Shown: positions 1 to 64,000 of the stretch, piece after piece | Layout of the letters: each line of letters opens with the position of its first letter | How positions within the stretch are numbered: the stretch's first letter is position 1 | Virus record (IMG/VR): IMGVR_UViG_3300045988_065571 | DNA length: 64,000 nt | Source of the DNA: a virus | Direction: 5' to 3' (one strand) | Made by a program: the position numbers and the translations under genes | The notes under the pieces: model-generated | What the model saw: only the letters and a program-made list of their open reading frames with translations | Database searches by the model: none | Told to the model about the DNA's origin: nothing

Positions 1-36
1 TATTGGAATAAGGAATATTGGAATAAGGAATACTGA
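1..36 (+). repeat. Perfect 15-bp tandem duplication (tattggaataaggaa x2) that runs into TGA at 34-36. In frame it reads YWNKE-YWNKE-Y-stop, so it is probably the 3' end of a CDS cut by the window edge.
   Basis: Direct reading: bases 1-15 are identical to 16-30, and frame 1 is open until the TGA at 34-36. Confidence 0.4.
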
Positions 37-204
37 TATAAGAATCAATCAGGAAAAGGGATTGTTAAGGGAAAAACAAAGCCAGTTTCGTAACTGATTG
101 AATTTGAATTAGTTGGCTTATGCCAGACTTGGCAAATGAATGCCAAGCACCTGATATAGAGTGAGTTGACTATTATGAATTGAAACCGAAAAACTCAAGT
201 AACA

Positions 205-474
205 ATGAACAAAGAAACTTTATACAGAACAGAGATATTACCAAAAAATCTGAAGAGTATGTTTAATCTCTTAGCAACTCTTTATAATCGAGTTGTAAAG
301 AGTCACAAGGGAAAAATCAGAATGAGTATTACTCAAGATTCAAAAGGGATTGATATTCGATTTAGAATTCCGACTACTGACTTCAGTAATAATTTCAAAG
401 TAATTTTGGGAGTAATAATCGATAGATACAAAACAAAAGATGCCTATCTCAGATCAAAAGATGAAGAAGCTTAA
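205..474 (+). CDS. Hypothetical protein (89 aa)
   Basis: ORF on the dominant strand upstream of the terminase. No motif recognised. Confidence 0.4.
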   Translation: MNKETLYRTEILPKNLKSMFNLLATLYNRVVKSHKGKIRMSITQDSKGIDIRFRIPTTDFSNNFKVILGVIIDRYKTKDAYLRSKDEEA

Positions 475-1081
475 GATTGCCATGGTAGTCCTTTTACTAG
501 GATTTACTATTTACCTTTGCTTCAGGAATTACAAACTGAATCAACAACTCAGTATGTTACCTGATAAAGAGATCATTCAACATACTGATACAATTTATTT
601 GAAGAAAGATTTCCTGCCAATTTCCTACGATAATTTACTTAACCCAAGTAGAATCCTTCTTTACAATTATCAGAATTGGGATAAGCCGCCTATTCATGCC
701 GCTAATAACCATGATTCTATAATCTCAGAGAAGGATTCTCTTGTTCAATTAGTAATCGATAAGAATCAACTTACATTGAGTTTCCTTAATCAAAACTCGG
801 GAATTTATTCTAGTAGGTTATTCAATATCGACCCTAATAACTACAAGTATTCTTGGTATAACGGAAAACTTACCACACAAGAAATTAAATCTAGAATAAG
901 ATTAGTTCCTTATGTTTATGGTAAGTACCGACCCTTTAGCAATCTATGGGATTTGGGAACAGGAATTTCAATCGAGACTAAGAGATTTAATTACAAACTG
1001 GGGATAAACAGTTTTTATTACCCAAGATATTTCTCAGGTATCAAAACTGATTTAGAACTGGTAGTAACTTATAAATTTTAG
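440..1081 (+). CDS. Membrane-anchored or possibly lipoprotein-like hypothetical protein. The more likely start is the ATG at 461 (MKKLKIAMVVLLLGFTIYLCF).
   Basis: Basic N-terminus followed by a hydrophobic helix ending in LC. The ATG at 461 overlaps the upstream stop at 472-474. Confidence 0.45.
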   Translation: MPISDQKMKKLKIAMVVLLLGFTIYLCFRNYKLNQQLSMLPDKEIIQHTDTIYLKKDFLPISYDNLLNPSRILLYNYQNWDKPPIHAANNHDSIISEKDSLVQLVIDKNQLTLSFLNQNSGIYSSRLFNIDPNNYKYSWYNGKLTTQEIKSRIRLVPYVYGKYRPFSNLWDLGTGISIETKRFNYKLGINSFYYPRYFSGIKTDLELVVTYKF

Positions 1082-1086
1082 ATTTT

Positions 1087-2589
1087 ATGGCAAAGAAGAT
1101 ACAGGAAACACCAACTAACCTTACAAGAGAAGAGTTATCTAATCTATCTAGGGTTACAATGGATGTTTTCTTTTTCAGTCTTTTTTGTTATGTGATACAT
1201 CCAGTGAGAGGAAAGGTTCGATTTGAATTATATCCGTATCAAAAAGCCGTACTATACCAATTTATACTCCAGAGATTCAATATATTGTTAAAGTTCAGGC
1301 AAGCGGGTATTACAGAACTTATATCTATGTACTGCTTATGGCTGGCATCATATCATCCTAATAAGAAGATAAACATTATCTCCATTAAGGATACAACAGC
1401 TAAGAAGGTACTTAAGAAGATTAAGTTCATGTATAAGAATCTTCCATGGTATATGCAAACCCCGATCATTAACGGAAGAACTGGGGAATTTGGTTCTGCC
1501 TCTATGATTGAATTCGATAATGGTTCATTCATAGAATCCATCCCAACATCTTCAGAAGCCGGTCGTTCAGAATCTCTTTCTCTCCTGGTAATTGATGAGG
1601 CTGCAATCGTTCGGTGGGCTTCAGCTATTTGGGCAGCTGCCTTCCCTACGCTTTCCACCGGAGGTTCAGCCATCATCAATTCTACTCCATACGGTATGGG
1701 TAACTTTTATCATTCAACATGGGTAGATGCTATAGCTGGAGGTAATCCTTTCAATGCTATTCGATTATATTGGCAGATGCACCCAGAACGGGATCAATCT
1801 TGGTATGACCAGATGGCTTCTGCATTGGGTCCAAAAAGAACTGCCCAAGAAATCGATGGAGACTTTCTTTCTTCAGGTAATACAGTATTTGATATGGCAG
1901 ATATCAAGGCTATCGAAGATTGCTTAAGTGATTATCCAGTTTTAAAATATCGTTTCAATCGTCAGTATAGACAATTCAACGAACCAGATCCAAATAAACA
2001 GTACTTTATCGGTGCAGACGTTGCAACAGGTAGAGGCTCAGACTATTCTTCTTTCACTTGTATGGACAAGCTGGGAGAAGAACAAGTTGTGTATAAGGGA
2101 AGAATGGCAGTAGATAAATATGCTAGGTTACTGGGAGATACTGGGCAATTATTTAATTTTGCTGTTGTAGCTCCAGAATCTAACGACGTTGGGTTAGCAG
2201 TAACTTCTGCTCTTCAGTCAGAAGGATACCCTAACCTATATTACTATCAAAAGCTTCTGAAAAAGAAAGGTAAATCTAGACCAGAGGTTGATAAATCTCC
2301 TGGTTGGTTAACTACCCAAAAGAATCGTTCAGTAATTATAGAGGGTCTAGAACAAGATATTCGAGAAGAGAATATTATTGTGAAGGATCCTTTCTTTGTT
2401 CAAGAAGCTCCTACCTTTATATATGATGGTTTGGGTAGACCTGTAGCCATGGGTAAACACCGAAATAATACTTCTGCTGTAGATGTGGATTTGGAAGGAG
2501 ATGTTTATTCTGATGATGATATATTTGGTAAAGCTATTTGTAATCACATACGAAAAGGAAAAACTAATGTAATAATACAACCGAAATGA
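1087..2589 (+). CDS. terL: Terminase large subunit
   Basis: 500 aa. ATPase-like segment KFRQAGITEL followed by Walker B-like LLVIDEAA. C-terminal nuclease-type region (IGADVATGRGSDYSS ... VVAPESNDVG). Sits directly upstream of the portal gene and overlaps it. Confidence 0.85.
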   Translation: MAKKIQETPTNLTREELSNLSRVTMDVFFFSLFCYVIHPVRGKVRFELYPYQKAVLYQFILQRFNILLKFRQAGITELISMYCLWLASYHPNKKINIISIKDTTAKKVLKKIKFMYKNLPWYMQTPIINGRTGEFGSASMIEFDNGSFIESIPTSSEAGRSESLSLLVIDEAAIVRWASAIWAAAFPTLSTGGSAIINSTPYGMGNFYHSTWVDAIAGGNPFNAIRLYWQMHPERDQSWYDQMASALGPKRTAQEIDGDFLSSGNTVFDMADIKAIEDCLSDYPVLKYRFNRQYRQFNEPDPNKQYFIGADVATGRGSDYSSFTCMDKLGEEQVVYKGRMAVDKYARLLGDTGQLFNFAVVAPESNDVGLAVTSALQSEGYPNLYYYQKLLKKKGKSRPEVDKSPGWLTTQKNRSVIIEGLEQDIREENIIVKDPFFVQEAPTFIYDGLGRPVAMGKHRNNTSAVDVDLEGDVYSDDDIFGKAICNHIRKGKTNVIIQPK

Positions 2590-4079
2590 AAATTCTTAAG
2601 TTTTTTGGATTCGATAGAAGGAATCGATCTCCAATACAAGAAAACAAGGCTAATCCTCCAAGTAAAAAAGAGGAGGTACCTATTTCACCCGGTAGAGTAT
2701 CGGAACCGGATGATGACCCAGGTAACTTCATTCATACATTGAAAGGCTTAACTCAGATGGTTACGCCTTCTTTTCGTGTTGAAGTGATTCAGCTTTTAAG
2801 GGATTTATATAAAGTGAATCCAGATGTTAACATAGCTTTACAGGACATGTTTAAGCTTGCTAATACTGGTCACAACATAACCTTCCCTAATAATACCGAT
2901 AAAGAGGCTGATAAGATGAGAGATCATCTTTCTAAGGTATCCTCTAAATGGTCTAACTATACTGCCGGTATGGATGGCTTGGTAAACAAGATGATAGTTC
3001 AATTGATGATCAGTGGAGCTATCTCAATAGAATCTGTACCAAATGAAAAGCTTGATGGTTTATCCACTATCCTATTTCTCAAACCAGACCGAATAGTATT
3101 CAAAAGAGAGAATAATGGTGTATATAGCCCATATCAGAGGAACACTCTTTGGAATGGCTCGAATAAGCAAGATTATATCAAACTTAATACAGAGACCTAC
3201 TGTTATGTGGGTATGTACAATGATACCGATGAACCTTACGGAATACCTCCTTTTATGGCATCATTGGATTCATTAAAGGGTCAGCATGATATGAAAACCA
3301 ATTTTAAACATATCATGGAAATCTGTGGTATGGTTGGTTTTCTAGAAGCTTTGATGGAAAAACCCCAACAGAAACCTAATGAAAATGTAGAAGCTTATAC
3401 TAGAAGATTAAATAGGGAGCTAATACGTTTGAAACAGAATGTAAGGGAAGGTATGAAGGATGGAGTAGTAACTGGTTATATCGATGATCACCAGTTTAAA
3501 CTGAACTCTACTTCAAAAGAGATGAGCAATATTGATAAACCTTGGAATATGAACCAGCAATCAGTTGCTAATGGTTTGGGAGTAAATGGTAACCTAATTG
3601 GAGTACAAGCTTCCATTGGAGAAGGAGCAACTGGTATTATGCTTTCTAAGCTTATAAGTCAGCTGAAGAATATCCAAATGATAGTTTCTTATGTTCTTAA
3701 GTTTATTTATGAACTAGAACTACGTCTGGCTGGCTTTGATTGCAAGGGAATATCCATTACTTGGGGATCATCCACTATCTCTGATGAGGTTAAAATCCAA
3801 CAGGGTAGACAGTATAAGATTCAGAACCTTGACTTACTTTACAAAGCAGGTATCATTTCTCAATATCAATATGCTTGGGAAATGGGTTATGATTCTCCTT
3901 CAGAAGAAGAACCAAGAGTTTCGTTGGAAGACCAATTTGCTAAGGGAGGTAATTCAGACCCACAAGAGGGTACTAAGAAGAAACAGAGACAGGACGATAA
4001 GAATCAATCCGCTCGTAGATCAAGAGATAAAAATAACCCAGCTCCTTCACGAGGAGATCAAAATACTAAATCAAGATGA
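2586..4079 (+). CDS. Portal protein
   Basis: 497 aa. ATGA overlap with terL and followed by the protease/scaffold gene. Charged, low-complexity C-terminal tail. Called from position and size. Confidence 0.7.
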   Translation: MKILKFFGFDRRNRSPIQENKANPPSKKEEVPISPGRVSEPDDDPGNFIHTLKGLTQMVTPSFRVEVIQLLRDLYKVNPDVNIALQDMFKLANTGHNITFPNNTDKEADKMRDHLSKVSSKWSNYTAGMDGLVNKMIVQLMISGAISIESVPNEKLDGLSTILFLKPDRIVFKRENNGVYSPYQRNTLWNGSNKQDYIKLNTETYCYVGMYNDTDEPYGIPPFMASLDSLKGQHDMKTNFKHIMEICGMVGFLEALMEKPQQKPNENVEAYTRRLNRELIRLKQNVREGMKDGVVTGYIDDHQFKLNSTSKEMSNIDKPWNMNQQSVANGLGVNGNLIGVQASIGEGATGIMLSKLISQLKNIQMIVSYVLKFIYELELRLAGFDCKGISITWGSSTISDEVKIQQGRQYKIQNLDLLYKAGIISQYQYAWEMGYDSPSEEEPRVSLEDQFAKGGNSDPQEGTKKKQRQDDKNQSARRSRDKNNPAPSRGDQNTKSR

Positions 4080-5575
4080 GTAAACCGATTACTAAAAAGA
4101 ACAGAGAACATTTAGATTCTTTAGTGATAGGTAGTGGTCATACTATAATGGCTGGATATATTCCAACATCAATAGAACCACAAACCTTCTCAGAGAATTT
4201 CTATAAATGGGCTCAAACTTCTAAGGAGTCAGTTAGTCAATTTGGTTTTTGGGGAGGAGAAATAGATTATAATACCTATTATCCTGACTTGAAGCCAGAA
4301 GAACTTACTCCTAAAGATGAGGAGTTTATAGAACCAATGTTCAGATTATTATCTGCAACTATTGTGTCTAAGAACTGGAACCCTACCGATTTTGGTCAAA
4401 ACGGAGTATTAAAAGCTTCTATGAGAATGCTCTTGGGACAAACAGTAAACTGTGACCATGAGACTAATATTGGTAATGCTATTGGAGCTGTATCACAAGT
4501 TATCTGGCAAGATGAATACAAGGATGGTTCTTTTGTTATCCCTGCAGGTATCAATGGTATATTAAAGATTGATGGTAAAGCCAATCCAAGAATTGCTAGA
4601 GGTATTCTTATGGATCCTCCATCCATCCATTCTAATTCAGTAACAGTGCAGTTTAAGTGGGATAAGTCTCACCCAAATATGGAAGATAACGAATTCTATC
4701 AGAAACTGGGTACTTATGATTCTAAGGGAGTTATGGTACGAAGAATAGTTACTGAAGTAGTAAGATACTTAGAAACTTCTTTAGTATCTCACGGAGCTGA
4801 TGCTTTTGCTCAGAAGATTGGGGATGATGGTAAAATCATTAATCCTAATTTTGCCAAGAGAACTTGGGCTTCATACGAAGAATATAGGGATGATAAGTCT
4901 AAACAGTATTTCTTCTATGATACGAAAACTGACCTAGCTTTGTTCAGTGAAAATAACGATACTTCCCAATCTTATGATGATAACCAAGGAAATCAAAATC
5001 CTAATAATAAAGATATGAATGAACTACAAAAATTTTTAGAAAGAATCTTTGGTAAAGATTGCCTTACTCTTGCCGAAGGTACAGAGATGAATGAGGAAAC
5101 TGCCTTTGCAGCCATTCAGGAATTGGTTAATTCTCGTAATACTCTTCAGACCACCGTAGATAATTTAACTACAGAAAAAACTTCTCTTACAGAACAGGTT
5201 AGTAATCTGAATGCAGAAGTTGCAAATCTGAAGGAAATGGCTCAGGTAGGTAAAAACCACATTGTATCTCTCCGTGAAAATGCTGTTGCAACCTATAAAA
5301 AACTTATGGGTGACAAAGCTGATGAAACTATCGTTACAATGTTGAATGCCGAAACTACCGGCATGGTAACTTTGATCTCTCTTACTAAAGATTACCAAGC
5401 TAGATTGGAAGAGAAATTCCCAATGACTTGTGCTAAATGCGGTTCTCATGATGTAAGCCGTGCTTCTTCTGCAGCTGAGCCAGAAGATAAATCTAATAAC
5501 CAAGCTACTGCTCAGAATTCCGAAAAGAGTACTGAAGAGATTCTGAAAGGTATCTATTCAAACAAATTAAAATAA
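4076..5575 (+). CDS. Prohead protease (HK97/S78-like) fused to a coiled-coil scaffold-like C-terminus
   Basis: TVNCDHETNIGNAIGAV ... GILKIDGKANPRIARGI ... SIHSNSVTVQF fits the His and Ser blocks of HK97-type prohead proteases. The C-terminal half has heptad-like segments (LTTEKTSLTEQVSNLNAEVANLKEMAQ). Lies between portal and capsid genes. Confidence 0.55.
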   Translation: MSKPITKKNREHLDSLVIGSGHTIMAGYIPTSIEPQTFSENFYKWAQTSKESVSQFGFWGGEIDYNTYYPDLKPEELTPKDEEFIEPMFRLLSATIVSKNWNPTDFGQNGVLKASMRMLLGQTVNCDHETNIGNAIGAVSQVIWQDEYKDGSFVIPAGINGILKIDGKANPRIARGILMDPPSIHSNSVTVQFKWDKSHPNMEDNEFYQKLGTYDSKGVMVRRIVTEVVRYLETSLVSHGADAFAQKIGDDGKIINPNFAKRTWASYEEYRDDKSKQYFFYDTKTDLALFSENNDTSQSYDDNQGNQNPNNKDMNELQKFLERIFGKDCLTLAEGTEMNEETAFAAIQELVNSRNTLQTTVDNLTTEKTSLTEQVSNLNAEVANLKEMAQVGKNHIVSLRENAVATYKKLMGDKADETIVTMLNAETTGMVTLISLTKDYQARLEEKFPMTCAKCGSHDVSRASSAAEPEDKSNNQATAQNSEKSTEEILKGIYSNKLK

Positions 5576-5594
5576 TCTCTAAAATAAGAAGAAT

Positions 5595-6086
5595 ATGAAT
5601 ACACTTCATCCTACTACTAAGTTAGTAAACGAAGATCAACCGATGACTCTGTTTGGTGAAAAAACTCCCAGAGCGGTGATCTATAAGAGTGAATCTCACA
5701 AGTTGCATCAGGCTTTCTGTGTAAAAGAAACCAAAGTTATTCATCAGGGTATGCCGGTAGCTTTGGATACCGATGGTAATATCGAACCGTATATCCCGGG
5801 TGGAGATGGCAGCCAGGTTTATCTGGGTATAGCTGTAACTGATAACATTAATCCTGCTTATCAGGCTCAAAGAAATTTCCCCGTAGAAGTAACTGTAGCC
5901 GTAGAAGCTTTCATGGTTGTAAACTGGGTAGCTAAAGAGGCTATGGAATGTGGTTATGTAAAACCCACCGATAAACTGTTGATTGACCGTTTCATCACTG
6001 CTGAAACTTCAGATGAGGAAACAAAATTCATTAGCATCGTACCGGCTGATGAAGCTAATGATATTATCCAGGTATTGGTACGCTAA
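5595..6086 (+). CDS. Head decoration/cement-like protein (DUF2190-like)
   Basis: 163 aa, immediately upstream of the major capsid gene. GMPVALDTDGNIEPYIPGG..VYLGIAVTDN resembles the DUF2190 pattern. Confidence 0.4.
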   Translation: MNTLHPTTKLVNEDQPMTLFGEKTPRAVIYKSESHKLHQAFCVKETKVIHQGMPVALDTDGNIEPYIPGGDGSQVYLGIAVTDNINPAYQAQRNFPVEVTVAVEAFMVVNWVAKEAMECGYVKPTDKLLIDRFITAETSDEETKFISIVPADEANDIIQVLVR

Positions 6087-6111
6087 TCATTAACTGAACA
6101 TTAAAAGAACA

Positions 6112-7227
6112 ATGAATACAGAATTTGCACAATTGAAAATGGAAGACCTTAGAAAGGAACTTCCGGAAATGGTAAGAAGTTTGGAAGCATACCGTCAGGG
6201 TTCCAACAACACATTGCCTATTGAAGTTACTCTGGAAGAACTGGTACAGGGTAAATATGGTGTATCACAGGATGCCTTCTTCGAAAAGTTGGGCATTAAT
6301 CCTAAGATTGATACAATGCAGAACATCTTCACTATGCCGCAACAGAATATCCGTTGGATTGTACCGGAAATCATTCGTGCTGCTATTACAACTGGTATGC
6401 GCCAGGCACCTTTCTACCCGAATATCATTGCTTCAGACCAATCAATTAACGGTTTGCAGGTAACTATGCCGATGGTAAATATGTCGGATGCTGCTCCCGC
6501 TAAGGTAAATGAAGCAGAAACAATTCCTTTGGGAGATGTAAGCTTCGGACAGAAATCAGTTTCTCTGTTCAAAATCGGTAAAGGATTTAAACTTACTGAC
6601 GAAGTTAAAAACTACGTTTCCATCGATGTATTGGGAATCTATCTCCGTGACTTTGGTATTCAGTTGGGTTATGCTATGGATACTTTGGCAATGGATGTTT
6701 TGATGAATGGTAACAAAGCTGATGGTTCTGAATCTGCTCCAGTTATTGGTGTATATGAAACAACCAACGGTATTACTTATAAAGACTTGTTGCATATCTG
6801 GGTTCGTGCTGCTCGTATGGGCCGTAACTTTACTACTATGATTGGTGGTGAAGACCAGGCTATCGAAATGTTGAACTTGCCCGAATTCAAAGAACGTCAT
6901 TCAGGAACTACAGAAGCTACCCTGAATATCAAATCTCCGGTTCCCAACAAGGCTGATTTCTACATTCACCCGGGAACTCCTGACCAGCAGTTGTTGATGG
7001 TAGATACCAGTGCTGCTTTGATTAAGCTTACTGCTAAACAGTTGATGCTTGAATCAGAAAGAATCGTATCTAATCAGACTGAAGCCGTATATGCTTCTCT
7101 GACTACTGGTTTCTCTAAGATGTACCAGGATGCTGTTCTTCTGTTGGCAGCTAACAAGAAATTCTCTGAAGCTGGATTCCCGAGCTTCATGAACATTGAC
7201 CCATATTTATTGGTTAACTTAGAATAA
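6112..7227 (+). CDS. Major capsid protein
   Basis: 371 aa in the canonical position after protease/scaffold and decoration genes. Codon usage is visibly shifted (more ccg/ctg/ggt) compared with neighbouring genes. Followed by a strong intrinsic terminator. Confidence 0.75.
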   Translation: MNTEFAQLKMEDLRKELPEMVRSLEAYRQGSNNTLPIEVTLEELVQGKYGVSQDAFFEKLGINPKIDTMQNIFTMPQQNIRWIVPEIIRAAITTGMRQAPFYPNIIASDQSINGLQVTMPMVNMSDAAPAKVNEAETIPLGDVSFGQKSVSLFKIGKGFKLTDEVKNYVSIDVLGIYLRDFGIQLGYAMDTLAMDVLMNGNKADGSESAPVIGVYETTNGITYKDLLHIWVRAARMGRNFTTMIGGEDQAIEMLNLPEFKERHSGTTEATLNIKSPVPNKADFYIHPGTPDQQLLMVDTSAALIKLTAKQLMLESERIVSNQTEAVYASLTTGFSKMYQDAVLLLAANKKFSEAGFPSFMNIDPYLLVNLE

Positions 7228-7265
7228 TATCCGGGATTTCTTCATTGTATTTTTGTCTAATTTCT

Positions 7266-7301
7266 CCCCGAACAGTTTCAATCCATTCTGTTCGGGGTTT
7301 T
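7266..7301 (+). terminator. Rho-independent terminator after the capsid gene
   Basis: Perfect 10-bp stem, ccccgaacag (7266-7275) with ctgttcgggg (7288-7297), followed by TTTT. Confidence 0.8.
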
Positions 7302-7327
7302 ATATTATAACCTAAAATAAAAAGATT

Positions 7328-7723
7328 ATGGCTACTACTTATATTGTAACTGTTGGAGCTAATGCCTATAGTTTTAACGACCAGGTAACTGGTATTTCAA
7401 TTGCAAAAGGCGAAGAGAGAGAACTTACTGCTCGTCAGTACAGAACAAAACGTATTCAGAAAGCTTTAGTTTCTGGCCACTTGGTTTTAGTTCCGGATAA
7501 GAACAAAGTTAACAAGTATACCGATGAGGATATCGAAAAACTTGACAAGAAGTTAGCTGCTCAGTTTGCAAAGGGCATGGAGATTGGTAAGATTGCCAAA
7601 GCCTATTCTCTCGAGGAAGCTAAGCTGATTGCTAAGAAACACGAAATCGAAGCTGACCCGAAAGATACCGTAAAAGATATCCTTGAAGTTTTACTTGAAG
7701 ATTTCGAAGAAAACAAAGAATAA
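7328..7723 (+). CDS. Hypothetical protein (131 aa) in the head module
   Basis: ORF after the capsid terminator. Lys/Glu-rich C-terminal half. No motif recognised. Confidence 0.4.
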   Translation: MATTYIVTVGANAYSFNDQVTGISIAKGEERELTARQYRTKRIQKALVSGHLVLVPDKNKVNKYTDEDIEKLDKKLAAQFAKGMEIGKIAKAYSLEEAKLIAKKHEIEADPKDTVKDILEVLLEDFEENKE

Positions 7724-7741
7724 AAATAAACCCGAATATAA

Positions 7742-8656
7742 ATGAAAAAGAATCTAGACTTCACATATGTAACATCAGGTCTGGAAGTTTCATTTAGAGT
7801 ATTAACCAAAGTCCCGGCCAAATCCATTTTTGACTGGGACTTTGGCGATGATAAGGGAGAGGTTTTCAATGGTGGAAGGCATCAATCTTACTCTTATGAG
7901 AAGTCTGGATTTTATGATGTAACCTTACATGTCACTAATTCTGATGGATTAGATTTGACTTGTACTCGAACTGTAGTTGTATGTAATTATGGACATACTA
8001 CTCTTCAGGATACCATCTACAATTTGATAGATAGGTATATTCCCAAAGAATTGCATGAGAGTATGACCATAGAAGATAAAACTGCATACATAACTAAATG
8101 GCAATTATATATCTTCCCACTAGTAAATCATATTATACCACCAGATAAATATAATGATGAATTATGGTATGAGGGACTAGAAAACCAATTAATTATGGAA
8201 TTGGCTGTATGGGATTATCTCAATATACAAATACAAAATATCCTGTTGGTTGCAGGAAACAGTTTCAGAGAAATTATCTCCACTGAATCTACTGGACCAG
8301 ACCAAGATGGTGATTCACCTGGAGAACATGCTAGAGGAGATAGGATAAAGCAAATTACTACGGGTCCTACCGAGGTACAGTATTATGATAAGATATCCGA
8401 AAGTATATCTAGCTTATGGAGTACTTATTCAAAGATGATTCAACCTGGGGGATATATGGATGAATTAAGAAAGAATCTATGTATGCTGGCATCCAGGTTG
8501 GAGATATACTTACCATTCTGTGATCAAATCGAACGGTTGGTAGTACCAAGAGTAGTAAATCATCGAAAACCAACTCCTTTGGGAGGACCTAATCCAACAG
8601 CTCCTCTCAATAAAGCAAGTAAACCTTCGTTAACCATAATAGATAAGAAGTCATGA
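7742..8656 (+). CDS. PKD-domain-containing virion protein
   Basis: DWDFGDDKGEVFNGGRHQSYSYEKSGFYDVTLHVTNSDGLDLTCTRTVVV matches the PKD signature (WDFGDG...H.Y...G.Y.V.L.V.N). Confidence 0.55.
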   Translation: MKKNLDFTYVTSGLEVSFRVLTKVPAKSIFDWDFGDDKGEVFNGGRHQSYSYEKSGFYDVTLHVTNSDGLDLTCTRTVVVCNYGHTTLQDTIYNLIDRYIPKELHESMTIEDKTAYITKWQLYIFPLVNHIIPPDKYNDELWYEGLENQLIMELAVWDYLNIQIQNILLVAGNSFREIISTESTGPDQDGDSPGEHARGDRIKQITTGPTEVQYYDKISESISSLWSTYSKMIQPGGYMDELRKNLCMLASRLEIYLPFCDQIERLVVPRVVNHRKPTPLGGPNPTAPLNKASKPSLTIIDKKS

Positions 8657-9138
8657 CAAAAGAACCTTGGAGAATGGTTAAGAACCATTCTTGGAATAGG
8701 TATAAAAAGATTATCACTGATTTCTTAGACTGGGATGCTGGAAGACAAACAATTACTTGGGCTAAACACGTTAATCAATATCTAGATCATGCCGAGGATG
8801 ATAGTCCAAGATATTATAATATTCCCATAGAAGCTTTATGCTACTACAATGCCTTTAGGAACTGGCCAATAAATAAAGCTACTGTTCCTGGAGAATTAGA
8901 TGATGAGAACCTTTCTATACTTATTTCAAAGAATTACATAGAACAAATCGGATATCTCAATCAGGAAGGTTATTGGAACTTTAACTGGTCTGAAGATAGG
9001 TTTGTTATCAATGGGATAGTATATAAACCTTCTGGAGATACTCAAGTATCTCAGGCTAAAGATGAAGCTTTGGTATTCTTGGTAATCCTCAAAAGGGATA
9101 GAGATACTAAAATTAAATTCGTAGAACAAAATCCATAA
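8653..9138 (+). CDS. Hypothetical protein; head-tail connector candidate by position only
   Basis: ATGA overlap with the upstream gene. 161 aa. Confidence 0.35.
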   Translation: MTKEPWRMVKNHSWNRYKKIITDFLDWDAGRQTITWAKHVNQYLDHAEDDSPRYYNIPIEALCYYNAFRNWPINKATVPGELDDENLSILISKNYIEQIGYLNQEGYWNFNWSEDRFVINGIVYKPSGDTQVSQAKDEALVFLVILKRDRDTKIKFVEQNP

Positions 9139-9142
9139 AGAT

Positions 9143-9559
9143 ATGAAAATGTTAATGTTACGTTTCACCAAGCTTAACAATGTAGATGGCGATTGGTGGG
9201 ACAGTAATCTTATAATCTTGAATGGACCTTCTGGAGTTCACATAGAAATGCCTGGTACTGGTAATTCGGCTACTACCATGCAATCTATGACTGGTATGAA
9301 GTTCGTATCAAATTACCAAGATTACTTTGGAGAGGTATGGGATAAAGATATACCTCATATAGGCTTTGGCCAAGTTATTAAGTTCAGAGTTAGGAAATTA
9401 CCTGATTATGCCGTAGTTATGGGAGATATCGAGGATGGAGGAGATGTTGACCCGGATAATCCAGATGATATTCCAAATGCTTTTGCTGGCAAGGAAAAAG
9501 AATACTTCAGAGGTAATAACTCAGAACTGTTATTGGGAAAGAATAAAGTAACACCTTAA
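9143..9559 (+). CDS. Hypothetical protein (138 aa)
   Basis: Dominant-strand ORF between the connector candidate and the fibre gene. Confidence 0.35.
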   Translation: MKMLMLRFTKLNNVDGDWWDSNLIILNGPSGVHIEMPGTGNSATTMQSMTGMKFVSNYQDYFGEVWDKDIPHIGFGQVIKFRVRKLPDYAVVMGDIEDGGDVDPDNPDDIPNAFAGKEKEYFRGNNSELLLGKNKVTP

Positions 9560-9570
9560 AATATATACAT

Positions 9571-12500
9571 ATGTACGTTAGTAAATACTACACTTGCGAA
9601 GAGATTGACCAACGGCTATTACAGGGTTATTATGATGACTCTTTGGCTCATGGTTTTGTTGGAACTCTTAAAGAGTTCTGGGCATTCTTCTTATCAATTG
9701 CAAACAAGGTAGATAAGAAAGAAGGTTGGGATTTGTCAGAAAACAACTTCTCTGATGAATTGCTAGAAAAATTGAATGGAATTGAGGAACATGCTAACTA
9801 CGTTACTAAAGTTTCTCAACTAGAAAACGATTTGAAATATCAGACTCAAGAACAAGTTGAGAAATATATACATGACTTGGTAGACGGTGCTGATGATGCT
9901 TTGGATACATTGAAAGAGTTGGCTGAAGCATTAAACAACGACCCGAACTTTGCTACCAATATCACTAACCGATTAACCGAATTACGTACTCAATTAGAAG
10001 CTGAAGTAACCAGAGCTAAGAATCGTGAAAACGAATTGGCTTCTCAGGTTAAGATTGTGAACGATAACTTGGTTAACTCGGTTAATACGTTGAATGCCAC
10101 TATCACTAAAGTAGTACAGGATATTACTAGGATGATAGAAGCTATCAATGCTCGTATTCAAAAGGTAGAAGACCGGGTTGGTGATTTGGAAGTAGAAACT
10201 GACAACAACTTAACTGAAGCCAAAGAATATGCTAAAGAGTTAGTAGAAAAAGAAGCTGCTGAACGTAGAGCTGCTGATGAGAAATTAACTGAGGCCGTTC
10301 ATAAGGTACAGTTAGACCATACTAAAGATATTGCCGATTTAAATAACAAGATTCTGACTGAGGCTTCAGAAAGAGCCAATGCAGATGTGGCATTAGAATC
10401 TAAACTGAATACTGAAATCAGTGACCGTAAAACTGCAGACCAGGAATTAGAAGCTAAGATTAATGCCGAAGCTGCAGCTCGTACTGCTCAGGATGAAGCA
10501 TTACATCAGCAGATTGTAAAAGAAGCTTCTGACCGTCAGAATGCAGATAACGGTTTACAGCAGAATATTACTCAAGAAGCTCAAAATCGTCAGAATGCAG
10601 ATACTGTACTTCAGAACAATATTGATAACGAGAAAGAAACTCGTATTGCTCAAGATGAAATCCTTGACCACAAGATTGAGGATTTGAAAACTCAGGCAGG
10701 TACGGATAAAACGGAATTGCTTGAAAAACTAGAGCAAGAAAAACAAGAACGTATTGCTGGTGATGAGGATTTAGATAATCGTAAGGTAGATAAGAGAGAA
10801 GGCTATTCTCTTACTAAAAACGATTTTACCGATATTCTCAAAGCTAAGTTGGATGGCATTGAAGAACATGCCAACTATATCACAAAAGTATCCCAGCTTA
10901 TCAATGATGCTGGTTATCAAACAGAAGCAGATCTTCAGGCAGCTATTGAAAAAATTATTGGAGAAGCTCCAGAGGTTCTTGATACTTTGAAGGAAATTGC
11001 CGATGCTTTGGGTAATGACCCCAACTTTGCTACTACAATTACCAAGAAATTAGCAGCTATTACCGAACAATTGAATCAGGAAATTACTAATCGTACAGAA
11101 GCTGATGCCCAGGTACAGGCCAATGTAGATAAAGAAGTTTCTGACCGTAAGGAAGCTGATACTGCTCTTGAAGCTAAGTTGAAAGAGTATGTTGATAACG
11201 AGGTAGATAAGATTACTGGTAACACTGACGGTATTCAAGCTAGTCTGAACAAGGAAATCCAAGATAGAAAAGATGCAGATGCTGCATTACAGGCTGCTAT
11301 TACTAAGGAAGAAACAGATCGTAAGGCTGCTGATGCTGCATTAGATACCCGGGTAACTGCTAATGCTACTAAGATACAAGAATTGGCTTTATCTATTCAG
11401 GATGCAGTAAATACCGTTAAAAATGAACTTCAGGCTAAGATAGATGCTTTGCAAACAGAAGTAAATGCTAACAAGGCAAATATTCAACGTAATACTGACC
11501 GATTGAATGACCAGATTACTAAGGAAGCTGAGGATTATGCCGAATTAAAAGGCATGGTTAATGCTGAAGCTGAAGCAAGAGCCAATGCTGATACTAATCT
11601 TAAGTCTCAGGTGGATAAGGTAAATATCGACTTGAACACTGAGATTTCAAAGAGAGAAGCTGGTGATACTGTTTTACAACAGAATATCGATAAGGAGATC
11701 TCTGATAGAACTGCAGCAGATACCTTGTTAGACAACAAGTTCACTGGCTTGATGAATACCGAATCTGCTGCCCGGGCAAATGAAGATGAGAAAATCAATG
11801 CTCGAATCGACCAAGAGGTTAAAGATCGTAAGGCAGGAGATGATGCTTTAAGTACTCGAATCGATAACATCAATAGTGGAGTAACTAGTTCTTTAGCTGA
11901 GCTCAGTGAGAAAGTAACTAATAATACTACTGCTATTCAAACTGAAGTAGAAAGAGCTAAAGCTGCTGAACAAGCAATTAAGGATTCTCTGACTACAGCT
12001 ATGGAAAATCACAAAGATGATTTGGTAGCTATATCTAAGGATATTAGTGATGAGGCTCAGAGTAGACTACAAGAAGATATCAAGCTTCAGAATAATATCG
12101 ATACCGAAACTCTTAACCGTACTCAGGCAGATACTCTGTTAGAGAACAAGATTGCTCAGGAAATATCTGATAGAGTTCAGGCTGTTGAAAACTTGAATAA
12201 CCGAAAGGTAGATAAAGTAGATGGCAAAGAGCTTTCTTCAAATGACTTTACCGACCTATTAAAAGCTAAGTTGGATAATATCCAGGAATTTGCTAACTAC
12301 ATTACTAAGGTATCTCAGTTGGAAAATGATTCTAATTATCAGAATGCCGAACAAGTAGAAGCTGCAATCCAAAAGGTTATTGGTTCTGCTCCTGGAGTAT
12401 TAGATACTCTAGAAGAAATTGCACAAGCATTAGGTGATGATCCTAACTTTGCTACTACAATTACTAATAAGTTGACTGAACTTAAGGGTATTATAGATAA

Positions 12501-15500
12501 AGAAATCTCCGATAGAACTGCAGCCGATGAACAAGTTACCCAGAAGTTTACCGAATTAAGCACTACTCTTAATGCTACAGTAAGTGAACTGAGAACTTTC
12601 GTAACAGAAACTCGTTCTGAATTATTAACCAAGACTCAGGCTCAAGATGAACTGATTGCCAAGAATACTGCTAATATTCAACGTAATCTAGAATTGATTC
12701 AGGGCTTACAGAGTAATCAGAATACGGGTTACCTTGAAATCAAGGAACTGTTGAATACAGAAATCGAGGCTAGAAAGGCTGAGGATATTCGTATTGAAGC
12801 TAAAGTAGATAAGAATACTCAGGACCTTAAGACTGAAAGCGAAGAGAGAAAGGCTGCTGATAAGGTTCTCCAGGATAATATTGATGCTGAAGAGGCTGCA
12901 AGAATTGCTGCTGATGATGCCCTGGGTAAACGTATCGATAAAGAAATCGAGGATAGAAAAGCAGCAGATACTGCTCTTGAGAATAAATTCAATGGCATCA
13001 CCAATGGCTTAGATGAACGTCTTCAGAAAGAAGAGGCTACTTCTAATGCTTTACCAGATACTGTAATAACTTCTCATAAGGATTTGGTAATAGACGATAC
13101 TTCTATTACAATGCCCTATACCATTGCCGATAAGGGAGAAGAGAATATCTATACTGATGGTAGAGAAGACAGTAAAGTATTACCTGCAGCAACTAAGGAT
13201 AAAGCAGGCTTACATTCAGCAGCTGATAAGAAACTGTTTGATTCTCTACCTAATCAGCTGTTAATCCCTAATACGGGTAAAGTTGAAAGGAATACTTATT
13301 TGGTTGCTATAAAACGGGAGCTTGTTCAAAAGATAGAGGGAGAATACAAAAAACCTGCTGGTATTAATTATTTGGAACAGGTAAGTATCCCAGCTTCTAC
13401 TAAGGACTTAGCAGGTGTACAAACCGCTGCAGATAAGAAGAAATTCGATTCTCTTCCTGAAAGAATCATCACTAATCTGCCTCAAGTTAATCAAGAAGCA
13501 GATAGGATGACTTTATCCCTAACTTTTCACACGTTCTCAAAAGGAAATGGAGTATATATTAATGAGGATGGCACTTTGCCTATCCCAGCTTCTACAGCAG
13601 AGAAAGCAGGAGTTCAAACTGCAGCCGATAAAAAGAAATTCGATAGAATTACTACTACTAACTTTGCTCTTGGTGATGTAACTCCGAATGCTACCGAAGT
13701 AGAAATTGCTGCTACTAAGACTAAGATAGAAGATGGTACAGTAGAACAGAATCCAATTACATTGCCTGCATCTACGGCAGAGAAAGCCGGTGTACAAACT
13801 GCAGCAGATAAGAAGAAATTCGATTCTATACCGGGTACCATTCTTACTTCTATTAAAACTACCATCCATAATAATAATTCTGTAGTATTACAGGTAAATC
13901 AGTCTTCTAAATCCGAAGGAGTTTATGCTCCAGTTGAAGTTAAAGCATTTGAAATAAATGCTGCTACTAAAACTACTGCAGGAGCCATGACTGCAGGTGA
14001 TAAGACCAACTTGGATGAAACCTTGCCTAATGCTATAGCAAAAGAGGTTCAAGATAGAAAGGATGCAATAGCTGCTCTTGAATCTTCTTCTAATGCTTCT
14101 ATAAAAGCTCTAGAAAAGAAACATGATGACTTTGTAGCAACTAAGGGTAAGGCTAATGGGTTTGCTTCTTTGGATGGTAATGGATTAGTACCCTCTAGTC
14201 AGCTGCCCTCTTATGTAGATGATGTTATCGAAGGTTATGCTACTTATGAGGTCAGTGAAACTGGAAAGCTAAGTAATATTAAATTATATTCTGACCCAGA
14301 TCATACCAATCCTATCACTGGAGAATCTGGTAAGATATATTTGAACATTACCCAGGATGAACCTCCCTATCAATTCCGTTGGTCAGGTACTCAGTTTGTA
14401 GATAGTAATACTTCTTCACTGATACTTGGAGAGGTTACTGGTACTGCTTATGATGGTGCTAAGGGTAAATCTTTAGCTGATTGGAGAAAATCTCTGAGTG
14501 ATAACTTAACGAAGTATTCTCATATTAAAGACCAGAATGCTTGGACTAGAAATGCTACCGAAGTTAGGTTAAATTTCGAATGTTCAAGCTTTGGATCACC
14601 AAAGGTCCTTAGTGAATACCAAGAACCTATCCCAGCCTCTACTAAAGACTTAGCAGGTGTTCAGTCAGCAGCAGACAAGAAACTGTTTGATAGTATTCCA
14701 GGTACTATTATTATTTCTGGTAAAGGAGTAGTTCAGCAAGAGGATAAAGTTTGGGTACAGATTAGTAAATCTACTAAAGCTGAGGGAGTATATGGAGAAG
14801 CTACCACACAAACTCTAGAAATCTTAGCTGCAAATGCTAATAGAGCTGGTGTAATAACAGTTGAGATGTTCAACAAACTTAACTCTGGTTTGAATGGAGA
14901 TATTACCAATGCTCTGAATGAAGCTAAGGCTTATACTGATGCTGCTAAGACTGCTCTGAATAAACTCATTTCAGATGAATCTAGTGCTAGACAAGCTGCA
15001 GATACTACTATTACCAATAACTTAAATGCTCATATAAATAATAAGAGTAATCCCCATGGTGTAACTAAAGCTCAGGTAGGTTTAGGTAATGTAGAGAACT
15101 TAGCTCCAGCAAATATGCCAGTATCTACTGCTCAGGCTACTGCTATTGCAGATGCTAAAGCTGCAGGTACAAAAGCCCAGACCGACTTAAGTACTCATGC
15201 AAACAGAAAGGATAATCCTCACAATGTAACTAGAGCTCAATTAGGATTGGCTACTACAGACCAAGTAGTTTTTGCTAAAACTACTGCAGCTTCTGGTTTC
15301 TGGAAGGAATCAGATGGTAGATTAAAATCTCAAGTAGAGAATTTGAATCATACTCTGGACCAAATCTGCAATATACCTACGGTTCACTTTAAGATGAATG
15401 GTAAATACCAGGTGGGAACTATTGCTCAGAGCTTAGAGGAAATCGAACCTCTGTTGGTATCAGAGAATAATATACCTGCTTTTCAAGTACCTAACCAATC

Positions 15501-15651
15501 TAGATTCGAAACTTTCATCGGAGAAGATGGTCAGGAATACGTAAAAGTAAAAGTAGTAGAATACGAAATGCTTAGTGTCATGGCTCTCGAGGGAGTTAAG
15601 TTATTGAGAAAAGAATTCGAAGACTTTAAGAAACAATTAAACAATAAGTAA
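9571..15651 (+). CDS. Giant modular tail fibre protein (2026 aa) with a C-terminal intramolecular chaperone domain
   Basis: Contains three copies of a fibre module of about 95 aa (..NDFT..LK.KLDGIEEHANYITKVSQL ... DTLKE(I/L)A.AL.NDPNFAT.IT). Has long runs of an 18-aa periodic repeat (..I..E...R..AD..L). Has seven PA(S/A)T..KAGVQTAADKK(K/L)FDS motifs and two NPH(G/N)VT(K/R)AQ(V/L)GL motifs. The C-terminus, SDGRLKSQVENL...VGTIAQSLEEIEPLLV, is typical of Peptidase_S74 chaperone domains. Confidence 0.85.
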   Translation: MYVSKYYTCEEIDQRLLQGYYDDSLAHGFVGTLKEFWAFFLSIANKVDKKEGWDLSENNFSDELLEKLNGIEEHANYVTKVSQLENDLKYQTQEQVEKYIHDLVDGADDALDTLKELAEALNNDPNFATNITNRLTELRTQLEAEVTRAKNRENELASQVKIVNDNLVNSVNTLNATITKVVQDITRMIEAINARIQKVEDRVGDLEVETDNNLTEAKEYAKELVEKEAAERRAADEKLTEAVHKVQLDHTKDIADLNNKILTEASERANADVALESKLNTEISDRKTADQELEAKINAEAAARTAQDEALHQQIVKEASDRQNADNGLQQNITQEAQNRQNADTVLQNNIDNEKETRIAQDEILDHKIEDLKTQAGTDKTELLEKLEQEKQERIAGDEDLDNRKVDKREGYSLTKNDFTDILKAKLDGIEEHANYITKVSQLINDAGYQTEADLQAAIEKIIGEAPEVLDTLKEIADALGNDPNFATTITKKLAAITEQLNQEITNRTEADAQVQANVDKEVSDRKEADTALEAKLKEYVDNEVDKITGNTDGIQASLNKEIQDRKDADAALQAAITKEETDRKAADAALDTRVTANATKIQELALSIQDAVNTVKNELQAKIDALQTEVNANKANIQRNTDRLNDQITKEAEDYAELKGMVNAEAEARANADTNLKSQVDKVNIDLNTEISKREAGDTVLQQNIDKEISDRTAADTLLDNKFTGLMNTESAARANEDEKINARIDQEVKDRKAGDDALSTRIDNINSGVTSSLAELSEKVTNNTTAIQTEVERAKAAEQAIKDSLTTAMENHKDDLVAISKDISDEAQSRLQEDIKLQNNIDTETLNRTQADTLLENKIAQEISDRVQAVENLNNRKVDKVDGKELSSNDFTDLLKAKLDNIQEFANYITKVSQLENDSNYQNAEQVEAAIQKVIGSAPGVLDTLEEIAQALGDDPNFATTITNKLTELKGIIDKEISDRTAADEQVTQKFTELSTTLNATVSELRTFVTETRSELLTKTQAQDELIAKNTANIQRNLELIQGLQSNQNTGYLEIKELLNTEIEARKAEDIRIEAKVDKNTQDLKTESEERKAADKVLQDNIDAEEAARIAADDALGKRIDKEIEDRKAADTALENKFNGITNGLDERLQKEEATSNALPDTVITSHKDLVIDDTSITMPYTIADKGEENIYTDGREDSKVLPAATKDKAGLHSAADKKLFDSLPNQLLIPNTGKVERNTYLVAIKRELVQKIEGEYKKPAGINYLEQVSIPASTKDLAGVQTAADKKKFDSLPERIITNLPQVNQEADRMTLSLTFHTFSKGNGVYINEDGTLPIPASTAEKAGVQTAADKKKFDRITTTNFALGDVTPNATEVEIAATKTKIEDGTVEQNPITLPASTAEKAGVQTAADKKKFDSIPGTILTSIKTTIHNNNSVVLQVNQSSKSEGVYAPVEVKAFEINAATKTTAGAMTAGDKTNLDETLPNAIAKEVQDRKDAIAALESSSNASIKALEKKHDDFVATKGKANGFASLDGNGLVPSSQLPSYVDDVIEGYATYEVSETGKLSNIKLYSDPDHTNPITGESGKIYLNITQDEPPYQFRWSGTQFVDSNTSSLILGEVTGTAYDGAKGKSLADWRKSLSDNLTKYSHIKDQNAWTRNATEVRLNFECSSFGSPKVLSEYQEPIPASTKDLAGVQSAADKKLFDSIPGTIIISGKGVVQQEDKVWVQISKSTKAEGVYGEATTQTLEILAANANRAGVITVEMFNKLNSGLNGDITNALNEAKAYTDAAKTALNKLISDESSARQAADTTITNNLNAHINNKSNPHGVTKAQVGLGNVENLAPANMPVSTAQATAIADAKAAGTKAQTDLSTHANRKDNPHNVTRAQLGLATTDQVVFAKTTAASGFWKESDGRLKSQVENLNHTLDQICNIPTVHFKMNGKYQVGTIAQSLEEIEPLLVSENNIPAFQVPNQSRFETFIGEDGQEYVKVKVVEYEMLSVMALEGVKLLRKEFEDFKKQLNNK
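9721..12510 (+). repeat. Three dispersed in-frame copies of a module of about 290 nt inside the fibre gene (about 9721-10010, 10795-11085 and 12220-12510)
   Basis: The protein blocks align by eye: WDLSENNFSDELLEKLNGIEEHANYVTKVSQLEND..., YSLTKNDFTDILKAKLDGIEEHANYITKVSQLIND..., ELSSNDFTDLLKAKLDNIQEFANYITKVSQLEND.... Each ends in DTL(K/E)E(L/I)A.AL..DPNFAT. Confidence 0.8.
13178..14885 (+). repeat. Seven spaced copies of the PASTxxKAGVQTAADKKKFD motif, each heading a domain of about 60-70 aa
   Basis: For example, 13585-13644 and 13765-13824 encode identical peptides but differ at eight synonymous third positions. Confidence 0.8.
15310..15651 (+). other. Predicted self-cleaving intramolecular chaperone (Peptidase_S74-like) domain of the fibre
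   Basis: Ser1914-Asp-Gly-Arg-Leu-Lys begins a 113-aa C-terminal block that matches the S-D-x-R-x-K ... iGliAQe.e...P.lV pattern. Confidence 0.6.
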
Positions 15652-15652
15652 T

Positions 15653-17752
15653 ATGGCAGAAATAGCAACTTGGAGTGCTATTCTGAATAAGACCGGCCTT
15701 GGTAAGACCTCTAATGAGTGCCCTACCAAGGCTGAGTTGTTAGCACTCAATAATGGTAAGGACTCCAATGTTGACAAGGTTATTGTAATTAGTAATGCTG
15801 CTAGCTACGGTAACAATGAATGTGTCAAGTTAGAGGATATCAATGCCGAGCAATGGATTTATACATTCGAATGGAAACCAGATGGTAATCCTTCTTTTAA
15901 TGCTCCAGCTACTGGTGGAGAATATTATGTTGGTGCCTATAATTCAAACCGAACTAAATATGTAAATGGTAAAGCTAACCCTAACATAGTTGAATATGTT
16001 AGTGAGCTTTCTCGGAATAATGGTCCTTCTTGGTATAGCTATAGTAGTGATAGTACTAAACGTATCGTATCTAATAATACATCTACTAATAGTAGATCTC
16101 ATACTATGGTTATTACCCAGAAGTATTCAGGTAAAACCATACAGGCAACCTTTACCCAGGCAGCAGGTAGAAAAGTTTATTCTTCATGGAGTTATAACTG
16201 TAGAGTAGACAAAACTTCTTTCAGTTACAGTGGAGGTCAATCTAATGTAACTGCTAAGAGTGCAAGTAGAACTTATACTTGGAATGGTCAAGGAAGTAGT
16301 TATACCGAATCAGAAACAGCTACTGTAAGAGTTTCTAGTCCGGCTTCTATTAGTGGGAATAGTATTTCTATCCCGAGTAATAGTGATTCTGCTAGAAGTT
16401 TTACAGTTACTTTCGATTTCCCAACTGCTACAGATCAGACTATCTCAATTTCTCAGGAAGGGGGCCAAGTATCTTATGTAGATCATCTATCTATAGATCC
16501 TACTACTAAGAATGTATCTGGAAGTGGTCAAACCTTTGATGTGATAGTAAATGCCAACTATGATAGGTACTTGAATGGAGTATGGCAAGAAAATATAAAA
16601 TCTCAGTATACTAATGCTACTGTAGTAAGCGGGTCTTCATCCGACATTACTATAACTCGTACTAGTACTGGGTGTAGTATTAAGGTAGCACCGAATCCCA
16701 ATGAGAATAGTTCTAGGACTTATGTAGTAGAATTTACTTATGATTCAGCTACTCCAGTTCGATTAACTATTACTCAGAATGAAGCAGTAGTTAGCTACCC
16801 TAGCGAGGGATATTACTTAGGTCAATCTAGATCTTCTAGTGGATTTACCACTTCAGATTTGAATGTTACTAATGGAGATAGGGATGGAGGTTCTTTTACT
16901 GTATACTATAAATCCTATCGTACTAAATATGTAAATGGAAGCCAGGCAGGTTTAGAACCAGTAACTCCTAATATTGCACCAGGAGATTTTTGGTTAAATA
17001 CCTTTATAGACCCAAGACCCAATAGTGATAACGTATATACCGTTGAGGTTCGTTATCAAGCTAATAATCTTAATACTGAACGAAGTACTAGGATTACAGG
17101 ATCTAATGGCGGTGCTACTACGGTATACACTAATTTCTCTCAGGAAGCTAGATTAGATTACTTCTTTACTTTTGATAGTAATGAGGGTCCTACTGAAAAA
17201 TCCCTTAGTACAGATGCTGCAGCAAATGATTTCCCTTTTGTAAATATCTATTCTAGGGATTCCGTAGGAAGAGCTATAGGTTTTAGTATCTCTGGTGTTG
17301 TACCTTCGTGGATAACTTGTGAAATACACGAAAACGGTGTATCAGTACCAGCTGAAATTGGAGTTAGATTGGATGAGAACCCAACTCATGCAAACAGATC
17401 AGCTACTATTACTCTGGTACAATCTCATAGTGGTAAAACTCTAACCATTAAAGTATCACAAGCAGGTAGGTTCTATAACTTAGAGTTACTAGGTTCGGGA
17501 GTAGTTTATTTATGTGATGATGCAATAAAACCAACAGAGGGTATTTCTCCAAATACTAAATTTGCAACTCAATGTCCTACTTTATTAAAACACCAGGGAT
17601 TTTTAACGGTGAATAATTCAGGTTTAGGGAGTATGGGTAGTCAAGTAGGAAATGGAGATAGGGTAAACATTTATACTTATAGACATGATGGTACGTGGAG
17701 ATTTGTTACTAGTTTTATTTTAATCCAAGGTGACCAAGCAGTATCTTGGTAA
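15653..17752 (+). CDS. BACON-like / Ig-like repeat protein; probable fibre-associated glycan-binding or receptor-binding protein
   Basis: At least four beta-sandwich-like units end in the BACON-style signature: SRSHTMVITQKYSGKTIQATFTQAAG, ARSFTVTFDF..DQTISISQEGG, SSRTYVVEFTYDSATPVRLTITQNE, NRSATITLVQSHSGKTLTIKVSQAG. Starts 2 nt after the fibre gene. Confidence 0.55.
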   Translation: MAEIATWSAILNKTGLGKTSNECPTKAELLALNNGKDSNVDKVIVISNAASYGNNECVKLEDINAEQWIYTFEWKPDGNPSFNAPATGGEYYVGAYNSNRTKYVNGKANPNIVEYVSELSRNNGPSWYSYSSDSTKRIVSNNTSTNSRSHTMVITQKYSGKTIQATFTQAAGRKVYSSWSYNCRVDKTSFSYSGGQSNVTAKSASRTYTWNGQGSSYTESETATVRVSSPASISGNSISIPSNSDSARSFTVTFDFPTATDQTISISQEGGQVSYVDHLSIDPTTKNVSGSGQTFDVIVNANYDRYLNGVWQENIKSQYTNATVVSGSSSDITITRTSTGCSIKVAPNPNENSSRTYVVEFTYDSATPVRLTITQNEAVVSYPSEGYYLGQSRSSSGFTTSDLNVTNGDRDGGSFTVYYKSYRTKYVNGSQAGLEPVTPNIAPGDFWLNTFIDPRPNSDNVYTVEVRYQANNLNTERSTRITGSNGGATTVYTNFSQEARLDYFFTFDSNEGPTEKSLSTDAAANDFPFVNIYSRDSVGRAIGFSISGVVPSWITCEIHENGVSVPAEIGVRLDENPTHANRSATITLVQSHSGKTLTIKVSQAGRFYNLELLGSGVVYLCDDAIKPTEGISPNTKFATQCPTLLKHQGFLTVNNSGLGSMGSQVGNGDRVNIYTYRHDGTWRFVTSFILIQGDQAVSW

Positions 17753-17817
17753 TAAACACAACACTAGTACATTTATTGATAGATAAATTTAATTATTAAC
17801 TTTAAAACTAAATCATT

Positions 17818-18507
17818 ATGGAAGTGAAATCTGGAGAAGGCACAGTAGTGGTTGCAGATCGTAATCGTTACAGTGATGGATGTTGTAATAATCGAGGATG
17901 GGGTTCTGGTTGGGGTGCTGTCGGTGGAGCTTTAGTAGGTGGTGGTTTTGGTGCTGCTGCAGTTTCTGTGTGGGACAAAATCAATGACACAAAAGCTGAT
18001 ATCCAAAAAGTGGAATCTACTGTTCAGGAAGCAAAAGCTGGTATTTACAAAGACATCTCGGATGCTGCTCGTGGAGTTACTTCTGAAGTTGCAGGAGTAT
18101 CTAGACAAGTAGAAGGTGTAGGTAAAGAAGTACTTAACAATCGCTTTGCTACTGAACGTGGCCTTTGTGATCTTGGTTATAAGACTAATTCCGATATCCG
18201 GGATTCTCGTGACCAAATGGGAGCAGGATTTAATCGAGTTATGGACCGTCTTTGCCAGATGGAACATCAACAGTCAACTTGCTGCTGTGAAATTAAAGGC
18301 CTAGTTAGAGAATCAGAAAACAGATTAGCTCTTCAGGCAGAACGTAATCATTGCGAGGTAATGAAAGGCCAGCAAGAGATTAAGTGCTTGATTGAGAACA
18401 CTGCCAAAGACCAAGAAATTGCTAGACTGAATCGAGTAGTTGATGCTCAGAGAGATCAAAACATTATTAACTCGGTAGTACAGGCTTTGGGTAATAAAAC
18501 TGCATAA
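17818..18507 (+). CDS. Cys-rich glycine-zipper membrane protein with a coiled-coil C-terminal region
   Basis: CCNNRGWGSGWGAVGGALVGGGFGAAAVSVW is a Gly-zipper-type hydrophobic segment. It is followed by about 170 aa of charged helical sequence containing CCCEIK, and the gene has its own terminator. Confidence 0.5.
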   Translation: MEVKSGEGTVVVADRNRYSDGCCNNRGWGSGWGAVGGALVGGGFGAAAVSVWDKINDTKADIQKVESTVQEAKAGIYKDISDAARGVTSEVAGVSRQVEGVGKEVLNNRFATERGLCDLGYKTNSDIRDSRDQMGAGFNRVMDRLCQMEHQQSTCCCEIKGLVRESENRLALQAERNHCEVMKGQQEIKCLIENTAKDQEIARLNRVVDAQRDQNIINSVVQALGNKTA

Positions 18508-18531
18508 TTTCTATTAAAGTTGATTAGGGAA

Positions 18532-18566
18532 AAGGGAGGTACCTGTAGTGGGTATTTCCCTTTTTT
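18532..18566 (+). terminator. Rho-independent terminator
   Basis: 12-bp stem, aagggaggtacc (18532-18543) with ggtatttccctt (18551-18562), including two G-U pairs. Followed by a T-run. Confidence 0.65.
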
Positions 18567-18587
18567 CGTTTTAATCTAGTAAGAAAC

Positions 18588-18809
18588 ATGGAAGAAGATA
18601 ATAAACTACAAACCTTTACTCTCCAAATGCAACTACCGGCTCCTAATTTAGAGGTAGCAAAGAGAGTAGCCGATGAAGCACAAAGACTGATAGATATCTA
18701 TGGATACTATAATTTCTTGAACCTAGTAGAATTTATGAAACAGAATCCCAGTATGGTTCAAATGGGATTAAGTCTAATCAATAAAAATAATGCAGTATGG
18801 AAGAAATGA
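18588..18809 (+). CDS. Hypothetical protein (73 aa)
   Basis: Dominant-strand ORF that overlaps the next gene. Confidence 0.35.
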   Translation: MEEDNKLQTFTLQMQLPAPNLEVAKRVADEAQRLIDIYGYYNFLNLVEFMKQNPSMVQMGLSLINKNNAVWKK

Positions 18810-19333
18810 AATTCAAATCCTTACAAAGAGGAGATTTAGTCTTTACTCTAGAAAGAGACAGAAGATCAATGTACCCAATCTTTGACCGAGCTAAAGTAGT
18901 AAAGGTAGGAGAAAGTAAACCCAGAGCTAATGAAAATGGTGATGGCTTTTCTAATCTTATAGAAATTGTTCTTCAAGATTCCATTGGTACAGTAACCGTA
19001 TATTTACCTTCGGATGGGAATGAGGGTATTTATAACAATGTGTACTACACTCTAATTGGAAGTAATATTGTAAACGAAGTATCATTGCAAAGGTCACAGG
19101 CTCTTGGTATTATTAATAATGTAGGTAAATACGAGAACATAGTAAAGGAATGTGATAATATCCTTGCTATGTTCGAAAACAAAGAGCCAACTAATGGTAG
19201 TCAATTCAATGAAGAATTCGCTTCATTCAGGAAAGATGTAGTATCAGTATTACAATCACAACAGCAAGCCATAAACCTTATGATGGATTCACTTGGCTTG
19301 AATAAACCGAAGGAAAATCCAGATGGCAAGTAA
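18797..19333 (+). CDS. Hypothetical protein (178 aa); neck/tail-completion candidate by position
   Basis: Overlaps both neighbouring genes. No motif recognised. Confidence 0.35.
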   Translation: MEEMKFKSLQRGDLVFTLERDRRSMYPIFDRAKVVKVGESKPRANENGDGFSNLIEIVLQDSIGTVTVYLPSDGNEGIYNNVYYTLIGSNIVNEVSLQRSQALGIINNVGKYENIVKECDNILAMFENKEPTNGSQFNEEFASFRKDVVSVLQSQQQAINLMMDSLGLNKPKENPDGK

Positions 19334-19874
19334 GTCAGTAAACATAACTATAAGTACTCCCTTGGGAGACTTACAGATATATACTGACCCAAAAGAACAG
19401 GCTAGAGCTGAGAGGTTAATTGCAGAAACTCCCTCTATCATGAGGAATGCTTATGATAGAGCTACTGAGAAATTCGGTAATCAACTTCTCAGACTTGTGA
19501 AAAAATGCTTAAGAACTGGTACTCCTCCAAGAGGAACCCATTGGGATCCTCACTCGGCTAATACTATTAAACGATATGGAGAGCATACCCTTTTGAATTA
19601 TACGGGTCAGTATTTGAGATCAGTACAAATAGTAAAACAGAAGAATCGAACTTACGTAGGTATACCTACTAATCTTAAGAAAACCAGAAAGAATGATAGG
19701 ACTAGTAAAAGAACATTGAACCAAGTAGCTATCATGTTGGAATATGGTTCTAGAGGTGGTAATTTACCTCCAAGACCCTTATGGGCACCAGCTTTCGAAC
19801 AAATAGGTGGTAAGAAGGTTCTGAAGGAAACTATAGTAAGAGAACTTCGTAAAGAAATAAGGAAATATAGATAA
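19323..19874 (+). CDS. Virion morphogenesis / tail-completion protein (HK97 gp10 / Mu G-like)
   Basis: NYTGQYLRSVQIV...YVGIP ... MLEYGSRGGNLPPRPLWAPAFE resembles the tG.L..si ... E.G.....PaRPf pattern of this family. Confidence 0.45.
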   Translation: MASKSVNITISTPLGDLQIYTDPKEQARAERLIAETPSIMRNAYDRATEKFGNQLLRLVKKCLRTGTPPRGTHWDPHSANTIKRYGEHTLLNYTGQYLRSVQIVKQKNRTYVGIPTNLKKTRKNDRTSKRTLNQVAIMLEYGSRGGNLPPRPLWAPAFEQIGGKKVLKETIVRELRKEIRKYR

Positions 19875-20797
19875 TGGGATTTACAATAAGTAAAAATCAA
19901 GGTTCAGGTAGGACTGTTATAACAGTAACACCGGAAGAAAAGAATACTACAGATAAAGATATTATTCAAGTATTAACTGTAGAAGCTGTGGATGGTTCTA
20001 CTAAAGAAGTAAAACTTATTCATAAAAAAGGGGAAGATGAATGGGAATATGACTTCAGGGTTTCACCTACTGAATTATATTTTGAGCCTACGGGAGAAAG
20101 CAAAGAGGTTACTATTATATCTACCAAACAAAGGATAATCAATGGAAAGAAAGTTGGTGACCCAGTTAATGTAAACTATACCCGGGAAAACTCTGGAGAG
20201 GTATCTGGCTCTGGTACTACTCTTATCATGAGCTTAAATGATAAGATGTATAATGAACGAGTAGGCCAAGTAATTTTCACACAGGATGAATCTGGTAAAA
20301 CCATAAGTGTAACTTGTAAACAGGGTAAAAAGGAAACTTCGGGAGATATAGGTATAATCAAACTATGGTCAGGTCCCGGAGTTCCAGAGAACTATGTACT
20401 CTGTAATGGAGGTCAGGTAAGTATAGCTGAATATCCAGAATTATATGAAGCTATTGGAGATAAGTATAATACTTCTTCTACTAGGGCAGGCTATATAAGT
20501 GTTCCAGATTTAAGTGGTAGGTTCGTAGTTGGAGTAGATTATAATGATTCAGATTACAGTAGTATTGGTAATACTGGAGGAGAAAAGAGACATCAATTAA
20601 CTGTAAATGAGATGCCAAGCCATACTCACTCATATAATAAGATTCGTATCGAAACTCATAAATGGGGAGATAATGCAAACAATAGACCACACCCATTCTA
20701 CGATTCAGGAGCTCAAACTGGTTCAACTGGTGGTAATCAACCTCATGAGAATAGACCACCCTATTATGTATTGGCTTATGTTATGAAAGTAAGATAG
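19874..20797 (+). CDS. Tail fibre/receptor-binding protein: N-terminal BACON-like units plus a C-terminal phage tail-collar domain
   Basis: C-terminus reads IKLWSGPGVPENYVLCNGGQVSIAEYPELYEAIG ... VPDLSGRFVVGV ... GGEKRHQLTVNEMPSHTHS ... GGNQPHENRPPYYVLAYVMKV, the classic tail-collar pattern. N-terminus contains ..VIFTQDESGKTISVTCKQG. Confidence 0.75.
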   Translation: MGFTISKNQGSGRTVITVTPEEKNTTDKDIIQVLTVEAVDGSTKEVKLIHKKGEDEWEYDFRVSPTELYFEPTGESKEVTIISTKQRIINGKKVGDPVNVNYTRENSGEVSGSGTTLIMSLNDKMYNERVGQVIFTQDESGKTISVTCKQGKKETSGDIGIIKLWSGPGVPENYVLCNGGQVSIAEYPELYEAIGDKYNTSSTRAGYISVPDLSGRFVVGVDYNDSDYSSIGNTGGEKRHQLTVNEMPSHTHSYNKIRIETHKWGDNANNRPHPFYDSGAQTGSTGGNQPHENRPPYYVLAYVMKVR

Positions 20798-20806
20798 GAG
20801 GTAATT

Positions 20807-21508
20807 ATGGTAAATTCACAAGAGATAGTAGAGAGAACTTTCTATATATGTTTATTGAACGTTCTCTTAGAAAAGAAGATGGGACTTAATCCAGAAGATT
20901 ATTTACCTTTATCACCAGAGAATGAAAAGAGATTTCAAGAAGATAAGGAAGCAATAGATAAGTTTATTTACTTATTTGGTATAGGTAATAACCAGGTAAG
21001 AGGTCCTAAAACATGTCCCAGGATAACTATAGAAAGTACTGCTTATTATCCTGGAGATATCGGAGTAGAGAAATATATCATTGGAGATAAATTAGATGCG
21101 GGTAATTACCAAATGTCTGAGTTCCCCTATGAAACCAAGGATATCACTATCGATATTCACTTGGTAGCAACCACTCAGAATGATATGAGATTACTACATT
21201 CTATTCTTCATGAAGCTTTACCTACTCGAGGTTATATAAGACCTTACTTCAATGATTTAGAAGAATGGGATAAAGGTAGGATAGCTCCTACTGGGAATCT
21301 GTTTATAGAGATTGGTAATTTCTATGACCATCCAGATGAATCCCATGGATTATTGGAAAAGGTATACCAATATGTATGTAAGGATGGTATTATACCAGAA
21401 AAACTGGTAGAAATGGGGGATCTAATACCTATAAAAGATATAAGTCTTTTACTAGGACCCGAATACCAAAAGGACGAGGAGATGCTAAATCTCAATATAC
21501 ATGTTTAA
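20807..21508 (+). CDS. Hypothetical protein (233 aa)
   Basis: GGAGG lies 8 nt upstream of the ATG. No motif recognised. Confidence 0.4.
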   Translation: MVNSQEIVERTFYICLLNVLLEKKMGLNPEDYLPLSPENEKRFQEDKEAIDKFIYLFGIGNNQVRGPKTCPRITIESTAYYPGDIGVEKYIIGDKLDAGNYQMSEFPYETKDITIDIHLVATTQNDMRLLHSILHEALPTRGYIRPYFNDLEEWDKGRIAPTGNLFIEIGNFYDHPDESHGLLEKVYQYVCKDGIIPEKLVEMGDLIPIKDISLLLGPEYQKDEEMLNLNIHV

Positions 21509-21525
21509 CTCAAAAATTTACTAAA

Positions 21526-21918
21526 ATGAAAAAGTTAGTGTTTATGTTGATGGCACTCATGGCTTTTATTTTGCCAGTGTCATTGTTTGCTGCAGAAGTA
21601 GAACCTTCAACTGGTTCAGAGTTCGTAATCAATCTGGGTACCTTTACGGGTATAGTAACTTTGGTATCATCTTTGGTTACTCAGATACTAAAGGTAATCC
21701 CAGCTATCAAAGACAACAAACTTGCTAAGATTGGTATATCTGCCTTAGTAGGTATTCTTGTATGTCTTATAGCTTGGGGATTACAACTTACACCATTATT
21801 GGAAAACTATCCTTTCTACCAGGTATTAATTTATGGATTAGCTGCTGGTTTATCAGGATGTGGTTTCTATGATGTGATTAAGGCTATCGGAGGTTTATTT
21901 AAGAATAAAGAGGATTAA
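21526..21918 (+). CDS. Small multi-pass membrane protein with a signal-like N-terminus; holin-like
   Basis: MKKLVFMLMALMAFILPVSLFA is followed by three hydrophobic segments. The C-terminal GLAAGLSGCGFYDVIKAIGGLFKNKED has a charged tail, as in small phage holins. Confidence 0.35.
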   Translation: MKKLVFMLMALMAFILPVSLFAAEVEPSTGSEFVINLGTFTGIVTLVSSLVTQILKVIPAIKDNKLAKIGISALVGILVCLIAWGLQLTPLLENYPFYQVLIYGLAAGLSGCGFYDVIKAIGGLFKNKED

Positions 21919-21927
21919 TTTTCTAAT

Positions 21928-21960
21928 AATACCAGTAAGGTAACGATACTTACTGGTATT
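21928..21960 (+). terminator. Perfect 12-bp hairpin upstream of the sheath gene; terminator or attenuator candidate
   Basis: aataccagtaag (21928-21939) pairs with cttactggtatt (21949-21960) across a 9-nt loop. The downstream sequence is A/T-rich but has no clean T-run. Confidence 0.45.
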
Positions 21961-21996
21961 AATTAAATTAATGTATAACCTATAAAACACAAGGAT

Positions 21997-23757
21997 ATGT
22001 CAAAATCACCAAGCGTTGTTTTTAAATTCGAGAACAACAATGTTCAACAGACTACTCCTCTTTTAGGAGTATCATGTTTCTTGGCTAGAACTGAAAAAGG
22101 TCCCTATGATGATCCTTCAGAATTAATCACTTCTTTCTCTCAATTCCAAAGAATATTTGGTAAAGAGATTGTACCTGATGGTTCTGTATCTAACATAGAG
22201 AAAGCTTTAGTAGGAGGTTCTAAGCTAAGAATTATTCGTGTATTGGGAGCAGGTGCTAAGAAAGGTACCATTTCTAAAGCAGAAGACTCTAGAGTATTAG
22301 AAGAAGATGAGATTGAATTAGCTTCTGCTATACCCGGAGAAGTTCAAGCTTCTGAAGTAATGAAATTTACTTCTGGAGGTACGAATGTAAGCTTTGGTTT
22401 GGTAACTAAAGGATATGGTGATCCTATTGGTTCTGGAGAAACCTTTAAAGTAGGTTTTTCTAAATCAGTGAATACCATCTTCTATAACATATACGATGCC
22501 AATGGTTCCATCCTGGAATCAGGTCCGGTAATTACTTATAAAACTAAGGATGCTCAGAATAAAACTTCTGTAGATTACCTGGCTTTAAGCAACTTTGCTA
22601 GTAATTCTGCATATCTGGAACCTAAGATGGTAACCACTACCGATAAGATTAAATCTTTCGAAAACTTGGTAGCTTGGCTTCAGACTTCAATTGACCAAAC
22701 CGAGAATCCCCTAACTATCCAAGTTGGAGGTAAAGAAGCAACTAGTACTGAGACTATGTTCAATGGTACACTGGGTACTGCTGGTGCTGATCCTACTGCA
22801 GATGAATGGATTGCTTCTTTGGACTTGGTAAAGGATTATACAGATGTTTATCAGCTAGCTTGTTCTCATATTCATCAACATCTGAAAACAGATCAAGATG
22901 TTTTAAAAGTACATAAGGCTGCTAAAGATATGTGTGCTGAATTGCAAGAATATACCTATTACATCGAAGTACCTAAATATACTACTCATTATTCTGAGGG
23001 AACTCAGCCTAGAAATAAGCAGAGTATTATTACTTGGATTAATAACTGTTTGGGTAGTATCGGTAACTCTAGGTATGCGGCCTATTTTGCAGGTGGTATC
23101 AAGTACTACAATGAATTCGGATTACTTACTAATTCAGATGTATTGGGTACTATCTTCGGTTTGGGTGATACTTCTGCTTCTAACTATGGACCTTGGAAGT
23201 CATTTGCCGGTATGAACCGAGGAGTAATCTATGATGGTCAGGGCCCAGTAAGTCCTAACTATGGTAGTGATTCCCGTTACAATGAACTAAACGAATTGGC
23301 TCAGATGTATGCTAACATGATTGTAATCAAGGATACTCCATCCTCTGGTAAACAGACCATGTTATGGCATTGTTTCTCTTCTCAAGTAAAACAGGATTCA
23401 GAAAGATTCCTTTCAATCGTAAGATTGAATCTGTACTTGAAGAAGACTCTTCGTCCTATATTGAATAAGTATTTGGAAGAACCCAATATCTGGAGTACTT
23501 GGAAGAATATTTATCTTGAGGTAAAACCAATCCTGGATAATTTGGTAGATGAAAATGCTATGTCAGAGTATACATGGATAGGTGACCAGGATGCTGGCTC
23601 TTATTCAGAACTCTCTGTAAATAATGAAGCTGATGTCCGTCAGGGTAAATATAAAGTAATCCTGAAGTACAAAGACATTGTTCCTATGCAAGAAATTACA
23701 ATTAACATTGTAATCGATGCAGCTTCTAAATCAGTTAACATTTCAGAAAACGAATAA
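21997..23757 (+). CDS. Contractile tail sheath protein
   Basis: 586 aa, directly upstream of the gp19-like tube gene, with its own flanking hairpins. Called from size and order. Confidence 0.75.
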   Translation: MSKSPSVVFKFENNNVQQTTPLLGVSCFLARTEKGPYDDPSELITSFSQFQRIFGKEIVPDGSVSNIEKALVGGSKLRIIRVLGAGAKKGTISKAEDSRVLEEDEIELASAIPGEVQASEVMKFTSGGTNVSFGLVTKGYGDPIGSGETFKVGFSKSVNTIFYNIYDANGSILESGPVITYKTKDAQNKTSVDYLALSNFASNSAYLEPKMVTTTDKIKSFENLVAWLQTSIDQTENPLTIQVGGKEATSTETMFNGTLGTAGADPTADEWIASLDLVKDYTDVYQLACSHIHQHLKTDQDVLKVHKAAKDMCAELQEYTYYIEVPKYTTHYSEGTQPRNKQSIITWINNCLGSIGNSRYAAYFAGGIKYYNEFGLLTNSDVLGTIFGLGDTSASNYGPWKSFAGMNRGVIYDGQGPVSPNYGSDSRYNELNELAQMYANMIVIKDTPSSGKQTMLWHCFSSQVKQDSERFLSIVRLNLYLKKTLRPILNKYLEEPNIWSTWKNIYLEVKPILDNLVDENAMSEYTWIGDQDAGSYSELSVNNEADVRQGKYKVILKYKDIVPMQEITINIVIDAASKSVNISENE

Positions 23758-23774
23758 CATTAAAATCATAAAAC

Positions 23775-24239
23775 ATGGGAGCAAAAGTAAAGAATCCTAG
23801 AAAGAAATTCTTATGGAGCATCTCTTTCCCAAAACATCCTATCAATACGTATTTATTCCAGACTTGCCAACTTCCGGATATAGAGATTGACCAGGTTGCT
23901 CATGGAGATGTAAACAGGGATGTAAAAACTGCTGGTAGAGTTACCGTAGGTAATCTGGTAGTAGAGAAACTCTTAACTACTGCTGGTTCAGATACCTGGC
24001 TTCAAGATTGGTTATATTCTTGCCAAGATATGATAGCTGGAGGTGGGTTAGTTCCTAGTGAATATTGGGAAACTGCCATTGTAAATGAACTTGCAGAAGA
24101 TGGAGTATCTGTCCTAAATACTTGGCTGCTTGAAGAAGTTTGGCCTTGTAAAGTAACTGGCCTTGACTTAGATCGTATGGCTTCAGAAAACACAATAGAA
24201 AATATAGAATTTTCTGTCGGTACTTGCGATAAGTATTAA
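23775..24239 (+). CDS. Tail tube protein (T4 gp19-like)
   Basis: 154 aa. N-terminus KFLWSISFPKHPINTYLFQTCQLPDIEIDQVAHGD is typical of the tube family. Lies between the sheath and chaperone genes. Confidence 0.7.
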   Translation: MGAKVKNPRKKFLWSISFPKHPINTYLFQTCQLPDIEIDQVAHGDVNRDVKTAGRVTVGNLVVEKLLTTAGSDTWLQDWLYSCQDMIAGGGLVPSEYWETAIVNELAEDGVSVLNTWLLEEVWPCKVTGLDLDRMASENTIENIEFSVGTCDKY

Positions 24240-24275
24240 TTCTCTTAGTCATTTTCTTACTAGAGTTTTAGGTGG

Positions 24276-24318
24276 AGGGGTGGGATTCCTAGATAAGGAG
24301 TTTCACCCCTTTCTTGTT
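24276..24318 (+). terminator. Terminator candidate after the tube gene
   Basis: aggggtg (24276-24282) pairs with cacccct (24304-24310), followed by ttcttgtt. Confidence 0.4.
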
Positions 24319-24366
24319 GATACTTACCGCTACTATGAAATTATGAACTTTTAAAAATTAGATAAA

Positions 24367-25149
24367 ATGGATATGACACTAAGAACCTTAGTATTCACTG
24401 CTCCTTCTGGTAGACTTTTTGAAATCAGAGAGCAGAATGGTGAAGATGAAGAAATTATCACCAACCCGGTAGATTCAAAAAATCTTATGAATCTTACCAA
24501 GTATATTTCAGCAATAGTAGTTAAAACGAATGCTACTAAGTCAGGTAGATTAACCATAGAGGATGCTCTTAAGTTACCTTTGCTGGATAGATACTGTATC
24601 CTATTTAATTCTCGAATCTTCTCTTTGGGAGAAGAAGTAGAATTTACTTATAAATGGGATAACAAGGATTCTGTAACTTACTCTCAGGACTTGAGAGAAT
24701 TTCTTTTCGATTATGCAGTACTTCCTACAGAACAAGAAATGGAAGAAAAACCCAATGCCATTCCTTACTACCCGGGAAGAAAAGGAGAAGATGGATTTAC
24801 TCTTATGCAATATACAGAGGAATTGAACTCAGGTAAGGTAATCCAATTCGAATTGATGGATGGAGAAAAAGAGTCTCAGATGGTTCAGCTTTCACCAAGT
24901 AAACTTACTCGACACTCTACTCTTCTTCTTCGTAATCTTAAGTTAAAGGTAGATGATAAATTTGAGAAAGTAGAAAACTTCTCTTTATTCTCATCAAGGG
25001 ATATGGCAGAAATTCATCGGTTGGTAAATACAGTAGACCCAATCTTCCATGGATATACTCAAATCGAAAATCCAGAAACTGGGAACATGATGGATTACCC
25101 AATTATGGCTGCTCCTGATTTTTTCTACTTGACGGGAGATATAATTTAG
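24367..25149 (+). CDS. Tail assembly chaperone, zero-frame product
   Basis: Sits between the tube and tape measure genes. Ends 24 nt after a T_TTT_TTC slippery heptamer. Confidence 0.6.
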   Translation: MDMTLRTLVFTAPSGRLFEIREQNGEDEEIITNPVDSKNLMNLTKYISAIVVKTNATKSGRLTIEDALKLPLLDRYCILFNSRIFSLGEEVEFTYKWDNKDSVTYSQDLREFLFDYAVLPTEQEMEEKPNAIPYYPGRKGEDGFTLMQYTEELNSGKVIQFELMDGEKESQMVQLSPSKLTRHSTLLLRNLKLKVDDKFEKVENFSLFSSRDMAEIHRLVNTVDPIFHGYTQIENPETGNMMDYPIMAAPDFFYLTGDII

Positions 25150-25292
25150 AGGAAGATTACATATACATTACTCGGGCTGAGATAGTCTTAGACTATCTCA
25201 CCTTTTTGTGTCTACCCGTTCGTAAAAGAAAGAAATTCCTACTCATAGCTGAGAATTATTATAAACAAATGAAGAAGAAAATGTCAACATGA
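24367..25292 (+). CDS. Tail assembly chaperone, -1 frameshift-extended isoform (analogue of lambda G-T / P2 E-E')
   Basis: After the slip at 25119-25125, the -1 frame encodes LLDGRYNLEEDYIYITRAEIVLDYLTFLCLPVRKRKKFLLIAENYYKQMKKKMST-stop. This fills the otherwise non-coding 140-nt gap and ends on the ATGA that starts the tape measure gene. Confidence 0.5.
25119..25125 (+). promoter_or_regulatory. Slippery heptamer T_TTT_TTC for a programmed -1 ribosomal frameshift
   Basis: The zero frame reads gaT TTT TTC tac. The -1 frame is open from here to the TGA at 25290-25292. Confidence 0.55.
25178..25207 (+). terminator. Hairpin plus T-run inside the frameshift extension; attenuator or terminator candidate
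   Basis: Perfect 10-bp stem, tgagatagtc (25178-25187) with gactatctca (25191-25200), 3-nt loop, then ccTTTTT. Confidence 0.5.
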
Positions 25293-27211
25293 TAGGAGAT
25301 ACAAAAAGTTTAGTAGAAGTCGGGGTATCAATGGTACTCCGAGATAAGTTTAGCTCTGAAACCGGTAAAATTTCACAATCATTCAACAATATGATGAATG
25401 ATATGAATGACTGGAACAGGGCTATTCAGATGAGTGCAGGTAATGCTGTACAAAACAGTATGAAATTCCTTGGAGGCATGGCAGAAGCTTATCAGTATTC
25501 GGCCAAGGTCCAAGATACTATATTCATGGCTTCAAAGATTGCAGGAGCTACAGCTGAGCAACAAACCGAAATGATGCAATTAGCTCAAGCAGTCAATGCC
25601 GTTACTCCCCTGACTGCTGCCGATATTGCTTCTGGTCAAAGGTACTTAGCCATGGCAGGTAATACAGTAGAACAGATAAAGGATATGACTGGTCCTGCTG
25701 CTAAGCTAGCATCTATCCTTGGTCAACCCTTTGGAGGTAAAGGAGGTGTAGCTGACTTGATGACTAATATCATGTCAATGTATGTTATACCTTCTCAACA
25801 AGCTACTAAGGTTACAGATGATTTATATACGGCTGTAACTAACGCTAATATGTCTCTTACCGATTTGGCTCAAGCTATTACTTATGCTGGAGCTGACATG
25901 GCTAATGCAGGCTATGACTTAAGACAGACTGCGGCAGCTATTGGTGTATTGGGGGATATGGGTATTCAGGGTTCATCAGCTGGTACTGCATTAGCAAATA
26001 TGATCCGTTATTTGCAACTTTCTTTAGCCGACCAGAAAAAGAAAGGATTTAGTGCATTAACTAGTTTAGGTTTAAGTCCACAAGATTTCTTTGATGCTGA
26101 AGGTAATCTTATTCGATTAGATAAGGTATATCGTAAGTTTGGAGAAGCTCTTATGAATAAACCGCTTCTGGAAAGAACTAAAGCTTTCTATAATATCTTC
26201 GGAGTTCGAGGTACTCGTGATATTTCTAATCAGATTCGAAATATGATGTCTGGTTCTGATAAGATGACTAAGATATTAGAGCAATACGATAAGAACTCGG
26301 GTATAGTAGAAGAGGTTACTGAGGAAAGATTAAAGACTCCACAGGGTATCATTGAAGCTTTTAAATCTAACTTTGAAAACTTAGTAGTAAATATAGGGTC
26401 AACTTTAGCCGACGTCTTTAATCCTATATTAACTGTATTCACTAAGATATCTCAATGGGTACAAGGAATAGCTGGTACTATAGGAGGTCAGATAGTAGTT
26501 AAAGCATTAGCTTGGGGATCAATTACAGCTTTAGTAGTAAATGGCTATAGGTACTTAGCTGCTACTGGTAGAATGCTTTCTACTTATATGCAACAAACCA
26601 ATACCCAATCTCAGGCTACGGCAAGTGGAGTTAGTAAGTCTGCTTCTGCTGCAGCTGTATTAGAAGCTAGATTAATACATATCACTCAGATCATGAGAGA
26701 ACAGTATTACCTTCAAAAAGCAATGGCTTTCGGTTGGACTGCTGGGCCTAGAGGAGGTTGGTATGGACCTAACGGTAAACCCATTAGGAAGTTTGGAATA
26801 CCTGGCCCAACATTGGGAGGTCTTGGAGGAGGTACTACTAAACCACTTACACCTCCTGCCGGACCTGCAGTAGCTAGGTTAGGTATGAAAGGTTTATTCG
26901 GTAGATTGGCTGGATTCTTGGGAGGTCCTTGGGGGATGGCTATTGGTATAGCATTACCTCTTGTAGCAGATTATTTACCTAGGCTAATAGACTCACTGAA
27001 TAAGAATACTGATTCTAATCTATCAAAGGAAACTCTAACTAGCGATGAATACTTAACTGAGAAAATGGCAAGAGCTATCAGGGCAGCTCTACTGAATGAT
27101 AAACCCAATGGTACTGTTAACATTACTATTGATGGAGCTCCTGTTGGTTCTGTAGCTCCAGGTGAAACTTTAGGAGTTAATTATGCTACTCAAATTGGAT
27201 TAATACCTTAA
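25289..27211 (+). CDS. Tail tape measure protein
   Basis: 640 aa. TP901-type core (AGATAEQQTEMMQLAQAV..., DLAQAITYAGADMANAGYDLRQTAAAIGVLGDMGIQGSSAGTALANMI). Gly-rich and hydrophobic C-terminal third. Confidence 0.85.
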   Translation: MIGDTKSLVEVGVSMVLRDKFSSETGKISQSFNNMMNDMNDWNRAIQMSAGNAVQNSMKFLGGMAEAYQYSAKVQDTIFMASKIAGATAEQQTEMMQLAQAVNAVTPLTAADIASGQRYLAMAGNTVEQIKDMTGPAAKLASILGQPFGGKGGVADLMTNIMSMYVIPSQQATKVTDDLYTAVTNANMSLTDLAQAITYAGADMANAGYDLRQTAAAIGVLGDMGIQGSSAGTALANMIRYLQLSLADQKKKGFSALTSLGLSPQDFFDAEGNLIRLDKVYRKFGEALMNKPLLERTKAFYNIFGVRGTRDISNQIRNMMSGSDKMTKILEQYDKNSGIVEEVTEERLKTPQGIIEAFKSNFENLVVNIGSTLADVFNPILTVFTKISQWVQGIAGTIGGQIVVKALAWGSITALVVNGYRYLAATGRMLSTYMQQTNTQSQATASGVSKSASAAAVLEARLIHITQIMREQYYLQKAMAFGWTAGPRGGWYGPNGKPIRKFGIPGPTLGGLGGGTTKPLTPPAGPAVARLGMKGLFGRLAGFLGGPWGMAIGIALPLVADYLPRLIDSLNKNTDSNLSKETLTSDEYLTEKMARAIRAALLNDKPNGTVNITIDGAPVGSVAPGETLGVNYATQIGLIP

Positions 27212-27214
27212 ATT

Positions 27215-28141
27215 ATGGCAAGAATATTAGGAAAACTAGCAGGTAAGGTTGTTAAGAAATATAATAATCTTACCCAAGATACTGCTGGAGTACTTACCGG
27301 TCCCATAAATAAATTATGGAGAGCTAAGATACACCTTAACCGATTAACTTCGGGTTTACCTAAGGATACTGCTCCAAGAGGTAAACTGTTTAATCCTAAT
27401 GGGGCTTTGGGAGAAAGGGAAAGATCTTCCAAGAATCCAGTACTTAACAGTTCTCTTCAAAGTATTAGGAGATTACAACTTCAGCATGGGAATATTAAGA
27501 TTGACCGAGATGATCCTGCTCAAGGTAGGACTGTAGTAGAAAACAATAAACTTTATGGAGTAAGTCAAGATATAAGAAAACTGAACCAGGTAATCATATA
27601 TAATACTAATGTTAGCCCATACCAATATATTGTTTTACAGAATAGACCTCTGAGCTTTGACTTTAGAGGAGAAACAACTTGGGCTACCATTAAGTCTATG
27701 GGTAGAAATACTCCTATGTATCATTATACTGGTTCAGAAGATATTGTACAATTCAATGTATCTTGGTACTGTGATGATCCGGATAATCCTGCTGAAGTAT
27801 TAACTAAATGTAGGTTATTAGAATCCTGGAGTAAATCCAATGCTTATCAAGCAGCTCCTCCAATCTTACAGATTCAGTGGGGAAATTCTGATACTTTTGA
27901 AGGTCATTATTATATACTTACTTCTGCCACATATTCTCTTTCTAATTTTAGAAATGCTTCTAGACAACGTATGAAAGGTTCAGTAGATATAAGAGAAGAC
28001 CTAAATCTGTATCCTGCTACTGCTACTCAAGAATTAATCTTCAAACGAGTAAGCTCATATAGTTTATCTTATGAGGATATTGTTAAAAGTAAAGCTACAG
28101 AAAAGACTGTGGGTATTTTTACAACTGATAAAATTAAGTAA
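27215..28141 (+). CDS. Baseplate-proximal tube-like / tube-initiator protein (contractile-injection-system tube fold)
   Basis: VQFNVSWYCDDPDNPAEVLTKCRLLESW...APPILQIQWGNSDTFEGHYYILTSATYSLSNF matches the P.l.f.WG....f.g.i.s.....F pattern. Lies between the tape measure and the LysM gene. Confidence 0.4.
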   Translation: MARILGKLAGKVVKKYNNLTQDTAGVLTGPINKLWRAKIHLNRLTSGLPKDTAPRGKLFNPNGALGERERSSKNPVLNSSLQSIRRLQLQHGNIKIDRDDPAQGRTVVENNKLYGVSQDIRKLNQVIIYNTNVSPYQYIVLQNRPLSFDFRGETTWATIKSMGRNTPMYHYTGSEDIVQFNVSWYCDDPDNPAEVLTKCRLLESWSKSNAYQAAPPILQIQWGNSDTFEGHYYILTSATYSLSNFRNASRQRMKGSVDIREDLNLYPATATQELIFKRVSSYSLSYEDIVKSKATEKTVGIFTTDKIK

Positions 28142-28143
28142 CC

Positions 28144-28431
28144 ATGGATATAACTTCTTATTTAGTTGGAGCAAGTCCATACGATAATGGGTTTACTCTA
28201 AATTATGGAGATGGAGATTATTCTTTAGAATCCTACCCTTTACTTATACCCTCTTCTCCTAATGACTTTCAGCATACCTTGAAAGAGGGTGAAACTCTAC
28301 AGAATATCGCTTATAGGTATTATGGAGATTCTGGTAAATGGTATGTTATTGCTGAGTATAATAATATAATAAACCCGTTCACTGAATTAAAAGGTGGGAT
28401 GGTATTAATGATACCGGCTTATGGAAGTTAA
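28144..28431 (+). CDS. LysM-domain tail protein (P2 gpX-like)
   Basis: HTLKEGETLQNIAYRYYGDSGKWYVIAEYNNIINPFTELKGGMVLMIP is a LysM motif. Its small size and position before the gpD-like genes are as in P2. Confidence 0.7.
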   Translation: MDITSYLVGASPYDNGFTLNYGDGDYSLESYPLLIPSSPNDFQHTLKEGETLQNIAYRYYGDSGKWYVIAEYNNIINPFTELKGGMVLMIPAYGS

Positions 28432-28915
28432 AGCAAATAACCCTATATTATATAAGGGCACAGGTACTCCTTACCTAGCCATCTTTGATAATCAAGGTAT
28501 ACCAGTTATGAATCCTCTTACTGGTATACCTTTAGGAGCGTATATAAGTAGCTGGTCATATGTATATGATGAAGAAAAAGAAAACTTAGCTACAATAACT
28601 ATTGATACTGGTAATCCAGATACTGTAGATGTAGAAGCTTTACAGGAAAATAGAGATATCTTTTTACAGTGGGGATATATTTTTAGTGATGGTACATTTG
28701 TATCAAGCCCAGCTATAAATATCAAAGTAAGAGATTTCGATTGTATCTTTGATTCTACAGGTACCCATATAACTATCAAATGTATTGATGGCACGAATCA
28801 TCTTAGGTTTATGCCCCCTCATAAACCTACTGAGGATACCGATGATAGTATGGTTAAATTCTTGGATTCAGGATGCGGATTAAATGTTGGAGTAATAATA
28901 GAAAGATTTGAGTAA
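28421..28915 (+). CDS. gpD-like baseplate hub protein, N-terminal portion encoded as a separate ORF
   Basis: YISSWSYVYDEEKENLATITIDTGNPD...IFLQWGY...INIKVRDFDCIFDSTGTHITIKCID resembles the N-terminal domain of the gpD / Mu gp44 family. Joined to the next ORF by a TAATG overlap. Confidence 0.5.
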   Translation: MEVKANNPILYKGTGTPYLAIFDNQGIPVMNPLTGIPLGAYISSWSYVYDEEKENLATITIDTGNPDTVDVEALQENRDIFLQWGYIFSDGTFVSSPAINIKVRDFDCIFDSTGTHITIKCIDGTNHLRFMPPHKPTEDTDDSMVKFLDSGCGLNVGVIIERFE

Positions 28916-30831
28916 TGGCAAATATAATAAGTAATCAAGCTTATGAAGCTATACAGGTACCAACAGAAGTTACTCCTGAAGTACAGGGTACCATTCTGTA
29001 TGCTAATCAATTTAGTGGCATAGGTCAAGTTGGTATGCCAGATGATTTAGCTGAAGTACTTAATTCTAACTTAGGTACAATAGGTAATAATGTTCTAGTT
29101 CAACTAGAAGCTAAAATGGCTGCCTATGGTAATGGGCCTTGGTATGTGGATAGTAGAGATGGGGTAATTTACATACATAACCGTAAGTTTCAACAACCTC
29201 CTCATCATACCTACATATTCCAAGCTGAAAACGGAGAAGTATTAAGAGTATCTTTTACTACTCAAAGATCTACTAAGCAGAAGATGATGCAAGTGGGTAA
29301 TACTATAAAACCTGAGGATAAGCAAATACAAATCCAGGTAAGTTACATCGATGACCAACAGAATGAGATTCTACATGACCCACTACAGTTAGATGCCCTA
29401 TCTACAGTAGATGTGCAAAGCCCAGGATTATTTCATAGATCCCCCGAAGTTTTAAAACCCCATGTTGATAGTAAGGTAGAGAAATGGAAAGAAGATAGAT
29501 TGAAATCCTTAGATGAAGAATTGGCTTCTAAAAAACAAGCTCAAAGACTAAAGACTGAATCTGCTAAGAAAGAATATGATGCTAAGGGTACTGGTTATTT
29601 AGATGCAGGTGGTGGATTAGAGTCTATGTCCGATACAGAATTAAGGGATGCTACTTCTCAAATGCTAGAGGAAGCTTATACTAAAGGAGAACTAACAAAT
29701 ATAAAATCTTCTATTGATGCACTAGTAGCGGGAGGAATGGACCTTACTTCTGCAATGAAACAAGTATACCAGGGTTTAAATTTTGTATTCAAAAATAAAT
29801 ACACTGAGGTATGGACTGAAGTCTGGGAAGATCCTCGTTCATATTCTTCTGGGGAATTAAAGTCTTCTAGTCGTGTGAACAGTATGACTGAACTGAATGC
29901 TGAGAAAAGGAAAACTCAGGAGGGATTAGCTAAAATGCAAGAAGACCCAAATATCATTGTCTACCCCTTAACTCTTCATGAAGAATCATATTATCCTCAA
30001 ACTTATAACCCAGTCCAAGCTGGTAGAGGCCCTGGAGATAATCACGGATATTATCGAAGCAGAGTAAAGGTATTCAAAAAAGTAAAACAGCTTTTGAAGG
30101 TACCAGCTTGGAAAACTCTTACTAACTTATATGATAGAACTGGAGGAGTAGGTAATAGAGAAAGAGCAATGAGGATAAATGCTAATGGAGGTTTAAAGGT
30201 AACCGAGAAAAAGCTAGTCTGTCAAATGCAAGTAGTAGGAAGACCTTCATTAAAAACTTCAATGGTACTTCAGCTTTTGAACGTTGGTAAAAGATGGTCA
30301 GGTTATTGGTATATAAAGAAATGTACTCATAGGATGGATGCTGGTACTGGCTATATTACTGACTTAGAATTAGTTAGGAATAATGGAACCGCTGGCTTTC
30401 AAGTTGCTGCTGGTAATATTAATACTCAAGATGTAGTATCTAATAATGCCCGAAGTCAAGGAACTACTGATGTAGGTAAGAATAAAGCTGGAGATGCTCA
30501 TTCTTCTGATTTTACCATAAATGCTACTAAGGCAGAATATGAAGCCTTCAAAGCCTTGGATGGTAATACCGAAGAACAAAGAAAGTTTGTTCAAGATATG
30601 GTTATCTATAGGGAACAGAATGCTAATACTCCTACCAAAGGTAATGATGGCATCATAGAAGTAGAAAGAACTGTATACCAATCTACAGGTAAAGATGGAG
30701 AAGATGTAGTTACCATTACTAATGTTAAACGTAAAAAGGTAGAAGCTACTAAGGATGTATATCGAAAGTATAATTTCAATATAGATTACATTATTAAACA
30801 GATGAACCAAGACTTTTCTAAAACTGAATAA
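28915..30831 (+). CDS. gpD-like (late control D / baseplate hub) protein with a large inserted charged region
   Basis: QMQVVGRPSLKTSMVLQLLNVGKRWSGYWYIKKCTHRMDAGTGYITDLELVRN matches the C-terminal gpD signature. Has a central coiled-coil-like Lys/Glu-rich segment. Confidence 0.6.
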   Translation: MANIISNQAYEAIQVPTEVTPEVQGTILYANQFSGIGQVGMPDDLAEVLNSNLGTIGNNVLVQLEAKMAAYGNGPWYVDSRDGVIYIHNRKFQQPPHHTYIFQAENGEVLRVSFTTQRSTKQKMMQVGNTIKPEDKQIQIQVSYIDDQQNEILHDPLQLDALSTVDVQSPGLFHRSPEVLKPHVDSKVEKWKEDRLKSLDEELASKKQAQRLKTESAKKEYDAKGTGYLDAGGGLESMSDTELRDATSQMLEEAYTKGELTNIKSSIDALVAGGMDLTSAMKQVYQGLNFVFKNKYTEVWTEVWEDPRSYSSGELKSSSRVNSMTELNAEKRKTQEGLAKMQEDPNIIVYPLTLHEESYYPQTYNPVQAGRGPGDNHGYYRSRVKVFKKVKQLLKVPAWKTLTNLYDRTGGVGNRERAMRINANGGLKVTEKKLVCQMQVVGRPSLKTSMVLQLLNVGKRWSGYWYIKKCTHRMDAGTGYITDLELVRNNGTAGFQVAAGNINTQDVVSNNARSQGTTDVGKNKAGDAHSSDFTINATKAEYEAFKALDGNTEEQRKFVQDMVIYREQNANTPTKGNDGIIEVERTVYQSTGKDGEDVVTITNVKRKKVEATKDVYRKYNFNIDYIIKQMNQDFSKTE

Positions 30832-30832
30832 T

Positions 30833-31549
30833 ATGGCTTATGAATCAGCAAAAACAATAACTGAACAGGGATTAGAATCCTTGGGAAGATACTATTCGGT
30901 GTACAGGGCTATGGTAGTTAATAACACAGACCCTGATCATATGAATCGTATAAAGGTAGCTATACCAGAAGTAATGGGGGGAATAGTACTCTGGGCTTAT
31001 TCAAAGGGTCAACATGGATCTACTGGGTCTGGCTTTAAAATGATGGCTCCTAAGAATGGTGATATAGTATATATTACCTTTGAATATGGAGATCCTAGTA
31101 AACCTCTGTGGGAATATCATGGTTGGGCTCAAAACCAAATACCCGATATCCTGGATGATCCTGATACTATGGGTATAGTTACACCTAATGGGAATAGAAT
31201 CTGGTTAAATGATAAAGATGGATCACTCAAGATGTACTTATATGGGTCTGCTACTATTTACGCCGAAGGCCCAGTAAGTATAAATTCTAAAGCTCAAGCC
31301 TATGTGAATGCCTCAAAGGTTATAGTGAACCAAGGTAATAATGATGGTATAATCAATATCAATGAATTAACCCAGAAACTAAACCAATTAGTTTCAGAGA
31401 TAGAATCATTAAAAGCTCAATATAATTCTCATACCCACTCTGGTATTCAATCGGGACCTGCAGTTAGTGGACCTGTTATTACTCCAGTCACGAAACCATT
31501 TTCTACTTTTAATAAAACAGATTATGAGGATTCTAAATTTGTACACTAA
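30833..31549 (+). CDS. Baseplate spike / gpV-like (gp5 OB-fold) protein
   Basis: YSVYRAMVVNNTDPDHMNRIKVAIPEVMGGIVLWAYS is the typical Phage_base_V N-terminal pattern. Confidence 0.75.
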   Translation: MAYESAKTITEQGLESLGRYYSVYRAMVVNNTDPDHMNRIKVAIPEVMGGIVLWAYSKGQHGSTGSGFKMMAPKNGDIVYITFEYGDPSKPLWEYHGWAQNQIPDILDDPDTMGIVTPNGNRIWLNDKDGSLKMYLYGSATIYAEGPVSINSKAQAYVNASKVIVNQGNNDGIININELTQKLNQLVSEIESLKAQYNSHTHSGIQSGPAVSGPVITPVTKPFSTFNKTDYEDSKFVH

Positions 31550-31974
31550 TGGCAAATAACTTATACACTAATGTTATCGGTATTGGGCCTTTGTTTCCAA
31601 TACGGATTACTGAGAATGAAAAGGGAGAGAAAGGTTGGTATCCCGTAAACGGAGATATTGAACTTGTTCATAATAACCTATCTGCTCTCCTTTGGTATGA
31701 TATAGGTCAAAGATTCAGGCAAGAAGATTTTGGTACTAGGCTATGGGAATGTATAGAAGAACCTAATACTCAGGCTTTAGCTTTCTTGGTAAAGGATTTC
31801 TTAAAGAAAGCCATCTCTACCTATGAAACTAGGATTACTTTTAAAAGTCTGAATATGAGGTTAGAGGGTACCAAACTTTTCATCGAAATGAATTATGTAA
31901 TTAATCAAACTGGTAGCCAACAGGTATTGGGTATTAGTTATGATAGGTCTGAAAATATTTTAAAACCTTACTAA
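31549..31974 (+). CDS. Baseplate wedge protein gpW / gp25-like
   Basis: 141 aa. FPIRITENEKG...NNLSALLWYDIGQRFRQEDFGTRLWECIEEPNT fits the GPW_gp25 pattern. TAATG overlap with the gpV-like gene. Confidence 0.75.
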   Translation: MANNLYTNVIGIGPLFPIRITENEKGEKGWYPVNGDIELVHNNLSALLWYDIGQRFRQEDFGTRLWECIEEPNTQALAFLVKDFLKKAISTYETRITFKSLNMRLEGTKLFIEMNYVINQTGSQQVLGISYDRSENILKPY

Positions 31975-31975
31975 T

Positions 31976-33694
31976 ATGATAACGAATAAATGGCTAAACC
32001 CTTATCAGAGATCCTTTCAACAGATTAAAGCTAAGTTGATTGAATCTCTTACTACTATCAAGGATAAGAATGGTCAGACCCTTATCACGGATTATTCCGA
32101 AGGTAATATTCTGATAATTATCCTATCTTTGTTTGCAGCTATTGCTGAAGTACTTCATTATTACATTGATAACGTAGGTAGGGAATCTTTCTTATCCACG
32201 GCTCGGCGTTATGATAGTGTAGTAAAGCATGGCTTATTGGTAGATTATCATCCAAGAGGAGCAGTAGCTGCTTCAGTAGATGTAATCCTAACCCGTGATC
32301 TTACAGGTAGTAATATTGCTTCTAGGTTAACTATCCCAAAAGAAACCCTCTTTACAGATGTTAACGGTAACTCCTGGCTTTCTGCTAGAGATGTAACTTG
32401 GTATGCTAATGTTACTACTTGTAAAATACCCCTGATTCAACATGAGAAATATAATCAATCTGGGTTGTCAGGATTAGTAATACCTTCCGAAGGTAGACCC
32501 GAAATCACAATAGGTAAATTACCTGATGGTAAATACTATGAGCATGGTACAATGCAATTATCCATCGATGGAACTACTTGGACTTTAGTAGATACCTTTG
32601 CTTATTCTAAGCCTTCGGATAAACATTTCATGGTAACTGTCAATGCTAGTCAAGTTGCTGTAATAGTATTTGGAGATGGTACTTTTGGTTCTATACCTTC
32701 TGCAGGTCAAAAGATAACATCGGCAAGCTTTTATATCACCACAGGTATTCAGGGTAATGTACCAGCTGGTTCTATTGTACAAACTCCAGCTATAGTAAAA
32801 GCTTCTATATCTGAGGCTACTACTAGTAATCAATATGCTGCAGGAGGAGGTTCTAGTTATGAGAACTTTGGTATGTTAAAAGAACACATACCCTTGAGTG
32901 TTAAAACTCTTGGAGTAGCTGTAAGCAAACAGGACTTCGTAGATTTGGCAATGTTAGTTGATGGAGTGAATAAAGCTGCAGTAGATTATGAATGTGGTAG
33001 AAAGCTTACTGTATATATCAGTGCTGATAATGGAGGAGTAGCTGATTCGGCTATGATAAACAAAGTTTATACTCAACTATCACAGAGAGCTCCTTTAACT
33101 ACTTGGCTTCAAGTTAAATCTGCAGGATTAGTAGATATAACTCTAGAGATAGAAGTAACTGGTAAGAAATCTTATAAGACCAACGAAATCCAGGCTCAAG
33201 TTCTGAATGCCCTATACAATGCCTATTCTATTGAGAACTCAGAGATTGGGGGCAAAGTAAGAATCTCCGATATCTATGCCCTGATAGATAATCTATCTAC
33301 GGTAGATTACTTACACATAAAGAAGTTTTATATCAAACCCTGGCCTGTTACAATATATGGTAATAAAGAATTACTTCTTGGTCAGTTTAAATTAGAGAAG
33401 GCTAACGGCTCTATGACTTACTTCATAAACTTTACTGGAAGTAATTCATATACTGTAAAAGCTTCAAGTGGAGGATTCCAAACTACTGGTTCCGTAGGTA
33501 GTACTATAAACATTACCGATAAGAATAATGGTATCACTTTCTCTTTGGACATACAAGCAAACGGTTATCAGCAAGGATATCGTTATTCTATTACTATCTC
33601 AGAACCTAATATGGATTATGAAGATCCTGGTTATAATTTACCCGTATTCCAAAAATCTTCTCAATTGACACTAACCGTTAACGAAACTGTTTAA
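31976..33694 (+). CDS. Baseplate J-like protein (gpJ / gp6-like)
   Basis: 572 aa after the gpW-like gene. VSKQDFVDLAMLVDGVNKAAVDYECGRKLTVYISADNGG resembles the Baseplate_J core. Confidence 0.7.
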   Translation: MITNKWLNPYQRSFQQIKAKLIESLTTIKDKNGQTLITDYSEGNILIIILSLFAAIAEVLHYYIDNVGRESFLSTARRYDSVVKHGLLVDYHPRGAVAASVDVILTRDLTGSNIASRLTIPKETLFTDVNGNSWLSARDVTWYANVTTCKIPLIQHEKYNQSGLSGLVIPSEGRPEITIGKLPDGKYYEHGTMQLSIDGTTWTLVDTFAYSKPSDKHFMVTVNASQVAVIVFGDGTFGSIPSAGQKITSASFYITTGIQGNVPAGSIVQTPAIVKASISEATTSNQYAAGGGSSYENFGMLKEHIPLSVKTLGVAVSKQDFVDLAMLVDGVNKAAVDYECGRKLTVYISADNGGVADSAMINKVYTQLSQRAPLTTWLQVKSAGLVDITLEIEVTGKKSYKTNEIQAQVLNALYNAYSIENSEIGGKVRISDIYALIDNLSTVDYLHIKKFYIKPWPVTIYGNKELLLGQFKLEKANGSMTYFINFTGSNSYTVKASSGGFQTTGSVGSTINITDKNNGITFSLDIQANGYQQGYRYSITISEPNMDYEDPGYNLPVFQKSSQLTLTVNETV

Positions 33695-33695
33695 T

Positions 33696-36182
33696 ATGAT
33701 AGACCTTAAGAAACTTATAGATTTTCTACCTTTTGAATATAAGGACCAAGATACTTATAAGGTAGATGGAAAGGGTATCTTAGAAAGGTTCCTAGAAATT
33801 TGTGGAGGTTATTTTCAAGATAATATATCCGCAGATATTGAGAGTTTACTAGGAATAACCGACTTTGATACCTGCCCGGAGATTTATTTGAATTATCTTT
33901 GGGAAAGCTTTGGGCAATTACCTTTTGCACGATGGAATAACATTGATGAGGAGGCTTTTAAAACTTATTATAATGGGCTGTTAAGTGAGGCTGAATTAAA
34001 TAGCCTTAAATCTAAATGGATTTTACCTAAGAATGGAGCTTTAGCCTTATCTACTAAACAGATAAGAAATTTACTCAAGTACTCTATATCTTTGATAAAG
34101 ATACGAGGTACTTCTCAGTTCTTTGAGATATTGTTTAGAATGTATGGGTTAAACTGTACCATTGATGACCCTGCTAAATCGGGATACGATGGTTGGTTAA
34201 AAACTCATCCTTACTTTGACCAAGATCAGTACTATGATAAATCTAACTTTGATAACATCTATGGCTGTAGTCAATGTATCAATGTAACTTTCCATATAAC
34301 TGGTCACGGTTATTCAAGTAACTCAGGAGAATTTATCGAATTCAGAAAAGCTATAGAGAATATAATCGATAGGTTTAAACCTTATCATGTAGGGGCTACT
34401 ATTGATTATGGTTTTAAGGTAGAAGATGGTTATAAAATAACTGCCGAATTCGTAGACCCTAATATAAATGTAATCCAACCTGGGTATATAAACTTGGTAC
34501 CTATCAAGGTAACCGTTTCTAGCAATTATCAGAATGCCGATTTAAGATATCAAGTATCTGGAGATGGAAATACTTGGGGATATAAGAAATATGAAAATGG
34601 TACTATCTTTAATGCTACTGTGGGAAATCAAACCTATTACTTCAGAAGTGTAGGAGATCCAACCAAAATCGCCCAAATAAGAGTAGGACTGAAAGAGGTA
34701 GTAAAATCTTATAATATTTCTGTTAGCCCAACTACTTCGCATATCACTCCTGCTAATAAGGAAGTTACTGCTACAGTAACTGCTACTCTATATCAGGATG
34801 GCAAACAAACTCCAGTAAATGTTCAATTGGTGGGGGAAACCGAAGTTAAGCCTTCTGGTTCAACTTATAAATTCAAGGAACCAGGTACTTATGAATTTCA
34901 GATTGTAGAATATCCAGTAAAAAGAGTTTCACTAGTTGTTACTAGGGAACCTAATAAGTATAAGGTTAAATGTACTCCGGAAGAATTTAAACTATCAAGC
35001 AATGTAACTAGTTTAGCTAAAACAGTATTAACCATTGAAGATGATTATGATGAAGAAGACTTGGAATGCTACTTGATAGGTAAAGAGGATACCCAATATA
35101 AATCTGGGGATACCTTCCAAACATTTGGTACTGGAGTTTATAAGTTTGCTTGTACTAAGGATACTTTAGAGAATTTAGATGGTATAGGTATATTCACTGT
35201 ATATACCAGTATTTCTAAATTCACCTATCAACTATCCAAGGAATATCAAACTTTATCCTTGGAAATGGGAAGTGGTTCTGTAAACCAAGAGATATATTTA
35301 TCAGTAACTCCTTCTGATGATCCAGATAACCTCATAGATTATGGAGTTAGTATTTATTGTGATAATACTAAGTTAACCGATATTACTTTGAATAAATCGG
35401 GTAATGGTAAAGCTAGTGCTACCTATTCATGTAATCGGTCTGGAAGTTATAGAGCTGTATGTAAAGGGGATCCCTCAGTTTATACTACATGGTCAGTATA
35501 CAGTTATACTAAACCCGAAGATCCTTATATTTATATTGAAGCTGTAAATCCTGCTGACCCTAATTGGGTATCCCCGAAAGATTGGGCTAACACTCCCAAT
35601 AATCAAAAGGTAAATGTATCTTATCAACTTGCTGAAGGTAAATCTGCTACTATTAAAGTGATGCCTTTTGAAATAGATGAGTATGATTCAGTAATACTTA
35701 GGGAAACTGGAGCAGAATATAAATTTGAAGAGTCTATCACTTTAGATAAAGCTGGTACCTATACCTTTGTTGGTAAAGGTAATCAAGATAAAAAAGCTGT
35801 CTTAGTAATCAAAGATTATAACCTTGAAGTTAAGATAAGCTGTAGTCCTGAAAAAGCTACCTTAAGTGGCCAGGGTCAGGGAGAAGTATATACTACTGTG
35901 GTATGTTCTTCTAATCACAAGGATTTCGTAACAGATGTAAGATTAGTTGGCCAAGCTGATTCACATCCAGTACCCTATGAGTTTAGAACTTCTAATCCTG
36001 GTACTTATATATTTGAAGCTGTTAACAAAACCGATGTAAGGTGTACATTTGAAGTTACTTTAGCTTTTGATGTACAACCCAATGAATTGGTTTGGAACTC
36101 TGATGATATTAGCAGTAAAACTTTTGAAATAGACATACCAGAAAATACAGCATGGAGAATAACCCCGAAACCTCAGGAATAA
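33696..36182 (+). CDS. Tail protein I-like (P2 gpI N-terminal domain) fused to multiple Ig-like repeats
   Basis: N-terminus LIDFLPFEY...ILERFLEICGGYF...ITDFDTCPEIYLNYLWESFG matches the gpI pattern. The C-terminal 500 aa contain repeated beta-rich units (..VTATVTATLYQDGKQTPVNVQLVGE..PGTYEFQIVE and ..VYTTVVCSSNHKDFVTDVRLVGQ..PGTYIFEAVN). Confidence 0.65.
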   Translation: MIDLKKLIDFLPFEYKDQDTYKVDGKGILERFLEICGGYFQDNISADIESLLGITDFDTCPEIYLNYLWESFGQLPFARWNNIDEEAFKTYYNGLLSEAELNSLKSKWILPKNGALALSTKQIRNLLKYSISLIKIRGTSQFFEILFRMYGLNCTIDDPAKSGYDGWLKTHPYFDQDQYYDKSNFDNIYGCSQCINVTFHITGHGYSSNSGEFIEFRKAIENIIDRFKPYHVGATIDYGFKVEDGYKITAEFVDPNINVIQPGYINLVPIKVTVSSNYQNADLRYQVSGDGNTWGYKKYENGTIFNATVGNQTYYFRSVGDPTKIAQIRVGLKEVVKSYNISVSPTTSHITPANKEVTATVTATLYQDGKQTPVNVQLVGETEVKPSGSTYKFKEPGTYEFQIVEYPVKRVSLVVTREPNKYKVKCTPEEFKLSSNVTSLAKTVLTIEDDYDEEDLECYLIGKEDTQYKSGDTFQTFGTGVYKFACTKDTLENLDGIGIFTVYTSISKFTYQLSKEYQTLSLEMGSGSVNQEIYLSVTPSDDPDNLIDYGVSIYCDNTKLTDITLNKSGNGKASATYSCNRSGSYRAVCKGDPSVYTTWSVYSYTKPEDPYIYIEAVNPADPNWVSPKDWANTPNNQKVNVSYQLAEGKSATIKVMPFEIDEYDSVILRETGAEYKFEESITLDKAGTYTFVGKGNQDKKAVLVIKDYNLEVKISCSPEKATLSGQGQGEVYTTVVCSSNHKDFVTDVRLVGQADSHPVPYEFRTSNPGTYIFEAVNKTDVRCTFEVTLAFDVQPNELVWNSDDISSKTFEIDIPENTAWRITPKPQE

Positions 36183-36721
36183 ATCAATATTACGATATGT
36201 ATACTGAAACATCCACTACATCTATAGTATCTAAAGGATTTACGGTAGCTTTTGCTACAGAGTGTATTAACTTATTATATGACCTTCGATGGATGATATT
36301 ACTAGCATTCATATTAATAATTGCCGACTTCTGGTTTGGGATGAATGCTAGTAAATTTAAAGGCATACCCATTAGAAAATCTAGAGCTGGAAGAAGAACT
36401 TTTAATAAGATTATAGATTATATATGTTACTTATTAATGGGAGCAGTTCTTGGTAAGGCTATTGGAGAACCTTATGGGTTAGATCCCCTAGTAGTATCTA
36501 TAACTGTATTGGTAGTATGTTATGGATTCGAAGTAGATTCTATCTATGGTCACATATGTACATTACACGGAGTAGAAAAGAGATACAGTATCTGGAAGAT
36601 ACTCTGGTCTATAGTAACCTTGAAGTTCAATAGTTTATCTGAAGCTTTCAAGGATATGTCAGAACAATCTAGGAATTATAAACAATCTAAAAACAATAGT
36701 AACAATGAAAACGTACTTTAA
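36152..36721 (+). CDS. Holin-like membrane protein (phage holin family 4-like). The start may be the ATG at 36197.
   Basis: WMILLAFILIIADFWFGMNASKFKGIPIRKSRAGRRTFNKIIDYICYLLMGAVLG fits the l..~D..tG...A.......S..g.rg..kK pattern. Has three hydrophobic segments. Confidence 0.5.
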   Translation: MENNPETSGINQYYDMYTETSTTSIVSKGFTVAFATECINLLYDLRWMILLAFILIIADFWFGMNASKFKGIPIRKSRAGRRTFNKIIDYICYLLMGAVLGKAIGEPYGLDPLVVSITVLVVCYGFEVDSIYGHICTLHGVEKRYSIWKILWSIVTLKFNSLSEAFKDMSEQSRNYKQSKNNSNNENVL

Positions 36722-37955
36722 ATATGAGGGTTTGATTAAATCCAAGGAGGCAGCAGAGGCAATTGCTGCCCCTGTTGCTCTTGGCCCCTTTTGTGGATTT
36801 GGCTCAGTTAAAGTATCTGGTAATAAATTATCAGTTCAAGCTAAAGCCGAAAATGGTAAGGTATTCAAGAATGATGTAGCAGATAGAATTACTGCTAGGT
36901 ATATGGTAAAGAATTCTGAAGATGGTGAATCACCACAGATAAACTTCGGCTGTATTTCTAGAGATGGCTATATATTCATCTCGGATGATGAAGAGATTGT
37001 AGTAGATAATATCCAAGGGGCTCAAGGAGCTAATTCCGATATCTTCTTATTCGCAGTCCATCAAGAAGTATCGGAACCAATTGAAAACCCTATTACTTTC
37101 GTAGCATATTGGTCTTCATCTTATGAAAGCTTGTATACTCTGTATAAACAATCACAAAACCCTTACTATCCTTTAGCAGAAGACAAAATCTCTTGGGATA
37201 TAGTAAAGAATAACCCAGCTTCACATGAGAAATTAAATTATACTTATCTTAATTCTCAGGTAGAGGGTGCTTGTGAACCCTACAGAAATAGTAAGAATAC
37301 CATGGTACTGATTGGAGTATATGGTTCTGGTACTGATGCTAACACAAAAGAATCAGAGAACTATGCTATCATTCCATATGGGGGATGTTTTCCTCAACCT
37401 CTGCCTTTTAACTCAGCTTATAATGGTTTGATGACTCATTCTATTCAAAGAGTAGAACATGTACTGGAAGGCTTCGGAGGTAAAGATGACCAGACTAATG
37501 GCATAACTAATCTACAAGAATACCTTACTAATCTGAAGAAAGAACTCATAGAGATGATTAAAAACTCAGCTTCTTCAGTTCCAACTGGATTGATTGCTAT
37601 GTTTTCGGGTACTACTCCTCCAGAGGGTTGGGCATTCTGTGATGGTATGTCTGGTAGACCTAATCTATTGGGTAGATTCGTAGTTGGTTATGATCCAAGT
37701 AATCAGGATTATAATACCATTGGTAACATGGGGGGAGAAGCTTTAGTAACTCTTACTCTAGATCAGATACCACCACATAGTCATAAGATTACATTTAAAG
37801 AAGAGAAATGGGGAGATAATGCAAACAATAGACCATTCCCCAATCATACTAAACCAGATTCAGGGTATTCGGCAGATACTCAAGTAACTGGTGGAGGTAG
37901 CCCTCATGAGAACAGACCTCCTTATTTCGTACTAGCTTATATCATTAAACTATAA
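36705..37955 (+). CDS. Second tail fibre/receptor-binding protein with a C-terminal phage tail-collar domain
   Basis: GLIAMFSGTTPPEGWAFCDGMSGRPNLLGRFVVGYDP...GGEALVTLTLDQIPPHSHK...KWGDNANNRP...GGGSPHENRPPYFVLAYIIKL. Paralogue of the C-terminus of 19874-20797. Confidence 0.75.
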   Translation: MKTYFKYEGLIKSKEAAEAIAAPVALGPFCGFGSVKVSGNKLSVQAKAENGKVFKNDVADRITARYMVKNSEDGESPQINFGCISRDGYIFISDDEEIVVDNIQGAQGANSDIFLFAVHQEVSEPIENPITFVAYWSSSYESLYTLYKQSQNPYYPLAEDKISWDIVKNNPASHEKLNYTYLNSQVEGACEPYRNSKNTMVLIGVYGSGTDANTKESENYAIIPYGGCFPQPLPFNSAYNGLMTHSIQRVEHVLEGFGGKDDQTNGITNLQEYLTNLKKELIEMIKNSASSVPTGLIAMFSGTTPPEGWAFCDGMSGRPNLLGRFVVGYDPSNQDYNTIGNMGGEALVTLTLDQIPPHSHKITFKEEKWGDNANNRPFPNHTKPDSGYSADTQVTGGGSPHENRPPYFVLAYIIKL

Positions 37956-38063
37956 CCTTATATAAACTTTTAAAATTATTAGGGCTTTTATATTTAAAGA
38001 ACAGCTAATCGCTTTCGTCCAACACACAAGTGGAATTCTTATTGGGAAATAAGTTACACTGGA

Positions 38064-38096
38064 AAGGGAACCTCATGCACTGGGTTCCCTTTTTTA
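38064..38096. terminator. Intrinsic terminator at the convergent junction between the late operon and the minus-strand gene
   Basis: aagggaacc (38064-38072) pairs with ggttccctt (38083-38091), followed by a T-run ending at 38095. The minus-strand gene stops at 38099. Confidence 0.7.
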
Positions 38097-38098
38097 TG

Positions 38099-38758
38099 TT
38101 AGTAATGTAAGTCTTCTTTAGCTTTCTCTTCCCAATATCTTATATCTTCTTTAAGTTCTGAGATATATCTTACCGAAGATTTAGTTCTAGGCATATCAAA
38201 AAACTCTACTAATAAAATGTTAGTGATACGAGAACCATCCTTGATTCTCTCTTTAATATAGGGAGGAGGACTAAGCAATATCTCGAAGATCAAATAAGCA
38301 TCGGGAGATAGGTTCTTCTTCATATATTTATATAACATATCAAGCATTTCTCCTTTAGCTTTCTCTTCTTCTGTATCATCTTCTAGTTCTTTATCATTAT
38401 CGAATAAATCTTCTAATTGGTAAAGATTCTGATGATATTCTGCTCCCTCTCCATAAGCAGTTCTTAATAAATGATTCTTAAAGGTACTGAGAGAAGCTAG
38501 TATCCTTGCTTTTAAATGTTCTTCTTCACAAGTACCGTAATATTTATTAAAGACAAATAACATCTTATCCCAGAAATAAGAACTTATGATATCGGGTGTA
38601 ACATTAAACCTCCTATTATCAATTTGCTTAGTAAGACGTCTGATAACTGGTTTACAGATTTTATACATCCTATCAAAAGTTTCCTTATCATAATTTTCTT
38701 GCATAGGCTTCAACCTATGTATCTCTGATCCGTTGTTGCCATTTTCTTTTATCTTCAT
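38099..38758 (-). CDS. ECF-like sigma factor candidate (sigma-70 regions 2 and 4)
   Basis: FDRMYKICKPVIRRLTKQIDNRRFNVTPDIISSYFWDKMLFVFNKYYG...LKARILASLSTFKNHLLR fits the region 2 pattern. LSPDAYLIFEILL...ILLVEFFDMPRTKSSVRYISELKEDIRYW fits a region 4 HTH. This is the only credible minus-strand gene in the window. Confidence 0.45.
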   Translation of the reverse strand: MKIKENGNNGSEIHRLKPMQENYDKETFDRMYKICKPVIRRLTKQIDNRRFNVTPDIISSYFWDKMLFVFNKYYGTCEEEHLKARILASLSTFKNHLLRTAYGEGAEYHQNLYQLEDLFDNDKELEDDTEEEKAKGEMLDMLYKYMKKNLSPDAYLIFEILLSPPPYIKERIKDGSRITNILLVEFFDMPRTKSSVRYISELKEDIRYWEEKAKEDLHY

Positions 38759-38781
38759 AAGTCTATGTTTAAAATGATATG

Positions 38782-38789
38782 CAAATATA
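38782..38789 (-). promoter_or_regulatory. Bacteroidota-type -7 promoter box (TAnnTTTG) upstream of the sigma-like gene
   Basis: The minus strand reads acTTATATTTGCATatc. The box lies 24-31 nt upstream of the ATG at 38758. Confidence 0.45.
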
Positions 38790-38801
38790 AGTATAATAAA
38801 T

Positions 38802-38809
38802 CAAATATA
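38802..38809 (-). promoter_or_regulatory. Second TAnnTTTG box on the minus strand
   Basis: The minus strand reads ttTTATATTTGATtt, 20 nt upstream of the first box. Confidence 0.3.
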
Positions 38810-38934
38810 AAATAATATATTAATAAAGTTCACCTAGAAGCTGAGGATTAGTGAGTACTAGGATGAGAGTCTATATGTACAACTCTAACCGAGACTATAG
38901 AAATCTATATGATTATACTTAATTATATTGCAAT

Positions 38935-40365
38935 ATGAAAAAAGATAATACCAAGTTTGAATTTGACACCAGCTTTCAATTAGAAATCCTAAGGTATCTC
39001 TTAAAGGATAAAGAGGGAGGTCTAATAATCAAAAAGATTAAACCAAGTTACCTAGTTCTGATTGAGCATTCTTTAATTGCCGAGGGCATATTTAAGTTCT
39101 TCAAAAAGAAAAACAAGATGCCTTCTAAGAATATCCTTAAAGAAGTTATAAAAGAATTGCTTGAATCTAAAAATTATGTTGACCTGGTTACTAAGGATGA
39201 TATACCCAATATCCATAAAATAATCGATGACCTATATTCAAATCCTCTGAATGATTCAGAATACATTCGAGAAAAGATATATCAATTCTCTACCTATGTA
39301 GAGATGAAGAACTTGAATGATTCTTTCGATTTAGATAACTTCGAACAATACGAAACTTATTCAAGGAAGATAGAAAAGATACTTCAAAATTCAAAACCTA
39401 AGAAGGATGATGAACCTATCTTCATGATAAGGGATATTACAGAAAGACAATTCAAACGTCAAGCAGAACCTTCCGTAATACCTTGTCCATTTAGACAACT
39501 TAATGATATTACCAATGCTGGAGGTTACCCAGAACATTCAGTAAATGTTATTCTCGATAAACCTAAAGCTAAGAAAACTTTCTTCATGGTAAACTTAGCA
39601 AGAGGTTATTTAAGAATGAAAAAATCGGTTTTATATGTAGATACAGAAAATGGTAAAGAACAAATCATGGACCGATTTATTCAATCCTCTATCAATAAAA
39701 CTAAGAAGGAATTATACTCTGGTGAGTATGACAAACTCGAAGCTAAACATCTTCGTAAACTTGCAAGATTTGGAGTTGAACTAGTAGTTGAAAGAGTTCC
39801 TGCCATGATTACGGATTGTAATTATATAAGGGAACTTATAATTAAGCTAAGAAACCAGGGTATCAATATTAAAGTACTGATGGTGGATTATGCAGGAAAG
39901 CTTGCTTCAATTGCCAGAGATAAAGAGGATTTCGACCGTATATCGAATGTATATATCGATATTCAGAACCTAGCAGAAGAGATGGACTTAGATATTGTAT
40001 GGACCGCTCATCATATTACCAGAGAGGGTAAGAAACATAGAACTACTAGATATGATGAGAATGATATTTCTGGTTCTATTGCAATTGTTCGTAATGCCCA
40101 CGTAATAGTTGGTCTTAATTCTACTGAACAAGAAGAAAAAGATGATATACTTCGTTGTGAATTAGTAGTACAAAGAGATGGTTTATCTAGTGGTAGAGCA
40201 TTATTCAAATGCGATGTTGAAAGGCAAAGATGTGTAGAGTTTACTAAAGAACAACGTAAACAGTACGATGAAATATATGGTGAGAAGCTCGAGGAATCTC
40301 TTAAGAAGAAAGGGAATCCAGATGCTAACGAAGATAAGTATAACAATAAAAATGGAGATATATAA
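38935..40365 (+). CDS. dnaB: DnaB-like replicative DNA helicase
   Basis: N-terminus FQLEILRYLLKDKEG resembles the DnaB N-domain. RecA-like core has a degenerate Walker A (DKPKAKKTFF), Walker B-like VLMVDYAGKL, and IVWTAHHITREGK. Confidence 0.6.
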   Translation: MKKDNTKFEFDTSFQLEILRYLLKDKEGGLIIKKIKPSYLVLIEHSLIAEGIFKFFKKKNKMPSKNILKEVIKELLESKNYVDLVTKDDIPNIHKIIDDLYSNPLNDSEYIREKIYQFSTYVEMKNLNDSFDLDNFEQYETYSRKIEKILQNSKPKKDDEPIFMIRDITERQFKRQAEPSVIPCPFRQLNDITNAGGYPEHSVNVILDKPKAKKTFFMVNLARGYLRMKKSVLYVDTENGKEQIMDRFIQSSINKTKKELYSGEYDKLEAKHLRKLARFGVELVVERVPAMITDCNYIRELIIKLRNQGINIKVLMVDYAGKLASIARDKEDFDRISNVYIDIQNLAEEMDLDIVWTAHHITREGKKHRTTRYDENDISGSIAIVRNAHVIVGLNSTEQEEKDDILRCELVVQRDGLSSGRALFKCDVERQRCVEFTKEQRKQYDEIYGEKLEESLKKKGNPDANEDKYNNKNGDI

Positions 40366-40382
40366 ACCTAAAATATGAGATT

Positions 40383-40739
40383 ATGATTAAGAGATTAGAA
40401 GGAATTCAAAAAGGTCAGAAGGTTTACTTAGTACCTTCAGATTCAAGATGTACCCCACAATATGCAGAAGTATATTCGGTGGGCCCCAAGTATATCAAGT
40501 TAACTGGAGTTAATATAAGTTTAAGGGAGTTCTTCTCTGAAGATGGAAGATCTGCTAAATGGGGAGGATGGGAACTTTTCCTTTCAAAGGAATCCTATGA
40601 AGAACATAAAGAATTACTTTCACTCAGGTCACAGGTAGTTACTTTATTTGAGCAAATGGTACTGAAATGCGAAGACCTAGATAAATTACGTAGGTTAAAG
40701 AAAAGATATGCCGAATATGATGACCCATTACCCTTTTAA
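40383..40739 (+). CDS. Hypothetical protein (118 aa)
   Basis: Dominant-strand ORF between the helicase and primase genes. Confidence 0.4.
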   Translation: MIKRLEGIQKGQKVYLVPSDSRCTPQYAEVYSVGPKYIKLTGVNISLREFFSEDGRSAKWGGWELFLSKESYEEHKELLSLRSQVVTLFEQMVLKCEDLDKLRRLKKRYAEYDDPLPF

Positions 40740-40741
40740 CC

Positions 40742-41698
40742 ATGAGTAAAATCACTAATGAATTTAAAACCAAGCTCTACAATTATTTTATTAAGAGCTT
40801 GGGCGCTTATCAATATAAACATGGTTGGATGAAATTACCCGTATGCCCATTCTGTCATAGGGAACATAAGATGGGGATTAATCTTTCTATGTACCGTACC
40901 AATTGTTTTAGATGCAATTATCATATGAATCCTGCTCAACTAGTAATGGATGTTGAAGGATTTGATACTTATGCAGAACTTTTAAAATTTCTAGATAATG
41001 GAAACTTTACAGACAAAGCTTTCTCAGAAGAGAAGGTTGAATTATCCGATGCTAAGCCCGTCTATCTTCCAGATGGGTTTAAACTCATTAATCAAGGAAC
41101 ATCACAAGTTGCAAGAAGCATTAGAAGTTACATGTCGAGCCGTGGGTTCACTATCGAAGAATTATCAAAACACGGTATCGGATATGTTGCCACTGAGGGA
41201 CCTTTTTTTGGGTACCTCATCATACCCTATTATTATAAGGGCACGCTCAGGTATTACAATGCGAGAAATGTTATTGGACAGGGCCCAAGATACAATAATC
41301 CAAATAAAGATATTACGGGACTTGGAAAGGAATTTATTATCTTCAATCAAGATGCCCTCGACATGTATAGTTCGATATTTATCTGTGAAGGAGCAATCAA
41401 TGCACTTACTATGGGAGACAGGGCTATTGCCACCATGGGTAAGGCGGTATCAAGATATCAATTGAATGGGCTAATAAAATCCCCTTGTCAACGGTATATA
41501 ATCCTGTTGGATTTTGATGCTCAAAAGTATGCTATAGATTTAGCTTTAAAACTTATACTTTATAAGAAAGTAAAAGTAGTTTTCTTTGAAGACTCTCGGG
41601 ATGTAAATGATTTAGGTAAAAAAGCAGTTCTTAGAAAAGTATATAGAACTAGATACACTACGTATCAAGAACTTATTAAACTTAAAAATTTGCTATGA
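40742..41698 (+). CDS. DNA primase (zinc finger plus TOPRIM)
   Basis: Zinc motif CPFCHREHKMG...CFRCNYH. TOPRIM motifs IFICEGAINALTMG and ILLDFDAQKYA. Confidence 0.8.
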   Translation: MSKITNEFKTKLYNYFIKSLGAYQYKHGWMKLPVCPFCHREHKMGINLSMYRTNCFRCNYHMNPAQLVMDVEGFDTYAELLKFLDNGNFTDKAFSEEKVELSDAKPVYLPDGFKLINQGTSQVARSIRSYMSSRGFTIEELSKHGIGYVATEGPFFGYLIIPYYYKGTLRYYNARNVIGQGPRYNNPNKDITGLGKEFIIFNQDALDMYSSIFICEGAINALTMGDRAIATMGKAVSRYQLNGLIKSPCQRYIILLDFDAQKYAIDLALKLILYKKVKVVFFEDSRDVNDLGKKAVLRKVYRTRYTTYQELIKLKNLL

Positions 41699-42210
41699 TG
41701 GAAGATAATGTACCTGGTTTCCCAGGGTATCATGTAACTAGGAGTGGTAATGTATATTCTAGGAGGGTAGAGAGATCTCCTAATAAATTTAGAGATTGGC
41801 ATTTATTAAAAACTACCCTAAAGAGAAATGGGAGAGTTAAAGTTGTTTTATATAGGAGTAGTAAAAGTTACACTCTAAGCCTTAGTAGATTGGTAGCTTT
41901 AATACATGTATATAACCCTAATCCCTCTATGTTTAATGAAGTAATGCACATAGATAATAATCCTTTAAATAATCATTATAAAAATCTACAATGGGGAACT
42001 CATTCCATGAATATGCAACAAATGATATTTGAACAACGCAGAAGATCTTTTAAGACTACTCAAAACCCCAATTGGCAAAAATTTAAGATATCTCTAAGAA
42101 AGAAAAGGAGATTGGATAGGTTGATAAAATTAGGGAGAAGTAGAATTTATATAGGTAAGCGGTTAAAAGTATCTCGTAAAACCATCTATAACTCACTTCA
42201 TAGAGGGTAG
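41695..42210 (+). mobile_element. HNH homing endonuclease (NUMOD4 / HNH_3-type with a C-terminal HTH)
   Basis: VPGFPGYHVTRSGNVYS (NUMOD4-like). HIDNNPLNNHYKNLQWGTHSMN (HNH_3). C-terminal IGKRLKVSRKTIYNSL is an HTH. ATGA overlap with the primase gene. Confidence 0.75.
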
Positions 42211-42274
42211 TTATCAGAAACTCCTTGGATTGAGGATTTCCTATTATAATATATATAACTTAAAATAAGAAAGT

Positions 42275-42418
42275 ATGAAACAATTATTAGAAGCTATAAG
42301 AGCCAAATATTTATGCCTTCATGATTGGGAGGTGGTAAGTAAAACTGAATACACTGATTGTTGGAAAATCTTATTAAAATGTAAGAAGTGCGGTAAACTT
42401 AGAAAGAGAATAGTATGA
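42275..42418 (+). CDS. Small Cys-containing ORF (47 aa) that is absent from the ORF track
   Basis: Hand translation gives MKQLLEAIRAKYLCLHDWEVVSKTEYTDCWKILLKCKKCGKLRKRIV. Its stop overlaps the next start (ATGA at 42415-42418). Confidence 0.4.
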   Translation: MKQLLEAIRAKYLCLHDWEVVSKTEYTDCWKILLKCKKCGKLRKRIV

Positions 42419-43236
42419 GAGACCCCTCTATTCATATAACTAAGCATCAATTCGAAAAAATACTATCTCAGTTAGAGGTATATAATTTTCCGATTGATGC
42501 TTTCTTTGTTATTGCCCGTAAGGAAGCAATAAATACTAGAGTTGTAGTTGTTACAAACAATAAGACAACTAAGAAAGTTTCTAACATTTTACTAGCATCC
42601 AAGGGAGATGCTGCTTTAGTTGCTGATATTATATATGCAACTCGTATAAAACTAAAGCATAGAGGAGTTAGAAAAATAAGAGAAACAGAACCAAGAAATT
42701 GGGCGGTATGTAAAAAGATAGCTGAGCTCTGTAATCAATTCTGTGAAGATTTTCAATTGGATACCCGGGAAGGTTTTATTAAATATATCGAACTAGGTAT
42801 CAAGAAGATGGACGGTAATTATAATAACCTCCTAAACAGATTATCTTCTATGTCAGAAAAGATTTCAGATTTATATTCTGCTACATTGGAAATGGAAGAT
42901 GATTCTGGTAATGCTAAAGCTATCCATGATTACTTCATAAAAAGGGTAGCAGATGTTACTGGTATATACGAATCATTTGTTAATCAACCAGATAAGTATA
43001 TACACTTTGTAAGGCTAGATAAATTCTTATCTGAGAAAGGGTGGGACCCAATTCAATTCATAGATGCTCAATTTGAATCCCTTGCTTGGTGTAATGGTTT
43101 ACCTGAACCCAGTCAGATGTATAATGACAAGGCTATCGAAAGGTATAATAAATACCTATTTAAACATAAGAATCATTCACAATCAGAGGAACCTAAAGTA
43201 GAGGGAAGCCTCTGGTCAAAAATTAATAAATTATGA
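42415..43236 (+). CDS. Hypothetical protein (273 aa)
   Basis: Dominant-strand ORF, overlap-coupled on both sides. No motif recognised. Confidence 0.45.
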   Translation: MRDPSIHITKHQFEKILSQLEVYNFPIDAFFVIARKEAINTRVVVVTNNKTTKKVSNILLASKGDAALVADIIYATRIKLKHRGVRKIRETEPRNWAVCKKIAELCNQFCEDFQLDTREGFIKYIELGIKKMDGNYNNLLNRLSSMSEKISDLYSATLEMEDDSGNAKAIHDYFIKRVADVTGIYESFVNQPDKYIHFVRLDKFLSEKGWDPIQFIDAQFESLAWCNGLPEPSQMYNDKAIERYNKYLFKHKNHSQSEEPKVEGSLWSKINKL

Positions 43237-43850
43237 AAGCTTTTAAAAATCGTTTAGAGGAGATGGCAGAAGCCACTGTAAATGCTTTGGATTATTCCGA
43301 TAGCAAAGTAGAATACCCCGATATTTCTATAGTTCAGAAATGGCCTAAGGAAATAATCTTGCCCTTGTATGATTTATATAAAAATACTCGGTATTCAGAA
43401 TTAACCTCAATCCTTATGTATACTCAGCATCAGGCTAGATTTGGAGAAATAGGGGAATTGATGCTGGGTATCGGATTAGTAGAAATGGTACATTATGATA
43501 AACTGGGAGACTTCTTATTAAAGGCTTCCGATGTAATGGATACGGATATACCAGGAAATAATCAGTTAACTGTACATCCCCTAATAGATCTTGGTACTTC
43601 GGCAGAATCAGCTTTAAGATTATCCCTACAAGCAGAAAAAGAAACTCTAGAGGAATATTATAAAGTATTTGATTCTCTGAATAAAGAAGAATATATAAAG
43701 AGAAGCGATTATATTCCAGTTACATATCTTATCCAGAAATTCATTGCTGATGAGGAATATCACATTACTCTTTTAAAGAAAGCTTTGAAAGAATACGAGG
43801 ATTCCGATGATGAACCCAAGAAATGTAAATCAGTAACAGTAATCATATGA
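43233..43850 (+). CDS. Ferritin-like diiron-carboxylate protein
   Basis: Two ExxH motifs (LVEMVHYDKL and DEEYHITLL), each preceded by a helix carrying a conserved Glu (RFGEIGEL; LQAEKETLEEYY). This is the four-helix-bundle metal-site pattern. Confidence 0.45.
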   Translation: MKAFKNRLEEMAEATVNALDYSDSKVEYPDISIVQKWPKEIILPLYDLYKNTRYSELTSILMYTQHQARFGEIGELMLGIGLVEMVHYDKLGDFLLKASDVMDTDIPGNNQLTVHPLIDLGTSAESALRLSLQAEKETLEEYYKVFDSLNKEEYIKRSDYIPVTYLIQKFIADEEYHITLLKKALKEYEDSDDEPKKCKSVTVII

Positions 43851-45331
43851 AAATCATAATTCGTAATTGTAACGTTGCAGAATTAGATATACCTCTAAAG
43901 TATGCAACTAAGTTATATAACGAATTTGCTATCAGACACCCCAATGCCTTTTACCTCCGTACTAGGCAACGGGGTATGCAAAACTGGGATGGCAAAATAA
44001 AGTATATAACCAAGACTGGTCAATTTAAGATAGGCTTACTTCCTTCAGTATATAAAAGATGTATTGAACTTGGAATTAAGCCTATCATAGTAGATATGAG
44101 ACAACCTTTACCTAAAGTCAGTAAAGTTGTAACTCAGATAGGTAAGTATAAATTAAGACCCGAACAAGAGAAAGCTGTCAAGGCAATCTTATCTAATAAA
44201 CTAGGTGAAACACCTTTTCAGATTGGGGTATTAGATTATACAGTAAATGCAGGTAAGACTCTGATTATGTCTGCTTTATATTTATCCTATAAGAAGCAGT
44301 TAAAGACTTTGCTTATAACTAATGACTCCGACTGGTTAAATCAAGCTAGAGATGAATTTAAGCAATATCTACCTGGAGAAGATATTACCTTCGTTCAGGG
44401 TAAAGTTTTAAACTGGAGTAATTTTACCATTGGTATGGTTCAATCTATTTCTCGGAATATGAAATATTATCAGAATGAACTTGCTAAGATTGATATGGTA
44501 TTAATCGATGAAGCTGACCAAGGAGGTAGTAAGCAATATCAGAATGTGATCACTAGGTTATTTAATACCCGAGTTAGAATCGGATTATCTGGTACCATTT
44601 ATATGAGTAAGCTTGCCAAGGATAAAGTTAAGAATATGAATTTGCGTTGTTTCTTTGGCGATGTAATAGCAGAGTTTAAACTTAAGGACTCGATTAAGAA
44701 AGGATATTCAACAAAGACAATTGTAAAAACAGTAGAAGGTAAACCTTGGTTTGGTAATTGGGAATCAGATTGTATGTCCTATAATGAAATATATGATGAT
44801 TCCATTACCCATAATAAGATTGCCTGGAATATGGCCTTAGATAGGTTGAAATGGAATCTTAATCAAGGTAGATATCCTGCTCTCGTAGTATGTAAGCATA
44901 TTGCACATTGTGAAAATCTATATAAATTCTTTAAAGAAAGACTAGATAATACCCATAATATTGCTTATGTGCATGTTAATACTCCTACTAAATTAAGACA
45001 ACAGATAATGAAGGATTTTAGGGAGGGTAAAATAGATATCCTTGTATCAACTACAATTATTGCTCGAGGTAAAAACTTTCCTAAGCTCAGGTATTTGTTG
45101 AATACTGCCAGTATGGATTCTCAAGAAAAATCAATTCAGTTCTTAGGACGATTGGTAAGAAAGGATGAATCCAAATCCAAAGTTTACCTAGATGATTTAC
45201 ATTATCCCGGGAATTATTTAAGTAGGCATGGGAATCATAGAAGAAAGTATTATCAAGATCAAGGACTTAAAGTTATCCGGTTAAGCAAGCTCTGGAATAA
45301 GTACCCTAGACATAAGCCTTTTCAAGGATAA
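43847..45331 (+). CDS. SF2 DEAD-box type DNA helicase
   Basis: Walker A NAGKT, motif II LIDEADQ, motif III LSGT, motif VI QFLGRLVRK. Confidence 0.8.
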   Translation: MKIIIRNCNVAELDIPLKYATKLYNEFAIRHPNAFYLRTRQRGMQNWDGKIKYITKTGQFKIGLLPSVYKRCIELGIKPIIVDMRQPLPKVSKVVTQIGKYKLRPEQEKAVKAILSNKLGETPFQIGVLDYTVNAGKTLIMSALYLSYKKQLKTLLITNDSDWLNQARDEFKQYLPGEDITFVQGKVLNWSNFTIGMVQSISRNMKYYQNELAKIDMVLIDEADQGGSKQYQNVITRLFNTRVRIGLSGTIYMSKLAKDKVKNMNLRCFFGDVIAEFKLKDSIKKGYSTKTIVKTVEGKPWFGNWESDCMSYNEIYDDSITHNKIAWNMALDRLKWNLNQGRYPALVVCKHIAHCENLYKFFKERLDNTHNIAYVHVNTPTKLRQQIMKDFREGKIDILVSTTIIARGKNFPKLRYLLNTASMDSQEKSIQFLGRLVRKDESKSKVYLDDLHYPGNYLSRHGNHRRKYYQDQGLKVIRLSKLWNKYPRHKPFQG

Positions 45332-45350
45332 TAATTTCTGACTATGAGTA

Positions 45351-45381
45351 TATACTTTTTCTCCGTAGGAGGAAAGGTATA
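45351..45381 (+). other. Strong RNA hairpin without a U-tract
   Basis: tatactttttctcc (45351-45364) pairs with ggaggaaaggtata (45368-45381). The stem is 14 bp including two G-U pairs, with a 3-nt loop. Confidence 0.5.
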
Positions 45382-45426
45382 TTACATGTTACGTTAAGAG
45401 GCATTAACCATTAATAATCATAAACA

Positions 45427-45771
45427 ATGAAGATTCTACAAAAAATCAAATCATTATTCAATTGTTCTGTAATACCTCCAGAACATATATTCAATGGTAT
45501 AGGAATAGAATATATATCTCCTATCAAAAAATCAAGAGATAAGCTCGATGAAGTTCGATATTATTTTATGATTCATTTTCAATCTGGGTTAACAATCACA
45601 GTTCAGATATATACTTCTGAAATAGAGGTAACTTCTGAAATAGAAGCACCACCCATTCTTCTGTCTATCAGAGAACTATTTATAAATGGTATAGGACATT
45701 CATATATTACTCTGTATCAAGATGAAATAATGGATGTTCAAATCATAAGAGATTATCATAAAGAATTTTAA
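45427..45771 (+). CDS. Hypothetical protein (114 aa) containing an 18-bp tandem duplication
   Basis: 45613-45630 and 45631-45648 (acttctgaaatagaggta / acttctgaaatagaagca) encode TSEIEV-TSEIEA. Confidence 0.4.
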   Translation: MKILQKIKSLFNCSVIPPEHIFNGIGIEYISPIKKSRDKLDEVRYYFMIHFQSGLTITVQIYTSEIEVTSEIEAPPILLSIRELFINGIGHSYITLYQDEIMDVQIIRDYHKEF

Positions 45772-45772
45772 A

Positions 45773-46165
45773 TTGGAAATTATGGCAAAGAAGAAACAAA
45801 CTTTACCTGATATCAAGAATCAGGATCCCTTAGAACCTATTAATATTGCAGAACTGGGTTCTAATTCAGACCCATGTTTTGGTATTGGTTATGACTTATC
45901 AACTAAAGAATGTAAACTATGCGGAGACTCAGAATTATGTGCATTCAAGATGTCACAGAATATGAATATCACAAGGAAAGAGCTAGAACAGAAGAATCAA
46001 TACAAGGATTTGGATGTATTAGAAGACACGGTTGGAATCAAGAAATACATCCGAGGCTTGATTCGGAAAGGGAAAGAAAGAAAAGAAGTTATTACCAAAA
46101 CCGTTGAGAAATTCGAAGTACCAAGAAAACGTATTAGAGAACTTTACAAGGAATGCAAAAAATAG
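45773..46165 (+). CDS. Hypothetical Cys-containing basic protein (130 aa)
   Basis: DPCFGIGYDLSTKECKLCGDSELC, with a Lys/Arg-rich C-terminus. Confidence 0.4.
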   Translation: MEIMAKKKQTLPDIKNQDPLEPINIAELGSNSDPCFGIGYDLSTKECKLCGDSELCAFKMSQNMNITRKELEQKNQYKDLDVLEDTVGIKKYIRGLIRKGKERKEVITKTVEKFEVPRKRIRELYKECKK

Positions 46166-46359
46166 AAATGATATGGGCTATGTTCAAGGTATACCTTAAC
46201 AACCCAAATTATTATGTGAAACAAGAGGACATACTTGCTAATGTATGCGGCAATGGAAACAGGGATGTAAGGAAGATGATGAACTCTCTTGGTATTTACA
46301 AGGGAAATCCCTCAACATTAACTTATGGCCAACTTTTAAAACAATGTAATATAATATGA
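46153..46359 (+). CDS. Hypothetical protein (68 aa)
   Basis: Overlaps both neighbouring genes on the dominant strand. Confidence 0.35.
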   Translation: MQKIEMIWAMFKVYLNNPNYYVKQEDILANVCGNGNRDVRKMMNSLGIYKGNPSTLTYGQLLKQCNII

Positions 46360-46910
46360 ACAAATTCAGATTTATCAAAGTAAGAGACGTAAAATCTCCC
46401 TCAAGAGGAAACGAAGGAGATGCAGGTTTAGATTTCTATATACCTGAAGACTTAACTCTACAGGATTTAGTAAAGGCTAATCCACAGTTAATATTTCATT
46501 GTGAAATACCTGAACCTGGTAAAGTAACACTTGAATATAATTCAAATAACCAGGTACAAGTAATTTACATTTCTCCATTTACCAGAATACTTATCCCATC
46601 GGGTATCAAAGGTTTATTAGAACCAAGGTCTTCTATGCTGATGGCAGCAAACAAATCTGGTATATCAACTAAGAAAGGGCTTATCTATACTGCCGAGATA
46701 GTAGATTCTCCCTATACTGGAGAGATTCATATCGGTATATATAATACTTCTCATGAGTTTCAAATAATAGAAGCTGGAACCAAGTTAGTACAGTTTATTC
46801 ATGTACCTATATATCTTACAGAACCAGAAGAAGTAATCAAAGAAGAGTTTGATGGAGATGCTTCAACTTGGGGAACAAGAGGTAATAACGGATTCGGATC
46901 AACCAATTAA
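46356..46910 (+). CDS. dut: Trimeric dUTPase (dUTP diphosphatase)
   Basis: All classic motifs are present: GDAGLDFYIP, PRSSM, IVDSPYTGEIHIGIYN, and C-terminal RGNNGFGSTN. Confidence 0.9.
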   Translation: MNKFRFIKVRDVKSPSRGNEGDAGLDFYIPEDLTLQDLVKANPQLIFHCEIPEPGKVTLEYNSNNQVQVIYISPFTRILIPSGIKGLLEPRSSMLMAANKSGISTKKGLIYTAEIVDSPYTGEIHIGIYNTSHEFQIIEAGTKLVQFIHVPIYLTEPEEVIKEEFDGDASTWGTRGNNGFGSTN

Positions 46911-46921
46911 TATCATAATAT

Positions 46922-47641
46922 ATGGCAACTTTAGATGAACTAGCGAATAGGATATCGGTATTAGAGAATCGGTATTCAACTTTAAACAGTGTAGTGAACG
47001 GACATGCTACCGAGATACATAATCTTGATACTAGATTAGATACTGCAGAATCTAAACTAAATAATCATGAGGGACGGATTGAAACTCTAGAAGTTAAAGT
47101 AGAGGATCACGAAAGAAGATTGCAACTGATAGAGAATTCTCATATAAAGTATACTGTATCAAGAAAGGTAAAATACCCCAAGAAAGCAGATCAAGGATTC
47201 TATCTATATCTCCCTGAAGATCTTACTATTGATATTCTAATGGAATACAATAATGGAGTAATCAAACAGAAATGGAACTGGTTGAATAGAATCTTTAATC
47301 CTCAGGGATTCGGTAAAGTATCATTCGACTTAGATAGAAACAGCGAAGGACATATTAAAACCATCGTTCTTGGTCAGAACACTAGGTTATTAATCCCAAC
47401 TGGTATTCATATTGAAGAATTCACTCCAGTTAAATCTGTACTGAAAGCTGCAAATGAAGAAACTAATTCTATCAACAGTGGATTAGTATACGGTATAGAA
47501 GTACTTGGTCAAGTTCCAGGAGATGAAGTGGTGGTAAGTGTATTCAACCCAACTTCTGAGATTATTGGAATCGAAGCTGGAAGCGTATTGGTTCAAGTAT
47601 TACATTTATTCTCTTATCATACAGTACCAGAAAAAGAATAA
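46922..47641 (+). CDS. Coiled-coil N-terminus fused to a degenerate dUTPase-fold domain
   Basis: The first 80 aa or so are heptad-like (LDTRLDTAESKLNNHEGRIETLEVKVEDHERRLQLIE). The remainder parallels the dut gene (DQGFYLYLPEDL, LLIPTGIHI, VYGIEVLGQVPGDEVVVSVFN, GSVLVQVLH) but lacks RSS, the Asp of motif III and the GFGS tail. Confidence 0.55.
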   Translation: MATLDELANRISVLENRYSTLNSVVNGHATEIHNLDTRLDTAESKLNNHEGRIETLEVKVEDHERRLQLIENSHIKYTVSRKVKYPKKADQGFYLYLPEDLTIDILMEYNNGVIKQKWNWLNRIFNPQGFGKVSFDLDRNSEGHIKTIVLGQNTRLLIPTGIHIEEFTPVKSVLKAANEETNSINSGLVYGIEVLGQVPGDEVVVSVFNPTSEIIGIEAGSVLVQVLHLFSYHTVPEKE

Positions 47642-47646
47642 TTACT

Positions 47647-48489
47647 ATGGATATTTCTAATCTGAAAGAAAAAGCCCCTGAAATCAAACAGGGGCTTGAA
47701 CTTGAGAATATGTATGAGATTGGTTATCGCCAATTAGACTGTTATAAACCTTTGGAAAGGTTACCCGAATATCCCATGGATATTAACAGTACTAAAAACC
47801 AATCTCTTATGAAAACCCTTATATCTCAAGTAGTAGAGGAGTTAATGGAGGGTTATGAATCTACTTCTAATATAAATGATATTCTAGAAAACAAAGGATG
47901 GAATACCAATTTATATACTGATGTAGAAGAGATTCAGATAATCAACAATCTACAGAATGCTAATGAAGAACAAGCAGATGCAATAGGATTCTTCTTATCA
48001 GCTTTGATATATGCTAACATATTGCCAGAGGATATCTATAGTTGGGCAAACAAAGAACTTACTAAAGATCAAAAGGCAGTAGAAAACTTAGAGGATGTAA
48101 TGGCATTCGGTATTCATATGATTTTAGAGATGGATACTATTGATAGTATATTCAAAAACTTTAGGCTAATATCTGAAACAATCGAGGATAAAACTTCCGA
48201 GTATATAAAGGGATTCAAGGAAATGAGTCCAAATTTGCATACCGATGAGAAAAATATTTTGTTTCAGATAGTGTATGTTTTGAATCTTGCTAGAAATACT
48301 CTTAAGAATCGTACATGGAAACAGTCACCAGTAATAACTAAAGAACTAGAATTCCAGGATAGGCTGGTAGAGGCATTCTATTATTATATGGGATTCCTAT
48401 CAATAATGGGATTTACTCCTACGGGTATCTATGAGCTGTATTTCAAAAAAGAGCGGTTGAATGAATGGAGAATCACTACACAATATTAA
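47647..48489 (+). CDS. All-alpha NTP pyrophosphohydrolase (dimeric dUTPase / MazG-like superfamily)
   Basis: VVEELMEGYES and NANEEQADAIGFFLSALIY are EExxE/D metal-binding helices. The C-terminal LKNRTWKQSPVITKELEFQDRLVEAFYYYMGFL...YELYFKKERLNEWR matches the K.WK ... Y..K...N..R pattern of the dUTPase_2 family. Confidence 0.55.
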   Translation: MDISNLKEKAPEIKQGLELENMYEIGYRQLDCYKPLERLPEYPMDINSTKNQSLMKTLISQVVEELMEGYESTSNINDILENKGWNTNLYTDVEEIQIINNLQNANEEQADAIGFFLSALIYANILPEDIYSWANKELTKDQKAVENLEDVMAFGIHMILEMDTIDSIFKNFRLISETIEDKTSEYIKGFKEMSPNLHTDEKNILFQIVYVLNLARNTLKNRTWKQSPVITKELEFQDRLVEAFYYYMGFLSIMGFTPTGIYELYFKKERLNEWRITTQY

Positions 48490-48504
48490 TGAAAGGAGGT
48501 ACTT

Positions 48505-49419
48505 GTGTCGGGTTGGAATAAAAAATTAAACGGATTAGAGCTTAATACAGAAGAGCAAATCCATTCATTAGAATTTGCTACTTCACAAGAAGCATGGGAA
48601 AAGTTAAATGAAGGATTTTTAAGACTAGAACCATCTTTATTTGCAAAAGGTGCTACCGCAAACAGTGGAGTAGCTGTGGTATATAACGTATTTATAAAAA
48701 TACGTAAAGCTTGGGTAGACCCAGATTTTGATTATGGTAGATGTTTCAATTATAAAGAGACTAAGTGGACAAGCTTACTGAACAATTACATTGATTTCAA
48801 TAAGCTTGATTTATTGCGTAGTAAGCTGAGAGTACTAAAAACCAAGTATAATCAGAATTACAACGTTACTTATATGTTTAATAATCATCACGATAACGGT
48901 AAACAATGTTTAATTGCTGCTACATTCTCCAAACGATTTGGGGAAGACATACCTGTTATTACAATGGTAATCAGGGCATCCGAGATAACAAAAAGATTAA
49001 TCTTCGACTTCTTACTAATACAACGAATGGCGGAATATGTGTACGGACCAGAACAATCAGTACAAATCAATTTATTTGCCACTCAAATGTATGGGAATGT
49101 AGAAACACTTCTGATGTATCATACTCATAAACCTTTGAAGAAGGTATTAAAGGGAACTGATAAAGAGAATTCCTGGATAAAGAGGTTGAATGAGGTATTC
49201 GATAAATTTCAAAACGGTAAAGAGAAAGATTTCTCTAGTTTTAAGGTATTCTTTAGAAGTTTTAAAGTGCTTCGACCAGATTTATATAGGGAAACATATA
49301 AATCTATGAAAGCAAAGGAATTACTTCTTGAATATGAAGATATCGAATATCCCGAGAATGTAATCTCTTACTCTCAACGTAAAGCATATAAGAAGAAACT
49401 TTTAAAACAGAAGAAATGA
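48505..49419 (+). CDS. Hypothetical protein with a possible divergent thymidylate-synthase-like fold (weak call)
   Basis: GTG start preceded by AAGGAGG (48493-48499). KQCLIAATFS...VIRASEITKRLIFDFLLIQRMAEYV loosely parallels the PC..qf...QRS.D...L....A layout of TS-fold enzymes. ATGA overlap with the downstream TS-like gene. Confidence 0.25.
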   Translation: MSGWNKKLNGLELNTEEQIHSLEFATSQEAWEKLNEGFLRLEPSLFAKGATANSGVAVVYNVFIKIRKAWVDPDFDYGRCFNYKETKWTSLLNNYIDFNKLDLLRSKLRVLKTKYNQNYNVTYMFNNHHDNGKQCLIAATFSKRFGEDIPVITMVIRASEITKRLIFDFLLIQRMAEYVYGPEQSVQINLFATQMYGNVETLLMYHTHKPLKKVLKGTDKENSWIKRLNEVFDKFQNGKEKDFSSFKVFFRSFKVLRPDLYRETYKSMKAKELLLEYEDIEYPENVISYSQRKAYKKKLLKQKK

Positions 49420-50162
49420 GAATTTATAGCAGTAGTTATGAGTTAATGTCTGAAATGGGCAGAGAACTCAACAGTTATGGTCAAACTGTAAAACCAAAGA
49501 CTTACCAGAATAAGAATATTGAAGGTAATGAAGATTTTGTAACTAAAGAGATCATTTGCCAACAATATTGCTTAACTTCTTTGCAAGATCCAACGTGGTT
49601 ATTCTTCTATTCAAGGTCTAGGGAATGGGCAGATGCTGAGTTCCAAGAAAGGATTAATACTTCTGAGGTAATTAACCCGGGCAAAGCTTGGGAATTAAGA
49701 AAAGACTTATGGGAACAGTTTTTGGTAGGTGGTAAATTTGATTACACCTATAATGAAAGAATTTACCATGTTATCAAAGACGTAATTAAATTACTTAGGG
49801 AGGATAATGATACTCGTAAAGCAGTACTCCCTATATTTAATGGAGACCAGGAATCTTTAGATACTTTCTGGTATGATGGAAGTAGACGTATTCCATGTTC
49901 TATGTACTATGATTTCCTTATCCGAGAGAATAGTAAGGGAGAGAAGGTATTACACATTTGCTATCACCAAAGAAGTTCGGACTTTGTTACTCACTTTGGT
50001 AATGATGTATATCTTGCATGGAGACTAATGGAACATGTAGCTAAAGAAGTAGGAGTAAAACCTGGTTATTTATATCACACCATAGATTCATTACATGCTT
50101 ATCAAAAAGACTGGGATAAGTTATCCAGTTCTCTAAGAGTATTCGAGGATACTATCATATAA
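49416..50162 (+). CDS. Thymidylate synthase-fold enzyme (ThyA / deoxypyrimidylate hydroxymethylase family)
   Basis: DTRKAVLPIFNG...RIPCSMYYDFLI...LHICYHQRSSDFVTHFGNDVYLAWRLMEHVA...YHTIDSLHAYQKD parallels the ThyA blocks sRR.i.s.wNp / PCH..~qf / yQRS.D..lG.pfNi / GD.HiY. The catalytic Cys is included. Confidence 0.65.
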   Translation: MRIYSSSYELMSEMGRELNSYGQTVKPKTYQNKNIEGNEDFVTKEIICQQYCLTSLQDPTWLFFYSRSREWADAEFQERINTSEVINPGKAWELRKDLWEQFLVGGKFDYTYNERIYHVIKDVIKLLREDNDTRKAVLPIFNGDQESLDTFWYDGSRRIPCSMYYDFLIRENSKGEKVLHICYHQRSSDFVTHFGNDVYLAWRLMEHVAKEVGVKPGYLYHTIDSLHAYQKDWDKLSSSLRVFEDTII

Positions 50163-50233
50163 TACATGCTTTATTTCTATTTTGTTTTGATGTCATTTTC
50201 GCAAAATGATTTAAAGTAACTCATATCAGGTTT

Positions 50234-50274
50234 AAGGAAGTAGGTCTGGGAAGATATACTTCCTTATTTTATTT
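50234..50274 (+). terminator. Rho-independent terminator between the nucleotide-metabolism genes and the DNA polymerase gene
   Basis: aaggaagta (50234-50242) pairs with tacttcctt (50257-50265), followed by attttattt. A smaller hairpin, tcatttt/aaaatga, lies at 50193-50209. Confidence 0.55.
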
Positions 50275-50287
50275 AAAAACTTCTAGT

Positions 50288-52594
50288 ATGGAAACGAAAT
50301 ATAAGATTATAACCAATAAACAAGAGCTAAAGAAACTTATACAGTGTTGTAAGCAAACTGGTTATGCTTCTGTGGACTTTGAAACAAATGCAGAGCCAAT
50401 ATATAACAAATCTTTTAAACCAACTATATTATCAGTAACTTTTCAACCGGGTTTTGGATGTTCTATACCTTTAGATCATTTCGAAACTGAAAAGTATACT
50501 TCTAAGGGATGGAATTGGAAAAAGATGCTTCGTAAATTTGGTGAAGAGGTAATTGAAAATCCAAATGTAGTTAAAGTTGCTTGGAACTACAAATTCGATG
50601 ATCAGATATTTCAAAAGTATAATATCTATTATCGAGGAGCATGTTTGGATGGTATGCTTGCTAAATATGTATTAAACGAAGAAAAACCTCATGATCTTAA
50701 GTCAATGGTAAGAAGGTATTTACCAGAATATGGGGATTATGAGAAGCAAGATAAATTCGATAAGATTCCCTGGGATAAAAAAGAATTAGAACCACTTTGT
50801 CATTATGGATGCCAAGATACAGATTATACTCTTAGGTTAATGTTATTCTTTGAGAAAAAGTTAATTGATCTGGGTTTATACTCCGTATACCGTAACCTTT
50901 TCATGTGTAATTCTCGGGTACTTACTTCAGTAGAAAAAGAGGGTTTATATGTAGATGTTGATTTCAATAAGAAATTATTAGACGAATATCTACCAAAGAT
51001 TGAGAATGCTAAAGATATCATATATAATCTTCCTAGAGTAAAGAAGTTTACTAAACAGTATAATCAATCCAAAATAGATAAGTATATTGCTAGCTTAGAA
51101 GAAGAGATAGAAAATTTGGACCCAGAAATAGACAAAAGAAAAATACAATCTAGGGAACAAAAAATCTCTAATATTCGAGCAGGAATCTTTACTACAAAGA
51201 AAGAGAAGGATCTTATAAGGATGGTAAACCTTGGTAGCTCAACTGATTTACCTCAATTGATGTATTCTGATATTGGTTTTAAATACCCGATCATTAAGTA
51301 TACGGTTGATAGTAAAACAGGTAAAGAGACTAATAAACCAAGTACGGATGAAGAAACTCTTATCAATCTGAGACTAAAGGTAAAAGACCCAGAATCACCT
51401 AAAGCAATATTCCTTGATCGTTTACTAGAACTAAGAGGTTTAGAGAAAATGTATAAAACCTATATATTAGGCTGGTCAGAAAAGATTCAAGATGATAATA
51501 GGTTACATGGTAGATACAATATACATGGTACTGATTCTAATCGTTTTAGTTCTGCAGACCCAAATATGCAACAAATACCTAAGACTTCAGTAGACCCCAA
51601 TATAAAGAAACAACTACTAGCTCCTCCCGGATATTTATATATGGCTTTTGACTACTCTCAAGCAGAGTTAAGAATGATGGCTCATCTATCTGGAGATGAA
51701 ACTTATCTTAAGGCTTTTAGAGATGGAGTAGACCCTCACTTATCTATTGCAGCGGCAAAATACCATGTATCAATTGAAGAAGCAAGTAAGGCTTATGATG
51801 ATGAAAACCATCCAGATCATAAATTATGGAAGAACCGAAGGAAACAGGCTAAACAAATTGCATTCGGACTTATTTATGGTATTGGAGATGCTTTATTAGC
51901 AGTAAAACTATCCGATCCAAAAGCTGGTATTATAGTTACAAAAGAAGAAGCACATAAAGAAATGGAAATCTTCTTTAAACAACATCCCAAAATCCTTAAA
52001 TTTAAAGAAAAACAAGAGAGATTCCTTCGTAAGCATGGGTATTATATCCAATTATTTGGTACTAAAAGGAGATTACCACAAATATATTCTCATGATAGGC
52101 AAGAGGAGGCTTATGCTATTAGATTAGGTCTTAATTTCCCTTGTCAGGGAGCAGCTGCAAATATGACTAATTTTGGAGCTATTCTTGTTTATTGGTTAAT
52201 GAGACAAGGTAAATTACCAATGATGAAAGAAGCCTGTACAGTACATGATGCAGTATATATGTATTCTAAACCAGAAGATATAAATACCTGGACTGTATAT
52301 ACCATTTGGAATATCCTACGTAACCCAAGTACTAAGAAATATTTTGGTTTTCAAGTTGATGACGTAGATATGGATATGGATTTTACAATTGGTAGGTCTA
52401 TGGCAGAAGAATTACCATTTATTCCAGGATACGATTATAATAAGATGCTTCAACCAGATTTTTCAGTAGAGGAATATATGGAAGAGCATAAGAAATATAA
52501 GCATATACACATCAAACAATTCAAAGAAAGGTTTAACAAACAAATAAAGAAGTATGAAGAAGATTTTAAACGGACCCACGGTATGGAGAGCTAA
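50288..52594 (+). CDS. Family A DNA polymerase with a 3'-5' exonuclease domain
   Basis: Exo I SVDFETN, Exo II WNYKFDDQIF, Exo III YGCQDTDYTL. Pol motif A FDYSQAELRMMAHLS, motif B RRKQAKQIAFGLIYGIG, motif C TVHDAVY. Confidence 0.95.
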   Translation: METKYKIITNKQELKKLIQCCKQTGYASVDFETNAEPIYNKSFKPTILSVTFQPGFGCSIPLDHFETEKYTSKGWNWKKMLRKFGEEVIENPNVVKVAWNYKFDDQIFQKYNIYYRGACLDGMLAKYVLNEEKPHDLKSMVRRYLPEYGDYEKQDKFDKIPWDKKELEPLCHYGCQDTDYTLRLMLFFEKKLIDLGLYSVYRNLFMCNSRVLTSVEKEGLYVDVDFNKKLLDEYLPKIENAKDIIYNLPRVKKFTKQYNQSKIDKYIASLEEEIENLDPEIDKRKIQSREQKISNIRAGIFTTKKEKDLIRMVNLGSSTDLPQLMYSDIGFKYPIIKYTVDSKTGKETNKPSTDEETLINLRLKVKDPESPKAIFLDRLLELRGLEKMYKTYILGWSEKIQDDNRLHGRYNIHGTDSNRFSSADPNMQQIPKTSVDPNIKKQLLAPPGYLYMAFDYSQAELRMMAHLSGDETYLKAFRDGVDPHLSIAAAKYHVSIEEASKAYDDENHPDHKLWKNRRKQAKQIAFGLIYGIGDALLAVKLSDPKAGIIVTKEEAHKEMEIFFKQHPKILKFKEKQERFLRKHGYYIQLFGTKRRLPQIYSHDRQEEAYAIRLGLNFPCQGAAANMTNFGAILVYWLMRQGKLPMMKEACTVHDAVYMYSKPEDINTWTVYTIWNILRNPSTKKYFGFQVDDVDMDMDFTIGRSMAEELPFIPGYDYNKMLQPDFSVEEYMEEHKKYKHIHIKQFKERFNKQIKKYEEDFKRTHGMES

Positions 52595-52763
52595 ATGCCT
52601 TTACTGTGATTGTGAATTCGAATACGATTGTTCAGAAGTGGATTCACATACTTTTGCTGATTGTAAAGTGGTTAAATGCCCAGGTTGCAATAGGTACCTT
52701 CATCATGAAGACAGTACTAAATCTACTACAGAAACGAAAAGAGAGGATACTATGACAACATAA
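52554..52763 (+). CDS. Small zinc-ribbon protein
   Basis: CLYCDC ... CPGCNRY cysteine pairs. Overlaps the end of the polymerase gene by 41 nt. Confidence 0.4.
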   Translation: MKKILNGPTVWRAKCLYCDCEFEYDCSEVDSHTFADCKVVKCPGCNRYLHHEDSTKSTTETKREDTMTT

Positions 52764-52782
52764 CTAATTAAAATTTTAGATT

Positions 52783-53289
52783 ATGGAAAATGACACATTA
52801 AAGAAAGATGCCGATAAGGTAATCAATGTAACTTACATGTTATCTGGAGTATTAGAACAATCATTCCAAGAAATGGATGAAATTTTGGATAGATTACACA
52901 AAAGACTTCACCATGAAGACAGAAGGTTAATCAATTCTATCCGAAAACACATAAGATTTCTCAATTCAAACATAGAATCACTAAGAACTCATTCACTTTC
53001 TAAGATGGATGAAGAAACAGTAGAATGCTTTGATGATACTACTCTTAGATTTTATGTAATCTTCATGAAATTACTTGAAGTTGCTGGTATAGATTACCTT
53101 TGCGATTTACGATTATACTCCATATATAACCTGTTGGATAAATATCAATCTCTTACTAGTTATCCTAAATTGGATTCTAGGGCTAAGATTGCTTTCCTAC
53201 AAGTTAAGAGAGATATAGAAAGTGGTCAGTATTCTGCCGAAGACATGAAAAACGTTTTTAAGTTGAAAGATGAAAACCGAGATAAATAA
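52783..53289 (+). CDS. Hypothetical protein (168 aa)
   Basis: Dominant-strand ORF. No motif recognised. Confidence 0.4.
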   Translation: MENDTLKKDADKVINVTYMLSGVLEQSFQEMDEILDRLHKRLHHEDRRLINSIRKHIRFLNSNIESLRTHSLSKMDEETVECFDDTTLRFYVIFMKLLEVAGIDYLCDLRLYSIYNLLDKYQSLTSYPKLDSRAKIAFLQVKRDIESGQYSAEDMKNVFKLKDENRDK

Positions 53290-53689
53290 ACTTAAGGTAG
53301 TATTTGAGGGTAGAACCTTAGAAATAGATATTCAAAAGGAATTATCTATCAATGAGAACTTATTAAATTCTCAGCTAAAGGATTCTCCCTCTAGTTATTA
53401 TATACTTGCTTCATTAAGAGATAAGTATATAAAACAAAGAGATGCTTTAGCAAGAGAAAAAGAGGAAGCATATTCTGCTGCATGGGTATTTATAAAAGAT
53501 TCCAATGAGAGGTTCAATAATGATTACGTATCTCATAAAGCTAATATAAACCCCAAATATAAATCTATTTGCAAAAGGTATCTAAAGGCTGCAGCTAAAG
53601 CTAATAAATTTATAGCTATCTGTAAAGCTTATGAGAGTAGAGAAGGCATCTTAAGAACTCTTAATGCCAATATCCGTAAGTTACAGTAG
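53270..53689 (+). CDS. Hypothetical protein; possible UvsY-like recombination mediator (weak call)
   Basis: 139 aa, helical, upstream of the SSB-like and RecA genes. The size and the C-terminal ..AICKAYESREGILRTL.. loosely recall T4 UvsY. Confidence 0.25.
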   Translation: MKTEINKLKVVFEGRTLEIDIQKELSINENLLNSQLKDSPSSYYILASLRDKYIKQRDALAREKEEAYSAAWVFIKDSNERFNNDYVSHKANINPKYKSICKRYLKAAAKANKFIAICKAYESREGILRTLNANIRKLQ

Positions 53690-53724
53690 GAACTATAAAA
53701 GATTACTAACTAAATTTTATAAAT

Positions 53725-54114
53725 ATGTATAATTTACAACTTATATCAACTCTAGTAGCTAAGAAGCTTGGTAATAGTATTCCAGGTTTACCCGTAGAAA
53801 ATAAAATCTTGGTATATTCTCCCAAAGAGATTAATACCACTGCTTCTGGTATTATTATTCCGGATATGGTAAAGGAAGGAGTTCCTCGTAAGGGTGTTGT
53901 TATTAAATCTGGTGTAATCACAGAAGAATATCAAACTTACAAGGACCACGTGGAAATCGGTCGTATAATCGAATATGGATTGTATGCTGGTAAAGAACAT
54001 CAATTCGATAAAAACCTCTTGCCAGAAGAATTACAACCTTTTTATGATAAAGGATTATTTACTGTACTGGCTTTGAACGAAATATCTTATTCAGAACCCA
54101 ATAACTTAGATTGA
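53725..54114 (+). CDS. groES: GroES-like co-chaperonin (T4 gp31 functional analogue)
   Basis: KILVYSPKEINTTASGIIIPDMVKEGVPRKGVVIKSGV....VEIGRIIEYGLYAGKE parallels GroES (kvlV...e.e.kT.gGI.lP.sa.ek...G.VvavG ... v.vGD.V.f..y.G.e). Confidence 0.55.
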   Translation: MYNLQLISTLVAKKLGNSIPGLPVENKILVYSPKEINTTASGIIIPDMVKEGVPRKGVVIKSGVITEEYQTYKDHVEIGRIIEYGLYAGKEHQFDKNLLPEELQPFYDKGLFTVLALNEISYSEPNNLD

Positions 54115-54115
54115 T

Positions 54116-54925
54116 ATGATTAAAGATAAGGACAAAAAGAAAAAGAAATTATCTTCTAGTGGCATGACTACTAAAGATAAGATGTTAGCCCGGAAAAAAC
54201 AATTAGAATCCAAGGGTAATGGTAGTGGATTGGTATTCCCTAAAGAGGGAACCTTAAGAATGAGAATCAAATCTCCAGGCGATGATCAAGAATTGGGTAT
54301 TGAATTGATTCAGTTCTATCTGAATAAAGATTTGGGAGGAGTTATTTCTCCGGCTACTTTTGATGAACCATGTCCCTTTATGGAAAAGTACCAGGAACTG
54401 AAAAACTCAAAAGACCCAGATGACCAGGAACTTGCAAAGATGTTGGTACCAAGAAGAAAATACGTAGTGGGCGGAATAATATATTCGGATGAAAAAGGTA
54501 CTAAGGTAGATTATGAAGGAAAAGATAAGGGAGTATTAATCCCAAGATCAGTATACCAGGATATTATCGACCTTTACTTGGATGAAGATGAAGCTGGAGA
54601 TATGACAGACCCAAGAACGGGATACGATATAAAAATTATCCGTTCTGGTTCAGGTAAGAATGATACTACATATTCGGCTCGTGCATGTAAACCTACTAAA
54701 CTTGACAAGAAGTATTCAGGTAACGTAGATTTGGAATCTATAGTAAGATCTCAGATTAAAGATTATGATGAACTGGAGGAAACTTTGGCCTCATTCTTAA
54801 AAGAAGGAAGAGATTCTGATGAAGAGGATGAAAAACCAAAGAAGAAAAAGAAAGGCATTCATAAGGATCACTACATGGATGATGAGCCAAAGAAGAAAAA
54901 GAGAAAGTATAAGTCAGATATTTGA
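54116..54925 (+). CDS. Putative single-stranded DNA-binding protein
   Basis: Immediately upstream of recA. Has KGNGSGLVFPKEGTLRMRI..., a Cys-Pro segment (EPCPFMEKY), and an acidic DSDEEDE tract near the C-terminus. Call rests mainly on context. Confidence 0.35.
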   Translation: MIKDKDKKKKKLSSSGMTTKDKMLARKKQLESKGNGSGLVFPKEGTLRMRIKSPGDDQELGIELIQFYLNKDLGGVISPATFDEPCPFMEKYQELKNSKDPDDQELAKMLVPRRKYVVGGIIYSDEKGTKVDYEGKDKGVLIPRSVYQDIIDLYLDEDEAGDMTDPRTGYDIKIIRSGSGKNDTTYSARACKPTKLDKKYSGNVDLESIVRSQIKDYDELEETLASFLKEGRDSDEEDEKPKKKKKGIHKDHYMDDEPKKKKRKYKSDI

Positions 54926-54941
54926 TAAATTGGTTTTATAA

Positions 54942-56156
54942 ATGGTTGGTAGAGGAGGTAATTCAAGAAATTGGTTATCTCCTTTATTTATGTTAATACA
55001 TTACAGTATGGCAAAAGGAAAAGTGGGTTTAAAAGTTCCCTCTAAAAACGAATTACTAAAGAAATATGGGTCATCAATAGTACTTGCTTCTGAAACAAAA
55101 GAAACAGGTCTATGGTTACCAAGTACTTTCTTTGCATTGAATTATACCTTTGGTGGAGGAATCCCATTTGGTAAAATCCTAGAAGTAGCAGGAGAAGAAT
55201 CCTCTGGTAAATCACTTATAGCTTACAACTTTGCTTATTCATGTCAACAACTGGGAGGGCATGTAATATGGGTAGATGCTGAACAATCATGGATGAATTC
55301 CTGGGCTCAAACTAATGGGGTTGATCCAGAAAGAGTTACAGTAGTTAATGATACTCGTATTGAGAATGTTGCGGATGCAGTAGCAGATTTAGCATTATAT
55401 TTCAGATCTCAGTTAACACATAATGAACCCATACTTCTGGTAATAGATTCAGTTGCTGCTATGGATTGTGCAGATAACATAGATTCCAAGATGACAGATG
55501 CTAAAGCAGAGATGGGAGGTAGAGCAAAGGCTTTATATAAATACTTCCGTATCAGAAGCGAATTATTTTATCGACTGGGAGTTACACAGATTTATATTAA
55601 TCAATTAAGAACTGCATTGAATGTTGGATTCGGAAAAGATAATACAACAACTACAGGAGGCGCAGCACTTAAGTTCTACGCTTCAATCAGAGCTGCTTTC
55701 TATTCAGGAAGATCTATCACTGTTAAGCAAAAGGGTAAAGAACGCAAAGCTGGGAAACTCGTCACGGTTCGACTTATTAAAAATAAAGTTGCTCCTCCAA
55801 GACCTACAATCAGCAAATGCCCAGTATACTTCAATCCTAAGTTCCATGAGGTTGGATTTGATAGATGCTTTGGATTAGAAGATGTATTGGTAGAAAACGA
55901 TATAATCATTAAATCCTCAGGTGGAGTATATAAACTCAAGGATAAAACCCTTGCAAGAGGGGAAGAGAAATTCCAAAAGCTTTTGGAAGAAGACGATGAC
56001 TTAAGAAGAAAGCTTTTAAGGAAAGCAGATATAAATACCATTGGTACTACTCGTAAGAAACTAGAAGCTCTTACAGAAAACTGTTATCCCATAGATGGAG
56101 TAGAATACGAATCCTATAATGAATCAGAAGACGAAGAGGAGGAAGACGATGAGTAA
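54942..56156 (+). CDS. recA: RecA/UvsX-type recombinase. An alternative start is the ATG at 55008 (MAKGKV...).
   Basis: Walker A GEESSGKS, Walker B LLVIDSVAAM, L2-like NQLRTALNVGFGKDNTTTTGGAALKFYAS, acidic C-terminal tail. Confidence 0.9.
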   Translation: MVGRGGNSRNWLSPLFMLIHYSMAKGKVGLKVPSKNELLKKYGSSIVLASETKETGLWLPSTFFALNYTFGGGIPFGKILEVAGEESSGKSLIAYNFAYSCQQLGGHVIWVDAEQSWMNSWAQTNGVDPERVTVVNDTRIENVADAVADLALYFRSQLTHNEPILLVIDSVAAMDCADNIDSKMTDAKAEMGGRAKALYKYFRIRSELFYRLGVTQIYINQLRTALNVGFGKDNTTTTGGAALKFYASIRAAFYSGRSITVKQKGKERKAGKLVTVRLIKNKVAPPRPTISKCPVYFNPKFHEVGFDRCFGLEDVLVENDIIIKSSGGVYKLKDKTLARGEEKFQKLLEEDDDLRRKLLRKADINTIGTTRKKLEALTENCYPIDGVEYESYNESEDEEEEDDE

Positions 56157-57027
56157 GAAAACGATATTACTAATAGATGGAGAGAATATACTTCACCAAA
56201 GTTTCCATAAGTTCGAAAAACTTAAGTCTACCGATGGAAAACCAAGTGGAGCAATATTCGGATTTTTTAGATCATTACATGGGTTCTTACATAGGTGGGA
56301 CCCAGATGAGGTTATTATAACTTTTGATAATGGACACTCTCCTTATAGAGATGCTTTGTTACCAGATTATAAGGGACATAGGAAAAATATTTCAGTAGAT
56401 TATGAATCTCTTCAATCTCAAAAACGTATTATTATGGGTATGCTTAAGCTCCTAAGAATTAAATATGTTTTTGATAAGCATAATTCTACTAAATATGAAG
56501 GAGATGATTTCTTAGCATACCTAGTTTTAAATAAAAAACCCACTGAGAAGGTAATCATAATATCATCCGATAAGGACTTTAATCAACTTATCGGTAAAGA
56601 CGTAAAAATAAACAATCCAAGAAAAGATGAGATGATTCATCAGGGTAATTGTAAGGAACTATTCGGATATTCTCCTGAAGAAACAGTAGATTACCTTTCA
56701 ATGGTGGGGGATACTTCGGATGATATCAAAGGTATACCAGGTATTGGTCCTGTAAAAGCTAGGAAAATATTGGACGAATATGGTACTTTGGATAAATTTC
56801 TAGAGCATCATCATCAAACTTCTCATGTAGAGATTGCAGAAAGGAATAAGAAGCTTATAGATTTAAGATTATTTCAAAAAGAAGTACCATTATCCAAGTT
56901 ACCTATGAAAAAGTTTGCTAATAAGGAGATAAAATACAAGAAATTCAAAGAAGTCTGTATCGAATACTCTTTAGCATCCTTTATGACAAATGAATTTATG
57001 AAACCCTTTAAAGATTTGTTATCATGA
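56119..57027 (+). CDS. 5'-3' exonuclease / flap endonuclease (RNase H-like)
   Basis: ILLIDGENILHQSFH, ITFDNGHSPYRDALLPDYKGHR, EGDDFLAYL, IISSDKDFNQL, MVGDTSDDIKGIPGIGPVKARKIL (H3TH). Confidence 0.9.
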   Translation: MNQKTKRRKTMSKKTILLIDGENILHQSFHKFEKLKSTDGKPSGAIFGFFRSLHGFLHRWDPDEVIITFDNGHSPYRDALLPDYKGHRKNISVDYESLQSQKRIIMGMLKLLRIKYVFDKHNSTKYEGDDFLAYLVLNKKPTEKVIIISSDKDFNQLIGKDVKINNPRKDEMIHQGNCKELFGYSPEETVDYLSMVGDTSDDIKGIPGIGPVKARKILDEYGTLDKFLEHHHQTSHVEIAERNKKLIDLRLFQKEVPLSKLPMKKFANKEIKYKKFKEVCIEYSLASFMTNEFMKPFKDLLS

Positions 57028-57602
57028 AAAGAATTATGTTTGTAGGACCTAGTGGAATAGGAAAAACCACTTTAGCAAAGTTTATAGAAGGTAAATATGG
57101 TATACCCTTTATTTCTGGTAGTATGACTGACTTAATGCCAGATACAAAAGAGATGCACCATGCCGAGTTTTTACACCAAGAATGTGGAGAACTCATAAAC
57201 AAGGATTATCAGCTGTTGAATCTGAGAAATAAGCTTTTTAAGGATAAAGAATCATTTGTAACTGATCGTAGTTATGTAGATTTAGCAGCTTATTTCATAT
57301 ATAAACAATCTACTAATATCCCCGAATGTGAAGTAGATGCTTTCTTAGATATATGCAAAGATCTTACAGTTCAACAATGTGATTTATTAATATACCTTCC
57401 CTTGAGTATGTACAATATGAAAGAATGGCCAATGGAAGACAATAAGAAGAGAATCATAAATAGATATTATCAGGTTCAGATGTCAGATATAATGGGTAAC
57501 CTGTTAACTCAGTGGAGTACTTTAAGTGTAATAGATATATTAGTAGTACCCCAATTAGATTTCTACGACAGAATACACATGATAATGTCAAGATTGGATT
57601 AA
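57024..57602 (+). CDS. P-loop deoxynucleoside / deoxynucleotide (dNMP) kinase-like protein
   Basis: Walker A FVGPSGIGKTTLA, and a DRS motif (VTDRSYVDLAAYF) as in dNK-family kinases. Confidence 0.55.
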   Translation: MKRIMFVGPSGIGKTTLAKFIEGKYGIPFISGSMTDLMPDTKEMHHAEFLHQECGELINKDYQLLNLRNKLFKDKESFVTDRSYVDLAAYFIYKQSTNIPECEVDAFLDICKDLTVQQCDLLIYLPLSMYNMKEWPMEDNKKRIINRYYQVQMSDIMGNLLTQWSTLSVIDILVVPQLDFYDRIHMIMSRLD

Positions 57603-57603
57603 T

Positions 57604-58572
57604 ATGAAGAAACAAGTAATAGCAATAGTTTTCTCGGATTTACACCTAAATTTATGGGCTAAGTTCAATGAAGACAATAAAAGAACCCTGAATCATTTCA
57701 GGGTTTTGTCGATTATACAAGAGAAATGTAAAGAGTATAATTGCCCAGCATTATTCTGTGGAGATTTCTTCCATAAGCCTGAAACTATGGACCAAGATCT
57801 TATGGAATTGACCTATGAGAAATTTAAGGAATTAAAGTTAAGAGAAAACCAGATAGAGATATTTTCTATATCAGGGAATCACGACTTGAAGAAAGTTAGC
57901 TTTATAGGTAATAAACCCTTTTCATGGGTTAAGTTTTTAGAACAATTCGGGATAGTGAACTTAGATTACGGTAAAAGATGGCTGGGTATGAATGCAGTAG
58001 TATACGGTATACCATACATAGATCACAATGTAGGTTTATCCGAATATCTGAAAAATATAAAGCTTGATAAAGATGCTGATAATATCCTTATGCTTCATAC
58101 CGATTATCCTGGGGCAAAAGATACTGATGGTAGGGAGATTGATTCAGTAGAAAATCTAAATCTGAACGTACTGAATAGGTTTGATTTAATCCTTTGTGGT
58201 CATATACACAAACCACAAAGATTATCAAAGAAGGTTTATATGATTGGAGCTCCTTTACAACAGAGAAGAACCGATAAAGATTGTAAATTGGGATATTGGA
58301 AACTTTATTCGGATTTATCTATGGAATTTGTAGAACTGAAAGGATTCCCAAAATTTATAGATGTTGAATCCGAAGATGAAATTAAGGATGATGGCAATTA
58401 TTATACCATTTTACCCAAGAAAACTAGTATTCAAGTAAATACAAATCATAAGATTACTAAGCAAGTTTCTAAGAAAACTCTAGCAAAAAGATACTTAAGG
58501 GAAAAAGGTATAAAAGATGATGCTAAGAAACAACTTTTAATTGACACTTTAAACAAAGCTGAATCATGTTGA
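57604..58572 (+). CDS. sbcD: Mre11/SbcD-type nuclease
   Basis: Calcineurin-like phosphoesterase motifs: FSDLHLN, CGDFFH, SGNHD, MLHTD, CGHIHKP. Confidence 0.9.
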   Translation: MKKQVIAIVFSDLHLNLWAKFNEDNKRTLNHFRVLSIIQEKCKEYNCPALFCGDFFHKPETMDQDLMELTYEKFKELKLRENQIEIFSISGNHDLKKVSFIGNKPFSWVKFLEQFGIVNLDYGKRWLGMNAVVYGIPYIDHNVGLSEYLKNIKLDKDADNILMLHTDYPGAKDTDGREIDSVENLNLNVLNRFDLILCGHIHKPQRLSKKVYMIGAPLQQRRTDKDCKLGYWKLYSDLSMEFVELKGFPKFIDVESEDEIKDDGNYYTILPKKTSIQVNTNHKITKQVSKKTLAKRYLREKGIKDDAKKQLLIDTLNKAESC

Positions 58573-60278
58573 CATTTACAAGGTTAAATATACAGGGATT
58601 CTGTTCTATAGATTCCTTCAGTTTACAATTAAACCAAGATTGTACGGTTCTTATCAAAGCTCCTAATGGTTTTGGGAAATCAACTTTACTGAATGCCTTG
58701 GTATGGGCATTATATGGGAAAAATATAAAGGGAGTATCTGAGGTAAATACTTGGAAAGAATACCAACCTAAAGATTATAAGGGAACCATGGTAGAAGTAT
58801 TTTTTCAGAAAAACCAAGATTCCTATAAGGTAATCAGATGTCAAAAATTCAAAGATTACCTAGAGGATGGTGCTAAGGGAAATGATAGACTCATAATCAT
58901 TAAAAATGCCGAGATTATTAATATCAAGGGTAAGAATGAATTACAGAATGCCATCAATAAAGAACTAGGATTATCCTATCTGTTATTCATGAACTCAATT
59001 ATGTTCGGTCAGGGTATTAAGAGATTAATCCAAGAATCTAATTCGGATAAGAAAAAGCTTTTTGAGGAAGTATTCGATTTAGAATACCTAAATTTAGCAA
59101 AGGGTATAGCTAATCAAGATAAGGCAGTTATCTTAAATGAGATTAATCAATTAGAATCCGAATCTCTTTCACTAAAGAAAGAATTAGAGGCCAATAAAGA
59201 AGCTTACTTCGATTTGAGGTCAAGGGAGAAATCCTTTAAGAAAGATCTCAGAGAAAAATCTAGGAAACTAAAGGAAGAACGGAAAGACCTAACTGCGTTA
59301 CTTATTGCAAAACAAAAACATATTTCAGATGAAGTAGATGTAGCAATAGAACAAAAGGTAAGAAATCAAACCAAAGCAGTACAAGAGATAAAGAATCGAA
59401 TTAAGATAAACAAGGAAACTCTAAGTACTCCCTTAAATGAACTGGTGGATGAGTCCATAGAATTAATAAAGAATAAACAATATAAGAAAGCCTTGAAAAT
59501 GCTTACTCCCATCAGTAAAGCATTTAAAGAAAGGGAGGAACTTCAAAGCTTATATGAAGAATCCGTAGAGAGATTAGATGAACTAGAATTTAACTGCAGT
59601 AAGTATAAGACTCTAGTTAAAGAATGTTCCGATATTGCTTCAGATTTGGCAGATATAGACCAGGAAATAAAAGACCTTAAGAATCAGAAACTAAAGGTAA
59701 TGTCTACTAAATACAAAGAAAGGTTGAAAAAGATTCGTAGGGATTTAAGAAAGGTAGATGAAGATTACCATAACCGAGAACTAGAGTTAGAGAATTATAA
59801 TTGGTTGATAAATGACCCTCTTGGTAACAATGGGATCAAGGCATATCTATTTGATTCATCCCTACATTTATTAAATCGTACTCTAGCTAGTTACTCGGAA
59901 GTATTAGGTTTTAGAATTGAGTTTAATATAGACCTTAATTCAACTAGAAAGGATTTTGTTACCCTTATAGAAAGAGATAATCACATTATTGATTATGACG
60001 AACTATCAGGAGGTGAAAAACAAGTATGTAATCTATGTATGGCTTTCGCAATGCATGAAGCTTTGACTGCAAGTAAGGGTATTAACCTAGCATTCCTAGA
60101 TGAAGTATTTGAATCCCTAAGTTCTGATAACATAGAATTGGTAATAAACCTAATAAAACATATATTCAACGGTAAATCATTATTTTTAATAACACATCAC
60201 GACTCGTTACCTTTATCAAATACTAAGATCCTGCAAGTAGAGAAAATCAAGGGCCTTAGTTATTATAAACCACTATGA
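58566..60278 (+). CDS. sbcC: Rad50/SbcC-type ATPase
   Basis: Walker A APNGFGKSTLLNAL, long central coiled coil, signature LSGGEKQ, Walker B LAFLDEVFESL. Confidence 0.9.
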   Translation: MLTFTRLNIQGFCSIDSFSLQLNQDCTVLIKAPNGFGKSTLLNALVWALYGKNIKGVSEVNTWKEYQPKDYKGTMVEVFFQKNQDSYKVIRCQKFKDYLEDGAKGNDRLIIIKNAEIINIKGKNELQNAINKELGLSYLLFMNSIMFGQGIKRLIQESNSDKKKLFEEVFDLEYLNLAKGIANQDKAVILNEINQLESESLSLKKELEANKEAYFDLRSREKSFKKDLREKSRKLKEERKDLTALLIAKQKHISDEVDVAIEQKVRNQTKAVQEIKNRIKINKETLSTPLNELVDESIELIKNKQYKKALKMLTPISKAFKEREELQSLYEESVERLDELEFNCSKYKTLVKECSDIASDLADIDQEIKDLKNQKLKVMSTKYKERLKKIRRDLRKVDEDYHNRELELENYNWLINDPLGNNGIKAYLFDSSLHLLNRTLASYSEVLGFRIEFNIDLNSTRKDFVTLIERDNHIIDYDELSGGEKQVCNLCMAFAMHEALTASKGINLAFLDEVFESLSSDNIELVINLIKHIFNGKSLFLITHHDSLPLSNTKILQVEKIKGLSYYKPL

Positions 60279-60817
60279 TCCATAAACAATACAATGAAAT
60301 TATGGCAAATAGTAAAAAGAAAGGTAATCGATTTGAACTCAAAGTCTCAAAATGGTTTACGGAATGGACTTCTTTCAAATTCGGCAGAACACCCTACTCT
60401 GGTGCAAATCATCAGAGTAGGGATTTGTCTTCTGATATTATGTGTCAGGATGAAAGACATGCTCACAGATGTAAAATCTCAGTAGAATGTAAAAACTACA
60501 AGGATATCAAATTTGAGCATGTATTACTTGGTAATAAATCCTGTGATATATTAAAATTCTGGGAACAAGCAAGTAAAGATGCTAAAAGGGTAAAGAAGGT
60601 ACCCATCTTATGTATGAGATACAATTCAATGCCTGCAAATGAGTTTTTCTTTGTAGTAGATTATAAACTCGGTAGTATTATAGCTCAGTACATTACTAAG
60701 TCCATGTATATTCAAGTTCCCGGTAATACTCTTATGGTATTCATGGCTAGTGAGGTATTAAAAGTACCATACAAGATGATTCACAAACAAGCTAAGTTAA
60801 TCGTAAAAAACTCATAA
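60275..60817 (+). CDS. PD-(D/E)XK nuclease; Holliday-junction-resolvase-like
   Basis: KKKGNRFELKVSKWFTEW...GRTPYSGAN...DLSSDIMC...KISVECKNYKD matches the E ... D ... E.K layout of Hjc-like phage resolvases. Confidence 0.5.
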   Translation: MIHKQYNEIMANSKKKGNRFELKVSKWFTEWTSFKFGRTPYSGANHQSRDLSSDIMCQDERHAHRCKISVECKNYKDIKFEHVLLGNKSCDILKFWEQASKDAKRVKKVPILCMRYNSMPANEFFFVVDYKLGSIIAQYITKSMYIQVPGNTLMVFMASEVLKVPYKMIHKQAKLIVKNS

Positions 60818-60818
60818 T

Positions 60819-61535
60819 ATGAAAAAACGTATCCCATACTCCTATGTAATCTTCTACCTAGAAAGAAAGTATTATCACCTTATCGAGAAAGAGTTAAAAG
60901 AAAAGGGATACGAAAATATCAAGGTTATTATCCCTACTCTGGATATACTTAAGAGAACCGTAAAGGGTAAGATGGTATTTGAATCTGTTCCTATACTTTT
61001 CAATTATGGTTTTATGAGAATGCCTACAGAGAATGCTTTCTCAAGGCCTTTTTTAAATAAACTAAAACGAAATATCTCAGGTATAAGAACCTTTCTTAAA
61101 TCTACTGAAACAATGCACGAAAGAAAAAAGAAGGTACGTATAGATAATGCTGAAGACTTCGATGATTTTTCATTAGTTGCAACTTGTTCTAGAAAAGATG
61201 TAAGAAGGTTCATAAGATTAGCAAAAGCAAATAAAAAATACTCTGTTGATGACCTTATGAATGTAAAACCAGGAGATTATATCGTTTTAAAAGGGTATCC
61301 CTATGAAGGTATAGATGCTACAGTATTAGACGTAAATTACTCTAATAGAACAGTAAAAGTACTAATCTACCCAGAACATGGTAAAATGGAAGTAACTCTT
61401 GATTTTGACAGTGTTCTTTACAGTGTATATCAGGATTCAGACCCCGATAAATTACATTGTAATAACTTTGACTATGACCCAAATTCTATTACTTCTGAAA
61501 AGATAGAAGAGAACATTAATAAAAGGAGGCGTTAA
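60819..61535 (+). CDS. NusG / RfaH / UpxY-like transcription elongation (antitermination) factor
   Basis: NGN-like N-terminus YVIFYLERKYYHLIEKELKEKGYENIKVIIPTLDILKRTVKGKMVFESVPILFNYGFMRMP. KOW-like VKPGDYIVLKGYPYEGIDATVLDVNYSNRTVKVLIYPEHGKMEVTLDFDSV. Confidence 0.55.
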   Translation: MKKRIPYSYVIFYLERKYYHLIEKELKEKGYENIKVIIPTLDILKRTVKGKMVFESVPILFNYGFMRMPTENAFSRPFLNKLKRNISGIRTFLKSTETMHERKKKVRIDNAEDFDDFSLVATCSRKDVRRFIRLAKANKKYSVDDLMNVKPGDYIVLKGYPYEGIDATVLDVNYSNRTVKVLIYPEHGKMEVTLDFDSVLYSVYQDSDPDKLHCNNFDYDPNSITSEKIEENINKRRR

Positions 61536-61536
61536 T

Positions 61537-62508
61537 ATGAATAAATACCAAAAGAAAGCATGGGACTGTTTGACTCCAACCGAGCAGCAGTCCCTTTTTC
61601 TTCAGTTATCAGAGAGTAAATCCTCTTGGGAAGCTGGAGAGATATTAAAATTATCTCATTATAAGTACCTAGAAATAAAAGAAAGATCCGAAAAGTTCTT
61701 TCGATTATTCTCGGATTTCTTTGAAATACATGAGTCAATATTCAGACCAGATTGCCCATGTGAAAGAAACTTCCAAGATTATATCGAGGCTTGCATAGAA
61801 AAAAGGATGAAAAGAAAAGAGGCTCTACTAAATACTGGAGATGCCTCTCAATTAGTTCCTAAGGTAAATACTCGTAATCTAGAAAGAAATATAAGAAGAC
61901 TACAAGGTTCAGATAATGAATGGGATAAACATTCTCTAGGTTTGATATTAGAATTCGATAGATGGAATAATTTTAGGATATTACCCAGGCAAGTACAGCA
62001 ACCATCTGCTTTCAAAAGAAGAGCTAACAAGAAAGAAAAGATTTATATCAACTACTTATTGGAGAAAGTACCAGAATGGGTTCATACTAAACTAAGAGAA
62101 AGGTTTAAGTATAAAGTAAAACCCAGTATAAAGAAATGGTGGGTATGTTTAATATCTGAAGATTTATATACGGATGGATATTTATTACTTCCTGTAAGAC
62201 CAACAGATGAGGTAATGAGGGAATTCAGTAAATTCTATATGTATATATTCGAGGATAAGGATGATGCAGATACATTTGGATTCATGGTATCTAAATTCAA
62301 TGCCAAGACCACTACTGTAAAACTAGGTCAGAAGTTTTGGCCAGAATATAGATTATGTATCGAAAAGGCTTTGAATTACAACAAGGTAAATAACATGGAT
62401 TTTAATGTGAAGCAATTAGATATGGCTTATAACACTCACATAAAACGAAAACCTAAAAAGAAACCCCAACCAGGAGCTGCTAGAGTGAAAGAAGACTCCT
62501 TCTATTGA
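61537..62508 (+). CDS. HTH (sigma-70 region 4 / LuxR-like) N-terminal domain protein; putative transcription regulator
   Basis: LTPTEQQSLFLQLSESKSSWEAGEILKLSHYKYLEIKERSEKFF fits Lp..e..v..l......s..EIa..l..s...v......a...l. Starts 2 nt after the NusG-like gene. Confidence 0.4.
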   Translation: MNKYQKKAWDCLTPTEQQSLFLQLSESKSSWEAGEILKLSHYKYLEIKERSEKFFRLFSDFFEIHESIFRPDCPCERNFQDYIEACIEKRMKRKEALLNTGDASQLVPKVNTRNLERNIRRLQGSDNEWDKHSLGLILEFDRWNNFRILPRQVQQPSAFKRRANKKEKIYINYLLEKVPEWVHTKLRERFKYKVKPSIKKWWVCLISEDLYTDGYLLLPVRPTDEVMREFSKFYMYIFEDKDDADTFGFMVSKFNAKTTTVKLGQKFWPEYRLCIEKALNYNKVNNMDFNVKQLDMAYNTHIKRKPKKKPQPGAARVKEDSFY

Positions 62509-62565
62509 TCCTCAGCTAATATTAAAATAATAAGTAGAATATTTTTATATATAATATATAAGTAT

Positions 62566-62573
62566 TATATTTG
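62566..62573 (+). promoter_or_regulatory. Bacteroidota-type -7 promoter box (TAnnTTTG) inside a very AT-rich spacer
   Basis: The plus strand reads aTTATATTTGCATcag. It shares the 12-mer TTATATTTGCAT with the minus-strand box at 38782-38789. Lies 40 nt upstream of the ATG at 62613. Confidence 0.45.
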
Positions 62574-62612
62574 CATCAGAAAAGAAAATTAGACAATTTT
62601 AATATAGACAAT

Positions 62613-62891
62613 ATGAAGAATACCAACTTAGACATCCGCTTTAACAAAGCAAATAATATCATCAGCCAATTCAGTGATAGCTGGGATGATGACAAATTGA
62701 TTCTATTACCTAATTTCCCAAAAATTAAGGATATGGTATCAAACCACATTACTCAAGAGAATTACTTATGGTTAATCACTTATGATTTACCTTATGATCT
62801 CTTCTACAAAATAGATAACATGGGATTAGTTCCCTATGGGCATGTAACTCATGAAGAATTAACTCAAACCTATTACAATCAAAGATTCTAA
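62613..62891 (+). CDS. Hypothetical protein (92 aa), with the start moved to the first ATG
   Basis: The track ORF (62571) starts at a TTG that lies inside the promoter-like box. The ATG at 62613 (MKNTNLDIRF...) is in the same frame. Confidence 0.45.
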   Translation: MKNTNLDIRFNKANNIISQFSDSWDDDKLILLPNFPKIKDMVSNHITQENYLWLITYDLPYDLFYKIDNMGLVPYGHVTHEELTQTYYNQRF

Positions 62892-62895
62892 ACTT

Positions 62896-63471
62896 ATGGC
62901 AAAGAAGAAAAAAGATAAACCAGCTCCATCAAGGGAAAAACAAAATTTCCTAGGAGCTGCCGGTAGAAACATGAAGTACAAGGATCTCAAAAGAAAGGCA
63001 GTAATCCTTGGTATGCCTTTTCCTGATGCTTGTGCTGCAGGAGTATTTGATTTAATCAAGTATATCAGTAACTCAACCAACAAACCTGATAAATCTCTAA
63101 TTGACCAGTACGATGAATGGGCAGATAAACAATTGGAAGCAATCGGTTATGATAAAACTGACCCAATCCGTAATTCAAGATTAAGATTAGGATTCTTAGG
63201 AGAAGAGGGGGAAGATGGTATTCGAAAATTAAAAAGAGTACCAGGTATAAAGAAACCAAAAGAAAAGAAACCTCCAAGAGAAAGAGATTCTTTTAACCTT
63301 ATTAAGGGTACTAAGAAATCCTACTGTTATGAATTAACAGAAAAGGGATTTGACCAAGAGAGAGTAGTAAGGAGAATGAAAAAGAAATTCCCTGATGCTA
63401 ATGAGAAATCCATTCAACTCTGGTACAGGGCTGCAAAAAGGAAATTAAATGGTAAAGCTAGCAAGGGATAA
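62896..63471 (+). CDS. Highly basic hypothetical protein (191 aa)
   Basis: MAKKKKDKPAPSREKQ..., and KRVPGIKKPKEKKPPRERD. Possibly binds nucleic acid, judged from composition only. Confidence 0.45.
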   Translation: MAKKKKDKPAPSREKQNFLGAAGRNMKYKDLKRKAVILGMPFPDACAAGVFDLIKYISNSTNKPDKSLIDQYDEWADKQLEAIGYDKTDPIRNSRLRLGFLGEEGEDGIRKLKRVPGIKKPKEKKPPRERDSFNLIKGTKKSYCYELTEKGFDQERVVRRMKKKFPDANEKSIQLWYRAAKRKLNGKASKG

Positions 63472-64000
63472 TCGAAAAATATACCCAGACTTAATATATG
63501 TATGGACTTGGAGGCCTGATGAATATTGGGGATGGACCAAATACCAATATGCAACAGAAAGTAAATACCGAACTGAGAAGTTGTTATATAAAAAACATAT
63601 ATGTGGTTTAGGATTCTTTTCAAGATACCATGCTAGAAGAACCATAACTCTTTTATTAGGAGTAGATGCCAATTTATATATTCATACTATCAAAGGTAAG
63701 AATCTTATAAAACAAGGCATAACTGATTTACCTAAGAAATGTCATCAATCGATATTCTTCAAAGGTAAGCCAACTAAAATACGAAGATTTATCTTTCCTG
63801 CTGAAGCAAGAATGGATAAACATAGGAGAAGGCATTTTGTAGTAAGAATGAATAAAATTTATAAGAAACATGGAAGAAGAGCATTCAACAGGGCATACCA
63901 AATTGCATTATACGGGTATAGGGATGAATTCTCACCTGAATATCGAAAGCAAAAGAGATTACAGGTCCATTCTGCTATCCTACAGGAGATACAACAAGCT
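63449..64000 (+). CDS. Hypothetical basic protein, 3'-truncated by the window edge and absent from the ORF track
   Basis: Hand translation from the ATG at 63449 (MVKLARDNRKIYPDLIYVWTWRPDEYWGWTKYQY...) stays open for 184 codons to base 64000. Overlaps the upstream gene by 23 nt. Confidence 0.5.
   Translation, partial: MVKLARDNRKIYPDLIYVWTWRPDEYWGWTKYQYATESKYRTEKLLYKKHICGLGFFSRYHARRTITLLLGVDANLYIHTIKGKNLIKQGITDLPKKCHQSIFFKGKPTKIRRFIFPAEARMDKHRRRHFVVRMNKIYKKHGRRAFNRAYQIALYGYRDEFSPEYRKQKRLQVHSAILQEIQQA

Follow-up and report, generated by a model that had tools for sequence, protein, structure and literature searches.

A block of five genes, O1–O5 (46356-50162, + strand), lies just upstream of a DNA polymerase gene in the 64,000-nucleotide stretch of viral DNA analyzed here (the window). 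The genome carrying it, of ~85 kb, is that of a 'Flandersviridae'-like Bacteroidota phage. The phage is very common in the human gut. The question raised by the locus is which nucleotide such a block would make. The first-pass annotation took it for a pathway to a non-canonical thymidine or cytidine in virion DNA. We suggest that the gene set beside the polymerase looks built to make an altered cytosine building block.

The Five-Gene Block

Every open reading frame is found at its coordinates, and the tight packing reported earlier is verified, including the ATGA overlap of the last pair. The intergenic spacings from O1 to O5 are, in order, 11, 5, 15 and -4 bp. The analysis shows which genes are present, what folds they encode, which residues correspond and that the O3-O4-O5 core is conserved. 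The features are as follows.

46356-46910, + strand: O1, trimeric dUTPase, 184 aa, five motifs present (PF00692, phrog_135, motif reading)
46922-47641, + strand: O2, N-terminal coiled coil and degenerate dUTPase-fold paralogue, 239 aa (similarity to O1; Pfam/PHROG coiled-coil matches)
47647-48489, + strand: O3, dimeric-dUTPase/MazG-type (T4 gp56 family) NTP pyrophosphatase, 280 aa (PF08761)
48505-49419, + strand: O4, very divergent TS-fold protein, 304 aa (AF2, Foldseek, hhalign)
48907-48909, + strand: O4 Cys135 codon, equivalent to ThyA catalytic C146, family-invariant (alignment)
49006-49008, + strand: O4 Asp168 codon, equivalent to ThyA N177 and gp42 D179, family-invariant (alignment)
49416-49419, + strand: ATGA overlap of the O5 start codon and the O4 stop codon (direct sequence reading)
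49416-50162, + strand: O5, cytosine-type TS homologue, 248 aa, R143/S147/D169/D177 subtype (PF00303, residue table)
49887-49889, + strand: O5 Arg158 codon, equivalent to ThyA L143 (no variation within the O5 and CPD4 clades)
49896-49898, + strand: O5 Cys161 codon, equivalent to ThyA C146 and gp42 C148, catalytic nucleophile (alignment)
50004-50006, + strand: O5 Asp197 codon, equivalent to ThyA N177 and gp42 D179, base-specificity residue (alignment)
50288-52594, + strand: family A DNA polymerase (PolA), directly 3′ of O5 (context)
57024-57602, + strand: O6, P-loop NMP-kinase-like protein with Walker A GPSGIGKT (AAA_28, phrog_2107)

Base Specificity of O5

O5 is a clear member of the thymidylate synthase (TS) fold, as first described: it matches Pfam Thymidylat_synt PF00303 (E 1.3e-12) and contains the motifs IPCS, HQRSSD and DSLHAY. 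Its closest matches are cytosine enzymes, placed ahead of ThyA. A phmmer search of the PDB returned AfhB (1e-9), MilA (2e-4) and ThyA (4e-3 or weaker), and Foldseek ranked the same three proteins in the same order for the AF2 model (pLDDT 83). Against the best NCBIfam TS equivalog O5 scores 50.6 bits, where the cut-off is 174.6, and it falls far under all ThyA cut-offs; T4 gp42 likewise fails the TS equivalog cut-off.

The N177 equivalent had been narrowed to the Asn or the Asp of a GND motif. It is the Asp: in a pairwise alignment with T4 gp42, D197 of O5 falls on D179 and C161 on C148. A MAFFT alignment with verified enzymes gives the following residues at ThyA positions 143/147/169/177: ThyA, L/H/D/N; SPO1 gp29, D/N/D/N; T4 gp42, D/T/D/D; RB69-type, E/T/N/D; and O5, R/S/D/D. 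The O5-type residues are invariant over two clades and occur in every TS homologue adjoining an O4 gene. N177D brings dCMP specificity and D169N is the mark of 5-hydroxy-dCMP synthases (PMC13326640), and in metaviromes Asp177 plus a non-His147 marks TS homologues on cytosine-modified contigs (PMC8670742). Thus, O5 is cytosine-type rather than uracil-type, its candidate base is a modified cytidine, and, since it keeps Asp169, it is not of the flavin-dependent 5-hydroxy-dCMP type. Both folate contacts, W80 and D169, are kept. Between the two bases of the earlier proposal, Asp197 therefore favors cytidine, and thymidine replacement of the SPO1/ViI/PhiW-14 type is disfavored, the specificity residue being Asp, not Asn.

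The O5 chain, like those of gp42 and the RB69 type, ends shortly past the H207-x-Y209 motif, whereas ThyA and the XP12 homologue (a presumed dCMP methylase) continue for ~45 more residues; that is, the ThyA C-terminal lid is missing from O5, as it is from T4 gp42. The L143 position is hydrophobic in methylases and acidic (Asp/Glu) in known hydroxymethylases. O5 has Arg there instead, which makes its product uncertain.

A Conserved Core Beside the Polymerase

The assignment of O3 as an all-alpha dimeric-dUTPase/MazG-type pyrophosphatase is upheld by matches to Pfam dUTPase_2 PF08761, the family that also holds T4 gp56 (24.8 bits; cut-off 22.9), and to the phrog_12184 nucleotide pyrophosphohydrolases (6e-17). 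An hhalign comparison with T4 gp56 gave E 4e-5, over an alignment limited to the C-terminal 46 aa. The ExxE (E65, E68) and ExxD (E108, D111) motifs are intact, and these acidic metal-binding motifs are invariant in the family, the full invariant set being E64/E65/E68, E107/E108/D111, LKNxxWKQ and a C-terminal K..N..R....Y. O3 is predicted to act on dCTP and/or dUTP, yielding the monophosphate.

O4 had been called weakly TS-like, and the fold is borne out. Sequence searches of Pfam, NCBIfam and the PDB gave no match, but the AlphaFold (AF2) model (pLDDT 92) retrieves by Foldseek, in order, MilA (4e-6), AfhB, T4 dCH and ThyA, and profile–profile alignment with TS homologues gives E 7e-6. O4 is a member of an uncharacterized, phage-restricted, strongly divergent TS-fold family of 139 clusters at 50% identity. 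Residues corresponding to the catalytic Cys, to Tyr94 and to Arg166 are retained, and Asp168 at the N177/D179 position makes O4, too, cytosine-type rather than uracil-type. A helical C-terminal extension of ~95 aa bears a conserved Arg251. An O4 gene is invariably accompanied by an O5-type gene, and O4 probably either catalyzes another reaction of Cys with C6 of a cytosine nucleotide or is a partner that O5 requires.

The O3-O4-O5 core adjoins PolA in Flandersviridae-like gut phages, in other metagenomic phage lineages and in cultured C. perfringens phages. Occurrences include MT121964, L096, L087 (O4 and O5 without O3), L097 (a 2.1-kb contig with O3 and O4) and CPD4, a phage of C. perfringens; L087 and CPD4 have zinc dCMP deaminases within or near the module. 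Because the core is conserved across such distant phages, it is best read as belonging to a pathway of base modification.

Proposed Pathway

We propose, at roughly even confidence, that the block supplies the nucleotide precursors for a pathway of cytosine C5 modification, most likely one resembling T4 gp56/gp42/gp1. From family membership and active-site residues we infer its steps, and with them the substrates, the product and DNA incorporation, complete or partial. O3 would convert dCTP (and/or dUTP) to the monophosphate. Cys161 of O5 would then attack C6 of dCMP, with Asp197 selecting cytosine, and O5 would move a one-carbon unit from methylene-tetrahydrofolate onto C5. ThyA depends on its C-terminal lid for hydride transfer; as O5 has no such lid, water would most likely quench the exocyclic methylene, giving 5-hydroxymethyl-dCMP. 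A kinase, perhaps O6, together with host NDK would make the triphosphate, and the adjacent PolA, which would need to accept a modified dNTP, would incorporate it. O1 would exclude uracil as an ordinary dUTPase. The route is T4-like, running from dCTP through dCMP to a C5-substituted, probably hydroxymethyl, dCMP; its end point would be a modified cytidine, not a thymidine.

O6 had been described as a P-loop dNMP-kinase-like gene. The P-loop gene is present; its product is generic, an NMP-kinase-like P-loop protein matching AAA_28 (3e-8), dNK (1.7e-3) and phrog_2107 'thymidylate kinase' (1.6e-7), with other, weak adenylate/(d)CMP-kinase matches. Neither T4 gp1 nor CPD4_72 showed similarity to it. 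MT121964 has an ortholog (52% identity). The reported lack of DHFR in the window extends to ~19 kb of flanking genome, and neither an N177-type TS nor DHFR was found in about 83 of the 85 kb.

The block does hold a TS-fold enzyme that is no ordinary ThyA, along with another protein of this fold and a pyrophosphatase of the gp56 family. Three observations speak against full replacement of cytosine. A PF00145 C5 DNA cytosine methyltransferase is encoded outside the window, ~50 bp upstream of its start (contig ERZ913269 k127_74570), and is kept in MT121964 (46% identity, Cys motif present). Its substrate must be cytosine unsubstituted at C5, a requirement that complete replacement would not leave satisfied. 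GATC is strongly avoided in the genome (O/E 0.39, z -10.5), as expected for DNA still exposed to restriction, and no recognizable glycosyltransferase or other hydroxyl-decorating enzyme was found in it. These three observations against full replacement were unforeseen in the first-pass annotation.

Alternative Readings

Asp177 is characteristic of the XP12 TS homologue too, and O5 (or O4) might be a dCMP methyltransferase making 5-methyl-dCMP, so that the phage would incorporate 5-methylcytosine instead of 5-hydroxymethylcytosine. The non-acidic residue of O5 at the L143 position fits such an enzyme, and the C-terminal extension of O4 could serve as its lid. We judge this unlikely, as O5 has no ThyA/XP12-type C-terminal segment, the XP12 gene is adjoined by DHFR and dCMP deaminase genes whereas no DHFR was found here, and the phage's own C5 DNA methyltransferase would be redundant. 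That methyltransferase, being conserved, instead suits a reading in which the nucleotide pool is what the enzymes alter, their product is no major component of virion DNA, and that DNA is essentially canonical, protected site-specifically by C5 methylation; GATC avoidance and the missing decorating enzymes agree. Partial or stochastic substitution, draining of dCTP and countering of host nucleotide-depletion defenses are variants of this reading, which we consider improbable as a whole: the core is tightly linked to the replicative polymerase in distant phages, and Asp177 TS homologues empirically go with cytosine-modified phage DNA. Ready assembly of the phage from ordinary short-read metagenomes, as thousands of contigs, might also seem to speak for canonical DNA. 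Illumina sequencing is not blocked by 5hmC or 5mC, so this success carries no information.

The simplest account, ordinary dTMP synthesis in which O5 is a thymidylate synthase of divergent sequence and dUTP sanitation is all that the pyrophosphatases do, would agree with the 'thymidylate synthase' label that O5 and its relatives bear in databases, with O1 being a normal dUTPase and with dimeric dUTPases being common phage dUTP sanitizers (Pfam PF08761 description). It is very unlikely given the invariant Asp for Asn177 and Ser for His147, the missing lid, the scores far under every NCBIfam ThyA cut-off, and two dUTPases of differing fold plus two TS-fold proteins, more than sanitation needs. 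Thymidine could still be replaced if O5 hydroxymethylated dCMP and deamination followed, giving 5-hydroxymethyl-dUMP. The deaminase would be O4, working through an adduct of its Cys with C6, or, in phages that have one such as L087 and CPD4, a zinc dCMP deaminase; adducts of 5,6-dihydrocytosine lose their amino group readily. As in SPO1, which by annotation pairs a dUTPase/dTTPase with its hydroxymethylase, O3 and O1 would serve as dTTPase/dUTPase. This scheme would make the module compatible with a working C5 cytosine methyltransferase, but we hold it highly improbable: it is without precedent, SPO1-type enzymes simply act on dUMP with Asn177, no zinc deaminase was found in the window's genome, and O4 is a hypothetical deaminase. 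The cytosine pathway remains our preferred reading.

The dUTPase Pair

O1 is the canonical trimeric dUTPase it was taken for. It matches Pfam dUTPase PF00692 (E 1.8e-13, over the cut-off), phrog_135 dUTPase (1.4e-24) and, under the equivalog cut-off, the NCBIfam dut superfamily (8.5e-17), and motifs I–V read DAGLDF, PRSS, IVDSPYTGE, KLVQF and RGNNGFGST. O2, also correctly recognized as a degenerate paralogue, is 34% identical to O1 (E 8e-22); the motif I Asp, the motif II RSS and the motif III Asp/Tyr are all substituted, and its C-terminus falls short of motif V. It was not found in MT121964, L096 or the sister clades L043/L050/L080 and is restricted to the window's sub-lineage. The argument from three pyrophosphatases is therefore unsound. 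Judged by these motifs and this distribution, O2 is a putatively non-catalytic, lineage-specific paralogue outside the core module, with an N-terminal coiled coil of ~75 aa (Pfam/PHROG coiled-coil matches on residues 2-80).

The Five-Gene Block

The first-pass annotation had described five tightly packed ORFs, the last two joined by an ATGA overlap. The ORFs are indeed so arranged. Successive gaps from O1 to O5 are 11, 5, 15, and −4 bp, and the O4/O5 overlap was read directly in the sequence.

Genes of the block (window coordinates)
46356–46910, + strand: O1, dUTPase (PF00692, E 1.8e-13; phrog_135, 1.4e-24)
46922–47641, + strand: O2, paralogue of O1 (34% identity, E 8e-22)
47647–48489, + strand: O3, dUTPase_2 (PF08761, above gathering score; PHROG of nucleotide pyrophosphohydrolases)
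48505–49419, + strand: O4, member of a family of 139 clusters at 50% identity
49416–50162, + strand: O5, Thymidylat_synt (E 1.3e-12)

O1 matches the trimeric dUTPase family and has all of motifs I–V, the Asp of motif III and the C-terminal motif V among them. A dCTP deaminase assignment was rejected, as the DCD matches are marginal only. In O2, the motif I Asp, the motif II Arg-Ser-Ser, and the motif III Asp/Tyr are replaced, motif V is absent, and the N-terminus is a ~75-residue coiled coil. O2 is absent from the gut contig MT121964, from loci L096, L087, and L097 of other metagenomic phage lineages, from Clostridium perfringens phage CPD4, and from sister clades within its own phage group. 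With its motifs lost and its distribution lineage-specific, O2 was rejected as a third active pyrophosphatase, and the earlier argument from three such enzymes falls with it. O3 scores 24.8 bits against PF08761 (cut-off 22.9), the Pfam family that also holds T4 gp56. Its acidic ExxE…ExxD residues (E65/E68 and E108/D111) do not vary among five family members. A C-terminal signature is shared with the gp56 dCTPase/dUTPase, the alignable stretch being only 46 residues. Thus, profile matches and motifs bear out the naming of O1 to O3 as a canonical dUTPase, a degenerate paralogue, and an all-α pyrophosphatase.

The kinase annotated at 57024–57602, here called O6, is present as a P-loop gene. Its product is a generic NMP-kinase-like protein without similarity to T4 gp1 (BLAST E 0.75) or to CPD4_72, so the gene stands and the parallel with gp1 does not.

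A terminator-like hairpin followed by a T-run (50248–50264) lies between O5 and PolA, the family A DNA polymerase gene. Terminator-like sites in this region number 6, against 2.1 expected from shuffles.

O5, a Thymidylate Synthase Homologue of Predicted Cytosine Specificity

O5 scores 47.8 bits against PF00303 (cut-off 24.3), a match to the thymidylate synthase (TS)/dCMP hydroxymethylase superfamily. It keeps C161, Y112, and R186, equivalent to ThyA C146, Tyr94, and Arg166, and its description as a TS-fold enzyme with the catalytic Cys is upheld. The specificity residue, left undecided between the Asn and the Asp of a GND motif, is Asp197. Pairwise alignment with T4 gp42 places Asp197 on gp42 Asp179 and Cys161 on Cys148, and a MAFFT alignment agrees. 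The numbering of the E. coli ThyA sequence in the latter was checked against the residue list of PMC13326640.

Residues at ThyA positions 143/147/169/177 (MAFFT alignment)
E. coli ThyA: L/H/D/N
XP12 TS homologue: N/P/D/D
SPO1 gp29: D/N/D/N
T4 gp42: D/T/D/D
RB69-type enzyme: E/T/N/D
CPD4_75: R/S/D/D
O5: R/S/D/D

The four O5 residues, Arg158, Ser162, Asp189, and Asp197, show no variation among 30 aligned sequences from two clades or in any TS homologue adjoining an O4-family gene. N177D switches the TS substrate to dCMP, D169N is the mark of flavin-dependent 5-hydroxy-dCMP synthases, and hydroxymethylases tend to have an acidic residue at L143 (PMC13326640). In environmental viromes, Asp177 with a non-His residue at 147 marks TS homologues on contigs with modified cytosine (PMC8670742). 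Given the published meaning of positions 177 and 169, O5, with Asp at both, is predicted to be cytosine-specific and not of the 5-hydroxy type.

O5 is nearer AfhB and MilA than any ThyA, by sequence and by fold (Foldseek). Its best PDB match, 9iqu/9iqc, is deposited as 'thymidylate synthase' and is the Mosigvirus 5-hydroxy-dCMP synthase AfhB. That activity was rejected for O5, which retains Asp169 (D189), and dUMP hydroxymethylation was rejected on the Asp at position 177. Against the NCBIfam TS equivalog, O5 reaches at best 50.6 bits where 174.55 are called for. Every ThyA cut-off is missed by more than 100 bits, and T4 gp42 misses them likewise.

The nature of the product can be predicted less firmly. 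The folate contacts Trp80 and Asp169 are retained. O5 stops ~20 residues after the H-x-Y motif, whereas ThyA runs on for ~55, and the ~45 C-terminal residues kept by ThyA and the XP12 protein are missing in O5, gp42, and the RB69-type enzyme. In ThyA, this segment serves active-site closure and hydride transfer. Its loss thus favors hydroxymethylation over methylation. The acidic residue expected of a hydroxymethylase at L143 is replaced by the invariant Arg158, although the rule is not absolute, since the XP12 homologue has Asn there. Arg at L143 fits neither known class, so that a hydroxymethyl product is no more than the favored outcome for O5.

O4, a Divergent TS-Fold Family

Sequence-only searches with O4 (phmmer against the PDB, a profile search, Pfam with 62 members, NCBIfam) came back empty, and BLAST of O4 against O5 found no match. 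The AlphaFold model (62 family members) has a pLDDT of 92. Its best PDB structure matches are MilA (4e-6), AfhB, and T4 dCMP hydroxymethylase, then many ThyAs, with TM-scores of only 0.38–0.53. Close BFVD matches are uncharacterised gut-phage proteins and a protein of Pseudomonas phage PMBT14. Profile–profile alignment with TS homologues gives E 7e-6 and a probability of 84%. The weak TS likeness first noticed in O4 is therefore real, membership of the PF00303 superfamily being by fold only.

In the profile–profile alignment, O4 Tyr83, Cys135, Arg157, Glu160, and Asp168 superpose on ThyA Tyr94, Cys146, Arg166, Asp169, and Asn177. Glu160 is kept in at least 90% of 62 sequences and the other four are invariant. 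O4 thus has the cytosine-type Asp at N177 (D168), and at D169 it has Glu (E160), not the Asn of 5-hydroxy-dCMP synthases. No conserved equivalents of R126/R127, the arginines that a TS subunit takes from its partner, were found in the family, which makes an O4–O5 heterodimer plausible. Judged from sequence and model, O4 looks like an active enzyme attacking C6 of a cytosine nucleotide.

The O4-family gene is a tandem duplicate in MT121964 (L001:4106–5095 and 5088–5873) and in L096 (8001–9014 and 8992–9768). Both copies keep all putative catalytic residues, with Glu160 as Glu or Asp. Longer family members show no informative domain fusions. Thirteen GenBank phage records contain the family, every one a gut contig or a C. 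perfringens phage, and 185,579 species genomes yielded three matches, two on ~80-kb MAG-binned contigs and one on a 5.7-kb contig. The family is essentially phage-restricted. In phage CPAS-15 (MN417334), the annotation of the O4-like gene as 'colanic acid biosynthesis glycosyltransferase' looks mistaken.

The TS fold recently gave an unexpected flavin-dependent hydroxylation, which makes O4 a concrete, testable candidate for another chemistry. In its full form, the proposal is that O4 represents a new catalytic branch of the fold, carrying out on a cytosine nucleotide a reaction undescribed for it. This branch, restricted to phages, would invariably accompany an R143/S147/D177 TS homologue together with a pyrophosphatase of the gp56 family. 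The reaction may place a different adduct on C5, or be a Cys-assisted deamination of 5hm-dCMP. We hold this proposal to be rather doubtful. If it is true, the Flandersviridae/Gubaphage group and the cultured phages CPD4 and CP3 carry an undescribed DNA base, which the divergent C5-methyltransferase homologue of this genome might target instead of plain cytosine.

The Conserved Core

A related-locus search with eight O4 sequences gave only relatives at least 90% identical. The distant gene context comes from contigs encoding family members, two of them too short to be informative.

Gene order in distant relatives
MT121964: helicase, O1, O3, O4, O4′ (second copy), O5, PolA; O6 further on
L096: dUTPase, dUTPase_2, O4, O4′, TS
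L087: O4, GroES-like, TS, unknown ORF, zinc dCMP deaminase, PolA
L097: dUTPase_2, then O4
CPD4: weak P-loop protein, dUTPase_2 (PF08761, 2.5e-11), O4-like, O5-like, PolA

As O2 is missing from relatives and sister clades, the conserved core is O3, O4, and O5 beside the polymerase, and a trio of pyrophosphatases is not conserved. It was known before that a TS homologue with Asp177 points to cytosine modification. Three findings are new: TS homologues of the R143/S147/D177 subtype exist, they are obligatorily paired with a TS-fold family that had no annotation, and they occur in a group of gut phages that is very prevalent. O4-family proteins are conserved, have the TS fold, and look catalytic. 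No annotation exists for them, and in phages of both Bacteroidota and Clostridium they are tied to a cytosine-type TS homologue.

CPD4 combines the O3–O4–O5 core with a thymidine kinase and a dCMP deaminase, and has no Asn177-type TS. In the distant relative L087, the gene between O4 and TS (1012–1323) encodes a Cpn10. Two sister clades (L043:7908–8444 and L050:8882–9403) have an extra ORF of ~175 aa, without similarity to window genes, placed between O4 and O5 or between O5 and PolA. In loci picked for at least 90% O4 identity, a choice that biases the comparison, identity is much lower for O1 (~62%) and O3 (~45%), which points to mosaic exchange of the pyrophosphatase genes.

Evidence Against Complete Cytosine Replacement

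A C5 DNA cytosine methyltransferase homologue (PF00145) is found at L094:8498–9511, on a contig of the same genome (ERZ913269 k127_74570) that carries exact copies of window genes. It ends ~50 bp before the window start. Its MT121964 orthologue (L090:4682–5677) shares 46% identity and retains both the Cys-containing motif IV and ENLP. C5 DNA cytosine methyltransferases need cytosines with a free C5. The gene thus conflicts with full C5 replacement, unless its target is something other than plain cytosine. GATC is strongly under-represented in window positions 1–64000 (115 observed vs 295 expected, O/E 0.39, z −10.5). As read from sequence, the methyltransferase and GATC avoidance appear to count against C5 substitution of all cytosines in virion DNA.

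The homologue is divergent, its motif IV reading DC/SC where PC is canonical, and it has no PDB sequence match at E ≤ 0.01. ATGCAT is nearly absent from the window (1 observed vs 9.9 expected), and CpG is depleted (rho 0.46) without an excess of TpG/CpA. CGCG occurs 0 times and GCGC 3 times.

Comparison with Known Systems

Likeness to the T4 gp56/gp42/gp1 pathway lies in the PF08761 pyrophosphatase and in a P-loop kinase within the replication module. O5 shares with gp42 the catalytic Cys, Asp at N177, Asp169, and the lack of the ThyA C-terminal lid. It differs in being only ~24% identical over 114 aa and in having Arg, not Asp, at L143, and gp56 aligns with only the last 46 aa of O3. O6 is unrelated to gp1. 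The ~83 of ~85 kb searched, ~20 kb of it unannotatable ORFs, gave no tblastn match to the T4 a-gt/b-gt glucosyltransferases and no Pfam glycosyltransferase. O4, a separate trimeric dUTPase, and the C5 DNA methyltransferase are extras with respect to T4. By analogy, the system would work like gp56/gp42/gp1 while lacking a gp1-homologous dNMP kinase, a 5hmC glucosyltransferase, and an acidic L143.

AfhB and the related 5-hydroxy-dCMP synthases of RB69, DLP3, and HY126 (PDB 9iqu, 9iqc) are flavin- and oxygen-dependent TS homologues. AfhB is the solved structure closest to O5 by sequence (E 1e-9) and fold, and size, Asp177, and a truncated C-terminus are shared. The 5hoC enzymes differ in the diagnostic D169N (PMC13326640), O5 keeping Asp169 and Trp80, and arabinosyl or glycosyl transferase genes are absent here. 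With Bacteroidota or Clostridium hosts, which are strict anaerobes, a reaction that depends on oxygen is implausible. MilA, the CMP 5-hydroxymethylase of mildiomycin biosynthesis (PDB 5b6d, 5jnh), is the top Foldseek match of O4 and near the top for O5. It has the cytosine-specific Asp and is hydroxymethylating, with Asp at L143 (PMC13326640). Unlike the block, MilA is bacterial, belongs to secondary metabolism, uses a ribonucleotide, and is not polymerase-linked. The SPO1 gp29 and ViI/PhiW-14-type systems (5-hmdU, thymidine hypermodification) likewise pair a TS homologue and a kinase with a pyrophosphatase for the canonical dNTP. However, gp29 has the uracil-type Asn at 177, where O5 and O4 have Asp, and no 5-HMUDK-type DNA kinase or aGPT-Pplase was recognised here. 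The system falls outside ThyA, the 5-hydroxy-dCMP synthases, and the SPO1-type dUMP hydroxymethylases alike.

Proposed Pathway and Alternatives

Following T4, O3 would turn dCTP back to dCMP, O5 would hydroxymethylate dCMP at C5, kinases would re-phosphorylate the product, and PolA would incorporate it. O1 would hold dUTP low. The substrate of O4 may be the same cytosine nucleotide or one derived from it; alternatively, O4 may partner O5. To such a C5-hydroxymethyl-type cytidine pathway feeding DNA we give about an even chance. What holds it there is the evidence against complete replacement: the methyltransferase, GATC, the missing enzymes, and O6. The same evidence leaves room for pool manipulation or partial substitution, set against a core that lies beside the polymerase; we consider this unlikely. 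The first-pass annotation had proposed a modified thymidine or cytidine; Asp197 favors the cytidine and disfavors the SPO1-type dUMP route to the thymidine.

A 5-methyl variant of the cytidine pathway is improbable to the same degree. Its model is Xanthomonas phage XP12, with 5-methylcytosine DNA, whose TS homologue compared here is presumably its dCMP methyltransferase and shares Asp177 and Asp169 with O5. The C-terminal segment typical of ThyA is still present in the XP12 protein, whose gene adjoins DHFR and dCMP deaminase genes; O5 has none of these. The absence of DHFR noted earlier extends to ~83 of ~85 kb, where no zinc dCMP deaminase was found either. A deamination route to 5hmdU, for which L087 and CPD4 at least encode a dCMP deaminase, is very unlikely. 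With ThyA, the enzyme of ordinary dTMP synthesis, O5 shares the fold and the conserved Cys146, Tyr94, Arg166, Ser167, Asp169, His207, and Tyr209. Yet Asn177 and His147 of ThyA are replaced by Asp197 and Ser162, both invariant in the subfamily (N177D, H147S), L143R and R127K are further changes, and O5 lacks the C-terminal ~45 residues and falls below the NCBIfam equivalog cut-offs. We regard ordinary dTMP synthesis as very unlikely.

The Phage and Its Genome

The window is a single strand-coherent phage genome segment with a GC content of ~35%. O5 and O4 homologues at 90–99% identity are found on hundreds of human-gut contigs of 84–88 kb. The structural genes are of the myovirus type (tail tube gp19, baseplate J/W/V), together with a BACON-domain protein. 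The replication module encodes DnaB, a DnaG-type primase, a helicase, PolA, SSB, a UvsX-like protein, FEN, SbcCD, and RusA, and ~20 kb of unannotatable ORFs lie downstream. The candidate family 'Flandersviridae' has a median genome of 85.2 kb and Bacteroides and Parabacteroides hosts, and its phages are among those most often detected in the human gut (PMC8008677). The text of that description does not mention thymidylate synthase or dUTPase. The phage matches it, the assignment being by published description and not by sequence comparison with a named member.

If 'Flandersviridae'-like DNA has C5-modified cytosine, this bears on escape from Bacteroides restriction and CRISPR systems, on enzymatic/bisulfite methylation assays and nanopore sequencing of gut viromes, and on engineering of these phages. 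Relatives in GenBank are gut contigs without annotation (MT121964, MT121960, and MT836181), and megablast of the five-gene block against GenBank phages gave zero matches. The module's nearest cultured relatives are the C. perfringens phages CPD4, CP3, Clo-PEP-1, and CPAS-15 (O5 identity 43%). A literature search on DNA modification in these phages yielded no paper. Since they have the same core, the question is directly testable.

The structural module includes the BACON-domain protein (15653–17752; PF13004, 1.7e-12) and a 2026-aa protein (9571–15651) with a weak Peptidase_S74 match. Both fit a phage of Bacteroidota whose virion binds glycans. A 205-aa protein (43233–43850), flanked by an HTH-like ORF and an SF2 helicase, has a borderline ferritin-like match (PF00210, E 4.7e-5, 23.8 bits vs cut-off 24.5). 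The HNH endonuclease gene at 41695–42210 (phrog_59, 3e-27), between the primase and the downstream replication genes, is probably a homing element. A GroES/Cpn10-like gene (53725–54114) lies within the replication module. The MT121964 PolA orthologue (L001:9001–12279) has 1092 aa against 768 aa in the window and aligns in two pieces, which points to an insertion, perhaps an intein, in the gene for the polymerase.

Follow-up and report, generated by a model that had tools for sequence, protein, structure and literature searches.

A phage-encoded NusG paralogue tightly coupled to a gene for a helix-turn-helix protein: a candidate antiterminator

NusG is, to our knowledge, alone among transcription factors in being conserved across all cellular life, and its paralogues RfaH, UpxY and LoaP are models for the escape of long or foreign operons from termination. 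The NusG paralogues characterised in the literature reside on chromosomes or plasmids, and phages go unmentioned in the major surveys. Does a phage carry a specialised NusG of its own, and what might it do with it? The question is raised by two adjacent genes of a virus (IMG/VR record IMGVR_UViG_3300045988_065571), of which we analysed a stretch of 64,000 nucleotides, hereafter the window. A sequence-only reading of this DNA had proposed that the first gene, ORF A (60819–61535), encodes a NusG/UpxY-like elongation factor, that the second, ORF B (61537–62508), opens with an HTH resembling sigma region 4, and that the first protein is an antiterminator dedicated to a late operon of about 38 kb. 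All features described below lie on the plus strand unless otherwise indicated.

Both open reading frames were found at these positions, with ORF B directly behind ORF A: the stop codon of ORF A occupies 61533–61535 and the ATG of ORF B begins at 61537, leaving a single base between them. ORF A encodes a protein of 238 aa, modelled with AF2 at moderate confidence (mean pLDDT 66). Its NGN domain shows the topology β-α-β-β-β-β-α-α-β (block pLDDT 68–92). The NGN core, residues 1–97 (60819–61109), is delimited by model pLDDT, by hhalign alignment to RfaH and by conserved columns. It includes a basic β2-β3 hairpin, IIPTLDILKRTVKGKMVFESVP, and a strand that is invariant in the family, P58-x-L-F-N-Y-G-F65, aligned to PLFPNYLFV of RfaH. 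The conserved hydrophobic strand LFNYGF, aligned with LFPNYLF of RfaH, is a candidate for binding to the β′ clamp helices of RNA polymerase. The KOW domain, residues 148–200 (61260–61418, net charge −3), appears as a β-barrel at pLDDT 65–75 in this single model and may have a second state. Its motif, KPGDYIVLKGYPYEGIDATVLDV (residues 150–172), can be aligned to NusG and Spt5 KOW domains; G152, Y160, P161 and G164 are conserved and the pattern G-x-x-V/I...G-x-F-x-G is present.

Two further segments distinguish the protein. The NGN is interrupted by an insertion without RfaH counterpart, residues 98–122 (61110–61184, TMHERKKKVRIDNAEDFDDFSLVAT), which was modelled with low confidence, its most conserved part (residues 98–117) being unmodelled. 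The insertion carries the conserved RIDNAEDFDDFS; its residues R107, N110, D115, D116, F117 and S118 are invariant among close relatives, and the length of the insertion, ∼21–25 residues in ORF A, varies from 8 to 44 over the wider family. The C-terminal tail, residues 201–238 (61419–61532), is absent from both NusG and RfaH; Y201, Y204 and D208 are conserved, and an acidic stretch is followed by a terminal helix.

Recovery of the NGN and KOW folds had been set beforehand as a test of the sequence-only reading. In the PDB fold search with ORF A, all 34 matches at E ≤ 1e-3 were NusG, RfaH or Spt5, and the top single NGN superposition, that of the isolated NGN on RfaH 8pen_P, gave a TM of 0.76 and an rmsd of 2.9 Å. 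Model, fold matches and profiles thus confirmed the NGN-like N-terminus and the KOW motif.

While a single-sequence Pfam search with ORF A returned no credible match, family profiles were informative. With the broad family profile A3, 30 of 31 PDB matches were NusG, Spt5, RfaH or uL24; among them were KOW of NusG (E 8.8e-5) and NGN of RfaH (E 0.003; residues 6–73, matching RfaH residues 2–64). Alignment of the family with RfaH by hhalign covered both domains (E 7e-6, 129 columns) and paired the family-invariant VPLLFNYGF with PLFPNYLFV. Among 44 divergent relatives of ORF A, 29 matched the NCBIfam model UpxY (best 1e-10); LoaP was matched by 14 (best E 1e-8), NusG by 12, RfaH by 10 and Spt5 by 7. 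PHROG 6386, ‘transcription antiterminator’, was matched by 17 of the 44 (best E 1.6e-10) and marginally by ORF A (E 0.008). The automatic JGI name for an identical protein is ‘transcription antitermination factor NusG’; this name and that of the PHROG are homology-derived database labels, and we found no experimental study of phage NusG-like ‘antiterminator’ proteins in the literature. Two other names were discarded: a beta-lactamase match (phmmer against PDB, E 0.01) is spurious, family profiles agreeing on the NusG KOW, and ‘RNA polymerase subunit alpha’, the NCBI TPA name of a 73%-identical relative, was without support in any search. ORF A therefore belongs to the NusG/Spt5 superfamily and is a specialised NusG paralogue (NusG-SP) with UpxY, matched by those 29 relatives, as its closest described relatives, in keeping with the initial proposal. 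It lies outside the UpxY family itself: it reaches 19.3 bits on the UpxY model NF033644, below the cut-off of 100, no opsX site and no ops site above chance was found in the window, its gene does not head an operon, and it has the insertion and the tail.

ORF B encodes a protein of 323 aa in which an N-terminal four-helix HTH is followed by a remainder without known fold. Fold matches identify residues 1–64 (61537–61728) as a sigma-region-4-like or LuxR-like head, with SigD4 (3vfz), SigL4 (3hug) and SigA4 (6onu, 4g8x) as best PDB matches. On sigma region 4 domains the modelled head superposed with TM 0.58–0.76 and rmsd 1.4–3.1 Å over 51–62 columns, at whole-chain E-values of about 1. Searches of Pfam and NCBIfam with ORF B, including isolated N-terminal fragments at E ≤ 5, gave no credible sequence-profile match, and residues 65–323 matched nothing known; they include an invariant motif, EFDRWNNFRILP...QQPSAFKRR (residues 139–162). 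In the model, the likeness to sigma region 4 is thus one of fold and is confined to residues 1–64. This part of the original description holds for the fold; it is not borne out by sequence profiles or by sigma architecture. Candidate identities for the whole protein were rejected: a sigma factor (no Sigma70_r2/r4 profile match, and an N-terminal head, unlike sigma-factor architecture), UpxZ (no profile match; 323 aa with a sigma-4-like head), designed helical repeat proteins (profile A2; low-complexity helical matches) and UPF0203 (E 2e-4, under the cut-off).

The tight coupling of the two genes, also part of the proposal, is well supported. A gene for a PDDEXK_15/RusA-like nuclease (60275–60817), the conserved left neighbour, ends a single base before ORF A; to the right of the pair, relatives likewise keep a gene for a 191-aa lysine-rich protein (62896–63471). 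The order PDDEXK nuclease, NusG-like protein, ORF B, 191-aa protein was kept in five of five relatives at 27–72% identity, with stops and starts that abut or overlap. The pair forms the end of a replication/recombination operon, of which ORF A is the penultimate gene. The ORF A protein occurs in identical form in over 21,000 assembly blocks; a scan of bacterial genomes for integrated copies yielded nothing but phage contigs wrongly binned into MAGs and a single 598-bp contaminant. None of the proteins scanned was recognised as a phage RNA polymerase or sigma factor, and the phage therefore appears to rely on the host RNA polymerase. The minus-strand gene at 38099–38758 was considered as an ECF sigma and dismissed, since no sequence match in Pfam, NCBIfam or PDB supports it. 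From the promoter type, the host is probably a member of the Bacteroidota (see PMC8008677 for Flandersviridae hosts).

What might such a factor act on? The late block extends over ∼38 kb and contains several intrinsic-terminator-like hairpins. The five that had been singled out are real and end where they were placed. One follows the major capsid gene (7266–7297, CCCCGAACAG...CTGTTCGGGG TTTTAT); the others lie at 18527–18567 (19 pairs, then a T-run), 21927–21961 (a 13-pair stem with a weak A/T tail), 24274–24312 (17 pairs) and 25178–25200 (10 pairs, then CCTTTTTG), and a bidirectional terminator (38061–38094) ends the block. The long-stem hairpins fall exactly in intergenic gaps. Terminator-pattern totals were not in excess over shuffled sequence (15 versus 10.8 ± 3.4; 13 versus 10.1 ± 3.7), and terminators after capsid genes are common also in phages without a dedicated antiterminator. 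The block contains two intergenic host-type −7 boxes, at 401 and 7248, neither of them after a terminator; the picture of a long late block punctuated by hairpins was upheld, with no host-type promoter behind them.

The units downstream of ORF B are also closed by classic terminators; terminators lie at ∼65.8 and ∼67.0 kb. Directly 3′ of ORF B lies a promoter cassette (62508–62576), whose ATCCTCAGCT box (62508–62517) overlaps the ORF B stop codon and which has a Bacteroidota-type −7 box, TATATTTG(CAT), at 62566–62576. The ATCCTCAGCT box is centred ∼65 nt ahead of where transcription is expected to start. Further copies of the cassette were found on the minus strand (38848–38778) and at about 69.2 kb (L001); the box recurs at other cassettes and is confined to close relatives.

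A search for recruitment sites gave no link to the late operon. The opsX motif YGCGNAGCR had no match within the window, and the ops sequence GGCGGTAGnnTG had 15 matches at ≤2 mismatches versus 13.6 ± 3.5 expected, none of them exact. The suggested ops-like element in the late-operon leader was thus not found above chance; this leader is poorly conserved, and no conserved structure was identified in it. An invariant 41-nt island (497–537) heads the late block. The leader also has small hairpins and tandem 15-mers, with no link to ORF A. The pair is upstream of the late operon, at a distance of about 22 kb filled with small promoter–terminator units. The idea of a factor dedicated to the late operon found no support: the pair closes the replication operon, ∼22 kb away, and nothing ties it to the late one in particular.

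We infer that antitermination is the most likely role of ORF A. In the explanation that we favour, and consider moderately probable, this phage NusG-SP would act on the host RNA polymerase and permit read-through of long terminator-punctuated arrays, with ORF B as its partner. The NGN would bind the Bacteroidota RNA polymerase at its clamp helices, the site used by host NusG and UpxY, and the elongation complexes so formed would resist pausing and termination, so that co-directional gene arrays are read through. As its gene stands at the 3′ end of the replication (middle) operon, ORF A would act from mid-infection onward; plausible targets are the late virion block and, downstream of the pair, the small-gene units that end in terminators. 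The sigma-4-like head of ORF B would most likely serve in targeting to DNA or RNA polymerase, or in control of ORF A. A more elaborate version, which we regard as decidedly speculative, makes the two proteins a module: the ORF B head would dock on promoter-proximal DNA or the polymerase flap and load ORF A at initiation or early elongation, with the ATCCTCAGCT box and the 41-nt island as candidate sites. This would be a Q-like loading achieved from a NusG fold, by which the ∼85-kb genome is read through a dozen terminators.

Alternatively, ORF A may hold the NusG site without sequence-specific loading, excluding host NusG and blocking Rho-dependent termination genome-wide, a RfaH-type exclusion without ops. 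The ops and opsX sites were not found, the late leader is poorly conserved and no specific target adjoins the gene; moreover, a KOW that is not basic (net −3) and a divergent C-tail fit a loss of the usual NusG partners, and Rho is an established silencer of foreign DNA (PMC7819879). However, the conserved HTH partner suggests some targeting, and such general anti-silencing is a variant of the favoured explanation rather than a true opposite; we hold it to be unlikely. It is somewhat less doubtful, though still not probable, that ORF B is an independent transcription regulator, for example a repressor or activator of early promoters with the ATCCTCAGCT box, and shares its expression with ORF A without being a physical partner or loader. 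This possibility draws on the HTH head and on the promoter cassette that begins at the ORF B stop codon, its box recurring at other cassettes, but adjacency and translational coupling are kept down to 27% identity, whereas the ATCCTCAGCT box is present only in close relatives.

The NusG proteins of B. subtilis and M. tuberculosis stimulate pausing and termination. As some NusG proteins are pro-termination, the sign of the ORF A effect is unreadable from its fold, and the protein might strengthen hairpin-dependent stops, enforcing the terminators of small early units or setting capsid-to-tail stoichiometry. Terminator-delimited units lie immediately downstream of the pair, class-2 UpxY proteins favour pausing (PMC11685472), and NusG is reported to be capable of serving as a factor for intrinsic termination (PMC8060035). 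We nevertheless judge this very improbable: the characterised NusG-SPs (RfaH, UpxY, LoaP, TaA) all favour read-through of long operons (PMC7819879, PMC11685472) and promote expression of their operons, and the family matches models and PHROGs annotated as antiterminators, albeit with labels given by homology. Equally hard to credit is a decoy function, in which ORF A would compete with host NusG and UpxY or titrate UpxZ-like inhibitors, and host transcription, for example of the Bacteroides capsule operons that govern phage susceptibility, would be shut down or re-programmed. UpxY being the closest family, the host probably belonging to the Bacteroidota and the UpxY–UpxZ adjacency formally resembling that of ORF A and ORF B speak for such a take-over; yet the searches detected no similarity between ORF B and UpxZ or any other known family, the host opsX-type motif is absent from the phage, and expression with the replication genes would be late for this function.

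The locus presents a distinct NusG branch that is fixed in a phage group among the most prevalent of the human gut, with a partner mostly of no known fold. Should the pair modify Bacteroides RNA polymerase, it would explain the timing of an ∼85-kb one-directional genome without recognisable polymerase or sigma factor, and would add a protein-assisted mode of control for NusG paralogues. Protein-guided loading, if true, would be a new mode of recruitment, as against ops DNA or leader RNA. If the pair does not modify the host enzyme, the annotation is correct but unremarkable. A recombinant B. fragilis RNA polymerase system has been published (PMC11685472).

Among known systems, UpxY (NF033644), the best family for the relatives of ORF A, shares with it the two-domain NGN-KOW layout. 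The β2-β3 hairpin of class-1 UpxY, of ∼20 residues with an (I/L)PT start and a VP end, has the same form in ORF A (PMC11685472). Both have a tightly coupled second gene, and the host phylum of the phage, probably Bacteroidota, would be the same. UpxY, however, lacks the 21–25-residue NGN insertion and the 38-residue C-tail, and ORF A is phage-borne. Whereas upxY comes first in its operon, behind a leader whose opsX pause site comprises an ntDNA hairpin (YGCGNAGCR, not present in the window) and a pause hairpin, ORF A is penultimate in the replication operon. UpxZ, the product of the gene adjacent to upxY, binds the NGN of UpxY (PMC11685472) and inhibits non-cognate UpxY; ORF B, with its 323 aa and sigma-4-like head, is not UpxZ-like.

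RfaH of Enterobacteria (2oug, 8pen, 8phk) aligns with the ORF A family over both domains, its PLFPNYLFV strand being conserved, and works in trans on operons at a distance, as would be required of ORF A. RfaH switches its KOW between α-hairpin (autoinhibited) and β-barrel; in the single ORF A model the domain is a barrel, with no sign of an α-helical autoinhibited state. RfaH is without the insertion, C-tail and partner gene of ORF A, and its ops site is not above chance here. LoaP, a Firmicutes NusG paralogue whose model is matched by 14 of the 44 relatives, is a processive antiterminator of long operons. Its KOW is basic and has been proposed to bind a leader RNA hairpin, in contrast to the ORF A KOW (net −3, family median 0). 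The genes upxY, loaP and taA adjoin or head their target operons; the ORF A gene does neither.

Among phage proteins, PHROG 6386 and PHROG 25909 are, like ORF A, phage-encoded NusG-like families. The folds of lambda Q and N are unrelated to that of ORF A, whose fold matches are all of the NusG family, and ORF A is outside the Q slot ahead of the late operon, but the job proposed for it is theirs: read-through of terminators by the host RNA polymerase to time expression.

ORF A (60819-61535, 238 aa) and ORF B (61537-62508, 323 aa), which have the limits assigned to them by the sequence-only reading, are the final two + strand genes of a replication, nucleotide and recombination module (38935-62508). 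This module encodes a DnaB-like helicase, an SF2 helicase, a family A DNA polymerase, RecA, FEN, SbcD, SbcC and a PDDEXK/RusA-like nuclease. A single base separates the end of the nuclease gene from the start of ORF A, and another the ORF A stop from the ORF B start. The phage genome is ~85 kb, of which the window covers 64 kb, and nearly every gene lies on the + strand. The late block, 440-37955, holds the packaging and virion genes, among them those for a TerL-like protein (1087), a capsid protein (6112) and a fibre of 2026 aa that carries an S74 chaperone domain; upstream of them come a muramidase gene, a DNA methylase gene and a gap of ~250 bp. From its genome size, layout, promoter type and the literature description, the phage most resembles the Flandersviridae, and the assignment of a Bacteroidota host rests on the same grounds.

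Searches with the single ORF A sequence were weak, the nearly full-length matches being PHROG 6386 'transcription antiterminator' (E 0.008) and NCBIfam UpxY (E 8.6e-4, 19 bits); the curated UpxY cut-off of 100 bits rules out membership of that family. With the family in place of the single sequence, the evidence became firm. ORF A has 222 close homologues, and exhaustive search gave 199 family representatives at 50% identity, almost all of ~230 aa. Among 44 full-length divergent members (22-45% identity to ORF A), UpxY was matched individually by 29 (best 1e-10), PHROG 6386 by 17, LoaP by 14, NusG by 12, RfaH by 10 and Spt5 by 7; just two further families appeared, with one member each. When the profile of the divergent members was run against the PDB, 30 of the 31 distinct sequences matched were NusG, Spt5, RfaH or the KOW protein uL24, with E 8.8e-5 for the KOW and E 0.003 for the NGN (to RfaH residues 2-64). 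Profile comparison with E. coli RfaH, the protein of the PDB chains matched by the family profile, spanned both domains over 129 columns (E 7e-6).

In the AF2 model of ORF A (mean pLDDT 66; 68-92 across 10-residue blocks of the N-domain), the NGN topology is followed by a small barrel at the C-terminus. At E<=1e-3 the PDB fold search gave 34 matches, every one of them NusG, RfaH or Spt5, and the NGN alone superposed on RfaH with TM 0.76 and rmsd 2.9 A. The NGN and KOW domains proposed from sequence were thus recovered by model, fold search and family profile, and on these predictions ORF A is a member of the NusG superfamily. Ahead of helix alpha-3 it carries an insertion of 21-25 residues (residues 98-122; 8 to 44 residues in the wider family), which is its most conserved segment among close relatives, with R107, N110 and D115-S118 invariant, and is modelled at pLDDT <50. 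This combination of highest conservation and low pLDDT suggests a partner-binding segment. The C-terminal tail has 38 residues, with Y201, Y204 and D208 conserved.

All of the more than 850 homologues of ORF B are unnamed. Neither Pfam nor NCBIfam gave a credible match, isolated N-terminal fragments included, and the sole significant match in a viral structure library was an uncharacterised homologue. The model is confident (pLDDT 85), and structural relatives were found for residues 1-64 only: the -35-binding region 4 domains of SigD, SigL and SigA (TM 0.58-0.76, rmsd 1.4-3.1 A; whole-chain E near 1). The sigma-region-4-like HTH proposed earlier is therefore borne out by the fold of this head and has no profile counterpart. 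A sigma factor was rejected, as ORF B is without region 2, its HTH is N-terminal and no profile matched. Residues 65-323, which include the invariant motif EFDRWNNFRILP...QQPSAFKRR, appear in the model to form a new fold. The ORF B start has a strong Shine-Dalgarno-like AGGAGG 7 nt ahead of it, within the end of ORF A (61516-61536). Shine-Dalgarno sites are reputedly little used in Bacteroidota, and the site is unusual because the phage promoters point to such a host.

Coupling of the two genes was examined in the five fetched relatives that reach past the NusG-like gene (27 to 72% identity in the NusG-like protein). The order PDDEXK nuclease, NusG-like protein, ORF B, ~190-aa lysine-rich protein was found in 5/5, and within the pair the first stop adjoins or overlaps the second start. 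Coupling kept down to 27% identity argues for a functional pair. In P0002, a protein entry from a 2151-bp ENA contig, nuclease and NusG-like protein are called as one 404-aa fusion in one assembly; gain or loss of one base at the 1-nt junction would yield such a product, and the fusion may be either genuine or an artefact of assembly. Inside the nuclease gene, ~400 nt upstream of ORF A, we also observed a hairpin at 60392-60422 with a perfect 13-bp stem followed by ATTTGTCTTC (-27.1 kcal/mol, z = -6.2 vs shuffles). A comparable hairpin is similarly placed in a 52%-identity relative (L009); none is clear in the most distant relatives.

The five terminator-like hairpins announced by the sequence-only reading inside the late block are present at 7266-7297, 18527-18567, 21927-21961, 24274-24312 and 25178-25200, and a bidirectional one closes the block at 38061-38094. 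The intergenic gaps of the window contain few host-type Bacteroidota promoters (401, 7248, 52649, 62566), which have a -7 box TAnnTTTG and frequently TTTG ~20 nt ahead of it. None was found behind any late hairpin, so that most late genes need read-through or promoters of an unrecognised type. Downstream of the pair, short units are each closed by a classic terminator, at ~65.8, ~67.0 and ~69.8 kb.

The ORF B stop codon is where a strong promoter cassette (62508-62576) begins; ATCCTCAGCT lies at 62508 and TATATTTGCAT at 62566. In this cassette the ATCCTCAGCT box, which may be the operator of a phage HTH protein, is centred ~65 nt upstream of the expected start, and behind it comes a -33/-7 promoter of Bacteroidota type that extends to TTTGCAT. 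A copy on the minus strand, 38848-38778, drives the only credible gene of that strand of at least 90 aa (38099-38758), which gave no Pfam, NCBIfam or PDB sequence match. The cassette recurs downstream of the pair at ~67.9 and ~69.2 kb (17083-17162 and 18379-18450 of the fetched locus L001). A -7-type promoter follows ORF B in 3/4 relatives readable beyond it.

The late leader contains three tandem 15-mers (TATTGGAATAAGGAA; 7547-7591 of the fetched locus L012), an array inside which the window begins (1-30). Small hairpins cluster behind the array (89-148), in the gap that separates the late block from the DNA methylase gene. The 15-mer occurs nowhere else in the DNA examined, and relatives conserve the leader poorly. 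A 41-nt island, CTAGGATTTACTATTTACCTTTGCTTCAGGAATTACAAACT (497-537; L012 8058-8098), sits at the beginning of the first late ORF; it is single in the window and identical at all positions in 16/17 aligned loci (40/41 in the remaining one). Upstream of the island these loci fall into several unrelated types, and downstream of it their DNA is ~70% identical. At least 110 viral contigs carry an exact single copy of its 32-nt core. Judged by this conservation, the island is a true element, at the DNA or RNA level, heading the late block; it contains TACCTTTG, a TAnnTTTG-type box, and could be a module-boundary recombination site, a packaging (pac) signal, an embedded promoter or a factor-loading site.

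The best-supported reading, by analogy, is that ORF A would occupy the NusG site of host RNA polymerase, promoting read-through in the long co-directional arrays of the phage from mid-infection, with ORF B as its conserved partner in targeting or control. This reading joins the observed identity and coupling of the two proteins and the observed terminators to polymerase binding, sign of effect and targets taken from characterised paralogues (PMC7819879, PMC11685472). With its region 4-like head and the cassette at its stop codon, ORF B might instead be an independent regulator of the cassette promoters, a possibility to which we give appreciable but minor weight. It is rather unlikely that ORF A, needing no loading site, excludes host NusG and Rho generally. 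That it interferes with host NusG or UpxY seems improbable, and we consider a pro-termination role of ORF A to be equally doubtful.

A bare annotation is not new, since the JGI pipeline names an identical protein 'transcription antitermination factor NusG' and relatives of ORF A match existing PHROGs antiterminator families. Our literature search found no paper studying a phage-encoded NusG paralogue: NusG, antitermination and sigma are all absent from the paper that defined the Flandersviridae, phage-encoded copies go unmentioned in the surveys of NusG paralogues, and one paper on H. pylori prophages merely annotates a NusG-like gene. Database traces include a 598-bp contig of a Streptomyces tendae assembly (NZ_BMUY01000103.1) encoding ORF A residues 1-157 at 100% identity, which is almost certainly gut-phage DNA contamination. 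Whole phage contigs also occur inside several MAGs of unrelated genera, indicating mis-binning.

ORF A is a phage-borne branch of the specialised NusG paralogues, set apart by its insertion, its tail and an obligate partner. Unlike a UpxY gene, that of ORF A does not come first behind a leader, and it has no UpxZ-like neighbour. The pair lies ~22 kb upstream of the late-block head and so does not occupy a lambda-Q-like slot. The opsX site YGCGNAGCR had 0 matches in the window, and the ops-like recruitment element envisaged earlier found no support, RfaH-type ops matches being equal to chance. The KOW of ORF A is mildly acidic, at a net charge of -3 against a family median of 0, whereas that of LoaP and class-2 UpxY is basic (PMC11685472). 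ORF A keeps the short basic b2-b3 hairpin of RfaH and UpxY, and its core strand VP(I/L)LFNYGF aligns with the RfaH strand PLFPNYLFV.
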